Below are positions 1 to 64,000 of a DNA stretch of 64,000 bases, piece after piece. The notes under the pieces were generated by a model, which was given only the letters and a program-made list of their open reading frames with translations, had not been told where the DNA came from and made no database searches. The DNA lies in assembly GCA_963713105.1 (NCBI GenBank), contig CAVQKJ010000004.1, forward strand, positions 548,035-612,034, read 5' to 3'. Position numbers and translations under genes: made by a program. Every line of letters starts with the position of its first letter. Positions within the stretch are counted from its first letter, which is position 1. Source of the stretch: an uncultured Chlamydiae bacterium. Lineage in GTDB: Bacteria > Chlamydiota > Chlamydiia > Chlamydiales > SM23-39.

Positions 1-571
1 CATAGAGAAGAGGCCGAATGCCTTTTGGATCCCGAAAAGCGAATATCCCCAACCGGCTCGCGATACCGATGACAGAATAAGATCCATTGACTCGAAGGAA
101 CACGGTTTTAATCGCGTTGCAAAGGTTTTCAAAAAAGGGTCCCGTCATTGGGAGATTTTTTGCGAGAATGTGGAGGATCGATTCGCTGTCGCAATGGGTT
201 TGAAAATCGATCCCTTCGTTTTCCAATTCGGTGCGGAGCTGCGTGTAATTAATGATATTGCCATTATGGGCGATGGCAAGGGTGCGCCCCCCCTTTTTTA
301 TCGCTAAAGGCTGTGCGTCTTCGATGAGTCCTTTTCCCGATGTGGAATAGCGGATATGCCCGAGCCCCCAACGGAGGAGCGGAGGGAATTCAGCTTCTTG
401 GAATAGCTGATGGACCCACCCCAATTTTTTACGCAGGAAAGTCGTTTCGATGAAAGGATCTGAGAGAAACACTCCCGAAGCGTCTTGTCCGCGGTGCTGC
501 AGTTGGATCATGCCCTGGCAGAGGGGCTCCAAAATCGGGTCAGAGCCCAATATTCCAATGATCCCGCACAT
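1..571 (-). CDS. purF: amidophosphoribosyltransferase PurF, N-terminal ~190 aa; 3' part runs off window start
   Basis: Manual minus-strand translation from ATG at 571 gives MCGIIGILGSDPILEPLCQGMIQLQHRGQDASG...WGLGHIRYSTSG...RTLAIAHNGNIINY. This is the Ntn-hydrolase Cys2 start plus LQHRGQDA and GHxRYxTxG motifs of PurF. Start overlaps the purN 3' end by ~30 nt. Confidence 0.85.
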   Translation of the reverse strand, partial: MCGIIGILGSDPILEPLCQGMIQLQHRGQDASGVFLSDPFIETTFLRKKLGWVHQLFQEAEFPPLLRWGLGHIRYSTSGKGLIEDAQPLAIKKGGRTLAIAHNGNIINYTQLRTELENEGIDFQTHCDSESILHILAKNLPMTGPFFENLCNAIKTVFLRVNGSYSVIGIASRLGIFAFRDPKGIRPLLY

Positions 572-1292
572 GATGAGCCTCCCTATCATTCAATTCATAG
601 CCGCAAGGCGGCAGTTTTTCTCCGTCCAAAAAAACGTCTCGAGAGGAACCGCCGAGTCTCAAACGCCCCTCTCCGATCAGTTGCAGTGCAGTCAGGCAAG
701 CCGGCCAATCGCTGATCTCTTTTTGTTTGGCCTGATGCTTCGCCGCTTTTTCTTTATCGATCGGATGCCCTTCGCAATAAGAGGTCCATGGGCCCGAAAC
801 TAAGATCGGCCCCCCGTCGACTTTTTCATCGATCAAAATCGCAGAGGTCCTCGTTCTTTCCATGCCGCCTTGCAAGGCTTTGAAAACGGCGTTTTCCCCA
901 ATCCATTTCCGGTTCCCTTGCGCGTCTAAATCGTCCAAATCGGCCGGATGGATATTTAAAATTCGATAGGGAAACGCCTGGAGCCAAATTTTCGACATAA
1001 GGCGCATGTAGCCTGCGAGCAAGAGGAGATCGATGGGGCTTTTTTCTTCAAATTTTCTGAGCAGATCCAATCCCTTTTGGTCATACTCTTCTCTCGAAAA
1101 TTGTTTATTCCAGGGATGGTAGAGAAGAGGGATCCGTTCCTCTTCGGCAATTTTTTGGAAATTGCATTCCCGGTCCGTAAAAAGAAGCTGGATGGAGAAA
1201 GGGGATTTTCCGTTTCTTTCAAGGCGTTTTTGGGCCTGGAGCATCGCGCGCAAAATGGTTCCTGCACCCGAACCGAATACGGCGATATGCAT
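540..1292 (-). CDS. purN: phosphoribosylglycinamide formyltransferase PurN
   Basis: ORF 540..1430 contains MHIAVFGSGAGTILRAML...NIHPADL (GAR transformylase signature). The likely true start is the ATG at 1292 (MHIAVF); the upstream in-frame extension overlaps purD and looks non-coding. Confidence 0.85.
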   Translation of the reverse strand: MHIAVFGSGAGTILRAMLQAQKRLERNGKSPFSIQLLFTDRECNFQKIAEEERIPLLYHPWNKQFSREEYDQKGLDLLRKFEEKSPIDLLLLAGYMRLMSKIWLQAFPYRILNIHPADLDDLDAQGNRKWIGENAVFKALQGGMERTRTSAILIDEKVDGGPILVSGPWTSYCEGHPIDKEKAAKHQAKQKEISDWPACLTALQLIGEGRLRLGGSSRDVFLDGEKLPPCGYELNDREAHHVRDHWNIGL

Positions 1293-1299
1293 CGGCCTT

Positions 1300-2589
1300 T
1301 TAGACCGCGGTGGAAAGAGCGGCTCTTCCAATATCCCTCCTGAACTGTGCGCATGACCGTATCCACGGACAGGGGAGCGACTCGATCGCCTCATAGGCTT
1401 TTCCAAGAGCCTCTTCCAAATCGATGCCAAGCGCAGTCACTCCTGCAACTCTTCCCCCTGCAGCGACTAGCCTTCCTTGCTCATCGAGGGAAGTTCCTGC
1501 GTGGAAGAAGAAAAGATCCTCTTTTTCGGGCCATTCGCCGATGAGATCTCCTTTGGAAAAGATTCCTGGATAGCCCTTCGAGGCCAAAACGACGCAACAG
1601 CAGGCTTTCCGTTTCCAATGAATTTGAAGATCTTTTAGTTCTCCGCGCGCGGCCCGTGTCATCATCTCAGCCAAATCCGATTCTAAAAGCGGGAGGATAG
1701 CCTGTGTTTCGGGGTCTCCGAAACGGCAGTTGTATTCGAGGACCTTCGGCCCCTCTTTTGTGAGCATGAGCCCGAAATAGAGAATCCCTCGATAGAGAAT
1801 CCCTTCCCGCTTCAAACCTTGGAGAGTGGGTTGAACGATCGTTCTTTCGACCTCAGCCTGCAATTCCGGATCGAAAAAGGGAAGGGGCGCGTAGGCTCCC
1901 ATTCCTCCCGTATTCGGCCCTGCGTCGCCGTCCAACAATCGCTTATGGTCTTGCGCAGCTAAAAGGGGATAAATCCGCTCCCCGTCCGCAATCGCCTGCA
2001 AGGAGATTTCCGGCCCTGAAAGAAGCTCTTCGACCACCACCACAGATCCGGCGCTGCCGTAGATTTTTTGTTCGGCGATTTGACGGATGGCTTCTTCAGC
2101 CTCATCGTACGAGGCGCAGCAAACCACCCCTTTTCCTCCGGCCAGACCGCTGGCTTTGACGACCGCTTTTTTTCCATTGAGAAACAATTTCCGCGCAGCA
2201 AGCCGCGCGACTTGGGCTGAATCGCATATGGAGAACTCCGCGGTAGGAATCCGGTATTTTTTCATAAACGATTTGGCCCACGCCTTGCTGCTTTCCATCC
2301 GCGCGGCTAAACGCGACGGTCCGAAAAGCAACAAGCCTCGGGCCGAGAACGCATCCTGGATCCCATTTTCCAAATGCGTTTCGGATCCCACGACGGTCAA
2401 GTCCATTCCCTTTGCGGCTTCAGCGAGAAGAGAATAGTCCGAAAGCAAACTGGAGTTTGCCGAAAGGATCGGGGCTATTTTGTGAATCCCAGGATTGCCC
2501 GGATAGCTCCATACTTGATGGCCTTGCCTGTAAAAAGTATGGGCCAGGGCATGTTCCCTTCCGCCCGATCCGATCACCAATATTTTCAA
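1300..2589 (-). CDS. purD: phosphoribosylamine--glycine ligase PurD
   Basis: MKILVIGSGGREHALA N-terminus and ATP-grasp core; 429 aa; ATGA-type overlap with the upstream gene. Confidence 0.95.
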   Translation of the reverse strand: MKILVIGSGGREHALAHTFYRQGHQVWSYPGNPGIHKIAPILSANSSLLSDYSLLAEAAKGMDLTVVGSETHLENGIQDAFSARGLLLFGPSRLAARMESSKAWAKSFMKKYRIPTAEFSICDSAQVARLAARKLFLNGKKAVVKASGLAGGKGVVCCASYDEAEEAIRQIAEQKIYGSAGSVVVVEELLSGPEISLQAIADGERIYPLLAAQDHKRLLDGDAGPNTGGMGAYAPLPFFDPELQAEVERTIVQPTLQGLKREGILYRGILYFGLMLTKEGPKVLEYNCRFGDPETQAILPLLESDLAEMMTRAARGELKDLQIHWKRKACCCVVLASKGYPGIFSKGDLIGEWPEKEDLFFFHAGTSLDEQGRLVAAGGRVAGVTALGIDLEEALGKAYEAIESLPCPWIRSCAQFRRDIGRAALSTAV

Positions 2590-3899
2590 GCGAGCGACTC
2601 CATCGTTTTGAGAATTCTCACTGCAGCGAGCGCCGCGTTTTGCGGATCGATTGCAGTCAAAACAGGGACTTTGCTAGGCATTTGCAAAGTGGAATGGATG
2701 TTGATCAGGTAATCCTGTCCATCCGCAAAAGGCGGACAAGCGATCACGGGCCATTTAAGATTGCAAGCTACGACGCCTGACAACGCATTGCTCCTCCCGG
2801 CGACAGTCAAACAGACGACCGGTTCGAGCGATTCATTGAACGCATCGAGAATCTCAAGAAGGGCTCTAGTATTTTTGTGCGCCGAGGCCACTTCGATCCG
2901 ATACGGAATTTTCGCTTCTTGAAAGACGGCCGCCATCTTTTCAGCATGTCCTTTGTCCTTTTCGCTCCCCAAGATCATAAGGGCAAACGTCCCTTGGATC
3001 AGGTTTGCTTTTTTTAGATTGGACCACATTCGCTTGGGAAACATTTGGCTCTCCTTTTGCAACCCTGAGCCTGTGATCGCTTCAAATATTTCCGCGTAGC
3101 TTTTGTGGATCTTCTCTTGAATCTCCGCATCGAGAGCGGGTAGTTCTCCTTCTCCCGTAAACCCTTTCGATCTTCCCCACTCCCGGACGAACTCTTTGTC
3201 CGGAAAACGGACCTCTTTTTTCACGAGATCTTTCTGAAACCAGAACCGGGAAGAATCGGGAGTATGGATCTCATCGATCAGAGTCAATTGATGGTCCGCG
3301 TCCCATCCGAATTCGTACTTGGTATCGACGAGGATCATCCCCTGTTTTTTTAGTAGCTCGACGCCCCTTTGATAAAGGGCGATCGCCTTCTCTTCGATCT
3401 TCGCCCATTGGGAGGGATCGAGGATTTTCTGTTTGAAAATTTCCTCTTTCGTAATGTCTTCGTCATGGCCCACCTGGCTTTTAGTGGTGGGAGTCACAAT
3501 CGGAAAAGGAAGCGGATCATTCTGCTTCAATCCTTCCGGCAGTTTGACGCCGCATTTTTCCCTGGCCCCCTTGGCATAATCCCGCCACATCGATCCAGCC
3601 ATATAGCCCCGGACGATCACTTCGATAGGGATCAGCGTGCATTTTTTGACCACCATCACGTTTGGATCTGGATGGGAAAGGATATGGTTCGGAATGATGT
3701 CTTTTGTTTTATCGAACCAAAAAAGGGCAAGTTCCGTCAAAATCCTCCCTTTTTCGAAAATCGGCTCGCGCAAAATCCGGTCGAAAATCGAAATCCGGTC
3801 GCTGGCGACTAAAACCAACCGATCGCCTATCTCATAGATATCCCGCACTTTTCCTTGTCTTCTCGTTCCAAGTTCTGGAAGCATCATTGAAGGGTGCAT
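2586..3899 (-). CDS. bifunctional SAICAR synthetase (PurC) / AIR carboxylase (PurE) fusion
   Basis: N-terminus RRQGKVRDIYEIGDRLVLVASDRISIFD is SAICAR synthetase. C-terminal ~150 aa MILGSEKDKGHAEKM...VAGRSNALSGVVA is a PurE-type domain. 437 aa total, i.e. a PAICS-like fusion. Confidence 0.85.
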   Translation of the reverse strand: MHPSMMLPELGTRRQGKVRDIYEIGDRLVLVASDRISIFDRILREPIFEKGRILTELALFWFDKTKDIIPNHILSHPDPNVMVVKKCTLIPIEVIVRGYMAGSMWRDYAKGAREKCGVKLPEGLKQNDPLPFPIVTPTTKSQVGHDEDITKEEIFKQKILDPSQWAKIEEKAIALYQRGVELLKKQGMILVDTKYEFGWDADHQLTLIDEIHTPDSSRFWFQKDLVKKEVRFPDKEFVREWGRSKGFTGEGELPALDAEIQEKIHKSYAEIFEAITGSGLQKESQMFPKRMWSNLKKANLIQGTFALMILGSEKDKGHAEKMAAVFQEAKIPYRIEVASAHKNTRALLEILDAFNESLEPVVCLTVAGRSNALSGVVACNLKWPVIACPPFADGQDYLINIHSTLQMPSKVPVLTAIDPQNAALAAVRILKTMESLA

Positions 3900-3907
3900 A
3901 TTTTCTC

Positions 3908-5503
3908 CTAATGGCTAAAGTAACGTTGTCCTGTGAAAATCATACAAAGGCCTCGTTTGTCGGCCTCCTGGATCACTTCTTCGTCCTTGACCGATCCTCC
4001 CGGCTGGATGAAGGTTTGGATCCCCGCGTCCGCGGCCGTTTGGATGCTATCTGCGAACGGGAAGAATCCATCGCTTGCGAGGACCAGTTCTCCTAAAGCG
4101 GAGCGCAAATCTTTTTCTTGCCGGAGGTTTTCAATCGCTTTCGGAAGCGCAAGCCGCTGCAGGCTGTCGATCCGGTTGGGCTGCCCTCCTCCAATCCCGA
4201 CTGTCTCATAGAAATTCGGTTCATATTCTCTGGCCAAAACAATCGCGTTCGATTTGACCGACTGGACAGCGGCGAGGGCGAAACGGAATAATCCCCCTTG
4301 CTCTGGCTTCGGAAAGCGGCGGGTCGCCACTCCTGATTTGTCTGTTCCGGATTTGCTGCCAGAAAGAGGCTTTAAAAAGAAATCGTTCGACGCCAACTCT
4401 TTTTTCGGCGTTTGGACCAACATCCCGCCTGAAATCCCCCGATAGAGTTTGGACGGCCCCGCATTCCAATCAGCCAGAACCAGCCGCAGCGATGGCTTAG
4501 CGGCAGTTGCCCAATCGAGAAAAGCAGGGGAAAATGAGGGAGCCAAAACGACTTCGATGAAGCGCCCTTTGAGCGCTTCGCAAAATTCTTCTCCGACTTC
4601 CTGAGTCAATGCGACGATGCTTCCGAACGCAGATTTCGCATCGCTGTCCCAAGCTCTTTGAAACGCTTGCCGCAAATTTTTTCCTGTCGCAAAACCGCAG
4701 AGGCCTCCATGTTTCACAATGGCCGCAGCCGCTGTTTTGCCTCCGTCCGCGATCCTTTGGAGAGCGAAAAAGGCTTGGGAAACATCTTCATAGTTATTGT
4801 ATGAAAGCGCTTTTCCCCCTAAAACTTTCGATGAGGCGATCCCTGTTTCTTTCGCAAAACTGTAGACCCATCCTTCCTGGTCTGGGTTTTCCCCATAGGG
4901 AAGCTTCCTCTCCTGTTCCAGTTCGAAAACTGCATTCTCTTTGGGTACCGAGAAAGCCCGCGCGATCCCCGCTTCATATTCCGCGCTCATTGCGATCGCT
5001 TTGGCCGCAAGCCGCCTCTTTATATTGATGGACAAAGCTTTTTCTTTGGAGAGTTCTTCCAAAACTGCAACGTAATCGCCCGGATCGACGACCACTCCGA
5101 CAGAGGCGAAATTCTTCGCTGCGGCCCGGATCATCGTCGAACCTCCGATGTCCAACGAATCGATTTGTTTCTCGATGTCTAAATTCGGATCGAACCGATA
5201 AAGATTGCAAACGACTAAATCGATCGGGACGATGTTCAATTTTTTCGCCTCTTCGTCGTCGACTCCTCTCCGAAATAAGATCCCGCCTAAAATAGCTGGA
5301 TGGAGCGTTTTTACACGCCCTCCAAAACATTCGGGGAACCGCGTCGCATCGGACACGGACAGATGGGGAATCTTCTCTTTTTCTAAAAGTTTTGCCGTTC
5401 CTCCCGAAGCGAGGATTTCCAGTTTCGGAAAGAGGCGGAGAAGTCCTTTCGCAAAGGCATCCAAACCCGTTTTATCAGTCACAGAAAAAAGAACCCGTTT
5501 CAT
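3908..5503 (-). CDS. purH: bifunctional AICAR transformylase / IMP cyclohydrolase PurH
   Basis: MKRVLFSVTDKTGL...GGTAKLL MGS-like N-terminus plus AICARFT domain; 531 aa. Confidence 0.95.
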   Translation of the reverse strand: MKRVLFSVTDKTGLDAFAKGLLRLFPKLEILASGGTAKLLEKEKIPHLSVSDATRFPECFGGRVKTLHPAILGGILFRRGVDDEEAKKLNIVPIDLVVCNLYRFDPNLDIEKQIDSLDIGGSTMIRAAAKNFASVGVVVDPGDYVAVLEELSKEKALSINIKRRLAAKAIAMSAEYEAGIARAFSVPKENAVFELEQERKLPYGENPDQEGWVYSFAKETGIASSKVLGGKALSYNNYEDVSQAFFALQRIADGGKTAAAAIVKHGGLCGFATGKNLRQAFQRAWDSDAKSAFGSIVALTQEVGEEFCEALKGRFIEVVLAPSFSPAFLDWATAAKPSLRLVLADWNAGPSKLYRGISGGMLVQTPKKELASNDFFLKPLSGSKSGTDKSGVATRRFPKPEQGGLFRFALAAVQSVKSNAIVLAREYEPNFYETVGIGGGQPNRIDSLQRLALPKAIENLRQEKDLRSALGELVLASDGFFPFADSIQTAADAGIQTFIQPGGSVKDEEVIQEADKRGLCMIFTGQRYFSH

Positions 5504-6306
5504 TGTTGCCTCAAATATTCGACAGCATTTTTAAATAGCGCCAGCCCCGGGCCGTGAACAGGAATCGGCTCTTTAAGCCTCTTCAGCCTCTCTTTTTGAC
5601 GCGTCCATTCGGGAATCTGGGTAAAGAAAAGGGCCGCTTCCGGATGAGGCATCATCCCCAGCACTCTTCCGGTCCCATCGCAAATCCCTGCGATCGATCC
5701 AAAAGATCCATTGGGATTCTCAGGATAATCAGTCGCAACAGCCCCGTCTTTGCCCGCGTATTGCAAAACGACCCGTTCCTTCAATTTCTCTGGCAACTTC
5801 TCCGGTTCAGAGATGACGAAATTCCCCTCCCCATGCCGGACAGGCAAATAGAGATCTTTCAAGCCAGAGGTAAAGACGCAATTTGAAGAGACCACTTTTT
5901 GATGGATCCATCTCGATTCGAACTTGCCCTTTTCATTGCGGATCAAGGACGCTTCTGTTCCGTTCTTAAACCCTGGCAAAATCCCCAGCTTTACTAAGAT
6001 TTGAAATCCATTGCAGACGCCGAGAATGCAATTGCCCTTGTCGACGAAGGAGAATAGATCGTCCTTCCTTTGGGAAAACGCGACCCGGTTCGCAAACGCT
6101 TTCGCCGCCCCGAGTTCGTCGCCGAATGAGAACCCGCCCGGGAAAAGAAGGAAATCGTAATCCAAAAGGCGGATCTGCCCCGATAGCCACGCTTTTGCAT
6201 GGACGATCTTTACCTCCGCACCCGCCAAAGCCGCCCCTTTCGCCATTTCGTTTTCGCAATTGATCCCATAACCGGACAAAACTAAAGCGCGGACCGCTCT
6301 TTTCAT
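5500..6306 (-). CDS. purQ: FGAM synthase glutamine amidotransferase subunit PurQ
   Basis: ALVLSGYGINCE...LLFPGGFSFGD...GVCNGFQIL (class I GATase catalytic Cys); 4-nt overlaps on both sides. Confidence 0.85.
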   Translation of the reverse strand: MKRAVRALVLSGYGINCENEMAKGAALAGAEVKIVHAKAWLSGQIRLLDYDFLLFPGGFSFGDELGAAKAFANRVAFSQRKDDLFSFVDKGNCILGVCNGFQILVKLGILPGFKNGTEASLIRNEKGKFESRWIHQKVVSSNCVFTSGLKDLYLPVRHGEGNFVISEPEKLPEKLKERVVLQYAGKDGAVATDYPENPNGSFGSIAGICDGTGRVLGMMPHPEAALFFTQIPEWTRQKERLKRLKEPIPVHGPGLALFKNAVEYLRQQ

Positions 6307-9234
6307 CCTTTCCTCCCTGAAAAGCTTAGGGGTTCTTGCCAGCTCTGCTTGAGCTGGGAAATATCGTCTTGGACCCTCACCGCGCCCGACACCCCTCGGA
6401 TGACAAACTGCGCATCGCTGCGGACCGTTCCGATTTGCCGCACTGGCAGCCCCTTCATTGCCGACTCGAATTTCTTCTGATTTTGAGGATCGACCGTAAT
6501 GACAAACCGCCCCCCTGTTTCTGAATAAAGGATCTCTTCATCGGAGAGACCGTTCTCCGCAGGCACTTTCTTCAATTCGATTTCAATCCCAAAACCACCG
6601 GCGAACGCGCTTTCCGCCAACGCGATCCCTAACCCCCCTTCCGAACAATCGTGGCAGGAGGCGATCCATTCTTGCTGCATCGCCTCAAAGAGCGCTTGAT
6701 AGATCTTTTTTACCGCTGCAAAATCGATGCGCGGGGCTTTTCCCCCTTTGAGTTTTTTTAGCTGGAAATACTCCGATCCGCCCATTTCGTTTTTCGTCAA
6801 GCCCGCCGCGTACACCAAATCTCCCGGAGCTTTGACATCCATGGTGACCGCTTTTTCGACATTCGGGATCATTCCTACCGCCGTCATTAAAAGAGTCGGC
6901 GGGATCGAAATTTTCACATTTTTTATTTTGTAATCGTTTTTCATGCTGTCTTTGCCCGAAATCATCGGCGTTCCCAAGCTCCACACAGCCGCGATAGAGA
7001 GCCTTTGCCGCACGGACTAACTGGGCCAGTTTCCGCTTTCCGTCGGGCGTCTTCACCGGATCGTAAATGGGATCGGGCCAGCAGAAATTGTCCAGAACTG
7101 CAATCCTAGAGGGATCAGCTCCGACAGCCACTTGATTCGATACCGCTTCACAAAGCGCGTAAGAGGCCATCGCATCGGCATCGATCTCGCTGTAGCGCGG
7201 GCAAATGCCGTTGGAAATGACGATTCCGGTTTTTTTCTCTTGAAACTCGACAGGCAATACGATGCTCGCATCCGACGGGCCATCGGCCAACGCTCCGACG
7301 AACGGCTTTACGCAGCTGCCTCCCTGAACCTCGTGATCGTACCTGCGCACGATCGACTCTTTGCTGCAAATCGTATATCGGGAAAGGAGGGCGTGAAGAT
7401 CTTTGCCAAGATCGGAGTGAGGAACAGATACGGAGGTTTCATCGGATCCATTCCATTCCGCTTCGAGATGGAGCTGAGGGACTCCCTGATGAAGGAAACT
7501 TAAATCGAGCAGCGCCACTGTATTGCCGGAATGCAGCACATGGAAAGATCCGCTCTGGTTAAAAGTCCCCAAATAAGCGAGATCGATCTCAAAAAAAGCG
7601 GCCAGTTCGGCGAGTTCATTTTTCGATTCTTCAGGTACGGCGAAAGTCATCCGCTCTTGCGATTCGCTCAGCAAGATCTCCCAGGGAAGCAAACTTTTAT
7701 CTTTCAGAGGAACGCGGTCGAGATGGATTTCGCATCCTCCGCAAAGAGTCGCCATTTCGCCCACCGATGAAGAGAGTCCCCCTGCGCCATTGTCCGTCAA
7801 AGTCCGGTAGAGTCCCTTGTCCCGCGCAACAAGCAAGAAATCGAGAAGTTTTTTCTGCATGAACGGATCGCCGATTTGAACGGCTGACGTCGGGCTTTGA
7901 TCGTGGATTTCTTCCGAAGAAAATGTGGCTCCGTGGATCCCATCCCTACCCGTTTTTCCTCCCGCCACCGCAATCAAATCTCCGTGGAAAATCTCTTTTT
8001 CTTCGGCCCGTCTGGATCCGATTTTCACTGGAATGAGACCGACGGTCCCGCAATAGACCAACGGTTTGCCTAAAAATTTCTCATCGAAAACGATCGCGCC
8101 ATTTACCGTCGGGATCCCGCTTTTATTCCCTCCGTGCTCGATCCCCTTGCAAACACCCGTTAAAACCCGTTTCGGATGCTGGAGTTTTTCTGGAATGGGG
8201 CCTGAGTAATCGGGAGGCGCAAAACAAAGGACATCCATGTTCGCGATCGGCCTGGCTCCGAAACCCGTCCCCAAAATATCTCGGTTCACACCCAAAATTC
8301 CGGTCAATGCCCCGCCATAAGGATCCAAAGCGGAGGGGCTATTGTGGGTCTCCACTTTGCATACGAGATGGACCTCATCGTTAAAACGGACGATCCCCGC
8401 GTTGTCTTTAAACACGGAAACGAGCCAATCGATCCTCTTTCCAATTTCTTCTGTCGCCTTTTTGATATAGGTGGAAAAAATGCTGTCGATGACCGTTTTT
8501 TTCCCTCCTTCCCAATAGTCGATCCGAGCATGAAAGATTTTATGCTTGCAGTGTTCGCTCCAGGTTTGGGCGATCGCCTCCAGCTCCACATCGGTCGGCA
8601 TCAGCGGCAGCCCCTGTTTTTTCCGGCTCTCTTGAATCTCCGCTTTTCGATAATAGGCTCGGACTGCCTCCATCTCGGCCAGGTTCAGCGCGAGGCCTCT
8701 TTTTCGGCTGATTTCCATTAGATCCGAAGACAGATCGATCGTCTCCACTCCAGAAATCTTTTGCGCCGACACAGGTTCTGCGATAATTTCTTCAATCAGC
8801 GCATTGGCCAAGAGCTCGCGGCCGATTCTCTCCACCATTTCGCGGCTGATCTGCCCCTTCAATAAATAGCGGACCGCGCTTTGGACCCTTTCGCCCTCTT
8901 GAAAACGGGAGCCTAAAAAATCTTCGATCGAAATTTGCGCGGTAATCCCTAAATTGTCCGTAAGCCCTTTCTTTAAGCGGATCTCCAAAGACCAGTCGTA
9001 ATCTAAATCCTTTTCTTCCGCCTGCTCGACGATCGGATCGAGCAGCACCTTCTCCATCACCCGCTCAAGTTCGTCAGAGGACAATCGCTTGAAAATCCGA
9101 TAGATTTGAACGATCTTCGCTTTCTCGGCTGGAATGCCGAGAAACCGGATCGCGCCGACCAAATCCTGGGCCCTCGGATCGGAAAACCGGGGCTGTAGAG
9201 AAATCGAAACCAAATGGGGAGATTCTACCGCCAT
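6303..9234 (-). CDS. purL: FGAM synthase PurL with N-terminal PurS-like domain; apparent +1 frameshift near 6970-6975
   Basis: The 863-aa ORF (6685..9276) starts with a PurS-like segment (MAVESPHLVSISLQPRFSDPRAQDLVGAIRFLGI, probable ATG at 9234) followed by PurL AIRS domains. The protein continues in the +1 frame (ORF 6303..7013: ...TPMISGKDSMKN...), while the original frame ends in Arg/Gly-rich junk. Junction is ...ALYRGCVELG | TPMISGKDS at cttGGGaacg, matching the conserved LG-x5-GKDSM motif if one G is removed. Confidence 0.8.
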
Positions 9235-10179
9235 ATCAAACCCTCTCCTTCGACGACCTCGCCGATCGGATAACAATCGGACTCCTCATGACACAACCGC
9301 TTTGCTTCCATTGGAGACAAGACTAGAACAAATCCAATTCCTCGGTTGAACACGCGCCGCATCTCTTCCTCAGAAACCTTTCCCCATTTCTGCAAATACT
9401 TGAAAATTTCAAGCACGGGCCAGCTTCCGTCTTTGATCAGGGCCCCCATGCCTTTCGGGATCATCCTGGGAATATTTTTCTGAAACCCGCCGCCTGTGAT
9501 ATGCGCCATTCCCCGGATGTCAAACCTGGCCATCAGTTCCTGGATCCGCTTCACATAGATCCTCAGTTGGAGTCAATAAAATCTCTCCGAGGGTTTGATT
9601 TTCCCATGCATCGCCCAATTTCTCTTCGGGAACGATCTTGCGCACCAAGGAAAAACCGTTGCTGTGGACCCCGCTTGAAGGAAGGCCTACGATCCAATCC
9701 CCTTTTTGGATTTGACTTCCGTCGATCCGCTCTTTCCTTTTAACGATCCCTACGACAAAGCCTGCCATGTCGTATTCCCCTTCGCGATAGAGATCGGGCA
9801 TTTGCGCAGTTTCTCCGCCAATCAGCGAGCAGCCCGCCTCTTCGCATCCCCTGTAGATACCGGACACAATTTTCTCCAACTTTTCAGGATCAAGTCGGGA
9901 AACGGCTAAATAATCGAGGAAAAAAAGAGGCTTTGCGCCGGAGGTGAGAATGTCGTTCACATTCATCGCCACAAGATCGATTCCGATCGTTTCGTGGCGG
10001 TTCAAAGAAAAGGCTAGTTTGAGTTTGGTCCCCACACCGTCAGTGCTGGAGACAAGATCGTCTTCGCCTAAAGGAAAAATGGCGCCGAATCCGCCGATGT
10101 GAGGGGCCGTTTTTTTCAACCTGCCGACCCACGCCGCTGCCGCTTCTAGATTGACTCCTGCATCTGCATAGGTTGGCAT
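9225..10179 (-). CDS. purM: AIR synthetase PurM; apparent 1-nt insertion frameshift near 9560-9570
   Basis: ORF 9520..10179 is the PurM N-terminal two-thirds (DAGVNLEAA...STDGVGTKL). ORF 9225..9554 in another frame is the PurM C-terminus (RIYVKRIQEL...HITGGG). Conserved LLTPTRIYVK is split as LLTPT|E... in frame 1 and ...RIYVK in frame 2 at ccaactGaggatc. Strong AGGAGG SD lies 6 nt before the ATG at 10179. Confidence 0.85.
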
Positions 10180-10319
10180 TTATCCCTCCTAAGTATCCGC
10201 CCGGCGGCAAAATGATAAAGGGAAAATACTAACAATTTAATGATATATGTATACAAGTTTTTTCTTGCCTGCCGTTCGCAGCATTCGTAAAAAACCCGAA
10301 TTTGATAGTATCGCGGCAT

Positions 10320-19433: not shown

Positions 19434-21533
19434 TCAGTTAGCTGGAAAGGGCATTACGCTCGATACTCCAAGCACATGGCTTCCCGCATCCAACGCTTGC
19501 ACCTGGAAATAAGGGCCGCTGCTGGATATTGGGATTGCGGTTTCGAAACCCGATTTCATAGCGCTTGCAACCATTGATAGATTCGTGGGGCTGCTTCCTG
19601 CGAATACCTGCCAGCTACTTGTTTCCGTCGAACCGTTCCAGGAAGCGTAAACGGTCAGCTGGCCGTTATCGGAAACAATAGCCATACTCGGCGGGTAGGA
19701 AGGAGTTCCCACCCAATCGAACTTATAAGCGCGGTAGGTGTAATTATTCGCAGGGAATGAAACATCGTAAATCAAATTTAAAGAAGGATCGCTTTCCGTA
19801 TTTCCTGCGGCTAGGTATTCCGAATAATATTGCGATTGTCCCCAACCGATGAACTTATTCGTGTTCGCCAATGTTTGCACATTTCCTTGCGAGGCGACGT
19901 TGATGTTCGGATCATGATAATAGGAGGTCGACAAACTCGCGGTCATGTTCGTCAAATCCAATTCGAGCTCCAACCCATGCGCGGGAGGCGTTCCAGGGGG
20001 AATCGTCTCGCTTTCGCAGCAGTTGTCGTCGAAGAGGCTGACAGTATCGGTCGTCGCGGTATTGGATAGGAAACGGGCGTCGTGCTGCCACGAAAATTCC
20101 GCACCGCTTCCGAACATGAAGCTGCTTTGCTTGCCCCCGAGCTGCCAGACGATATTTCCGCTCGGCCTAGAGATCCGGTAAATCGTCCAAGTGTTGCGCG
20201 AAGAGACAATGATATCATTCGAGCCGTCAGTGACAAGTCCGATCGAATTCAGATGGTATGCATCCCAAATATTGTTGCTGCTCGTTGCCGTGGACGCCGG
20301 TTCAAAAGAATCGGTCAGGGGAATATTTTCCAGCGCGTCCCAAAAAAAGAGCAATTCATTCGTTTCCAGGTCAATTTCTTGCACCGCAAAATCGTTCACA
20401 TATCCATTTTGCGGTCCGCCATAGGGAGTTAAATCCATCGCCACTGGTTTCGTAGAAAGCAACAAAGCGGTGTTATTTGGAGTGATCAGGAATTCGTGGA
20501 TATCGGATGTAAAATCGTTTTGCGCCGAGACGGTTTGCAAGGTCGCATAAGTGCCGTCCAAAATATGATAACAAGAGCCCGGTTCAGAGGAAGCTGCGGG
20601 CAAATTCGTATAAGCCGGCGGGGTCGCCAGAGTCCCTTGCCAAAAGGTCAGAACAGGCTCGCCATTTAATGTCTGCACCCGGAAATCGGTATTCATTAAA
20701 TTAGAACTTCCTGTCGGACTAAACCAGACTGGGTTGCCATCGCTATCGACAATGAGCGCGCCTTGCTGTCCAATGCATGAATCGAATGAAAACGCGTATG
20801 GGGCGAGCAAGATCAAACCCGGCGCAGTACCAGACAATGAGAGGTTCACAGCCACCTTCATCGGCTGCAAACTGGGTTCGCTGACAAAACTCCATACTTG
20901 AGATGAATCAAGCGTCGGTTCCAAAGTTAAATAACCGGTATTTGACGAATAAGGGACTGTTCCGCATCCGCAAGCGACCGTATTATCGGCCAACAACAAA
21001 TTTTGGGGTAAGATCTGCAATGCAGCTCCGGTCGAGAACGTGATCAGCCAAGCCACATTAAATGTATTCGGGGGAAAATTCGGCGGAGAAGAAACCCCAA
21101 AAGCCGCGGCCAATGCTTGGATGCTGTCCGGACGCCAGCAGATCAAAATATTTTTTCCGCTGTATTTGGCATCGTTGAGGATGAATGAGGCGATCCCCGT
21201 ATCTTGCAATTTGGAATAGCCGCTATGGATCGGTAAATTCAATATTTGCGCCGTAGGGCTCACCGTCTGGATACACGCTTGGGTATTGTCGGCAGGCAAT
21301 GAAGAAGGACGAGCAGCGAAAATAGAAATGGGCTCTCCATAACTCGTAAAATTAGGGGTCAGGATAATGTAGTCCGCCAGCGCTCCGGCTCTTTCCAGCC
21401 CTTGCTGCGTCAAATTTCCGGAAGAATCTACTTCCCCGCTCGGCAAGATGATGACTTGCGCAGGGACTGTAAAAAGCGAAAAAGAAAAACACAAAGATAA
21501 ACAAAAAGCAGTAACAAATCTCATATCCCTCAA
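19434..21533 (-). CDS. secreted protein: N-terminal histidine-phosphatase-like domain lacking the RH catalytic dyad, plus C-terminal beta-propeller-like domain (arylsulfotransferase-like?)
   Basis: N-terminal ~170 aa is homologous to ORF 22686..23378 (VPAQVIILPSGE... vs VPAQIIILRHSEK...; GLERA.ALA.Y; ICW; TF). C-terminal ~500 aa is rich in DxxGN/W repeats (DGSNDIIVSS...WQHDARFL). Confidence 0.5.
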   Translation of the reverse strand: MRDMRFVTAFCLSLCFSFSLFTVPAQVIILPSGEVDSSGNLTQQGLERAGALADYIILTPNFTSYGEPISIFAARPSSLPADNTQACIQTVSPTAQILNLPIHSGYSKLQDTGIASFILNDAKYSGKNILICWRPDSIQALAAAFGVSSPPNFPPNTFNVAWLITFSTGAALQILPQNLLLADNTVACGCGTVPYSSNTGYLTLEPTLDSSQVWSFVSEPSLQPMKVAVNLSLSGTAPGLILLAPYAFSFDSCIGQQGALIVDSDGNPVWFSPTGSSNLMNTDFRVQTLNGEPVLTFWQGTLATPPAYTNLPAASSEPGSCYHILDGTYATLQTVSAQNDFTSDIHEFLITPNNTALLLSTKPVAMDLTPYGGPQNGYVNDFAVQEIDLETNELLFFWDALENIPLTDSFEPASTATSSNNIWDAYHLNSIGLVTDGSNDIIVSSRNTWTIYRISRPSGNIVWQLGGKQSSFMFGSGAEFSWQHDARFLSNTATTDTVSLFDDNCCESETIPPGTPPAHGLELELDLTNMTASLSTSYYHDPNINVASQGNVQTLANTNKFIGWGQSQYYSEYLAAGNTESDPSLNLIYDVSFPANNYTYRAYKFDWVGTPSYPPSMAIVSDNGQLTVYASWNGSTETSSWQVFAGSSPTNLSMVASAMKSGFETAIPISSSGPYFQVQALDAGSHVLGVSSVMPFPAN

Positions 21534-22633
21534 AACTCTAAAGCGGCGCTGAACGTCACCCCTTGAAGAAACAAGTTCCGGTTTTTATGAAAAAAACCGA
21601 ATGGGCCTCGATAGAATCTGTTCGCCCGCATAAAAGCTTGTCCTTCCCATGCTGCGCCGAAGATCGCGAACATCCAGTCGTCGATTACGGCCCCTCTCCA
21701 GCGAAACCCTGCTTCAGCATCGGCTGAGAGCAGGAAATGATGGTAACGGTTCGAACGGTCGAAGCGGGCGCTCTCCAAATACACTTCCCTTTGACTCCGA
21801 TCAAACCGCCCGAATAACGGAGCGACTGCGGCGCGTGCGAAAAGGCTGATTCCATAAACCATGAAGTAATTCGCGTTCAATCCAACACGCGGCCCTCCGC
21901 CCCAAAAATCGCATTGGAGGGTATTTAGATCGACTCCGGAAAAGAAAGCGCCTCCTTCATAGCGGGCGCTCAATTTTTGATCCAAAATAGCCATCCTCGC
22001 CCCAAAAAAAGGCGTCAGGTCGACCTGGTTGAACCAGGGTCCTCGATTCGCCGTTTCTTCTTGGGCATCCTCGCATCTCTGATTCTTTTTTTTTCGATTT
22101 GCGAAAATCCTTTTTCGTTGAAGAGGGCTGATCGGCTTGCAGGGGATCCAGCGGCACTTTCCCAAGCAGAAAGTATATTGCGCATTTAGATCGAAGAGAT
22201 TCAGAGTCAAATGCCAGGTGGATGAAGCGGAGGAAACGTAATCCCCTTCTAGAGTATCGGGACCCATGGACCAAACGGGAAAAATCCCTTCGAAATCAGG
22301 AGAGCCGGAATTAAAAGATTTTTGTCCATGAGCTTTCGACTTGAGATTCGTCCAAAACGCTTGATAGGACCAATTTCGCTTTTCTTGAATATAGCCGGCG
22401 CCGATGCGGAACCCCCATTCCCAATCAAACGAAGGTTTGAATAACCGGTTCCGTGTGAAATCATCCGTTTCAAGGACGTTTGCGGGTTTATTGGTGTATC
22501 CCAGCCCTTGTTCGTAAGCCCTCCAATAAAGAGCCTCTGCCGAAACAAAACCGCCTGCCTTGCTGGAATTGCCAAACGAAATTTGAGGAACCCAAAAAAT
22601 GAAAACAAAAATCCAATAGAAATTCTTATGCAT
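21530..22633 (-). CDS. MOMP-like outer-membrane beta-barrel protein (paralog family)
   Basis: Signal peptide. Family motifs AEALYWRAYE, DFWGGGPRVGLNANY, C-terminal ...SAALEF. Also carries a ~40-aa basic loop insertion (CLGKCRWIPCKPISPLQRKRIFANRKKKNQRCEDAQEETANRGP) that the paralogs lack. Confidence 0.6.
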   Translation of the reverse strand: MHKNFYWIFVFIFWVPQISFGNSSKAGGFVSAEALYWRAYEQGLGYTNKPANVLETDDFTRNRLFKPSFDWEWGFRIGAGYIQEKRNWSYQAFWTNLKSKAHGQKSFNSGSPDFEGIFPVWSMGPDTLEGDYVSSASSTWHLTLNLFDLNAQYTFCLGKCRWIPCKPISPLQRKRIFANRKKKNQRCEDAQEETANRGPWFNQVDLTPFFGARMAILDQKLSARYEGGAFFSGVDLNTLQCDFWGGGPRVGLNANYFMVYGISLFARAAVAPLFGRFDRSQREVYLESARFDRSNRYHHFLLSADAEAGFRWRGAVIDDWMFAIFGAAWEGQAFMRANRFYRGPFGFFHKNRNLFLQGVTFSAALEF

Positions 22634-22685
22634 ACTAGAAAGCAGTTAAAGTTTTTCCCAGATTTTTCACAAAGAAAAATTCATT

Positions 22686-23378
22686 CTACGGCGACTGGCA
22701 GGGAGTGCAAGTCGGCGGAGGCGTATAGGGCGGACAAGTCATGACCGACGGGTCGCAAGTCGTATTGGGGCAAAATCCGGGATCGCAGGGAACGGTGCAG
22801 GTGGCCGGATCTTGGCAGCAAGTGGGATCCGCGTAGAGCAATTGCTGGAAATAGGCCAAAGGATAGGGATTTGTCTGGGGAAATGTTAAAACGAATACGA
22901 AATCGAACCGGCAATCGGGATATTTAGACGTATTGAAGGGCCATAGATATCCAAACGCGCTCAACAAGTTGATAATCGAGCTGTGGTTCCAGCAAATGAC
23001 GATGTTTTTCCCATTGTATTTCGGGCTATTCATAATAAAACTGGCCATTTCTTCGGTTTGATAGCCATTGAAGGGAGAGTGGATGGGCAATTGGAGAAAC
23101 TCCGCGACAGGCATCATCGTTTCAATCGTGCGGGGAATGATCCGGTCCGATTGGTCGATTTGACGCGAGGAGAAAACGGCAGATATTGGCCCGAAATTTA
23201 AAAGATAGGGGGTCGAGGTCAAATAATACGCTAATGCAGCGGCCCTTTCGAGCCCTTGCGGATTCACAAGCTGAGCCGTCACCGGATCTTTTTCCGAGTG
23301 CCTCAAGATGATGATTTGAGCAGGGACCGCGGCGAGCTGCAGGACGCACAAAAGGAATAGACAAATCTTCATACCCAT
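22686..23378 (-). CDS. secreted histidine-phosphatase-superfamily-like protein with Cys/Pro-rich C-terminal tail
   Basis: Signal peptide, then IIILRHSEKDP (RH of the RHG-type motif), SSRQ...RTIETM, ICWNHSS. C-terminal tail is CCQDPATCTVPCDPGFCPNTTCDPSVMTCPPYTPPPTCTPCQSP. Confidence 0.5.
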   Translation of the reverse strand: MGMKICLFLLCVLQLAAVPAQIIILRHSEKDPVTAQLVNPQGLERAAALAYYLTSTPYLLNFGPISAVFSSRQIDQSDRIIPRTIETMMPVAEFLQLPIHSPFNGYQTEEMASFIMNSPKYNGKNIVICWNHSSIINLLSAFGYLWPFNTSKYPDCRFDFVFVLTFPQTNPYPLAYFQQLLYADPTCCQDPATCTVPCDPGFCPNTTCDPSVMTCPPYTPPPTCTPCQSP

Positions 23379-23381
23379 CTC

Positions 23382-24443
23382 TTAAAAATCAAACCTCGCA
23401 GAAAAAGCCCCCCCGTTCAAACTTAAGTCGTTATCCTCAGGAACCAAGCCAAATTGATCTTTTTGCAAAGCAAACTGGTCGAAGAAAATGAAATACTGCC
23501 ATCCCAACTTAAAAGTAAGGGCAAACTGTTCTTTGACAATAAACGTTTCCCAGAGCAGCCCTCCTTCCGCATCCAAGATCCAACGGAAACGGACAGGATG
23601 GCTCCGTAGATTGAAACGAGTATGCATCAAATAGACTTCGTTTTGGACCAGGTGGTAATATCCCCCTTCGAATGATCCCGCCGCATTGCCATACAGGCGG
23701 AACCCTTTTCCCAAATTCAATTGCGGAGAGATCCCAAGCCGAGGTCCGAGGCCCCAATAATCATTTTCCATGTGGATGGAGTCGTAGCCTGCGTTGTTCG
23801 TCATCGCATACAAATCGGGGCCGTTCGCAAAGATCCCTCCCCCATAAAAGACGTTGAAATCCTGATCTATCCAAAATGTCCGGAGACCTGCGTAAGGCCT
23901 AAGAAAAAAACAGCCCCAATGGAAAGCTCTTCCGAACTCTAAATCGATTAAATTCAGATTCAATGACCAATGCATTTTTGCAAACGCGACCCAGTCATAG
24001 GGAATGATATCGTCGGATAGAGACCAAATAGGGAACATCCCTTCGGAAATTTCTCCGCGGGTGCTGCTTTTTTTCGTCGTATCGGAATTGTAAAAAGTCC
24101 AATCGAGGACTACGTCCCATAGACGATCGTCAAACGTGTGACCAAATCCGATCCGCGAGCCGAAATCCCATCTGAATTGGGTGTGCAGCGCCGGCTCCAA
24201 AGAGACATTGTTCACCCTGAAGAGATTGGTTTTGCGGTTCGTCAAAACAATCGGATCTTCGCTGGGGCGTAAGAAAAGGGCATCCGCATGGATCCAAAGA
24301 TCGAGTCCGCATCGCAGCAGTGGATAATAAGTGTCGAGAATAGTGCAAAAAGGCTGGGTATGCGGCTCGTCACAGCATTCTTCGATTTCCCCGCTTAAAA
24401 GGCTGCTCGAGCAGCACAAAAAAAGAAGAATCATTTTTTTCAT
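23382..24443 (-). CDS. MOMP-like outer-membrane beta-barrel protein (paralog family)
   Basis: Signal peptide. Motifs LWIHADALFLRPSE, DYWGLGPRLGISPQL, C-terminal ...FSARFDF. Confidence 0.6.
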   Translation of the reverse strand: MKKMILLFLCCSSSLLSGEIEECCDEPHTQPFCTILDTYYPLLRCGLDLWIHADALFLRPSEDPIVLTNRKTNLFRVNNVSLEPALHTQFRWDFGSRIGFGHTFDDRLWDVVLDWTFYNSDTTKKSSTRGEISEGMFPIWSLSDDIIPYDWVAFAKMHWSLNLNLIDLEFGRAFHWGCFFLRPYAGLRTFWIDQDFNVFYGGGIFANGPDLYAMTNNAGYDSIHMENDYWGLGPRLGISPQLNLGKGFRLYGNAAGSFEGGYYHLVQNEVYLMHTRFNLRSHPVRFRWILDAEGGLLWETFIVKEQFALTFKLGWQYFIFFDQFALQKDQFGLVPEDNDLSLNGGAFSARFDF

Positions 24444-24471
24444 GTCAAAAACTCATAACACAAAAAAAATT

Positions 24472-25524
24472 TTACCGATACGAAGAAGACAGCGCCCAGG
24501 CATGGAACCTTTCGCTAAAAGACGCGTCCTTTTTGAGTTTATCTTGAATGGCGCGCACTTTGTCGAACCAGTAATCGGCGTAAAGCTTTTCGAGATTCCA
24601 TTTTCGGCTTTTCAATTCTTCGAGCTTTCTCTCTAAAAACTCGTCCGTCGCCTCTTCCCAGCTCTCGATAACGACGACAGGCAGGCCTTCATACAGAGGA
24701 TTCAATGTGGATCTCAAAACGATCGGATAGCAGCCCATCAATAGCGCTTCCCAGGTCCGATGGCAATCGAGGCCATTTCCTGGAGGGCTTGGAACAAAAA
24801 GCGTTTGAGAAAGGTCGGAGAGATATTCGCTGAACGATTTTTGCGGCTCAGCCCCAACACGTTTGAAATGATCCAAGCAAGGCTGCCTCGCTTTGGCGTT
24901 CGTCCATGCAGAAAAATTGATATAGAGAAACCGGTTCCGCTCCAAAGAACCTGCAGATGGAGCGCTTTTCGCTAACGGATCCAAAACCCAAACCTGTCCA
25001 TGCGGCCACACTTGGTTGGCTAAGCCGATCGGGATCGGGATGAGCCTCTCGGTCGCTTCCCTGTCGATATTTTGAACGAACCACGCGGCGATTTTGTCCG
25101 ATTTCAAAAGGAACTCGAACTCCCCTGGCTGAGGATTGTCGGTGCCGAATTCGCAATTGGGAGTGACGAGGATGAATCGATTGGATATTTTAGGCAAAAT
25201 TTTCTTGGCGAAATGGGGCAATTTGCCATATTCGACGAAAATCACATCGCCCAATTTCACTTTCTTCGGATCGAATTTCTTCTCCTTTTCGGCCACCCTC
25301 CAATCGGCAAAAAAACGCCACGTGTCTCCGGAAAGGTACGGATAGCTAGAAGCTCGCTCATATCCAAAAAGAGAAAACGCGGCAAAAATCAAAACTAAAA
25401 CAAATCTCAAGGCCCGCCTCTCAGCTTCGGATTGATATACAGCCTGTCCCTCCCCTTTGCGATCATCGAAACGTGCAGAGGGATATGTTCGCAGACCCAG
25501 GGAAGGGTCATGTTTTTCGTACAA
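24472..25524 (-). CDS. putative glycosyltransferase (exostosin-like C-terminal motif), N-terminal signal anchor
   Basis: C-terminal PGNGLDCHRTWEALLMGCYPIV resembles the GT47/GT-B-type conserved C-terminal motif. The likely start is TTG 25410 (TTGA overlapping the upstream stop), which gives an N-terminal TM segment RFVLVLIFAAFSLFGY. The ORF-track ATG 25524 lies inside the upstream gene. Confidence 0.45.
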   Translation of the reverse strand: MYEKHDPSLGLRTYPSARFDDRKGEGQAVYQSEAERRALRFVLVLIFAAFSLFGYERASSYPYLSGDTWRFFADWRVAEKEKKFDPKKVKLGDVIFVEYGKLPHFAKKILPKISNRFILVTPNCEFGTDNPQPGEFEFLLKSDKIAAWFVQNIDREATERLIPIPIGLANQVWPHGQVWVLDPLAKSAPSAGSLERNRFLYINFSAWTNAKARQPCLDHFKRVGAEPQKSFSEYLSDLSQTLFVPSPPGNGLDCHRTWEALLMGCYPIVLRSTLNPLYEGLPVVVIESWEEATDEFLERKLEELKSRKWNLEKLYADYWFDKVRAIQDKLKKDASFSERFHAWALSSSYR

Positions 25525-26420
25525 GAAAACCAGACGACTTTTCCTCTAGGCATCCGCACGCCGATCCGGTCGGGCAGCTTGTCTCGATCCCTCAAAGGAA
25601 GATCGATCGGTTTCGTCTCAGCCAAAAATTCATCATATTCTTTCAAGAAAACCGCCGTCCCCTTCTCGCGGCTCTTTTCAAGCCACTTCGCTACAGACCT
25701 CTCCAGCTCTTCCGTCACGACACCCGAATAGCGGCACCCTTTCAGCGCCTCACGCTTGTAAATCGCCACCCCTCCAAACGCTGAGTAGACCTTTTTCCAA
25801 GGCCCCTCCCGATCCAAGACAAATTCCTTCCTGATCTTGTCTAAATGGTCTAAATAAAAATTCCCCAGCAGCTCGAAGCCGATCGGCCATTCTGCCGAAC
25901 GGAGAGCGAAAAGATCGTATTCTCCATATGCGAAGACGGCGTCCCATTCTTCTTTCGGGTGACGGATCGTCTCCATCACTCCTTCCACATCCCAAGGCTC
26001 TAAAAAGTCGAGATCTACCCAAACGACGTATTTGAAATCGTCGAACTCTTTTTTCATCGCGATGTCGAGCACAATATTGCGCGCCCGCGCGATCTGCTCC
26101 GTCCGGTTCACGACTCCCATTGCCATCGCCCGCTTCAATTTCTTCGATGAAAGCTTTTCCGAACGGAAGATCACTTTAGGATTTTCTTTGGCCCAGGCCC
26201 TCAATAATTCGGGAGTCCGGTCGTTCGAATTGTTCTCATAAAGAATGACTCTGTAATCTGCGAAACGGGAACCCAATCCGGTCGCAGACCGGATCAAATT
26301 CGGCACTGCTTTTTCGATCTTGCGGCCTATGCCGCAAATCAATATTTTATCGGGAATTTGGATCTCGGCGCCGCATAGCGCCGAAGTAAAGAAGAAAATG
26401 AGCCACAAACACGCAAACAC
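25407..26420 (-). CDS. putative glycosyltransferase-like protein (DxD-containing)
   Basis: 337 aa, N-terminal signal/anchor. Has a YVVWVDLDFLEPWD DxD-like motif. No firm family assignment. Confidence 0.3.
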   Translation of the reverse strand: MFACLWLIFFFTSALCGAEIQIPDKILICGIGRKIEKAVPNLIRSATGLGSRFADYRVILYENNSNDRTPELLRAWAKENPKVIFRSEKLSSKKLKRAMAMGVVNRTEQIARARNIVLDIAMKKEFDDFKYVVWVDLDFLEPWDVEGVMETIRHPKEEWDAVFAYGEYDLFALRSAEWPIGFELLGNFYLDHLDKIRKEFVLDREGPWKKVYSAFGGVAIYKREALKGCRYSGVVTEELERSVAKWLEKSREKGTAVFLKEYDEFLAETKPIDLPLRDRDKLPDRIGVRMPRGKVVWFSCTKNMTLPWVCEHIPLHVSMIAKGRDRLYINPKLRGGP

Positions 26421-26523
26421 GCATCATTCATATCGCAAAAATCCCATTTCTGTCGACGAAAGAGCGGAGACTTAGACATATCCTGAGACCATTGCATATG
26501 TCATTCGCCGAATCTTTCCGCGT

Positions 26524-26616
26524 TTTTTGGCGAATTTTAATTTTTTTGAACTCCTTAACTTTCTGAAAGTTGAGCTCGTTCAAAAAATGGAAATTCGCAG
26601 AAAAACCATCGAAACT
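26524..26616. repeat. intergenic repeat family copy B (imperfect hairpin tttggcgaatttt...aaattcgcagaaa)
   Basis: See copy A and the findings. Confidence 0.5.
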
Positions 26617-26763
26617 CTTCAGCAAAGCACTTATGCAACGGTCTCATCCTCTTAACAGCGTCTCCATTGAGCAAGGCTCAAGTATTTAACAGATCGATTA
26701 GGCTCGCTGGCTCATCAGAAGTTTTATCTTTAATCGACTGAAACTAATTCCGTTAATAGTCTC

Positions 26764-27516
26764 TTAGGGCAGCTTTCCAGAATGCTCCGATAAGTAAAGA
26801 GAGACGACTTCATGGAGCATTCTGTATTGCGCTTCGGAACAAACCATAGCGGGCCTCTGCATGCAGAGGCGATAGACTGTCTCTTGGACGGAAAGGCCGT
26901 TCACATCTCCCCGGTCAATCCGGTCCATCAATGCCCAAGCGGCGATGAAAGTCCCGGTCCGTCCGATCGAACTCGAACAATGGACAGCCACGGTCCCGGG
27001 ATGGATCGCTTGAGCCGCTCTGACCGTTTTGACGAGAGTGATTAACTCCTTTGCTTCGATAGATTGTGTATCGTCCCAATGATCGATGGCAAAATAATCG
27101 AAGGGCACGGCCCTCTCTTTCCAATAGGCGTAAAAAGGTTCGCCGATCCGCGAGGTGCTTGCGAGCCGGACGAGCTGGGCAGTTTGGTTCTGTTTTAAGA
27201 TGTCGAAAAATACGTCCGCATTTTCTGGCTTAGGGGCCTCTAAAGCGATGAATCGATTGCCGTAAATCTCAACAAAACTTCCGTTGTAATTCGGCGCCAC
27301 GGCGTTGTATTCAAAAGCGACGTTTTGAAGGTGGCGGTAGTGATGGCCCTCGATAATCGACTGCGAACGGGCCAATTCTGGAGCGGTTAAGATTTCTTTC
27401 CGAGTTTGATAGAGCTCTTCCCATTCTTGGGTTAGATCTCTGTCTACATCCCAAGCTAGGAAAGAACGGGCCTTTGCAAATTGATCCCAAAGCGGCTCAA
27501 CAGGAAGTGAAATCAT
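26764..27516 (-). CDS. protein tyrosine phosphatase (CX5R P-loop), eukaryote-like
   Basis: VHCSSSIGRTGTF matches the PTP signature (I/V)HCxxGxxR(S/T)G. 250 aa with no signal peptide. Confidence 0.75.
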   Translation of the reverse strand: MISLPVEPLWDQFAKARSFLAWDVDRDLTQEWEELYQTRKEILTAPELARSQSIIEGHHYRHLQNVAFEYNAVAPNYNGSFVEIYGNRFIALEAPKPENADVFFDILKQNQTAQLVRLASTSRIGEPFYAYWKERAVPFDYFAIDHWDDTQSIEAKELITLVKTVRAAQAIHPGTVAVHCSSSIGRTGTFIAAWALMDRIDRGDVNGLSVQETVYRLCMQRPAMVCSEAQYRMLHEVVSLYLSEHSGKLP

Positions 27517-27722
27517 AAGAACCTACCTCAATAAAATTTTTCGTCGAGTTTTTGGGCTTTGTTGCGTAAATTAAAACAGCCTCATGCCCTTGATAATAAA
27601 TGGTTTAAACAAACACCGAGGCACACCGAGAGCACCGAGAAGTTGAATGAAATATAGTTTTCACTCGGTGTTCTCGGTGAACTCGGTGGTTAATTTTTAA
27701 GTTTTTATATACATACCGCTTT

Positions 27723-27888
27723 ATGAACCTATCCAAATAAAGCAATTTCGGGCCTTTTGAGCGATTTTTGGCAGATTTTTTTGCTCAGTTCGAGGTCTAC
27801 CTTGGCAGGTATGCCCTCTCCTTCGCACAAAAATCTGCAGAAAAATCATCTCAAAACTCACCGAAAGCCTTTATTTGGATAGGTTCAT
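27723..27888. repeat. 166-bp palindromic element with 20-bp perfect terminal inverted repeats (atgaacctatccaaataaag / ctttatttggataggttcat), enclosing repeat-family copy C (27765..27859)
   Basis: Read directly from the sequence. The interior also shows partial two-fold symmetry (ttcgggccttttgag / ctcaaaactcaccgaaagc). Confidence 0.55.
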
Positions 27889-28192
27889 GCAACAAAGCCG
27901 AGTTTTTGAATTATTTTGGTAGCTTTAGACCTCAAATTTGCATCGAATAAGGTTCAAATACTCCGTAAATAATTTTCAAAAAATCTTATAAAGCAATCTG
28001 GTAAATGTCAAAGAGAAACGCATATTCAATAAAAAATTGATCACAAACAGAAGTTTGGCTAAAACTGTTGTAAAAAGATGTCTCAAAAAACTTACCTTTT
28101 TTTATTTTTCATGGCAGCCATACTCCCATTTACCGGATGGCCCCAAGAAACAGGCAAACCCCCGGCCACCATGGAATGGGAGTAACGCAGTT

Positions 28193-28906
28193 ATGCAAGG
28201 CGTCATCGTCGGCTGCGATCGTAACCAAGAATGGCTCCTTTCCTGGTGGTGGGACCATTATTCGAAACACAATTCCTATCCGGTCGCATTTTTCGATTTC
28301 GGGATGTCGCAGCAGGCCGCGAATTGGTGCCGTCAACGAGGCCGTTGCATCGAGCTTGGCGCCGATTGCCCTCTAAAAACCCTTTCTCCAACAAGAAAAA
28401 AATCGTGGGAAAAAAGGGCGGGGCCGATTTGGCCCTTCCGCTCCGCTTGGTTTAAAAAACCGTTCGCTTTTTTAAGCTGTCCGTTCGATCTCGGATGCTG
28501 GATCGATCTCGACTGCGAGATCAAAGGCCCTTTGGATCCTCTGTTCAATTGTCTTGCATTCGGAACTGAAATCGCTCTTGTCCGCGAACCGGAGAATGTC
28601 CAGCAAAATGACCTCGCCCACAAACTCATCCTGCCTGGAGAGATCACCTACAATTCAGGAGTCATCGCATTTCGCCGAGGCGCCGGCATCCTCTCCCATT
28701 GGGCTGAACTCTCTCTCCATTCCAACGACCGATTCATGAGCGATCAAAACGCCCTTTCCCGCGCGATCTTCCTCCGCCGTCCCCAGCTCCTAGAACTGCC
28801 AGCCATCTATAACTGGAAAAAAGACCAGCCGATAAATCCCCAAGCCGTAATCCTTCATTACGTGTCCTCTTCTAAAGTAGAGATCTTAAAAACACTCTCT
28901 CATTAA
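28193..28906 (+). CDS. putative glycosyltransferase family 8-like (nucleotide-diphospho-sugar transferase)
   Basis: DQNALSRAI (compare the GT8 DQDxLN motif) and C-terminal AVILHYVSSSK (compare the HY..xKPW region). ATG 28193 with a GGGAG SD is preferred; the ORF-track start 28037 adds an implausible N-terminus. Confidence 0.4.
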   Translation: MQGVIVGCDRNQEWLLSWWWDHYSKHNSYPVAFFDFGMSQQAANWCRQRGRCIELGADCPLKTLSPTRKKSWEKRAGPIWPFRSAWFKKPFAFLSCPFDLGCWIDLDCEIKGPLDPLFNCLAFGTEIALVREPENVQQNDLAHKLILPGEITYNSGVIAFRRGAGILSHWAELSLHSNDRFMSDQNALSRAIFLRRPQLLELPAIYNWKKDQPINPQAVILHYVSSSKVEILKTLSH

Positions 28907-28971
28907 AAAAATTCCTTTTAAAAAAGGTTCATAAGTACAAAAATGCTGACCGAAGCTTAAGACGGTATCCA

Positions 28972-30747
28972 ATGTTTTACAAAAAATGGGCCTGCTCTTT
29001 TTTATGTCTCTTCGCCTCTTTACAAGCCTCGGATGTAGCGGATTACATTGTGATCGGGCTGGGCACTTCAGGCGCGGTACTGGCTAAGCAATTGACCGAT
29101 GACAACGTCACATCGGTAATCGCGCTTCATAATGGAAAGAATCTGCAAAACGATCCCGATATAAAATTTACAGAAAATGTATTGTTCACCGTTGCATCCA
29201 TTCTTCTCGATTCCCCATTCTATGAATCGGGGAGCACGACCAAACAGCCCTTTGCAAATAATCGAAAAATGCCTTGGGGGATCGCATTGCCGGAAGGCGG
29301 GGCCTCCTCCATCAATGCGGGCGCCTGGTGCTGGAATACACCGCAAGTGTCAGATCAATGGGAAGCTCTTGCAGGTCCCAATTGGTCTTCCGTTCGCATT
29401 GATGCCATTTACAAAAGTTTGGAGACCTATAACGGAGAGACCACGAATCCCCCTGCCAGAGGATCTTCGGGTCCTTTAAATGTGCGGCAAATTCCCCAGC
29501 CGGACGTGACTCCTCTGTCTAGGAAATTTGTCCAAGCGATCACTTCTGCGACAGGCTTCGCTCCCGTTCTCGATTACAACGATCCTCTGACTCCGATCGG
29601 ACCCTCCGATCTGGTGCAATATACGCAAACAGGCAATGACGGGAAAATCAGAGTCAGCAGCGCCACGGCGTTTTTAAATCCCAGCATCGTCAACTCAAGC
29701 GGGAAGGGTGTAAATGGGCGCAAATTGAATATTAAGTTCAATACTATGGCCATGAGGACGATTTGGAAGGGAAATAAAGCGGTCGGCGTCGAATATTGGG
29801 ACAACGGAAAAATCAAAAAAGCGTATGCGAATAAAGGGGTCATTGTTTGCGGAGGCTTAAGGAGCAGCGTCTTTCTGATGCAATCCGGAGTGGGACCCAA
29901 AAGCCAATTGGAATCATTGGGAATCCCTGTAATATTCGACAATCCGAATGTAGGTCAAGGGTTGACCGACCAGCCCCATGTGATCATCGGATTTCTTACC
30001 AACCCAGACGATACGCCTGACGCGGCCGCATGCGGAGGAGGGTCGTTCCCCAATGGCATCTCCGTCAGTGGAAGCAATGCATCCCTGCCTATAACCATCC
30101 CAGACCTCTCCGATCCTAGTGTAAAAAATCAGTTTCTGAACGCCATTTTCTGCAATGGATATGGATTTCCATCCAATAGTCCCTTCGCGCAAATCTCCTG
30201 GCTGCCTGACCCAACTGGGGATCAGTCGGTTCGACAAGTGAGGATTTCCACGATCAGTCCCTTCCCGGGATTTGCCGTTTGCATTGTCGACCTGGATCAA
30301 TCGCAAAGCAGAGGAAGCGTCAGCATCAATAGCATAAATCCTTTCGATCCCCCCATCATCAATCCAGGCGAGTTGAATAATTCGATGGATTTATCATTAT
30401 ATGTACTTGCCTTCCAAATCTATGTAAAAAATATCGCAGATGCCCTGGAATCGATCGATCCGAAATACAAGCTGATCTTTCCTGATCCCGCTATATTGAC
30501 CGGAGAGGATTCTGAACTGATTGCTTTTATCCAAGATCAAGTGGGCCCGAACCAACACTGGCAAAGCCACTGCCGCATGGCGCCGCTCGATCAAGGTGGG
30601 GTGGTGGATGGAAATGGCCGCGTCTACGGCGTTCAAAACCTCATCGTGGCGGATAACTCCATCAATCCCGTGGGCACCGATGGCAGCCCTATGGCGTCAG
30701 GCTATATGGTCGCTGCGAATATTGCACAAATATTACTCCAACAATAA
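28972..30747 (+). CDS. GMC (glucose-methanol-choline) family FAD oxidoreductase, secreted
   Basis: Signal peptide. DYIVIGLGTSGAVLA (FAD GxGxxG). C-terminal NGRVYGVQNLIVADNSINPVGTDGSPMASGYMVAANIA is the GMC C-terminal signature. Confidence 0.8.
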   Translation: MFYKKWACSFLCLFASLQASDVADYIVIGLGTSGAVLAKQLTDDNVTSVIALHNGKNLQNDPDIKFTENVLFTVASILLDSPFYESGSTTKQPFANNRKMPWGIALPEGGASSINAGAWCWNTPQVSDQWEALAGPNWSSVRIDAIYKSLETYNGETTNPPARGSSGPLNVRQIPQPDVTPLSRKFVQAITSATGFAPVLDYNDPLTPIGPSDLVQYTQTGNDGKIRVSSATAFLNPSIVNSSGKGVNGRKLNIKFNTMAMRTIWKGNKAVGVEYWDNGKIKKAYANKGVIVCGGLRSSVFLMQSGVGPKSQLESLGIPVIFDNPNVGQGLTDQPHVIIGFLTNPDDTPDAAACGGGSFPNGISVSGSNASLPITIPDLSDPSVKNQFLNAIFCNGYGFPSNSPFAQISWLPDPTGDQSVRQVRISTISPFPGFAVCIVDLDQSQSRGSVSINSINPFDPPIINPGELNNSMDLSLYVLAFQIYVKNIADALESIDPKYKLIFPDPAILTGEDSELIAFIQDQVGPNQHWQSHCRMAPLDQGGVVDGNGRVYGVQNLIVADNSINPVGTDGSPMASGYMVAANIAQILLQQ

Positions 30748-30757
30748 AAGGGTCGTC

Positions 30758-31522
30758 ATGAGATGGTTTTTGTTTCCTTTATTAATTGCTGCCAGCCTCT
30801 ATGCTGAAACTGAAGTGGCGCTCAAACCTTATCCGGCTCGAAAAAAAAGCGCTCGCTGTCAAACTCCCAGCCCAAACCCTTGTCCAGAATCATGTCCAGA
30901 GCCTTGTCCCGCTCCCTGTCCAGAACTATGTCCAGAACCCTGTCAAGCCCCCTGTCCAAAACCTTGTTTCAACCCTTGCATTGACAATGGATATTTATAT
31001 TTGGAAGCGTTTGGCGGCGCCAACTTTCTTTCCAACTTCACGCAAGATGGAGTTACGACCGCATTTGAAACTGGCTATGCGTTCTCAGGATCTTTAGGCT
31101 GCAGCTATTATTATGGATTTCGCTTAGAGGCTGAATTCGCCTACAGAAGAAATACCATAGATACCATTGAATTTTTCGGCAGGGCCTTTTCCATACCTGG
31201 ACATTATCAATGCACCTCCTGGATGGGGAATCTTTTATGGGAGCTGCCTTTAGACAGATGGCTGTGCCGGCGCATCAGCCTCAAGCCCATCATTGGCGGC
31301 GGCCTTGGGTACGACGATCAGCATATTCATGGAGATCTCGGCATACTCACTTATACGGTCGTTGAAAAAGGGTTTGCTTGGCAGGTGATGGCAGGTCTAG
31401 TCTACCGCGCTCTGAATTGCGTCGATATTTCTGTAGACTACAAGTGCCACGAGGGAAGAATGGACAGCCTGTTTAACCATTCAATAGGCCTTGCCCTGAA
31501 TTATCACTTCTATTCTTGGTAA
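30758..31522 (+). CDS. small outer-membrane beta-barrel protein with N-terminal CPxCP Cys/Pro repeat
   Basis: ATG 30758 (MRWFLFPLLIAASLYA signal peptide). CPESCPEPCPAPCPELCPEPCQAPCPKPCFNPC repeat followed by ~200-aa beta-strand-pattern domain ending ...YHFYSW. The ORF-track start 30521 is inside the GMC gene. Confidence 0.55.
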   Translation: MRWFLFPLLIAASLYAETEVALKPYPARKKSARCQTPSPNPCPESCPEPCPAPCPELCPEPCQAPCPKPCFNPCIDNGYLYLEAFGGANFLSNFTQDGVTTAFETGYAFSGSLGCSYYYGFRLEAEFAYRRNTIDTIEFFGRAFSIPGHYQCTSWMGNLLWELPLDRWLCRRISLKPIIGGGLGYDDQHIHGDLGILTYTVVEKGFAWQVMAGLVYRALNCVDISVDYKCHEGRMDSLFNHSIGLALNYHFYSW

Positions 31523-31534
31523 AAGCTCATTATG

Positions 31535-32467
31535 TCACCCTTTATCAGCATCAGAGCCTTCTTTAATTCCCGGACCGGCTTCTCTTGCATTTTTCTGCTG
31601 CAAACCAAGCGTCATCGCTGTCATTCCGGTTAGACCTCCGAGCTGCATGGATTCAATCGCGGTGCTCGGAACAAGGACGATCGTAGAGTTTTTCTTCAGA
31701 CCCTCGTAAAGCATATTCATGGCCCTTAAATGCAATGCGGTAGGATTATTGATGTAGGTTAGGGATGCTTGACCGAATTTTTCGGCAATCTGTCTTTCAG
31801 AATCCCCTAGAATCACCCGAGCCTGCCGCTCCCTTTCCGCTTGTGCTTGCATGGACATCGCATTTTCTAAATCCTGTGGAATTTTGACATCTTTGATTTC
31901 CACCGAAATCACATTGACGCCCCAAGGCTCGGTCCGGTCATCGATGATCTTTTGCAATTCTTTGCTGATTTTGTTCCTCCCCTCGAGCATGTCAGAAAGC
32001 ATAGTGATGCCGATCACATCTCGCAGGGCTGTTTGAGAGGCCCAACCGATAGCGCTCCTGTAGTCCGCTATTTCAAGAGCCGCTTTTTTAGGGTCTACCA
32101 CCTTCCAGAAAAGGACCGCATCAACATCTACGGGCACAGTATCCTTGGTCAAGGTTTTTTCCGCCTTGAAGGCGGTGGTGATGACGCGGATATCGATCCA
32201 GTGGGAGATGCGATCGAAGATCGGGATAATGAAAAAAATTCCAGGACCTTTAAGGGCTCGGAAAGAACCGAGCCGCAAAATCACGGCTCTATCCCATTGG
32301 TCCGCAATCTTAATTGCGGATGAAACAAAGCTGGCGATAATCAGAGCGCCCGCGAGAATCCAAAGAGCGTTTGCTACATCCGTCTTGTAGATTGGAAAGC
32401 TTAGGGCCAGTCCAATACAAACAATGAATACAAATATTAAGGTCACGATAGAGCTGTTGCTTTTCAT
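31535..32467 (-). CDS. SPFH/band-7 (stomatin/prohibitin-like) family protein
   Basis: N-terminal TM, then band-7 core (...VDAVLFWKVVDPKKAALEI...) and an ERERQARV coiled-coil region. Confidence 0.8.
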   Translation of the reverse strand: MKSNSSIVTLIFVFIVCIGLALSFPIYKTDVANALWILAGALIIASFVSSAIKIADQWDRAVILRLGSFRALKGPGIFFIIPIFDRISHWIDIRVITTAFKAEKTLTKDTVPVDVDAVLFWKVVDPKKAALEIADYRSAIGWASQTALRDVIGITMLSDMLEGRNKISKELQKIIDDRTEPWGVNVISVEIKDVKIPQDLENAMSMQAQAERERQARVILGDSERQIAEKFGQASLTYINNPTALHLRAMNMLYEGLKKNSTIVLVPSTAIESMQLGGLTGMTAMTLGLQQKNAREAGPGIKEGSDADKG

Positions 32468-32538
32468 TTGTCTCTCTTTAATTCTTCTTTGCTTTTTGCC
32501 AGATGGCCTGATTCTTCCGTCAGACTCTCAAAAAATTA

Positions 32539-33462
32539 TTAAAAAGAATACAAGAATCGGCTTATAAAGTTGATTCCCTTAGGCCGATTCCTCACATCGG
32601 TTTCGAAATAAAGATAGCCAAACAGAAATAGATCCTTAGAAACAGAATAAAGGGCGCCAGGTCCGATGGCGAATACCCTTTCCAAACTTTTGGGCATTAT
32701 GGCGCCGTTCAATTGATCTAATTTAAGCTGCTGTAAGAAATAACCCACGACCGCAAGCCAAAACTTTTCCACGGCTTCATATTGCAGGGAATAGTTAAAA
32801 TGGATGGCATCTCCGGCTTGAATGTGGGTTTTGCTATTTTCGGCATTCCATAAATAGCGGAAACGCCAGGAAGCGGACCATTTGGGAGTAAAATACAAAG
32901 TAGCCGCCCAATAGGGATTGATAAAATAAATGCCATTTCCTGGATTGATGCTTTTTTTGGCCTCGAATTTGCCGCTTGGGAAAGAGGCGTCGAATGCAAT
33001 CCTATGGGTTAAAATGGGGCGCTCATCGATTTTGATCGTTTCCCATTGCAAAGTCAGGCCTAAAAATAAATCTCCGAATCCGGCTCCGCTATCGGTAATT
33101 CCCAAATGATTTTTCTCTATATGCGAGTAAAAAGTGACAGGAAGAGTGGCTGAAAATCCCCATTTGCCATTAAACAGCACCGTTTGATTCGATTGATAAA
33201 AAAGCTCCACGACCATGTCGGAGATGTTTAATATAGGAGATGGAATTCCGCCCAAATTCCCCCCTTCGGAATTCAAAAATTTGTCTGCGCGATAATACTG
33301 AGGGAATCCTTCTAAATACCATCCAGAGGCAATTCTCAGCGGCCCCCCATCTAGAATATTATGATATCCCAGATCGACCAGCGGCTGATGGTATGCGGCT
33401 CCCTTTTGCAGACAAAAAAAGAGCGCAAATATGAATGAAAAAAAACCTTTCCCAATGTACAT
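32539..33462 (-). CDS. outer-membrane beta-barrel protein (MetA-pathway/phenol-degradation-like transporter family suspected)
   Basis: ATG 33462 gives signal peptide MYIGKGFFSFIFALFFCL. Beta-strand pattern throughout; C-terminal ...RFLYSF. Confidence 0.45.
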   Translation of the reverse strand: MYIGKGFFSFIFALFFCLQKGAAYHQPLVDLGYHNILDGGPLRIASGWYLEGFPQYYRADKFLNSEGGNLGGIPSPILNISDMVVELFYQSNQTVLFNGKWGFSATLPVTFYSHIEKNHLGITDSGAGFGDLFLGLTLQWETIKIDERPILTHRIAFDASFPSGKFEAKKSINPGNGIYFINPYWAATLYFTPKWSASWRFRYLWNAENSKTHIQAGDAIHFNYSLQYEAVEKFWLAVVGYFLQQLKLDQLNGAIMPKSLERVFAIGPGALYSVSKDLFLFGYLYFETDVRNRPKGINFISRFLYSF

Positions 33463-33721
33463 CGCTAGCCTTGCATGAAATAATCGAGCATCTGAACCTA
33501 TCGCCAAAGATATTTAGCTTTGTACAAAAATCCAAAATCATCCCGAAGCGTCCAATTCTCCCCCACGAATGCTCAGTAAATATTAAAAAAAAGTCAAATT
33601 TTATCTGCTAATCATCGTTTTTACAATTCTGGATTTACCAATTTTTCAAGACATCTTCTCAGAAACTTGTGTTCAAAAAAAAGGACACGAAACAAAATGA
33701 AACAACCTATAAGCTCAGAGG

Positions 33722-34186
33722 GTGTCTAAAATGCAGAAATCTAAAAACTCCTTATTGGACAGCCTTCGCAGCTTACTCATGGGCAGAAAAGCGGACACGC
33801 AGGAATCTATTTGCGCAGCGCTTGAGAAGATGGGGTATGAAATCAATCAATCAAAAGTTTCCCGTCTGCTTCGCAAAGTGGGAGCGATCAAAGTGGTAAA
33901 TACAACTGGAGAAGCGGTCTATTCGCTGCCTAGAGAGCCGGCCCCCCCTTCCACTAAAACTTCCCTTGGGGACATGATTATCAATATCGTTTGCAATGAA
34001 ACGCTGGTGGTCATTTTTACAAGCCCAGGTTCCGCTTCCATGATTGCCCGAGTGCTGGATTACAACCAAATCAATACGGAAATCTTAGGAACCATTGCCG
34101 GCGACGACACGATCTTTGTCGCTCCAAAAACGATCAAAGACGTTCAGAAGCTGACCCAAGAAATCAAAAATCTATTGGGAAAATAG
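33722..34186 (+). CDS. argR: arginine repressor ArgR
   Basis: INQSKVSRLLRKVGAIKV (wHTH), VVIFTSPGSASMIARVLD, GTIAGDDTIFVAP. Essentially collinear with E. coli ArgR. Confidence 0.92.
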   Translation: MSKMQKSKNSLLDSLRSLLMGRKADTQESICAALEKMGYEINQSKVSRLLRKVGAIKVVNTTGEAVYSLPREPAPPSTKTSLGDMIINIVCNETLVVIFTSPGSASMIARVLDYNQINTEILGTIAGDDTIFVAPKTIKDVQKLTQEIKNLLGK

Positions 34187-35614
34187 AGATTTTTGCACGG
34201 CTGCAAGCAGGGTTTCCTTCTCAAGAACCCACCCAGCCGTTTTCTGGAACGCCAAGGTAGCTGCCGATACCTGATTCTCTACCTGTTTTGAAGAGGTCCC
34301 CCCGAAACTGTCTCTCGTATCGACAATCCTTTTCAGATCGAGAATCGCTTCCATGTCCTCGGAGAAAAGAGGAGAAAAGCAATGCCACTCATCCAAAGTG
34401 AGATCTTCAAGCCTCTGATGACGATCTAGGCAGTGCTTAACGATTTTTCCAACCGTCGCATGGGCTTCTCGAAATGGAATCCCTTTTTGAACGAGATAAT
34501 CGGCCAGTTCCGTCGCGTTCAAAAATCCTTGAGAGGCTGCATTCAGCATATCCGCTGAACGAACGCGGAGAGTTGCGATGAGTCCCTGATAGACGCATAG
34601 AGAAGATTCGACAGTTTTTATGGCGTCGAAAAGAGCCTCTTTATCTTCCTGCATGTCCTTGTTATAGGCGAGAGGAAGCCCTTTGAGCATCGTTAAAGTC
34701 CCGAGCAATGAGCCGTAAACTCTGCCCGTCTTTCCTCTCACAAGTTCTGGGACATCGGGATTTTTCTTTTGCGGCATGATGCTGCTGCCCGTGCAATAAG
34801 CATCGTCTAGTTCGATGAAAGCAAACTCTTGGCTGCACCATAAAACCAGCTCTTCGCTCAGTCGGGAAAGATGAGTCATGATCAGGGCTGCGTCGGCTAA
34901 AAATTCCACGCAGAAATCTCGATCGCTCACTGCATCGATGCTATTTACATAAAGGGAATCGAACTTCAGCAGATCTGCCACCTTGTGCCGATCGATCGGG
35001 TGCCCAGTGCCGGCTAAAGCGCACGCTCCAAGCGGAAGCTGATTGAGTCTAGGCCAAAATCCCTGAAGTCTCTCTACATCTCTCTGCAACATGGAAACAT
35101 AGGCCAGCAAATGGTGGGCGAATAAAATCGGCTGCGCCCTCTGTAAATGGGTATAACCGGGCATGATTACAGATATATGAGCGTTGGCTTTGTCTAAAAG
35201 AGATTCCTGGAGCTCTTTTAGCAACCCGACAATACTCACTGTTTTGCTTCTCAAATAGAGATGAAGGTCGAGGGCTACCTGATCATTTCGGCTTCTAGCA
35301 GTATGGAGTTTGCCCGCCAAGGGCCCGATTAAACGCTTCAGTTCGCTTTCCACTTTCATATGAATGTCCTCATCCGCAGGAGAAAAAGAAATTTCTCCTT
35401 CGGACAAACGGCTTGCAAGCGTTAAAAGGCCGTTTCGAATTTTCTGCATCTCATCGGCGTTGAGAATTCCAACATTTTCAAGCATTTCGACGTGCGCAAG
35501 GCTGCCCAAAATATCTTCTTTCGCCATCACGTGATCGAAAGCAATCGAGGCGGTGAATGCTTCGACCTGAGAATCGACCGCTTTCGTAAATCTGCCATCC
35601 CATAATTTATCCAT
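34172..35614 (-). CDS. argH: argininosuccinate lyase ArgH
   Basis: MDKLWDGRF... fumarate-lyase family with GSSIMPQKKNPD signature; 480 aa. Confidence 0.93.
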   Translation of the reverse strand: MDKLWDGRFTKAVDSQVEAFTASIAFDHVMAKEDILGSLAHVEMLENVGILNADEMQKIRNGLLTLASRLSEGEISFSPADEDIHMKVESELKRLIGPLAGKLHTARSRNDQVALDLHLYLRSKTVSIVGLLKELQESLLDKANAHISVIMPGYTHLQRAQPILFAHHLLAYVSMLQRDVERLQGFWPRLNQLPLGACALAGTGHPIDRHKVADLLKFDSLYVNSIDAVSDRDFCVEFLADAALIMTHLSRLSEELVLWCSQEFAFIELDDAYCTGSSIMPQKKNPDVPELVRGKTGRVYGSLLGTLTMLKGLPLAYNKDMQEDKEALFDAIKTVESSLCVYQGLIATLRVRSADMLNAASQGFLNATELADYLVQKGIPFREAHATVGKIVKHCLDRHQRLEDLTLDEWHCFSPLFSEDMEAILDLKRIVDTRDSFGGTSSKQVENQVSAATLAFQKTAGWVLEKETLLAAVQKSLFSQ

Positions 35615-36815
35615 GATGCCCCATCAATCTAAGTGCGTTGAGTTTTATGAACCCCTTTGCGTCGGTCTGGTCGTATCCGCCAATCGCATCCATGCTTGCG
35701 ACATGGGGCTGGTAAAGGGAATAGGGGGAGCTTCTTCCAGTGATCATCACATTGCCCTTATAGAGAGTAAGAAACACTTTACCCGTCACATTTTTTTGAC
35801 TTTGCTGAACGGCCGCCATGAGAAAATCCATCTCCGGACTGAACCAAAAGCCGTTGTAGATGATCTGGGCGATTTTGGGAGCCAGGCTCTCTTTGAGCAG
35901 AATCACTTCCCGATCCAGGGCGACTCCCTCTAAGTCCAGGTGGGCTTTTAGCAAGATCGTCCCCGCAGGCGTTTCATAAACCCCTCGCGATTTCATCCCG
36001 ACAAAGCGGCTTTCAACAAGGTCGGCCCTTCCAACGCCATGCTTTCCGCCCATCTCATTGAGGTATTTGAAAAGGTTTACGGAGCCCTCGATCTTTTTAC
36101 CGGAGTGCATTTCTTCAACTGAAACAGGAATGCCCGCTTTGAATTCAACCGAGAGGCGGATCTCTTCGTCAGGGGCTTTTTTAGGGGAGCATGTTTTAAT
36201 GAACATGTCCTCGGTCGGAGAACTCATCAAATTCTCTAACTTCCCCCCCTCGAAGCTCGTATGCATGAGATTTTCATCTATGCTATAGGGTTTTTCAAGC
36301 GTCGAAGTAACGGGAATCCCATGCTTATGCGCATAGTTTAATAGATCCGTCCTTCCTGAGAATTGCATTAAAAATTCGATCTCTTTCCAAGGGCTGATAA
36401 TTTCGGCATGCGGAATGTGCTTTAAGATTGCGAGCTCAAAGCGGACTTGGTCGTTCCCCTTCCCTGTAGCTCCATGAGCAAAACAGATGCTGTTTTCCGC
36501 CTTTGCGATTTCAACGAGTTTTTTCGCGATGAGAGGCCTTGCGAGCGATGTGCCCAGCAGGTATTTCCCCTCATATACGGCGTGAGCTTGCAAAGAGGGA
36601 AAAATAAATTGCTCGACGAACTCTTGCTGCACGTCGGCAATGTGAACTTTTGAAGCGCCGATGGAAATCGCCTTTTGCTTGGCCTCTTCGAAGTTTTCCT
36701 TTTGACCCACGTCTGCGATAAAGCAGACGACATCGTGCCCTTTATTGATCAGCCATTTGAGTATGACGGATGTATCAAGCCCTCCGCTATAGGCTAAAAT
36801 CACTTTTTTATTCAT
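35607..36815 (-). CDS. argG: argininosuccinate synthase ArgG
   Basis: KVILAYSGGLDTSV (PP-loop), 402 aa; 8-nt overlap with argH. Confidence 0.93.
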   Translation of the reverse strand: MNKKVILAYSGGLDTSVILKWLINKGHDVVCFIADVGQKENFEEAKQKAISIGASKVHIADVQQEFVEQFIFPSLQAHAVYEGKYLLGTSLARPLIAKKLVEIAKAENSICFAHGATGKGNDQVRFELAILKHIPHAEIISPWKEIEFLMQFSGRTDLLNYAHKHGIPVTSTLEKPYSIDENLMHTSFEGGKLENLMSSPTEDMFIKTCSPKKAPDEEIRLSVEFKAGIPVSVEEMHSGKKIEGSVNLFKYLNEMGGKHGVGRADLVESRFVGMKSRGVYETPAGTILLKAHLDLEGVALDREVILLKESLAPKIAQIIYNGFWFSPEMDFLMAAVQQSQKNVTGKVFLTLYKGNVMITGRSSPYSLYQPHVASMDAIGGYDQTDAKGFIKLNALRLMGHHG

Positions 36816-36855
36816 ATCCCCTCAGAGTTTCCTAATAAATTCACGATACCAAAAA

Positions 36856-36873
36856 AGTGAATATTTATTCAAC
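36856..36873. promoter_or_regulatory. ARG box (ArgR operator) AGTGAATATTTATTCAAC
   Basis: Core TGAAT-ATTT-ATTCA is a perfect match to the TNTGAATWWWWATTCANW consensus. It lies 41-58 nt upstream of the argG start and ~145 nt upstream of the divergent ABC-transporter operon. Extra ATTCA/TGAAT half-sites are at 36836-36841 and 36978-36986. Confidence 0.6.
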
Positions 36874-37016
36874 TTTTATGGTAATAGATCATATCTGGAA
36901 CACAGCAAATATCTAAACATAAGCATATTACCTATAAAAACAAGAGGGGGCCGCTCAGATATATTTGACTATTTATTCATTTTGATGGTACTCTCATAAT
37001 TAAAAAAGGAGAGTGT

Positions 37017-37781
37017 ATGTTTAAAAAAATCTGCCAAGTTCTAATAGGGGTTGTCATTGTTTTGGGGTTGGGGCTAACCCTTTTTGGATGCAGCTCTTCC
37101 CAGGAGAACAATTCGTTAACTGTTGGATTGCAATCGGGCTACCCTCCTTACGAATACGTCGACGAACACGGGGCCGTTGTCGGATTTGACGTCGATATCG
37201 CTCAAAAAATCGCAGATTCGATGAACAAAAAGCTCGTGATCAAGGAAATGGGTTTCGATTCGCTAATTCTGGGCTTAAAAAATCACAAGATCGATCTCAT
37301 ACTCAGCGGAATGTCGATCACTCCGGAGCGCCTCAAAACCATCGATATGGTTCCCTATCACGGAGACAAAGTAACTGATCTGCAACTCCTATTTTGGAAA
37401 AAACCGGGAAGTCCTATCGAATCCCTCAATGGACAGACAGTCGTAGTGCAAACCGGCACTTTTCAAGAAAACATCCTTCGCCGCTATTCCCAAATAGAGC
37501 CCAAACTTTTAGAGAACACTCTAGAGCTAGTCATGGACATCAAATATGGGAAATCCATCGCCGCCCTCGTCGAACCGGCCGTTGGAAACGAGCTCAAACA
37601 CAAATACCCCCAAATCCACTCTGTCAACCTCTTCCTGCCGCCAGCAGATCAGGTCATGGGCAATGGCATTGGCGTCGCTAAAGACAACCCAGACCTCAAA
37701 GCGGCTGTTGAAAAAGAAGTACAGAGACTGAAGGAAAACGGCCAAATGAGCGAACTTGTACAAAAGTGGTTCCATGATTGA
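37017..37781 (+). CDS. amino-acid ABC transporter substrate-binding lipoprotein (polar amino acid / arginine type)
   Basis: Lipobox LFGCSS. SBP_bac_3-like sequence (GYPPYEY...GFDVDIA). AGGAG SD upstream. Confidence 0.8.
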   Translation: MFKKICQVLIGVVIVLGLGLTLFGCSSSQENNSLTVGLQSGYPPYEYVDEHGAVVGFDVDIAQKIADSMNKKLVIKEMGFDSLILGLKNHKIDLILSGMSITPERLKTIDMVPYHGDKVTDLQLLFWKKPGSPIESLNGQTVVVQTGTFQENILRRYSQIEPKLLENTLELVMDIKYGKSIAALVEPAVGNELKHKYPQIHSVNLFLPPADQVMGNGIGVAKDNPDLKAAVEKEVQRLKENGQMSELVQKWFHD

Positions 37782-38403
37782 CCTATTGATCCAAGGAGCC
37801 CTCACAACGCTCAAAATCACTCTTGCTTCCATCGGAATCGGAACTGTAATTGGCACGTGTCTAGGCATGCTCAACTGCCAAAAACTCCAGATCCCCTTTT
37901 TGAGCCAAGCGATCCACGGTTTTGTTTCAGTGGTTCGTGGAACCCCTCTTTTTGTGCAGGTACTGATTTTTTACTTCGGCCTCCCGCAAGCTTTAGGGAT
38001 TAATCTCTCCCCTTTTGCTGCCGGAGTGATCGCTCTCGGTTGCAATTCTTCCGCCTATATATCGGAAATCGTCCGCTGCGGAATCGATTCGATTCCGCTA
38101 GGCCAATGGGAAGCTTCTTTTGTCCTGGGATATACCCGCACGCAAACCCTCAGGTATGTGATCACCCCGCAGATGCTTCGCAACGTGCTGCCCGCCATCA
38201 CGAATGAACTTACCGCGCTCATCAAGGAAACCAGCATCCTCATGGTGATTGGCGTCTCCGAACTGACGAAAGTAGGCAGAGACATTGTCGCGCGCGAGCT
38301 GGATCCTATGTCCATCTATCTTCTCGTGGCAGCGATTTATTTCTTCATGACGACCAGCGTTTCTTTAACCACCCGCTATTTTGAAAAAAGGTGGAAGAGA
38401 TGA
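37756..38403 (+). CDS. amino-acid ABC transporter permease (His/Gln/Arg family)
   Basis: 5 TM. EAA-like loop region (...ETSILMVIGVSELTKVGRDI...). Confidence 0.8.
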   Translation: MYKSGSMIDLLIQGALTTLKITLASIGIGTVIGTCLGMLNCQKLQIPFLSQAIHGFVSVVRGTPLFVQVLIFYFGLPQALGINLSPFAAGVIALGCNSSAYISEIVRCGIDSIPLGQWEASFVLGYTRTQTLRYVITPQMLRNVLPAITNELTALIKETSILMVIGVSELTKVGRDIVARELDPMSIYLLVAAIYFFMTTSVSLTTRYFEKRWKR

Positions 38404-39068
38404 TCCATGCAAAAAACATTTCCCTAACGGTCAAAGGAAAAAAAATCCTGCATGACATTTCTTTTGAGGTCCCGAAAGGCCGTCTGGTTTGTTTCATCGG
38501 CAAAAGCGGTGCTGGAAAGACCTCTCTATTAAAATGTTTAGGCGGTTTGCATTCTTTTGAGGGAGAACTCTCCTGTCATGGGAAAATAGGCTTCGTTTTT
38601 CAACAATTCTATCTTTTCCCTCACATGACCGTGCGCGAAAATTGCATGCATCCGCTTCAGAAAGTTTTAAAGCGCCCCTTGTCCGACGCGGAAGCAAAGA
38701 CAACAGCCCTCCTTGAACGATTCGGTATTGCGAATCTGGAAAAAGCTTATCCTTCAGAGCTTTCTGGAGGCCAGCAACAACGCCTTGCGCTAGCTCGTGC
38801 GATGTGTATGGAACCTCAAGTGCTTATTTTCGACGAGCCGACTGCATCCCTTGACCCAGAAAATACGAATATCTTCTTGGGAATCCTCAAACATTTACAA
38901 AGCCAAGGAGTCACCATCGTTATTTCTACTCATGACTTAGGGCTGCTGAATCAGGTCTTGGACAAAGTCTATTTTGTCGAAAATGGAGAAATTGCAGAAT
39001 CTTTTGACGCTCTATCGGATGCCCTTCAAACTAAACCAAAGATTAGCAGTTTCATTGGGAAGGACTAA
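38391..39068 (+). CDS. amino-acid ABC transporter ATP-binding protein
   Basis: Walker A GKSGAGKTS, signature LSGGQQQRLALARA, Walker B LIFDEPT. Confidence 0.88.
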   Translation: MEEMIHAKNISLTVKGKKILHDISFEVPKGRLVCFIGKSGAGKTSLLKCLGGLHSFEGELSCHGKIGFVFQQFYLFPHMTVRENCMHPLQKVLKRPLSDAEAKTTALLERFGIANLEKAYPSELSGGQQQRLALARAMCMEPQVLIFDEPTASLDPENTNIFLGILKHLQSQGVTIVISTHDLGLLNQVLDKVYFVENGEIAESFDALSDALQTKPKISSFIGKD

Positions 39069-39159
39069 ACTTTTCCTTTTAAGAAGATGAAATCCAAAAA
39101 AGTTTATTATTGTTATTATAATAAAACTAAAATAAAATGGAATAAAACGAGGTAAAATA

Positions 39160-39894
39160 ATGAATAGAATAGTAAAAACAAATTATTTAATTACATCCAA
39201 CATCCCATTGACAAACCGCGCTATGGCTCAAGAGGAAACAGCGCCCATGCCATCTCCTTTTTTTTCAAAAAAAGCCGCTTTTCGAAAATTTGCCGCCGAA
39301 AGCGCTTTATTGATCACAGCCCAACAAAATCAGGCAGAGCGCAATTGGGATGAAATTTTGAAGGACTTTCAAGATTTATCTAAACCTTTGATGCTTTCTG
39401 ACAAAGAAGCGGACCGTATTTTGGCCTTTTACGGAATCTCCGATATCAACGTCCGAGATCCCGATAAAGTGGTGGAAAAACTCCCCATTGTTGCTGATCA
39501 GGGCGGATTCCCCATAGATGAGATTGTTAGAGATGGACTCAACCCCTTAGAAAAAGCGGTTTTTGCCAACAATGCCCCTTTAGTCAGGCTGCTCCTCTCA
39601 AAAGGTGTTTCCCCTCTTATGGAAAGGAAGTTTTCCGGGAAAAACTTCATTCACCAAGTCGCAGGGTATACCACAGCGATCTGCGACGCGATCGAATTGC
39701 GAAATATGGCAGTGATCCAACAGTTTGTCGACGCTGGATTAGATCCGAGCGTCAACGTTTTTTCTCAAAAGGAATTTTTTTGGGGAGTACCTGGAGTTAC
39801 CTGGCAGAGAAGAACGGCTCTCGAATTTGCAAAAGAATTTGGGAACGACTCGGTCGCGGCCATGATCCTCGGATCTCTTAAAAAAAATGGCTAA
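39160..39894 (+). CDS. ankyrin-repeat-containing protein (eukaryote-like)
   Basis: DGLNPLEKAVFANNAPLVRLLLSKGVSP matches the ANK consensus (G-TPLH-A---G---vv-lLL--GA). At least 2-3 repeats. No signal peptide. Confidence 0.5.
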   Translation: MNRIVKTNYLITSNIPLTNRAMAQEETAPMPSPFFSKKAAFRKFAAESALLITAQQNQAERNWDEILKDFQDLSKPLMLSDKEADRILAFYGISDINVRDPDKVVEKLPIVADQGGFPIDEIVRDGLNPLEKAVFANNAPLVRLLLSKGVSPLMERKFSGKNFIHQVAGYTTAICDAIELRNMAVIQQFVDAGLDPSVNVFSQKEFFWGVPGVTWQRRTALEFAKEFGNDSVAAMILGSLKKNG

Positions 39895-39986
39895 AACCTG
39901 TGAATCTATTATTTATGCTGGCGCTTGATATTCATTTCAATTTAAAATGAAACCATAATTTATCACAAAAAAAACTATATAATTTT

Positions 39987-41153
39987 ATGTACATAGAAAA
40001 TTCATATTATATTCAGAACCTTTCTCATTTGCCCGGCGCCTCTCAGCCCTCCGAGCTATGCTCAATGATTGCCGGGTTAGACGATCCCCATCTCGATGGG
40101 AATCCCAATCGCTGTTATTACTACTTAAAAGGCAATCGGTGTTTTGGGCTATTGATCAGTTACATTCCCAATGCGCCAGACGCATGTTATAAATTCAACG
40201 CCACAACCCAAGTTTGGGAAAAAACCGAAGCCTACTATTACAATCGCATCCATTATCATGGAGAAGGGCAAATCTTTCTCCCCGACGAACTGGACGTATG
40301 GAAAAAAGATGCGATAGCTGACGCAATCATCGATCCCCATCTTTTCGATGCGAATCCCAATCGCTCTTATTACTACTTAAAAGGCAAAGGGTGGTTTGGG
40401 CACTTGATCAGTTACATTCCCAGTGAATCAGGCCTATGCTATAGATTCAACGCCAAAACCCAGGTCTGGGAAAAGGCCGAAGAATGGTATTACCTTCGCA
40501 TCCGTTTTTATGGAGAAGGGCAAATCTTTCCCCCCGATGAACTGGACGCATGGCAAAAAAGCGCAATTGAAGGAAGGGCGATCTACGCAGATTTAAAAGA
40601 CCTCCATCCCGATCGGAATCCCGAGCTATATAATTATTATTACATAAAGGGTAATGGTTTTTTTGGGGACATCAACGCTTACATTCCAGATGAACCAGAT
40701 TTCTGCTATCAATTCAATCCTGCAGCCCATGCCTGGAATAAAGCCAGTGTCGGCCGTTATAATCATCTTCAGATGTCTGGAGGAGGGCAGCTCGTGCCTT
40801 TCGAGGAATTAGAAACATGGAAAAAAAAGGCGATAGACGACTACGACCACGTTCATCAACCGATTGTGGGAGAACTCCATCCCGATAAATATCCATATGC
40901 TTTTAAATATTATCACTTATATGGATGGCTCCTCGCTGTTTATACAAAAGAAAAGGATCTCGTTGTTTATACCTACAATGCCCAAAACGACTCTTGGGGA
41001 AAAACGTCCAATCCTCATGCGTTCTATGGTGAACTGGGCTTTGGGAATGGTTGGCCTTTTCCGCTCGACGAACTGGAAAATTATAAAAAAGCTTTCAGGG
41101 AGCATATAGAAAAAAAAGAACTCTCCTGTGATTCACTGAGAGACCTTCTCTGA
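39987..41153 (+). CDS. hypothetical protein built from four tandem ~90-aa repeats
   Basis: Repeat core is DPHL(D/F)xNPNR(C/S)YYYLKG...FG(L/H)LISYIP...CY(K/R)FNA.TQVWEK.E.(Y/W)YY.RI...GEGQIF.PDELD.W(K/Q)K.AI, present 4 times (repeats 3-4 more diverged). Repeats 1 and 2 are also near-identical at DNA level (40081.. vs 40333..). Confidence 0.6.
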   Translation: MYIENSYYIQNLSHLPGASQPSELCSMIAGLDDPHLDGNPNRCYYYLKGNRCFGLLISYIPNAPDACYKFNATTQVWEKTEAYYYNRIHYHGEGQIFLPDELDVWKKDAIADAIIDPHLFDANPNRSYYYLKGKGWFGHLISYIPSESGLCYRFNAKTQVWEKAEEWYYLRIRFYGEGQIFPPDELDAWQKSAIEGRAIYADLKDLHPDRNPELYNYYYIKGNGFFGDINAYIPDEPDFCYQFNPAAHAWNKASVGRYNHLQMSGGGQLVPFEELETWKKKAIDDYDHVHQPIVGELHPDKYPYAFKYYHLYGWLLAVYTKEKDLVVYTYNAQNDSWGKTSNPHAFYGELGFGNGWPFPLDELENYKKAFREHIEKKELSCDSLRDLL

Positions 41154-41262
41154 TACAAGCGCATCTTTATTGACACAGTTATTACTCTTTAATATATGAG
41201 CAACTATAGGGCTTGCATGGCGCGCCTGACAAAATTCGTTTATCTTTCATATGAGGTAGCAT

Positions 41263-42132
41263 ATGATTCGCAATCGGATCGCCGCTGTCGATGGGCACAA
41301 TATCTTCTATCGCGAAGCCGGAGATCCTAAAGCTCCCGCTCTTCTATTATTGCACGGCTTTCCCACCTCATCGCATATGTTCCGGAACTTGCTGCCTTTA
41401 CTTGCGGATCGATATCACGTAATTGCGCCAGATCTGTTGGGTTTTGGATTCTCGGACTCTCCCGATCGCAGCCATTTCAAATACACTTTTGAAAACCTTG
41501 CAAAAATCATTGAACGCTTTACTCAAGCGATTCATTTGCCGCGATATGCACTCTATGTTTTCGACTATGGGGCGCCTGTCGGATTTCGATTAGCTCTCTC
41601 TGATCCGAAGAAGGTCACTGCGATCATCTCGCAGAATGGGAATGCCTATGAAGAGGGTTTAAGCCAAGGCTGGAATCCCATTCAAAAATATTGGAAAGAA
41701 CACACGCAAGCGAATAGAGAGGCTCTTCGCGCATTCTTAAAACCGGAAGGAGTCAAGCAGCAATACTTGCACGGGGTATCCGACAGAACGTTAATTGGAC
41801 CGGAATGTTATACTCTCGATTCCGCATTGCTAGCGCGCCCTGGCAACGAGGAAATTCAGCTCGATCTATTTCTTAATTATGCAAGCAATGTAGCGCTTTA
41901 TCCTAAATTTCAAGAGTATTTACGCAAGCATCACCCCCCTTTGCTTGCGGTCTGGGGCAAAAACGACCCCTTCTTTTTACCGGCGGGCGCCGAGGCGTAT
42001 AAGCGCGATGTTCCGAATGCTGAAGTGCATTTCTTTGATACAGGCCACTTCGCACTTGAGACGCATGTCCATGAGATAGCTGCCCGTATTCGCGACTTTC
42101 TAGCCCGCCGCCTGTTGAAGTTAGCCGCTTAA
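41263..42132 (+). CDS. alpha/beta-hydrolase fold protein (haloalkane dehalogenase / epoxide hydrolase-like)
   Basis: LLLLHGFPTSSHMFRNLLPLLADRYHVIAPDLLGFGFSD; C-terminal DTGHF. Confidence 0.8.
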   Translation: MIRNRIAAVDGHNIFYREAGDPKAPALLLLHGFPTSSHMFRNLLPLLADRYHVIAPDLLGFGFSDSPDRSHFKYTFENLAKIIERFTQAIHLPRYALYVFDYGAPVGFRLALSDPKKVTAIISQNGNAYEEGLSQGWNPIQKYWKEHTQANREALRAFLKPEGVKQQYLHGVSDRTLIGPECYTLDSALLARPGNEEIQLDLFLNYASNVALYPKFQEYLRKHHPPLLAVWGKNDPFFLPAGAEAYKRDVPNAEVHFFDTGHFALETHVHEIAARIRDFLARRLLKLAA

Positions 42133-42139
42133 AATCGCT

Positions 42140-44665
42140 CTACATGCCGCAAAAACCTTCAGAAACTGGCGTCGTTCCAGATTGATCGATAGTGCCTGTA
42201 TTGCCGGTCAAAGGCTCAACGCTGAACTGACCGCTCCCCATGTTATTTAGCGCGTAATCTGGCTCCGTAGCCTCCATGGTGGATTGATTGTTTTGCATGC
42301 GTAGACAGACACTCGCAGAATCTTCCGGAACTATTGTGACTGCGGATCCAGTATTCAAGTCCATCAGATTATTGCCCATGAAGGTATTGGCAAGAATCTC
42401 ATACTTAGCATGACTATTGGTGTTAGGCTGAGCAAAAAAGCCGGCTCCGTTGTTGTTGGTCACTGTGTTCCCTTGCATGACAACATTTATTGAAGAATCA
42501 TCTGAAGAATCTGCTTCCACCCCTCCATTATTATTATTGATTGTATTATTTAGAATGACGAGATTACTATTTGACGAAACAAATCCCTTCAGAAATAACC
42601 CAGCTTTACCTATTTCAAATATCTGATTTTCTTCAATGGATGCAGTCAACGATGAGGTGCCATAGGCAGCCGTTGCAATCCCTTGAGCATCCCCATAACG
42701 GGAAACCCTATTCGAAATAACGTTAAAGATCCCTGTTGCCGATTCAGATTGGGTTAGGAGGTTCGTATCGAGAACAATCCCACTCCCTAAAGGACCGTTC
42801 GATAGAACGTTATTTTGAATCAATCCCGTCATTGAAGAGACTCCCTCGGCTTGCGCGATGATGCCGAATACAAACTCATTCGTTCGGTTGTTCAACAGCT
42901 GAAATGTCGCTGTGGCATTGTCATCGGATAACAGAAAAGTTCCTACCCCTGTTAAAGGGACCCCTTCTAGTTGATTTTCTTGAACGATAGCCGAAAGAAT
43001 GGGAGTTCCCGTGAATGCATGGAAGTCAATCCCGTGTCCCACACAATTCGAGATCTGATTCCCTGAGACAGAGGCGCTAGCAATGCTTTGATTTTGGACG
43101 AGAATTGCAATCCCCGATCCGCTGGGAACAGGAACATCAGGAGGGTTAAGGGTGTCATTTTGAAAATTAGAAATGATATTGTTCTCGATGGTATAGACGC
43201 CGTTTCCGCTCGTCTGAGAAAGATAGATTGCATAGGTTCCCTGGCCATCTCCAGATTGAAGAGTATTGCTGGTAATCGAAACCTGTCCAAACGGCTCATT
43301 TGGAATAATTCCTGCTGCCCCGTTATTCGCAGTCAGAATATTCTGAGAGACGGCAAGATCTCTCGTCGCACCCGATAACGACCCAATACAAAAACTTCCC
43401 TGGGCAGTCCCATTCGCATCAGAAGCAATTTGAAAACCAGAAATTGAATTATTGTTAGCGACCGTTACCACGGAAGTTCCCATGGGGGCTGTCAAACTAG
43501 GCAATCCCTTTGCTTGCGGCGGGATCGAAATCGATCCAATGGTCGTCAACAACGTGTGGCTTATTCCGGCTCCGAAAAGGCGCTGATTATCTTTGAGCAC
43601 AATCCCTAAATCCATCCCTGCAGATGTTCCATCTCCAGGGAAAACGTAAATGACATCTCCGGATGCGGAGGCGTTTTGAGCGGCGATCAACGTGGGGAAG
43701 GGAGATTCGAACGTGCCTTTCGAATGGCTTGTATTATTGACAAACCAGAAGAAATAAGGCTTTCCTGTAGAAGGATCTATAGCCTTGACTGTGCTTTTTT
43801 TCCGATCGACGGGAATGATTTCAAATCGATTGATGGGTTGAACGGAGCGAGTTGCCAGAGCTACAGCTGTTGAACAAGATTGGCAGGCCTTCCTTTGGAT
43901 TTCTCGTTTGCATCCAAAGGGAATCACAATGCTGAACTGTCCTTGTCCTGTCCAACGGAAGACTGAATCATAGGATGTAAAACCTTCCAATTTGCAATAC
44001 TTGAAAAGATCGATCTCCACCCTTGCCTCGCCTCCCCAAGCTACGTCCCCGTGTCCGGCGAGATAATAGGGTCCAGCTGCAATCGCGATATCCACATTCT
44101 TCGCAGCATTTATATGCGCTGCCGCTTCCGCATTCGCGCCTCTTAGAGCAAATTCCTTTTTTCGAGAAAGAAGAGCGAAATGGCTTTGAAATCGATCAAA
44201 ATGCGTTCCCCAAAAGGCGCTTCTTGTTTTTCCGACGGGAAGATAACCATTGATCCGGAAATCCCACACTTCGCCCAGAGATTCGAGACCGGCTGCAATT
44301 TGGTTGTAATGCTGTCTATGTGTTTTCCGATAGTCATAGTAAGTATTAGCGCCCCAAACCCGTGAAGAAGCGAGATATCGTACTCCAACTCCAGCATTTG
44401 CTGCCGGCCGCCCACTATTGAAAAGATGTCCCCGGAGATCGACGAAAGGGATCCAGGCATCGCCAAGAGGTCGGTTCGGAGAAAAAAAACCTTCCAGAGT
44501 CGTATACCCTTGGTTGTAGCCGATTCCTCCAGGTTCAATGTGTCGCGCCGCAACGCGCATGGGACGAGGGCTTTCTTGTTCAATTTCCTCTCCAAACACG
44601 GATACACAGAACAAACTACAAAGAAATAAAAGGGCAACCTTCGAATCTACTTTCATCTTGGACAA
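42140..44665 (-). CDS. large secreted adhesin-like protein: N-terminal beta-barrel-like domain (inverse-autotransporter/intimin-invasin-like?) plus parallel beta-helix repeat passenger
   Basis: Signal peptide. ~250-aa amphipathic beta-strand region, then long N/S/T/G-rich repeats (NNxISGxxI..., pectate-lyase-like beta-helix pattern). C-terminus is not aromatic, so there is no C-terminal barrel. Confidence 0.45.
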   Translation of the reverse strand: MSKMKVDSKVALLFLCSLFCVSVFGEEIEQESPRPMRVAARHIEPGGIGYNQGYTTLEGFFSPNRPLGDAWIPFVDLRGHLFNSGRPAANAGVGVRYLASSRVWGANTYYDYRKTHRQHYNQIAAGLESLGEVWDFRINGYLPVGKTRSAFWGTHFDRFQSHFALLSRKKEFALRGANAEAAAHINAAKNVDIAIAAGPYYLAGHGDVAWGGEARVEIDLFKYCKLEGFTSYDSVFRWTGQGQFSIVIPFGCKREIQRKACQSCSTAVALATRSVQPINRFEIIPVDRKKSTVKAIDPSTGKPYFFWFVNNTSHSKGTFESPFPTLIAAQNASASGDVIYVFPGDGTSAGMDLGIVLKDNQRLFGAGISHTLLTTIGSISIPPQAKGLPSLTAPMGTSVVTVANNNSISGFQIASDANGTAQGSFCIGSLSGATRDLAVSQNILTANNGAAGIIPNEPFGQVSITSNTLQSGDGQGTYAIYLSQTSGNGVYTIENNIISNFQNDTLNPPDVPVPSGSGIAILVQNQSIASASVSGNQISNCVGHGIDFHAFTGTPILSAIVQENQLEGVPLTGVGTFLLSDDNATATFQLLNNRTNEFVFGIIAQAEGVSSMTGLIQNNVLSNGPLGSGIVLDTNLLTQSESATGIFNVISNRVSRYGDAQGIATAAYGTSSLTASIEENQIFEIGKAGLFLKGFVSSNSNLVILNNTINNNNGGVEADSSDDSSINVVMQGNTVTNNNGAGFFAQPNTNSHAKYEILANTFMGNNLMDLNTGSAVTIVPEDSASVCLRMQNNQSTMEATEPDYALNNMGSGQFSVEPLTGNTGTIDQSGTTPVSEGFCGM

Positions 44666-44814
44666 CCGCCGTTATCTTTATCTTCCGAGAAGTTTGCATA
44701 TCTTGTAAAATTTTACCAGACAATCCACGGATGCCATTTCGCTTCAAAGCTTCCGATGTATTCTGAATCGAATTTCTATTTATCCTTTATCATTTATCTT
44801 TTATCCTTTTTGTC

Positions 44815-45534
44815 ATGAGATTCCTTCTATCGCTCTTTCTTCTCCTGAGTTTCCCCCTATTTTCCGACGAGATGATCGACATCTCTCAGATCATGGAAAA
44901 ACGGACGAAGCAATATCCTTTAAAAGGGTACAATAAGATCTGTCTCTTCACTCCTCGCCGCACGGGCAGCACTCTAGTTTACAATGTGTTGCGTTTCTTA
45001 TTCGAAAAAGGCGACAGGGAAAAAATTGTGAAAAAAACCCACTCGTTAAAAAAAGACAAACGGAATGTGGCCTACGTATTTACGATGCGGAATCCGGTGG
45101 ATGCCTGTTTTTCCTTTTATCGGGCGAAGGGAAAAGAAACCCAAAAGATAGCCCCTTTGATCCACGATCAAATGCAGTGTTGGGAAACTTTAGGAAAGCT
45201 TATAGAAAAGAAACGGAAAACGGTCCTGCTCAAGTATGAAGAGTTCGTTAACGACATCGATTTTCTATTTGCCCAATTGGAAAAAGAGTTTTCGATCAAA
45301 ATCGATGAAAAAGATAAAGCGTTGCTGAGAAATGCTTTGTCGAAAGAAAATGTACTAAAAAATATCGCCCAATTCAATGATTTTAAACAATTAGATAAGA
45401 AGCACCATTTTCATGGAAATCACATCGACCAGGGTGAAATCGATGAAGAAACTCGGCTTCGTTTGAAGAAAGAGATCGCCCAACAACTGATCCCCTATAA
45501 ATCAAAAATCGAGAAATGGGGTTATAAAATATAA
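44815..45534 (+). CDS. sulfotransferase-family protein with signal peptide
   Basis: TPRRTGSTLVYNVL (5'-PSB-like PKxGTT) and RNPVDACFS (3'-PB-like RxP.D...S). Confidence 0.55.
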   Translation: MRFLLSLFLLLSFPLFSDEMIDISQIMEKRTKQYPLKGYNKICLFTPRRTGSTLVYNVLRFLFEKGDREKIVKKTHSLKKDKRNVAYVFTMRNPVDACFSFYRAKGKETQKIAPLIHDQMQCWETLGKLIEKKRKTVLLKYEEFVNDIDFLFAQLEKEFSIKIDEKDKALLRNALSKENVLKNIAQFNDFKQLDKKHHFHGNHIDQGEIDEETRLRLKKEIAQQLIPYKSKIEKWGYKI

Positions 45535-45561
45535 TCCCTTGTTCCCTTGGATTTTAAAGGG

Positions 45562-48500
45562 TCAAAATTCTTTCCCCGCTTTTACAATGAATGTGTTGGA
45601 CCAATAGACGCCGCTCCATTCCCCTTCGTAGTCCGCGGAGAGGAATCCTCCGTTATTCCATCGATAGAAAAATTCGATCCCAGGCGCGATCAGGTTCTGT
45701 GTTTGGGTCAGAGTTTCGACTGTAAATGTCCCGGCGGGCGCTCCGACGAGAGCCGCGCTGACGCGGCCATTGCCGCTCAATGGCTTTTTATTCACATAGG
45801 AGAGAGATTCTCTCACGATGAATAGACCATAGCCCGTTTCGGACTCGTTGTCGAAAAGAGTCTGATAACAGGAAAGCCCTACTTCGCTGCGGAGCAGGGA
45901 CGAAGTGCGGGAGTCCTGGCGCATGTTGAGCGGGCTGGCCCCGCGTTCTGCAAAACCATCTTCGAAATTGACCGCACAATCGAATCTCGCAAAAGGTTCA
46001 AGCGCGACGCAGCCGAAGAAATAATCAAGACCCAACTCTGCGTGAGGCACGACTTGCCACCCATGTGTGCGGCTGGTGGCCGCCGCGCTAAACCCATTGA
46101 AGAAGATATTCCTCTTTCCATGCGTTTGATGATAACCGCCCCAAAGCGCGAGATCGAGATAGAAAGTCGAGCCGAAGTAACTGCCGTATAGTGAAGCGAC
46201 ATAATCGTTCAGCCGCGCCTCGCCGAACCCGTTGTCTTCGTCTAAATTGATATGTGCATATCCGAGAGAGAATCCGACAAGGAACCGTTCTAAATTAAAA
46301 GCGTCGAAACCGGCTAAGATGCCTCCGGCATTAAAATCGAATGCGGGCGTTTGCTTCTGTGCTTGCTCGCGGCCGAATTCTCCAAAAGGGGCGGCCCAAA
46401 CGCTAAATCGCGCGCATCGCGGCTGCGGACATATATTTCCGCACGATTCTGTCCCGTTCATGGCAACCAACGATGCGACTTGCGGGGAAGAATAAATCCC
46501 CGCGCCGGACGCCCGGATGAAGCGGCGGTTGGATATCCGCGACTCGAGAATGTCATTGAAAGCAAAGGCGCTATTTTGAGATGCGAAAGTAGAAAAGGCA
46601 TTTCTCGCTGGACTGATCAAATCCAACGCTTGATCGATTTGACTTGCGGAAAGGGAAACGAATTTATCGAAAATCGGAAACAGAGGAAGGAAATCCTGGT
46701 TGTTGAGCGAGTTTAGATAATTGGCAAGACTCAATCGATTACCGGTCAAATGGCCCGTGGGGATGGAATAGAAAACCTCGTTCGCGTCTATTGTTAAAAA
46801 GAGGATTTGTCCTGCCGCATTGAGGGAAAGGGAGAGCCGCGGCAGGAACGCTGGATCCATGCTTTGGATCGTAAATAAAGGGCCGGAAATCGTTCCCGAC
46901 GGGGTTTCAAGAATAGAATAGGAAGTCCCGGAAAAATAGTCGCCCGGGTCTTCATCTACGAAAAGAATAGCGCCTGACGCGATGCTCGCGCCGCCCGTTG
47001 CGATGACCTTTGAAGAGGCGCTTGGGTCGATCTCTATTGCATAAGTCGAACCGCTATCGTAAGTAACCGCTCCATCCACAGTCAAAGTGCCGATCGAGTT
47101 GCCTGGATTTAGAGTGCCCCCGTTCAGTATTTCCGCCGATCCATGGATGATGCCTGTTCCGCCGAGCGTAGCGGTTGAATCGACTGTTACGTCGCTTTCC
47201 ACCGATCCATCGAGCGTAAGACGTCCAGCCGCAACAGTTGTCGGCCCGGTGTAGGTATTGGCCCCGGATAAAGTCAAAATCCCCGCTCCTAACTTTTGGA
47301 GGGCGCCTGGCCCCGTGCCATCCGCGATGATGCTGCTGATCGTGGAATTAAAGCTTCCCACATCTATGATTCCTAAAATACCGCTATTGATGCCGATGGG
47401 AAGGTTGAAAGGATTGATCGCGGCCGAAAATTGCAACGTGCTATTGCTTTCAAACGTCACGCCTCCGCTTCCCAAGTTGCCGACAGAACCGATCGAAACT
47501 GTCCCTCCATCGATCTGCGTGCCTCCTGTGTAGGTATTGGATCCCGAGAGAATCACAGTTCCACTATTCATTTTAATCACTCCGCCCCCTGGACCTCCGC
47601 CGGCGCCTCCGCTAATTATGTCGGCTGCCAGCGTCACGGAGCCTGCATTGTCGCAGACGAAGGTGCCTCCGGACATAAGAAAAATATCCGGCCCAAAACT
47701 TTGCCCCCCAGATGCGCCTCCTCCGCCACCGCTTCCCGCAGCAACAGTATTCGCACTTGAATTCCCGAATTGAAGAGTATCCGTCAACGTAAAGGTTCCT
47801 CCCTGCCGGATAAAAATAGCGCCGCCTAAGCCCGCTCCTCCTCCGCCCCCGCCGCCGCCATTTCCACCAAAAGCGCCGCCCGTTCCTCCAGGCGATATGC
47901 TGCTACCCCCTCCGCCCGCGCCAAACCCGCCCGCTCCTCCCTGCATTGCGGCGTCGCTTCCATTTACGAAACCACCGCCGCCGCCTCCTCCTCCAAATCC
48001 CCCTCCTCCTCCTTGATTCGATGAAGTGATGACTCCGCAGCCTCCTCCTCCGCCGCCAAAATTATTCGATGAGGCAGCGCCCCCTGATCCCGCTCCAGGA
48101 GAACTGACCACTGAGTATCCGCCGCCGCCGCCGCCGCCGCCGATATCCCCGCCAACTCCACCATCCCCGCCCAGATCGAACGACATTCCTCCTCCGCCGC
48201 CTCCTCCAGTGCCGGTGGAGGGTAATCCATTTCCGCCATTTCCTCCTCCGCCGCTGCCTCCTCCTCCGCCTCCAGCAGCGTTTCCTGCAACGGCATCGCC
48301 TCCATTTGCACCGCTTGACATCCCACCCGCGCCTCCGCTGCTGCCTCCATTTCCTCCTACATCAGTGCCCTGGCCGTTCTGTCCATTTCCACCGAAAATT
48401 CCGCCGCCCCCTCCGCCGCCGGAATTCGTTCCTCCACTGTTTCCTCCAGTTCCAAAAAGTCCTCCTCCTCCGGAACCGCCGCCGCCCATCGTAGCTGCAC

Positions 48501-49185
48501 GGCCCGCTCCAAATAATCCTCCTCCTCCACCGCCTCCTGCGGGATTGGGTCCCAAAACGCCTCCTCCGCCATTTGCATTCATCCCCCCGCCTCCGCCTCC
48601 TGAGGCAAAAAGTTGGCTCGGGGAACTTATTAATGCAGCCGCCCCATTTCCACCATTGGCAGCATTGCCATTGAACGCAGCAGCGGTTCCCATTGTAAGG
48701 CTCGCGTTCTGGTTAACGAAAAGAGCGCCTCCAGCCCCAAGCCCTCCGCTTCCTCTTCCTAATCCTCCAGCTCCTCCTTGAGCGGATAAATGAGCCATAT
48801 TGATATTGTTGATCGTCACATCGCCTGAATAGACTAGGAGACCCCGGAATGTTGTGCCGGTTCCGTCCAAAGTGAGTCCCGCTACATGATTCGAGTTGAT
48901 GATTAGACTATTTCCCGGTGCGATCATGATTGGAGGGAGATTCGCTGACTTCGTAGTCCAGACGAGAGAAGTGCCGGCCGTAACAGCTCCGCCAAATGTA
49001 ATTGTATTCATAGGATCGGATGGCGCGGCATTAATTGCGTTGATAGCCGCCCGAAGCCCGTTTGTTCCGTCGTCGACGTTGGCGACAGTGACGTTGAAAG
49101 TATTTAACGGCCAGACTGAGGAAGAGAAAAGGGTAAGCAATAAAGTGCCGGCGAGTGTTTTTTTCATTTTTTTCCCATTTGGCAT
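45562..49185 (-). CDS. giant Pmp-like autotransporter with ~350-aa Gly-rich low-complexity passenger segment
   Basis: Signal peptide MKKTLAGTLLLTLFSSSVWP. Residues ~130-480 are >60% Gly. C-terminal ~300 aa is an autotransporter beta-domain ending ...YWSNTFIVKAGKEF, paralogous to the C-terminus of the 14599 gene. Confidence 0.75.
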   Translation of the reverse strand: MPNGKKMKKTLAGTLLLTLFSSSVWPLNTFNVTVANVDDGTNGLRAAINAINAAPSDPMNTITFGGAVTAGTSLVWTTKSANLPPIMIAPGNSLIINSNHVAGLTLDGTGTTFRGLLVYSGDVTINNINMAHLSAQGGAGGLGRGSGGLGAGGALFVNQNASLTMGTAAAFNGNAANGGNGAAALISSPSQLFASGGGGGGMNANGGGGVLGPNPAGGGGGGGLFGAGRAATMGGGGSGGGGLFGTGGNSGGTNSGGGGGGGIFGGNGQNGQGTDVGGNGGSSGGAGGMSSGANGGDAVAGNAAGGGGGGSGGGGNGGNGLPSTGTGGGGGGGMSFDLGGDGGVGGDIGGGGGGGGYSVVSSPGAGSGGAASSNNFGGGGGGCGVITSSNQGGGGGFGGGGGGGGFVNGSDAAMQGGAGGFGAGGGGSSISPGGTGGAFGGNGGGGGGGGAGLGGAIFIRQGGTFTLTDTLQFGNSSANTVAAGSGGGGGASGGQSFGPDIFLMSGGTFVCDNAGSVTLAADIISGGAGGGPGGGVIKMNSGTVILSGSNTYTGGTQIDGGTVSIGSVGNLGSGGVTFESNSTLQFSAAINPFNLPIGINSGILGIIDVGSFNSTISSIIADGTGPGALQKLGAGILTLSGANTYTGPTTVAAGRLTLDGSVESDVTVDSTATLGGTGIIHGSAEILNGGTLNPGNSIGTLTVDGAVTYDSGSTYAIEIDPSASSKVIATGGASIASGAILFVDEDPGDYFSGTSYSILETPSGTISGPLFTIQSMDPAFLPRLSLSLNAAGQILFLTIDANEVFYSIPTGHLTGNRLSLANYLNSLNNQDFLPLFPIFDKFVSLSASQIDQALDLISPARNAFSTFASQNSAFAFNDILESRISNRRFIRASGAGIYSSPQVASLVAMNGTESCGNICPQPRCARFSVWAAPFGEFGREQAQKQTPAFDFNAGGILAGFDAFNLERFLVGFSLGYAHINLDEDNGFGEARLNDYVASLYGSYFGSTFYLDLALWGGYHQTHGKRNIFFNGFSAAATSRTHGWQVVPHAELGLDYFFGCVALEPFARFDCAVNFEDGFAERGASPLNMRQDSRTSSLLRSEVGLSCYQTLFDNESETGYGLFIVRESLSYVNKKPLSGNGRVSAALVGAPAGTFTVETLTQTQNLIAPGIEFFYRWNNGGFLSADYEGEWSGVYWSNTFIVKAGKEF

Positions 49186-49304
49186 TCAAAAAAAATAATA
49201 TTACTTTTTTCATTTTTTTTATTTCTTTTTTGAAGGGTGCTTCTAAATATGAATTTTCGATCTAAGAGAGTGGCTGCTGATGAAGCGAATCGACCAGAGG
49301 TCTC

Positions 49305-50069
49305 TTAGAGGTCTCTTATCTTTTTTTTCGAACAGTGTTTTTGAAATAAACTCTGAAAACGGGTTTTTACACTCTCAACTGCTTGAGGATACAATTTGCA
49401 AATCCGGTTTGCGTAAATTTTTTGCTTCTTTTCCTGAGGCATCCGCTCTACTTGATCCAGATCGCAAAGATCGCTTTTTTTTGTTTTGCAAGAACGATCC
49501 TCTTCAGGATGCTTGTCGCAATAGGCTTTTTGATAGAGATCGATCCAATCGCTGCGGTAGAAATCCGTATGGCAATCGATATCTTGAGTGAACAGAAGAA
49601 TTTCTAGAGGCTCTGTAGAGAGTTCAAATGCGCTCGGAGCCAATTGAAATTCTGGACATTGCTGTTTCAACCGAGCGCGTGCGCGGTTGCTTCGATTTTC
49701 ATTCGTTTCGGTATCTTTAGCAAATTGATCCATAGACAGATCGCCGGCTCGCGCTTTTTTTATCGTCGCGCCCTGCAATTTAACGTATTCGGTTCCGGCA
49801 TTGAAAATTTCAAACACTAAGTCGGCCAATCCCTCGTTGCTGTGTAGATGGGTTTCAGGGATCAAAATCTTAATTTTCTTAGGTTTGTATGTTTTGTCGA
49901 AATCGGTAATTGTTTCCGCAAAACTTTGCTTCGTCGCCTCAATCGATAGAGGTTTTTCAACTTCACTGGAAGAGATCCATTTAGACGCTGCGGAACAAGA
50001 AAGAAATTGCGCTACGAGAGGCAAAGTTGAAGAGGCGGCGCTCACTCCTGTTATAGATGTAGAAATCAT
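49305..50069 (-). CDS. hypothetical protein
   Basis: 254 aa, Ser-rich N-terminus, no recognisable domain. Confidence 0.35.
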   Translation of the reverse strand: MISTSITGVSAASSTLPLVAQFLSCSAASKWISSSEVEKPLSIEATKQSFAETITDFDKTYKPKKIKILIPETHLHSNEGLADLVFEIFNAGTEYVKLQGATIKKARAGDLSMDQFAKDTETNENRSNRARARLKQQCPEFQLAPSAFELSTEPLEILLFTQDIDCHTDFYRSDWIDLYQKAYCDKHPEEDRSCKTKKSDLCDLDQVERMPQEKKQKIYANRICKLYPQAVESVKTRFQSLFQKHCSKKKIRDL

Positions 50070-50082
50070 TTAAAATCCTTTT

Positions 50083-50883
50083 TTAGAGATCTTTCAATTG
50101 TTGGCGCGGTATGTTCCAGTCGCTGTCATAGGAGTGGCCCCGGCAGGGGCTAGTTGTGATCGATTGAATTTCTCCATAGCTGTAATCATCCCTCTCTCCC
50201 CAGCCCTCAGGAGAACCTACGAGGAAAGTTTCGGGATAGCGGCAGAAGGGAAGAATTTGAATCAGCTCTTGGCGCGTCTCACCGTTTTCAAGCTGATCGC
50301 GCGCTTCTATAAAGGGTGAAAACTTGCGGAAAGACTGCTGCGCAACCAGAAATCGAAGGGTATTAAAATCTTTTGCCTTTGCAATTTTCCAAATATCGAC
50401 TTTAGATAGATGGGGACAGGCTCCATATCGGAGAGCGGAAGAGGCTGTTTGATGGTCCCCATGTTTTAAGGCATGAGTAAAACGATATTGTTGAAAAGCG
50501 AGAAAAATCCCTGCGGAAAACACGATAAGAGCAAAATTTCTCACTTTTTCAAAGAGCGTTAATTCAATTTTTTTAAAGACTTTCTGGTCGGTAGGTTCTT
50601 TCCCGAAAATATGATCGAAAATTTCACTTGCACTGCGCGATTCTGAATGCCAATGCCTGATGAGCAGATGGTCGTCAGAGGAATCATGGGTCGCATCTAT
50701 TATTTTGTCCCGAGAAATAGAAGAAATAAGACGCTCGATTGTTGGGATCAGTAGGGTTAAAGCGGCGATCTTCCCGTCGTTCAATTCTATTTTTACATTT
50801 CGTTCGCACCCATATCTACGGTCGATCGTAATAGATTTTATTTTTTCTGAATAATTATCATTTGAACAAGAAACGTGAATCAC
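50083..50883 (-). CDS. hypothetical protein with one central TM segment
   Basis: 266 aa, no recognisable domain. Co-directional with 49305..50069 and 14 nt upstream of it. Confidence 0.35.
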   Translation of the reverse strand: MIHVSCSNDNYSEKIKSITIDRRYGCERNVKIELNDGKIAALTLLIPTIERLISSISRDKIIDATHDSSDDHLLIRHWHSESRSASEIFDHIFGKEPTDQKVFKKIELTLFEKVRNFALIVFSAGIFLAFQQYRFTHALKHGDHQTASSALRYGACPHLSKVDIWKIAKAKDFNTLRFLVAQQSFRKFSPFIEARDQLENGETRQELIQILPFCRYPETFLVGSPEGWGERDDYSYGEIQSITTSPCRGHSYDSDWNIPRQQLKDL

Positions 50884-51031
50884 AAATCCTCATTTTTCAT
50901 TAAATAATACTAGAAATAGAAATTAAACGAACCATTATTTTACTTTTCAGAAAAACATATTAAATTAATAACTTGACAGACAAATAAGATAAAATTAAAA
51001 GAACGTATGAAGGAAAAAAGGAGTTCTTCCT

Positions 51032-51253
51032 ATGGGTTTAATACTACTGATTGTCTTAATCTGTTTGATTGTGTTGGTTTTACCTACTTGGCCCTACAGC
51101 CAAGGATGGGGATACGGTCCAACAGGTCTTATCTCGATTGTTTTAATTGTAATTCTCGTTTTGATTCTCGCTAATATTATTGCATTCTGGACAGTTGAAG
51201 TGGAGTCAAACGATAACGGGACAACGATCAAGATCGAAAAGCAAGAATATTAA
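51032..51253 (+). CDS. small two-TM membrane protein, DUF3309-like
   Basis: LVLPTWPYSQGWGYGP between two hydrophobic helices; AGGAG-like SD upstream. Confidence 0.5.
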   Translation: MGLILLIVLICLIVLVLPTWPYSQGWGYGPTGLISIVLIVILVLILANIIAFWTVEVESNDNGTTIKIEKQEY

Positions 51254-51322
51254 GACATTTAGAGTGTGGTCTTAACCCTCTTGTTAAAAAATAGTCCTAT
51301 TTAGATAATGCCTTCTTTAAAT

Positions 51323-51399
51323 GGCGCGGGGTGCCTGGAATACCAGGCTGAGAGAGTCCCGTGGAACCTGATCTAGGTAATGCTAGCGAAGGAAACGCC
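51323..51399 (+). promoter_or_regulatory. TPP (thiamine pyrophosphate) riboswitch, THI-box aptamer
   Basis: GGCGCGGGGUGCCUGGAAUACCAGGCUGAGAGAGUCCCGUGGAACCUGAUCUAGGUAAUGCUAGCGAAGGAAACGCC. Conserved GGGGUGCC, CUGAGA, ACCUGAUCU.GGUAAUGC.AGCG.AGGAA blocks align with the E. coli thiM aptamer. P1 is GGCG/CGCC. The aptamer's 3' GAAGGAAAC doubles as SD, 4 nt before ATG 51403. Confidence 0.8.
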
Positions 51400-51402
51400 T
51401 CT

Positions 51403-52113
51403 ATGAATTTAAGCATTTCCCGCGATCGTCTCGCGGGAACGGCCGGGAATTTTCTCGAGCCTCATGAATTAGATCTTCTTTCTCCCTTGCGAGTCTGCCA
51501 GCAGGGACTGACCCATTTTAGTCAAAGCGCGTCAAAGACAAATTCTCTAGAGCAAATCTTGCGGATCTTCCATAAGACAATCAAAATCATCTCGCTGCTT
51601 TTAGAAAAAGCGGGAGCGCTCTTAAATAAATGTTCTATCCAAATCGAGCAAAGCGTCGAAGTACTCGGGGTCGTTCAAGGAGTCCAGCTCATTCAAGAAT
51701 TCTCCTGCCCCGACAGCCAAGGACTTTATCTCTTTCAAAGTGCAAGTTGGCAAAAATGCCTCGGACGAGGTTTTCTGTTCGGATACAATATCTTGTCGAA
51801 TCTCAAGCTTGCAGAGAAACTAGAGCTCATTCATCTGCCCGAGATGACTCGAATCGCAATCGGGAGTTGTTCTATCCTTCGCCTGGCCACCGATGTTTCT
51901 TATCTTTTCTATCGCCTCTCGGCCCTCAGTGAAGGAATCCGAACGGGAAGACTCTGGCAAGCAGCCATCTCTGTAAGCAAGGTCTTTACGACAATCTTTT
52001 CATTGATCTTGAGGATTTTAAATGTCCGGGCCACCCTCTTAGTTCTCGCCTTGACGTGCGTCAGCGTTCTAACCGATGTAAGTAATTTAGCAAAAACGGA
52101 GAAATGGATATGA
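51403..52113 (+). CDS. hypothetical protein with C-terminal bilobed hydrophobic domain (Inc-like), first gene downstream of the TPP riboswitch
   Basis: ATG 51403 (MNLSISRD...). The ORF-track start 51361 is a translation of the riboswitch. C-terminus has LWQAAISVSKVFTTIFSLILRIL-NVR-ATLLVLALTCVSVLTDV. Confidence 0.5.
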   Translation: MNLSISRDRLAGTAGNFLEPHELDLLSPLRVCQQGLTHFSQSASKTNSLEQILRIFHKTIKIISLLLEKAGALLNKCSIQIEQSVEVLGVVQGVQLIQEFSCPDSQGLYLFQSASWQKCLGRGFLFGYNILSNLKLAEKLELIHLPEMTRIAIGSCSILRLATDVSYLFYRLSALSEGIRTGRLWQAAISVSKVFTTIFSLILRILNVRATLLVLALTCVSVLTDVSNLAKTEKWI

Positions 52114-52559
52114 GAATACTTTGCCTCTGTCTCTTGTTCTGTTCTTTCCTTTGCGCGGATAGTCTTTCTGTCGACTACGAAAGGATGAACAAAGAAACAT
52201 TTTATGAGAAGATCGCAGGCAATACTATCGTAGGGATCACGCGTCAAAGCCGAAGTCTTTACATGCTTTATTTTCTGGCGGATGGCACTTGTGAACTTTG
52301 GAAACAAAACCAAATTTATTCCGGCCGCTGGTGGATCGATCAGGGTCTAAACGGAGAAGATATTGTCCATGCCTTTTGGCCCAATTACATTTCTCAAGAG
52401 CCGAAATCTCTCTTTTCCCCTAAAAATCCCAACTATGGAAAGCCAACTTCCCTGCGTTACTATCTCAACCCGTCAACCGGCGGGATCTTTATCGCAGGCA
52501 AGTCTTTTCAAACAGCGGTTCTATTAGTTCCGGGATGCGCCTTCCCTTCTGCTGAATAG
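52104..52559 (+). CDS. secreted hypothetical protein, second gene of the riboswitch-controlled operon
   Basis: Signal peptide MDMRILCLCLLFCSFLCADS. ATGA-type overlap with the upstream gene. 3' end overlaps the convergent tkt by ~70 nt. Confidence 0.45.
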   Translation: MDMRILCLCLLFCSFLCADSLSVDYERMNKETFYEKIAGNTIVGITRQSRSLYMLYFLADGTCELWKQNQIYSGRWWIDQGLNGEDIVHAFWPNYISQEPKSLFSPKNPNYGKPTSLRYYLNPSTGGIFIAGKSFQTAVLLVPGCAFPSAE

Positions 52560-54393
52560 AATGCAGAATCGCTTCTTTTGTATACCCAAAGCGCCTCGCT
52601 AAATCGCTGCTCGCTCCCGATTCACCAAACCCGTTCAGGGAAATCGCAATTCCTTCCGCGCCGATATATTTGTGCCACCCTTGATCGACGCCCGCTTCGA
52701 TGCTGATCTTGATCTGGCCCCGCAGAAGAGCTTTTTTGTATGAAATGGGTTGTTTTTCAAACAATTCCCAAGAAGGCATGGAGACCGCTCGAGCAGATGG
52801 GCCTAGCTCTTCGGCCGCTTCAAGGGCTAAATGCACCTCCGATCCCGTGGCAATGAGCAGATAGACCGCTTCTGCAGTAGTTTCTTGCCGCACGATATAG
52901 GCGCCCCGTCCCACCCCCTCCTCGAAAGAGCGGGCAGGAAGCTCCTTTAAAGGCTGTCGAGAAAGAATGAGTGCCGTAGGGCCCTCGTGCCGAAGAGCGG
53001 CGAGCCAGGACATTTTGACCTCATTGGCATCCGCTGGACGCAATACTAAAAGACCCGGAATGGCGCGAAGGGATGCAATCTGCTCGATGGGTTGATGCGT
53101 AGGGCCGTCAGGGCCGATAAAAATTGAATCGTGCGTCAGTTGATAAATCACTTTGAGCCGCATCAGGCATGTCATCCGGATGGCGCTGCGCATGTAGTCC
53201 ACGAAACCAAGGAAAGTCCCTATGAATGGAAGAAGCGAACCCGTCTGCGCCATTCCAGCAGCAATGCAGGCCATGCCGAATTCCCGAACCCCGTATTTAA
53301 TATTGCGCCCTTCAAACTGCCCCGCTTGAATGACCTCGTATTTTTCCAAATAAGTGCCATCCGAAGAAGAGAGGTCGGCAGAACCGCCTATCAATTGCGG
53401 AAGATGATCGGCCAGAACCTGAAGCGCTGCATGAGACGCCCATCGTCCAGCTATTGGAGAAGGGATCGAGATGTTTTGGAGGATCGATTCCAGATGACAG
53501 GACTCTGAAATCGCGGATGGAGAAGGACAACCTCTTGCGCCCTTCTGTCTAAAGAACTGATAGATTTCCGGATCCACATAGAAAGAAACATCCGGCAATC
53601 CTAAATCTTTCTTAGCTATTGCAATCTCTTCTTTTCCAAGCGGACGGCCGTGGGCGGCGGGCGTTCCTTGCTTGTTCGGCGCCCCGCAGCCGATGCGCGT
53701 ATGGGCAATGACCAAAGTAGGTTTTGCTTGATGTATCTTAAGAGGCGCTAAAGCCGCTCTAATTTGATCCAAGTTATGGCCGTCTATCGCGACAACATTC
53801 CATCCTTGGGCTTGGAAACGCAAAGGGAAATTCTCTGAAAAGCTCTCCTGAACGTATCCATCCAAAGTCGTGGAATTGCTGTCGTAAATGAGAATTAAAT
53901 TATCGAGGTTGAGGTGGCCTGCTAAGGAACAGGATTCCATAGCGACCCCTTCCATTAAATCCCCGTCCCCTGCTACGACTACGACTTTAGAATCGATTCC
54001 CAGATGCTTTAATCCGAGAGCCTGCCCTACCGCGTACCCAACTCCTTGCCCATCCACGCCGGTTGTCGCCTCTACCCCTTCTGTTTTAGTCAAGTCGGGA
54101 TGACTGGGTGTTTTGGAATCGATTTGTCTAAAATTTCTCAAATCATCCAGCGTTAGAGGAAACCCAGCGAGATGCAAGCAGCTATAAAGCCAAAGAGACC
54201 CATGCCCAACAGAAAGAATTAAACGGTCTCGATGAGGCCATTTTGGATAAGAGGGATCAAAACTTAAAAATTCGCCAAATAGATAGGCCCCCAATTCAGC
54301 GCAGCCCATCGGCATTCCTGGATGGCCGGAACCTGCGAGCTCAACCGCATCCATCGTGAGATGCCGGATCGTGTTTGCGATTCTTTTCAACAT
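52489..54393 (-). CDS. tkt: transketolase
   Basis: GSGHPGMPMG (TPP-binding), 634 aa, collinear with bacterial Tkt. Confidence 0.93.
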   Translation of the reverse strand: MLKRIANTIRHLTMDAVELAGSGHPGMPMGCAELGAYLFGEFLSFDPSYPKWPHRDRLILSVGHGSLWLYSCLHLAGFPLTLDDLRNFRQIDSKTPSHPDLTKTEGVEATTGVDGQGVGYAVGQALGLKHLGIDSKVVVVAGDGDLMEGVAMESCSLAGHLNLDNLILIYDSNSTTLDGYVQESFSENFPLRFQAQGWNVVAIDGHNLDQIRAALAPLKIHQAKPTLVIAHTRIGCGAPNKQGTPAAHGRPLGKEEIAIAKKDLGLPDVSFYVDPEIYQFFRQKGARGCPSPSAISESCHLESILQNISIPSPIAGRWASHAALQVLADHLPQLIGGSADLSSSDGTYLEKYEVIQAGQFEGRNIKYGVREFGMACIAAGMAQTGSLLPFIGTFLGFVDYMRSAIRMTCLMRLKVIYQLTHDSIFIGPDGPTHQPIEQIASLRAIPGLLVLRPADANEVKMSWLAALRHEGPTALILSRQPLKELPARSFEEGVGRGAYIVRQETTAEAVYLLIATGSEVHLALEAAEELGPSARAVSMPSWELFEKQPISYKKALLRGQIKISIEAGVDQGWHKYIGAEGIAISLNGFGESGASSDLARRFGYTKEAILHSIQQKGRRIPELIEPLFEKTCLR

Positions 54394-54451
54394 GACTTAT
54401 CTTCAAAAGACGAACGATTTTATATAATCCGTTCTCATTTTTCTAGGGTTT

Positions 54452-55348
54452 ATGGAATTAACGATAGATCTCCATCTGGCTCATCGGTTGCTCGCTTCTC
54501 AATTTCCTCAATGGAAGGACCTGCCTATCCGTCCCATTCTACCCGGCGGATGGGACAATCGGACCTTCCGTCTGGGCGAAGAGATGCTCATACGCATGCC
54601 GAGCGCAGCCTGTTACGCAGGACAGGTGGAAAAAGAACACCATTGGCTCCCCCGCATCGCCCCTCTCCTTCCCCTTCGCATTCCTGAGCCTTTGGCCCTG
54701 GGAAAGCCTGCAGAGGGTTATCCGTGGAAATGGTCGATCTATCGGTGGATCGAGGGCGAAACGGCCGCGGCGATCGCCGATCAGATCGACTTGAACGATT
54801 TTGCAATCCGCCTGTCTCAATTTCTCAAAGCGTTGCATAGCATCGATCCTACCGGCGGCCCCTTGCCTGGGCCGCACAATTTCTTTCGCGGAGGAACTTT
54901 GATGACCTACAATACTGAGACGCGCCAATCTATTGCAGCTCTAAAGGACCGGATCGATGCCAATACCGCAACCGACATCTGGGAAAGCGCCTTAAATACC
55001 ACATGGAGCAAAGCGCCTGTTTGGATCCACGGCGACATCAGCGCAGGCAACTTGCTCACCAGGCAAGGACGGCTCAACGCCGTCATTGATTTCGGACAAT
55101 TAGGCATCGGAGATCCCGCCTGCGACCTATCGATCGCCTGGACATTCTTTAAAGGGGAAAGCCGGAAGCAATTCCGCAATCTCCTTTCCCTCGACAATGC
55201 GACCTGGTCGCGCGGACGCGCATGGACCCTATGGAAAGCTTTGATCTACCTCGCAAGCGATCTAGGAAACATGAATTTCGAAGCCGCGCGATCGCGGCAG
55301 ACCCTTGGCGAAGTGATCGCAGACCACAAACACAACAGAACATCTTAA
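54452..55348 (+). CDS. aminoglycoside/choline-kinase-type phosphotransferase (APH family)
   Basis: IHGDISAGNLL (Brenner HGDxxxxN) and VIDFGQLGIGDPACDLS (DFG-like). Confidence 0.75.
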   Translation: MELTIDLHLAHRLLASQFPQWKDLPIRPILPGGWDNRTFRLGEEMLIRMPSAACYAGQVEKEHHWLPRIAPLLPLRIPEPLALGKPAEGYPWKWSIYRWIEGETAAAIADQIDLNDFAIRLSQFLKALHSIDPTGGPLPGPHNFFRGGTLMTYNTETRQSIAALKDRIDANTATDIWESALNTTWSKAPVWIHGDISAGNLLTRQGRLNAVIDFGQLGIGDPACDLSIAWTFFKGESRKQFRNLLSLDNATWSRGRAWTLWKALIYLASDLGNMNFEAARSRQTLGEVIADHKHNRTS

Positions 55349-56688
55349 TTTTGGACTATCCCATAGTCTCTTGTGGACTGGATTACACGAGAGGAAAGTC
55401 CGACAATTCCAATTAGATTGATGGTTAGCATGAGGGATACCGCGATATCGGCAAGATTCCAGATCATATCGACCTGCAGTAAACTCCCGATAGGGATCAT
55501 GGCGATGTAGAGATAGCGAAATAAACGCGCCTTCTCTTCTCCTGCGATAAAGTGCAATGCTTTTTCTCCGCAATAACACCACGCCATGATGGTTGTGAAT
55601 GCGAATAGGACAAGGGAGATCATGACGATAAAGCCGCCTATTGGATGATTGAGACCTTGAGAAAAGGCGTGGGTCACCATGTTCGTGCTTTGTAAATGAG
55701 GGTCTTGATAGGCGCCTGTGACAATTAACACAAGCCCGGTTGCAGTGCACGTGATCATTACGACAAGCGGGGCGATCAGGGAAGCAATGCCATCGACAAC
55801 CGGGTGCTCCGATTTTGCACTCGCCTGCAGGATCGGCACAATGCCAAGGCCGGCATCGGTTGCAAAAAGCCCTCTATCAAATCCGGTTGTAATCGCCTTT
55901 AACATGCCAGCGCCGGCAATGCCCCCTGTAAAGGCTGATACGTCAAAAGCTTGCTGAAACATCAGTTTCAATGCAGGAATGATTCCTTCGAAGTGCATCA
56001 CAAGAATAACAATCGCCGTTCCAAGATAGAGGAACGCCTTTAACGGAATAATGTAGGAGGCAAAATTAGAAATGCGCTGAATCCCCCCGAAAACTGTGAT
56101 ACCCAGAGCTGCAGCAATGACTAAACTGCAATAGAAGGGATTGAAGCCAAGCTTTTCAAGAGGGAGTACGACAGAGTTGATTTGAGCCAGATTTCCGATC
56201 GCGATGGCTCCAAAGATTGCCAATAAGGCAAATAAAATGGCTATTTTTCTGTAGCCAAGCCCTTGCTCAAGATAGTACATCGGACCTCCGACGTATTCGC
56301 CCGATTCTGATTTTTTCCTGTAAGAGACTCCCAGAACGCAGCTGACGAATTGAATGACTGAGCCGAAGAAGACCATGATCCACATCCAAACAAGAGCTCC
56401 AGGACCTCCCGTAGCAAGGGCAACAGCCATTCCTGAAATGTTGCCGGTGCCAAGGTTGCCGGCGAGGACGGAGCAGATAGCCCGAAATCGACTAATATTG
56501 CCAGCGCTGTTCGCATTGTTTTTCGTGAAACACAAAAAACTTTTTTTCAAATGCGTCAACTGGACAAAACGGAGTTTTAAAGTGAGGTAAAAACCGATGA
56601 CAATGACTGCCGGGAAGACGATGAACAGCGTGAAAAGATGATTGGCATGAAATAAATGTGTAAAAAGATCCATAAACAACTCGCTCAT
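55345..56688 (-). CDS. sodium:alanine (amino acid:cation) symporter, AGCS family
   Basis: ~11 TM. GGPGALVWMWI motif typical of the AGCS family. Confidence 0.8.
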   Translation of the reverse strand: MSELFMDLFTHLFHANHLFTLFIVFPAVIVIGFYLTLKLRFVQLTHLKKSFLCFTKNNANSAGNISRFRAICSVLAGNLGTGNISGMAVALATGGPGALVWMWIMVFFGSVIQFVSCVLGVSYRKKSESGEYVGGPMYYLEQGLGYRKIAILFALLAIFGAIAIGNLAQINSVVLPLEKLGFNPFYCSLVIAAALGITVFGGIQRISNFASYIIPLKAFLYLGTAIVILVMHFEGIIPALKLMFQQAFDVSAFTGGIAGAGMLKAITTGFDRGLFATDAGLGIVPILQASAKSEHPVVDGIASLIAPLVVMITCTATGLVLIVTGAYQDPHLQSTNMVTHAFSQGLNHPIGGFIVMISLVLFAFTTIMAWCYCGEKALHFIAGEEKARLFRYLYIAMIPIGSLLQVDMIWNLADIAVSLMLTINLIGIVGLSSRVIQSTRDYGIVQN

Positions 56689-56786
56689 TTTTGATTTTTA
56701 AAAGGAAAAAATATATACCGCGCCCGCTCATCTTGAGTGAATTTTGTTGAGTGTCTTTTGCGCCCCAGCGCATTGCTCGATCTTGC

Positions 56787-56947
56787 TATTACTCCGCTAG
56801 GCAAACAAGCGACAGAGAGCGCCAGCGAGGCAAAGCCAGATTGATCCGAACGACGAGAGGCATAGCCAAAGGCTAGACCGAGGAGGAGGATCAATATGGC
56901 AAAGCCGCAGCAAGCTATATGTCGCTTGTTTGCCTAGCGGAGTAATA
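56787..56947. mobile_element. 161-bp MITE-like element, copy 2 (inverted relative to copy 1)
   Basis: Same 28-bp TIRs. Interior is the reverse complement of copy 1 with one mismatch (atCaatatg vs atTaatatg). Both copies are flanked by TA. Confidence 0.75.
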
Positions 56948-57060
56948 ACATACTGAAGTTTACGGCGATCTCCGCAATGCTACTGGAACGCAAAATCCAC
57001 TGCCAAAATTCACACAACCTAAACGGGCGCGGTATAGGTAAAAAAATTAAATTACACCCC

Positions 57061-57095
57061 CGGAGGGGCCGAGCGGGACGAGGACGAAGATTGTG
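57061..57095 (-). terminator. weak GC hairpin + T-run downstream of the OMP array (minus strand)
   Basis: Minus-strand reading is GCCCCUCCGGGGG followed by UGUAAUUUAAUUUUUUU. Confidence 0.3.
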
Positions 57096-57236
57096 ACAAA
57101 AACAGAAGACTTTCCATATCACTCAAAATAAACGAGCGGCATTATTCTTTGCAAGCAATCCCCCCAGAAGGTAGCGTCTCTGTTTGAAAATTAAAAAACC
57201 ACAGAGAGCAAAGAGATCTCAAAGACGATCGTCTTT

Positions 57237-58295
57237 CTAGAACTTGAAGAGAAACCTGCAAGTTCCCCCCTGAAGGATCAATGCATTATTCAAGAGGCCT
57301 GAAAAGTGTTGAAAAAATTGCAGATGCTGCATCCAAACTTGCAATTCATATCCAAGTTTTAAGGTAAATTGGGCCCTCTTTCTAAAAGTATAGTCCCAAA
57401 CAAATCCAGCCGCGCTTTGCAGTGTTAAGGATCCCATATTTCTATCGGGCTGAGTGTTGATTGTGTTTACGTTAATGGTCGTGTAAGCCACTTCATTGAA
57501 GGACCAGTGTCCCCACATAAAAACTTGCGATAAATCGTAATACATACTGAATGCATGCTTATGAACACACCCAATATTCCACTGACTGTTTAATCCGGCA
57601 ACAGGACCTACTCCCCAAAAATGGTGTTTCAACATTTCCTCAGCGTTGTAAGGAATAATCGTATTGGAGTTCATCCAATCGGCTTGAATGTTTTGATGGA
57701 TCCATCCCCCTTGGACTCCCAAAAATGGACGCAGAGACAAAAATGGACTTACCCAACAAACTCTGCCGATATCCCAGTTGAACATGTTGAACAAAACATG
57801 CCACTTGATCTTTGCTTCGTTAAATGACAATGAGAATGCTGGCAAAGTCAAGAGAAAATCGGTTGCTATAAACTGACTTTGTATGACCAAGTCAGGAGTG
57901 GAAAAGACATGGCTTGAGCCGCTTGTATGATACCAGGTGTAATAAAGTTGGGTATTCCAAAGATCGTGATCTAAAGTATAGGAGATTCCCGTTCTCGCAC
58001 CAGTGCTCCAATCGAAGACGACCGCTTCTAGCGAGTCAGAAAACGCTCCGCTAAATGCGCCTGAAGCTGGGGTAACAAATCTGGGATTTACGAGAAATGC
58101 CCATTGGGTGTTCGTTTCTTGAAGATTCCAATAGAGAATGTCAGCAAAAAGGTCCCATTTTTTCGTTTCATTTTCACACACATCTATCGAATTGCATGAG
58201 GGAGGGATAGAGTCATCTGTATTAGAGTATCCCTTTGCTGTCATGAGTGATAACAGGATGGCAAAGACCCTCCCAATTTTTCTGATTCTCATCAC
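57237..58295 (-). CDS. MOMP-like outer-membrane beta-barrel protein, tandem paralog 3 of 3
   Basis: Signal peptide. KWDLFADILYWNLQE, HFWGVGPVAGLNSQW, C-terminal ...RFLFKF. Confidence 0.6.
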   Translation of the reverse strand: MMRIRKIGRVFAILLSLMTAKGYSNTDDSIPPSCNSIDVCENETKKWDLFADILYWNLQETNTQWAFLVNPRFVTPASGAFSGAFSDSLEAVVFDWSTGARTGISYTLDHDLWNTQLYYTWYHTSGSSHVFSTPDLVIQSQFIATDFLLTLPAFSLSFNEAKIKWHVLFNMFNWDIGRVCWVSPFLSLRPFLGVQGGWIHQNIQADWMNSNTIIPYNAEEMLKHHFWGVGPVAGLNSQWNIGCVHKHAFSMYYDLSQVFMWGHWSFNEVAYTTINVNTINTQPDRNMGSLTLQSAAGFVWDYTFRKRAQFTLKLGYELQVWMQHLQFFQHFSGLLNNALILQGGTCRFLFKF

Positions 58296-58310
58296 TTCAA
58301 AAACTCTTCT

Positions 58311-64000: not shown

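Follow-up and report, generated by a model that had tools for sequence, protein, structure and literature searches.

A TPP riboswitch above two families of hypothetical proteins after the deletion of a transporter gene in a probable chlamydia-like bacterium

We analyzed a 64 kb stretch of bacterial DNA (the window), in which a TPP riboswitch aptamer (51317-51412) is followed by two genes, ORF1 (51403-52113, 236 aa) and ORF2 (52104-52559, 151 aa); all of the features located below lie on the + strand. The aptamer was the sole Rfam match in the window at gathering thresholds (cmscan), and it matched RF00059 over the full model (positions 1-105) with 74.1 bits, above the gathering score of 54.3 (E 1e-12). 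Its P1 helix pairs GGCG (51323-51326) with CGCC (51396-51399), and it contains both CUGAGA, the pyrimidine sensor, and ACCUGAUCUAGGUAAUGCUAGCG; in a consensus alignment it agreed with the pyrophosphate-sensor consensus ACCUGAUCUgGxUAAUxCCAGCG. The variable P3a stem is missing (11 model positions deleted). In all 11 distinct related loci having upstream DNA, an aptamer scoring 71.8-74.5 bits for RF00059 was found. Across these relatives, RNAalifold recovered P1, P2, P3, P4, and P5, with compensatory double changes at 6 of 21 pairs, all of them contributed by one divergent locus, L018; the remaining ten aptamers are nearly identical to one another. In the window, P1-P5 were present in the minimum-free-energy fold, and the centroid was without P1, P4, and P5. 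Thus, the near-textbook THI-box described in the earlier note was borne out in its score, its P1 and its conserved motifs, and the covariation proposed there as a check was found, with its origin in L018. The note had also taken the start MEPDLGNASEGNAS of a protein in the open-reading-frame track (GTG, 51361) for the aptamer read as codons, and rightly so; the same string precedes the first gene of each relative because the aptamer is conserved there. These results indicated that the element is a genuine member of the TPP class, for which TPP binding is predicted.

The ribosome-binding region (51389-51405) lies largely inside the aptamer. The Shine-Dalgarno sequence AAGGA (51389-51393) precedes the 3′ strand of P1 (51396-51399), the AUG (51403-51405) starts 3 nt past P1, and, according to the Rfam structure line, the Shine-Dalgarno AGG doubles as the 3′ strand of P4. 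The segment GAAGGAAACGCCU.UAUGA was invariant in 10 loci except for a 3-nt spacer. The Shine-Dalgarno sequence had been correctly placed in the 3′ half of the aptamer, but the 4-nt spacing given for it does not hold: the distance to the ATG is 9 nt from AAGGA and 6 nt from the end of GAAGGAAAC. With the AUG 3 nt past P1 and the Shine-Dalgarno sequence within P4/J4-1, there is no room for a terminator, and the switch must act on translation, as had been proposed. In the ligand-free ensemble, the AUG was about 0.8 and the Shine-Dalgarno sequence about 0.5 unpaired. Given this geometry, the TPP-stabilized fold should hide the ribosome-binding site: TPP would stabilize P1, P4, and P5, the ribosome-binding site would be occluded and translation would be switched off. 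The aptamer itself holds the Shine-Dalgarno sequence, and there is no expression platform apart from it.

The E. coli thiM and thiC leaders are TPP riboswitches that act on translation. They share with this element the aptamer family, all helices and both conserved sensor sequences, and they are likewise switched off by hiding the ribosome-binding site, as we infer here. Unlike thiM and thiC, the leader in the window has no separate anti-Shine-Dalgarno helix, since the Shine-Dalgarno sequence sits in the P4 3′ strand and J4-1 with the AUG 3 nt from P1, and it is followed by two conserved hairpins within the first 20 codons (51421-51458; CCGCGA..UCGCGG at 51421-51437 and CGGGA-AUUU-UCUCG at 51445-51458). 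The stems of both hairpins were nearly invariant in nine loci, with no covariation (RNAalifold), and identical codons made up 7 of 19 columns in codons 1-32 compared with 14 of 133 in codons 33-300 (Fisher p=0.006); the hairpins may be part of the expression platform. A downstream anti-Shine-Dalgarno pairing of UUUUCU (51451-51456) with AGGAAA was considered and rejected, as it comprises only 6 pairs including one G-U and was unsupported. A sigma-70-like promoter candidate, TTGTTA-17-GATAAT (51281-51309), ends about 8-13 nt 5′ of the aptamer; it has 9 of 12 consensus matches, which did not exceed shuffle counts in a consensus scan, and its -10-like GAYAAT is kept in relatives (alignment A2).

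ORF1 consists of a short N-terminal segment that is described below and a conserved helical protein. A search of 5.8 billion proteins found 19 clusters of homologues with 57-75% identity, and a profile search extended these to 61 representatives, including paralogues of 350-410 aa in which a coiled-coil insert is followed by the same C-terminal hairpin. This bilobed hydrophobic hairpin (residues 184-230, 51952-52092) has two lobes split by LNVRA, precedes a conserved tail LAKxEKWI, and is kept across the family (alignment A1); its hydrophobicity is only moderate, with 19-residue Kyte-Doolittle means of 1.4-2.1. A weak AlphaFold2 model (pLDDT 55.6, pTM 0.34) was all-helical, so that the earlier picture of a mostly helical protein with a bilobed hydrophobic C-terminus stands; because the model is poor, the topology of ORF1 and its possible contacts with ORF2 are conjectural.

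ORF2 begins with a hydrophobic, signal-like helix, and its model (pLDDT 90.5) is an eight-stranded antiparallel beta-barrel that we confidently predict to be lipocalin-like; the nearest folds are ToxS, Tp17, VtrC, and lipocalins, and W, Y, and F are frequent among the invariant columns. The ORF2 family comprises 78 clusters. It had been called a signal-peptide protein, which we retain, of 151 aa overlapping ORF1 by ATGA, which is self-contradictory: a start at 52104 gives 151 aa and a 10-nt overlap, and a start at 52110 gives 149 aa and the ATGA overlap. Homologues begin with MDLRK or MDVSK, which favors the upstream ATG (52104). ORF2 is translationally coupled to ORF1, as judged from the gene spacing: in the loci examined, genes overlap or lie at most 10 nt apart. 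A lipoprotein assignment was rejected, the Cys before the cleavage region being Y, S, or W in homologues. Neither protein matched a Pfam or NCBIfam family at E<=1, in agreement with the earlier statement that neither gene resembles a known thiamine transporter or enzyme; profile searches against PDB sequences found no relative of ORF1 and one insignificant match for ORF2 (E 0.18).

Comparison with related loci accounted for the N-terminus of ORF1. The order riboswitch-MFS-ORF1-ORF2 was found in six relatives (L002, L006/7, L010/11, L012, L013, and L015), in which a gene of about 415 aa encoding a metabolite:H+ symporter-like permease lies between the riboswitch and ORF1. This permease matches MFS_1 and Sugar_tr, and TIGR00883 with an E of 2e-63 but below the cutoff of that family. 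In L015, the convergent transketolase gene is the same as that of the window. Residues 1-32 of the L010 permease matched window positions 51403-51489 with 50% identity (tblastn), and residues 1-29 of ORF1 were 50-59% identical to what the 5′ end of the MFS gene encodes in L012, L013, and L015; the DNA alignment A2 shows the match as well. The match goes no further than MFS residues 1-32, so that no full 12-helix MFS domain is encoded at the locus, and tblastn found no second MFS gene copy in the 64 kb window. The first approximately 27 codons of ORF1 (within 51403-51489) thus represent an MFS relic, and therefore the system once had a recognizable class of transporter that was lost in the window. 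The permease end joins ORF1 proper at a pyrimidine-rich microhomology, CTTCTTTCTCCCTT (51476-51489); at the corresponding places, the intact sister locus L012 has CCTCCTTTCCCCTTTC in the MFS gene and CCTTCCTCCCCTGCGAG at the start of ORF1 (alignments A2 and A3). The relatives and these alignments showed both the operon ancestry and the deletion, and the ancestral unit, as read from gene order, is the riboswitch, the MFS permease, ORF1, and ORF2. The two-gene operon described in the earlier note is a secondary arrangement, and ORF1 and ORF2 stand directly under the switch in the window only because the intervening transporter gene was deleted. In the lineage of the window, a microhomology-mediated in-frame deletion removed nearly the whole permease gene and welded its first approximately 27 codons, with the riboswitch-controlled start, onto ORF1.

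Loss of the permease was recurrent. The window is the sister of the MFS-intact L012 (94% bootstrap), and L008, which carries another fusion, is the sister of L009 (100% bootstrap), where an internal in-frame deletion leaves an MFS gene of 158 aa; in L016, 'MK' is fused to ORF1. At least three lineages (the window, L008/L009, and L016) have thus lost the MFS gene or most of it, and all four alterations kept the reading frame. In the distant L018, whose ORF1 is 41% identical (hhalign E 1e-41), the riboswitch, ORF1, and ORF2 occur without an MFS gene and with a different spacer. A scan of genome contigs yielded only one related locus, from a MAG, and a scan of metagenome contigs three short ones. 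Insertion sequences flank or disrupt the locus in L006/7 and L008.

The absence of the MFS gene could mean that the locus is degenerating after transporter loss, with the ORFs and the riboswitch non-functional here. The relic N-terminus, which compared with intact MFS shows a 3-codon deletion and polar substitutions, and the presence of insertion sequences at L006/7 and L008 would fit such decay. However, ORF1 and ORF2 are both intact, and L001, from an independent sequencing run, has protein sequences identical to those of the window. The dN/dS values between the window and L012 (0.28 and 0.23 for the two ORFs) are no higher than those between two MFS-intact loci (0.29 and 0.21), and over all comparisons dN/dS was 0.09-0.29 (0.13-0.29 for ORF1), alike in MFS-less and MFS-containing pairs, which indicated purifying selection on both ORFs. 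In addition, the aptamer and ribosome-binding site differed from those of L012 at 1 of 81 sites. We therefore consider decay very improbable.

A second explanation is that ORF1 and ORF2 are unrelated to thiamine, acting in envelope maintenance or in ToxS/VtrC-like sensing, and were left passively behind the riboswitch of the permease. Operon membership by itself can reflect such hitch-hiking, and any permease deletion leaves the downstream genes on the only promoter. In two lineages that are further removed, L017 (in the order ApbA-ORF2-NUDIX) and L019, ORF2 also stands alone and has no THI-box, so that its role may not be specific to thiamine; a DUF7790 protein beside ORF2 in L019 was tried as an ORF1 homologue and proved unrelated (hhalign probability 0.2). 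ToxS and VtrC, which have the closest folds, serve as partners to signaling proteins and are not vitamin binders; both bind bile salts. The ToxR/ToxS and VtrA/VtrC systems resemble the present pair in combining a membrane protein with a periplasmic lipocalin-like barrel, but the identity of ORF2 to these folds is only 9-11%, ORF1 has no recognizable DNA-binding domain or evident periplasmic domain, and control here is by a vitamin riboswitch, unlike in those systems.

Several observations speak against passive retention. Both the frame and the riboswitch-controlled start were kept in all four independent alterations of the MFS gene, and the distant L018 retains the riboswitch above ORF1-ORF2 behind its own spacer. 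In MFS-less lineages, the aptamer is near-invariant, with 3 of 82 sites of the aptamer and ribosome-binding site differing between L008 and L009, whereas the adjoining ORFs of this pair and of the window and L012 have a dS of 0.42-0.48 (about 0.45). The earlier note had raised the case of the same two genes occurring without a THI-box; a riboswitch lies upstream of every ORF1-ORF2 pair with upstream DNA, no pair lacking it was found among the 11 distinct loci, and L017 and L019 have ORF2 only. These findings make hitch-hiking unlikely in our view. As every relative examined keeps the pair under the switch, we regard ORF1 and ORF2 as a candidate for a new B1-related module of chlamydia-like bacteria.

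The signs of the host lineage bear on where such a module might act. The window carries four PF05150 paralogues, a domain reported to be rare outside Legionella and PVC bacteria and to be more frequent in Simkania than any other, and relatives of ORF2 carry the labels Parachlamydia sp. and Verrucomicrobia MAGs. The window contains no marker gene, and Rfam at gathering thresholds found no rRNA or tRNA in it. The bacterium is probably chlamydia-like or PVC, and the ORF1 and ORF2 families seem to be confined to such bacteria. Genes for a eukaryote-like phosphatase and a glycosyltransferase lie near the locus.

In such an organism the pair could be host-directed, with an Inc-like ORF1 in the vacuole (inclusion) membrane and ORF2 in the vacuole lumen, TPP scarcity leading to capture of host thiamine or TPP. 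ORF1 shares with Inc proteins a bilobed hydrophobic domain of about 45 residues, and its family has coiled-coil paralogues, an architecture typical of Inc proteins; the chlamydia-like or PVC look of the organism and the neighboring eukaryote-like phosphatase and glycosyltransferase genes also fit. A precedent exists for biotin: at the inclusion, Chlamydia is reported to exploit a vitamin transporter of its host (PMC3459881). ORF1 differs from Inc proteins in its replaceable N-terminus, its permease-coupled gene, and its riboswitch control. Type III signals sit at the N-terminus, and that of ORF1 was independently replaced three times, by MFS residues (the window and L008) or by 'MK' (L016), with the gene retained, which argues against a required type III secretion signal. 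Thus, the Inc-like hydrophobic domain claimed earlier was found, but the strict Inc reading is weakened. Furthermore, the modest hydrophobicity of the hairpin speaks against the host-directed reading, the ancestral coupling of ORF1 to an inner-membrane permease suggests a bacterial membrane complex, and a Sec-type signal leads ORF2 to the periplasm, not to the vacuole. We know of no Inc protein that combines permease coupling with riboswitch control, and our literature searches found none with this arrangement. We regard the host-directed reading as unlikely.

Transporters of thiamine and its precursors that comparative genomics linked to TPP riboswitches comprise, according to PMC6593275, ThiT, ThiBPQ, PnuT, ThiV, ThiXYZ, YkoEDC, CytX, ThiW, and ThiU. 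The same logic, by which genes behind a THI element are acquisition candidates, applies here, and the ancestral operon was likewise permease-first; however, the metabolite:H+ symporter-type MFS of the relatives was not recognized among the families in Table 1 of that source, neither ORF1 nor ORF2 matches any of those families, and the permease is lost in the window. In our literature searches, we found no report of a TPP riboswitch linked to this MFS or to these two genes, nor of one from Chlamydiae.

Taken together, we favor, with a probability of about 0.6, the view that the locus is a translational OFF switch for TPP from a former three-gene operon, in which ORF1 and ORF2 form a thiamine-related binding pair of the membrane and periplasm. 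ORF1 would be a helical protein held by its C-terminal hydrophobic hairpin and ORF2 an exported lipocalin-like barrel; when cellular TPP is low, their putative complex would bind or hand over thiamine, thiamine phosphate, or a precursor, and would supply whichever permease is at hand. Against this view, binding proteins are not normally used by MFS permeases. Going further, we tentatively suggest that ORF1 and ORF2 are a new B1 capture system of chlamydia-like intracellular bacteria, in which an exported lipocalin-like thiamine/TPP binder, tethered to or cooperating with a hairpin-anchored helical protein, is turned on at TPP starvation and is independent of the former MFS permease. Such a system might act at the interface between pathogen and vacuole.

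New vitamin transporters have mainly been discovered by following riboswitches to the genes behind them. The switch of this locus points to two families that consist of 'hypothetical' proteins without any annotation and number about 60-80 clusters among billions of sequences. The linkage of riboswitch, ORF1, and ORF2 outlives repeated in-frame loss of the permease, which, as comparative evidence for a response of the pair itself to B1 status, is unusually strong. The locus is also a compact case of an aptamer that itself contains the ribosome-binding site, and of a regulatory start site recycled onto a new gene through deletion. If ORF2 binds thiamine or TPP, a lipocalin-type binder would be added to bacterial B1 uptake, and the way in which intracellular bacteria acquire cofactors would become accessible to tests; the capture system, if true, would bear on how thiamine cofactors are supplied to these bacteria from their hosts.

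The TPP riboswitch claimed by the earlier note was recovered as the single Rfam hit in the whole window when it was scanned at gathering thresholds (cmscan, Rfam 15): RF00059 matched 51317-51412 (+) over the full model length at 74.1 bits (E 1e-12), above the gathering score of 54.3 bits. P1 of the aptamer pairs GGCG (51323-51326) with CGCC (51396-51399) on the plus strand, the CUGAGA and ACCUGAUCUAGGUAAUGCUAGCG motifs are both present, and the variable P3a stem is the sole element absent. The aptamer helices were reproduced in the minimum-free-energy fold of 51317-51420, and all were kept in an 11-sequence alignment, with compensatory changes at six pairs, every one from the more distant locus L018. 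As previously supposed, the GTG-start ORF at 51361 (MEPDLGNASEGNAS) is simply a translation of the aptamer sequence, and that peptide was found ahead of the first gene in every relative. Compared with RF00059 at large, this is an ordinary member, with a compact ribosome-binding site (RBS) embedded in the aptamer.

The Shine-Dalgarno core AAGGA (51389-51393) lies 9 nt upstream of the AUG, and not 4 nt as first stated; its AGG is the P4 3' strand, and the P1 3' strand falls between the core and the AUG. Because the AUG is only 3 nt past P1, a terminator has no room. In the ligand-free ensemble the AUG was ~0.8 and the Shine-Dalgarno ~0.5 unpaired, and the centroid structure lacked P1, P4 and P5. 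This layout and ensemble together suggest that TPP would stabilise closure of P4, P5 and P1 and should thereby directly block the RBS. Just upstream of the aptamer, a promoter-like TTGTTA-17-GATAAT (+), recognised by sequence resemblance, ends at 51309, and its -10-like hexamer is conserved among relatives. Immediately upstream of this candidate is a gene for a DUF3309 small membrane protein (51032-51253, +), which we did not count as part of the unit because no other related locus has it at this place, except L001, an independent copy of the window sequence.

The riboswitch is followed by ORF1 (51403-52113, +; 236 aa) and by ORF2 (52104 or 52110 to 52559, +; 151 or 149 aa by start codon), which encodes a signal-peptide protein; the 151-aa length and the ATGA overlap ascribed to ORF2 by the earlier note each fit a different start. 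Neither ORF had a Pfam or NCBIfam match at E<=1, and neither matched any of the thiamine-related transporters listed in PMC6593275 (ThiT, ThiBPQ, PnuT, ThiV, ThiXYZ, YkoEDC, CytX, ThiW and ThiU), in agreement with the initial reading. Among 5.8 billion proteins, ORF1 homologues formed only 19 clusters (57-75% identity), most of which have no counterpart to the first ~23 residues of window ORF1. When 1.84 billion representatives were searched with a profile, 61 relatives emerged, among them proteins of 350-410 aa that share the N-domain and the terminal hairpin and carry a coiled-coil insert; none has a Pfam match. ORF1 is predicted to be all-helical, with a poor structure model, and the bilobed hydrophobic C-terminus reported as Inc-like was found at residues 184-230, with a conserved tail.

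Contigs of the ORF1 homologue clusters were retrieved and Rfam-scanned, and the same TPP riboswitch (71.8-74.5 bits) was present at every related locus having upstream DNA. In L002, L006/L007, L010/L011, L012, L013 and L015, it precedes a gene for a 413-431-aa MFS permease, after which come ORF1 and ORF2 homologues spaced by 1-10 nt or overlapping (L006/L007 without ORF2). The permease matches Pfam MFS_1 and Sugar_tr, and in NCBIfam it comes closest to TIGR00883 (metabolite/H+ symporter; E 2e-63 but under the family cutoff); to our knowledge, none of the listed thiamine transporters is of this MFS type. Mobile elements were also observed: in L006 (4636-5668) and L007, both of which lack ORF2, ORF1 is truncated at its C-terminus and followed by a DDE transposase, and L008 has an IS3-type element shortly after ORF2 (6025-7136). 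L018 is more distant: its ORF1 shares 41% identity (hhalign E 1e-41), and its TPP riboswitch, itself divergent (72.4 bits), is followed by a 90-nt spacer, ORF1 and ORF2, without a permease. ORF2 occurs alone, without ORF1 or riboswitch, in L019 and in L017 (4044-6085), in the latter flanked by an ApbA/PanE (ketopantoate-reductase-like) gene and one for a NUDIX hydrolase, which may be a second cofactor-related setting for the barrel protein. ORF2 relatives come from MAGs labelled 'Parachlamydia sp.' and 'Verrucomicrobia bacterium'.

The N-terminus of window ORF1 (MNLSISRDRLAGTAGNFLEPHELDLLSP) aligned with that of the permease, for example MKLIISRDRLAGMVGNFLEHYDNALFGLLSPF in L012, and ORF1 residues 1-29 matched the permease-gene 5' ends of L012, L013 and L015. 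By tblastn, residues 1-32 of the L010 permease matched window 51403-51489, and the rest had no other match within the 64 kb. In DNA alignments, the window sequence follows that of the permease gene as far as CTTCTTTCTCCCTT (51476-51489), beyond which it is ORF1 (GCGAGTCTGCCAGCAG...). These alignments show that the window locus derives by deletion from a permease-bearing locus; thus, the two-gene operon described by the earlier note is present in the window, but its direct position behind the riboswitch is a deletion artefact, since the permease intervenes in relatives. The ~1.2 kb deletion is best explained by microhomology, because an imperfect pyrimidine-rich repeat occurs at both sites (CCTCCTTTCCCCT and CCTTCCTCCCCT) in L012, the intact sister.

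Similar alterations were observed elsewhere: L008 joins ~31 permease codons to ORF1, L009 retains a 158-aa permease remnant with an in-frame internal deletion starting at the same spot, and L016 joins the riboswitch's 'MK' straight to ORF1 (RVSPV...). A neighbour-joining tree of concatenated ORF1 and ORF2 placed the window beside L012, in which the MFS gene is intact (94% bootstrap), and joined L008 to L009 (100%), with L016 outside both clades at weak support; this placement gives permease loss in at least three independent lineages. All four alterations preserve the reading frame. The relics of permease helix 1 in the two independent fusions (window 51457-51486; L008 4055-4093) have gained polar or acidic residues and share a Gly-to-Asp change (ALFGLL to ELDLL or SFDLL), and that of the window has an extra 3-codon deletion. 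The hydrophobic C-terminus of ORF1 would also suit an Inc-like, host-directed version of the same thiamine idea, but we consider this improbable given that the ORF1 N-terminus is replaceable and that ORF1 is coupled to the permease.

Two putative hairpins in the first 20 codons (51421-51437 and 51445-51458, +) are nearly nucleotide-invariant across nine loci, among which neither showed covariation. In the six intact permease genes, codons were identical at 7 of 19 conserved degenerate columns in codons 1-32, compared with 14 of 133 columns in codons 33-300, an excess of synonymous-site conservation across 51421-51458 (Fisher p 0.006). The hairpins possibly narrow the ribosome landing site or form part of the platform, and they may account for three deletions stopping just 3' of them.

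Aptamer and RBS differed between the window and L012 at 1 of 81 sites, and the L008-L009 comparison gave 3 differences in 82 sites, despite a synonymous divergence of 0.42-0.48 in the adjoining ORFs; thus, the riboswitch has been maintained in permease-less lineages. Pairwise dN/dS was 0.13-0.29 for ORF1 and 0.09-0.23 for ORF2, and pairs with MFS-less loci were not above MFS-intact pairs. That the locus is a decaying remnant is highly improbable, being contradicted by selection on both ORFs and on the aptamer. ORF1 and ORF2 could instead be hitch-hiking genes with no thiamine role, which seems doubtful because the permease-loss fusions are recurrent and in frame, the aptamer is conserved, and L018 shows the same linkage.

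ORF2 overlaps a convergent transketolase gene (52489-54393, minus strand) by 71 nt (52489-52559), and L015 shows the same overlap over 52 nt (5043-5094). Transketolase is a TPP-dependent enzyme, and read-through from the riboswitch operon would run antisense to its 3' end. The window also carries a purine biosynthesis cluster (540-10179, with a purC-purE fusion at 2586-3899, purH, purL and an AIR-synthase-like gene) and argG/argH for arginine biosynthesis (34172-36815), capacities unusual for classical Chlamydiaceae. An autotransporter of 1207 aa, very rich in glycine and bearing PATR repeats (45562-49185, -), adjoins an 841-aa protein that combines an inverse-autotransporter beta-domain with a beta-helix (42140-44665, -). 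Genes for a protein with a eukaryote-type protein-tyrosine phosphatase domain (26764-27516, -) and a CAP59-like/GT2 glycosyltransferase (25407-26420, -) are possible host-interaction candidates. Four minus-strand paralogues of PF05150, the Legionella major outer-membrane protein family, were found (23382-24443, 57237-58295, 58311-59369 and 59347-60420; three in tandem). ChlamDB reports that this domain is seldom seen except in Legionella and the PVC superphylum, and that no domain is more frequent in Simkania (PMC7145651). Its presence hints at an organism resembling Simkania or other chlamydia-like bacteria, and the gene content together with the MAG labels of the ORF2 relatives makes a host-associated bacterium of the chlamydia-like or PVC type likely.

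We propose the following reading, to which as a whole we assign a probability of about 0.6. A TPP OFF-riboswitch controls the translation of a unit related to thiamine, ancestrally permease-ORF1-ORF2, from which the window has lost the permease by deletion while retaining ORF1 and ORF2 on the permease's riboswitch-controlled start; membrane-anchored ORF1 and ORF2, a predicted exported ligand-binding barrel, probably act jointly in the binding or delivery of thiamine or a related compound. In the literature, we found neither a description of this operon nor one of a TPP riboswitch in Chlamydiae, beyond the remark that riboswitches are rare there. Although it was the deletion that left just two genes directly under the riboswitch, and although the function is inferred, the locus represents a vitamin regulon marked by a riboswitch and containing two uncharacterised protein families, in which the linkage of riboswitch, ORF1 and ORF2 has outlived repeated permease loss.
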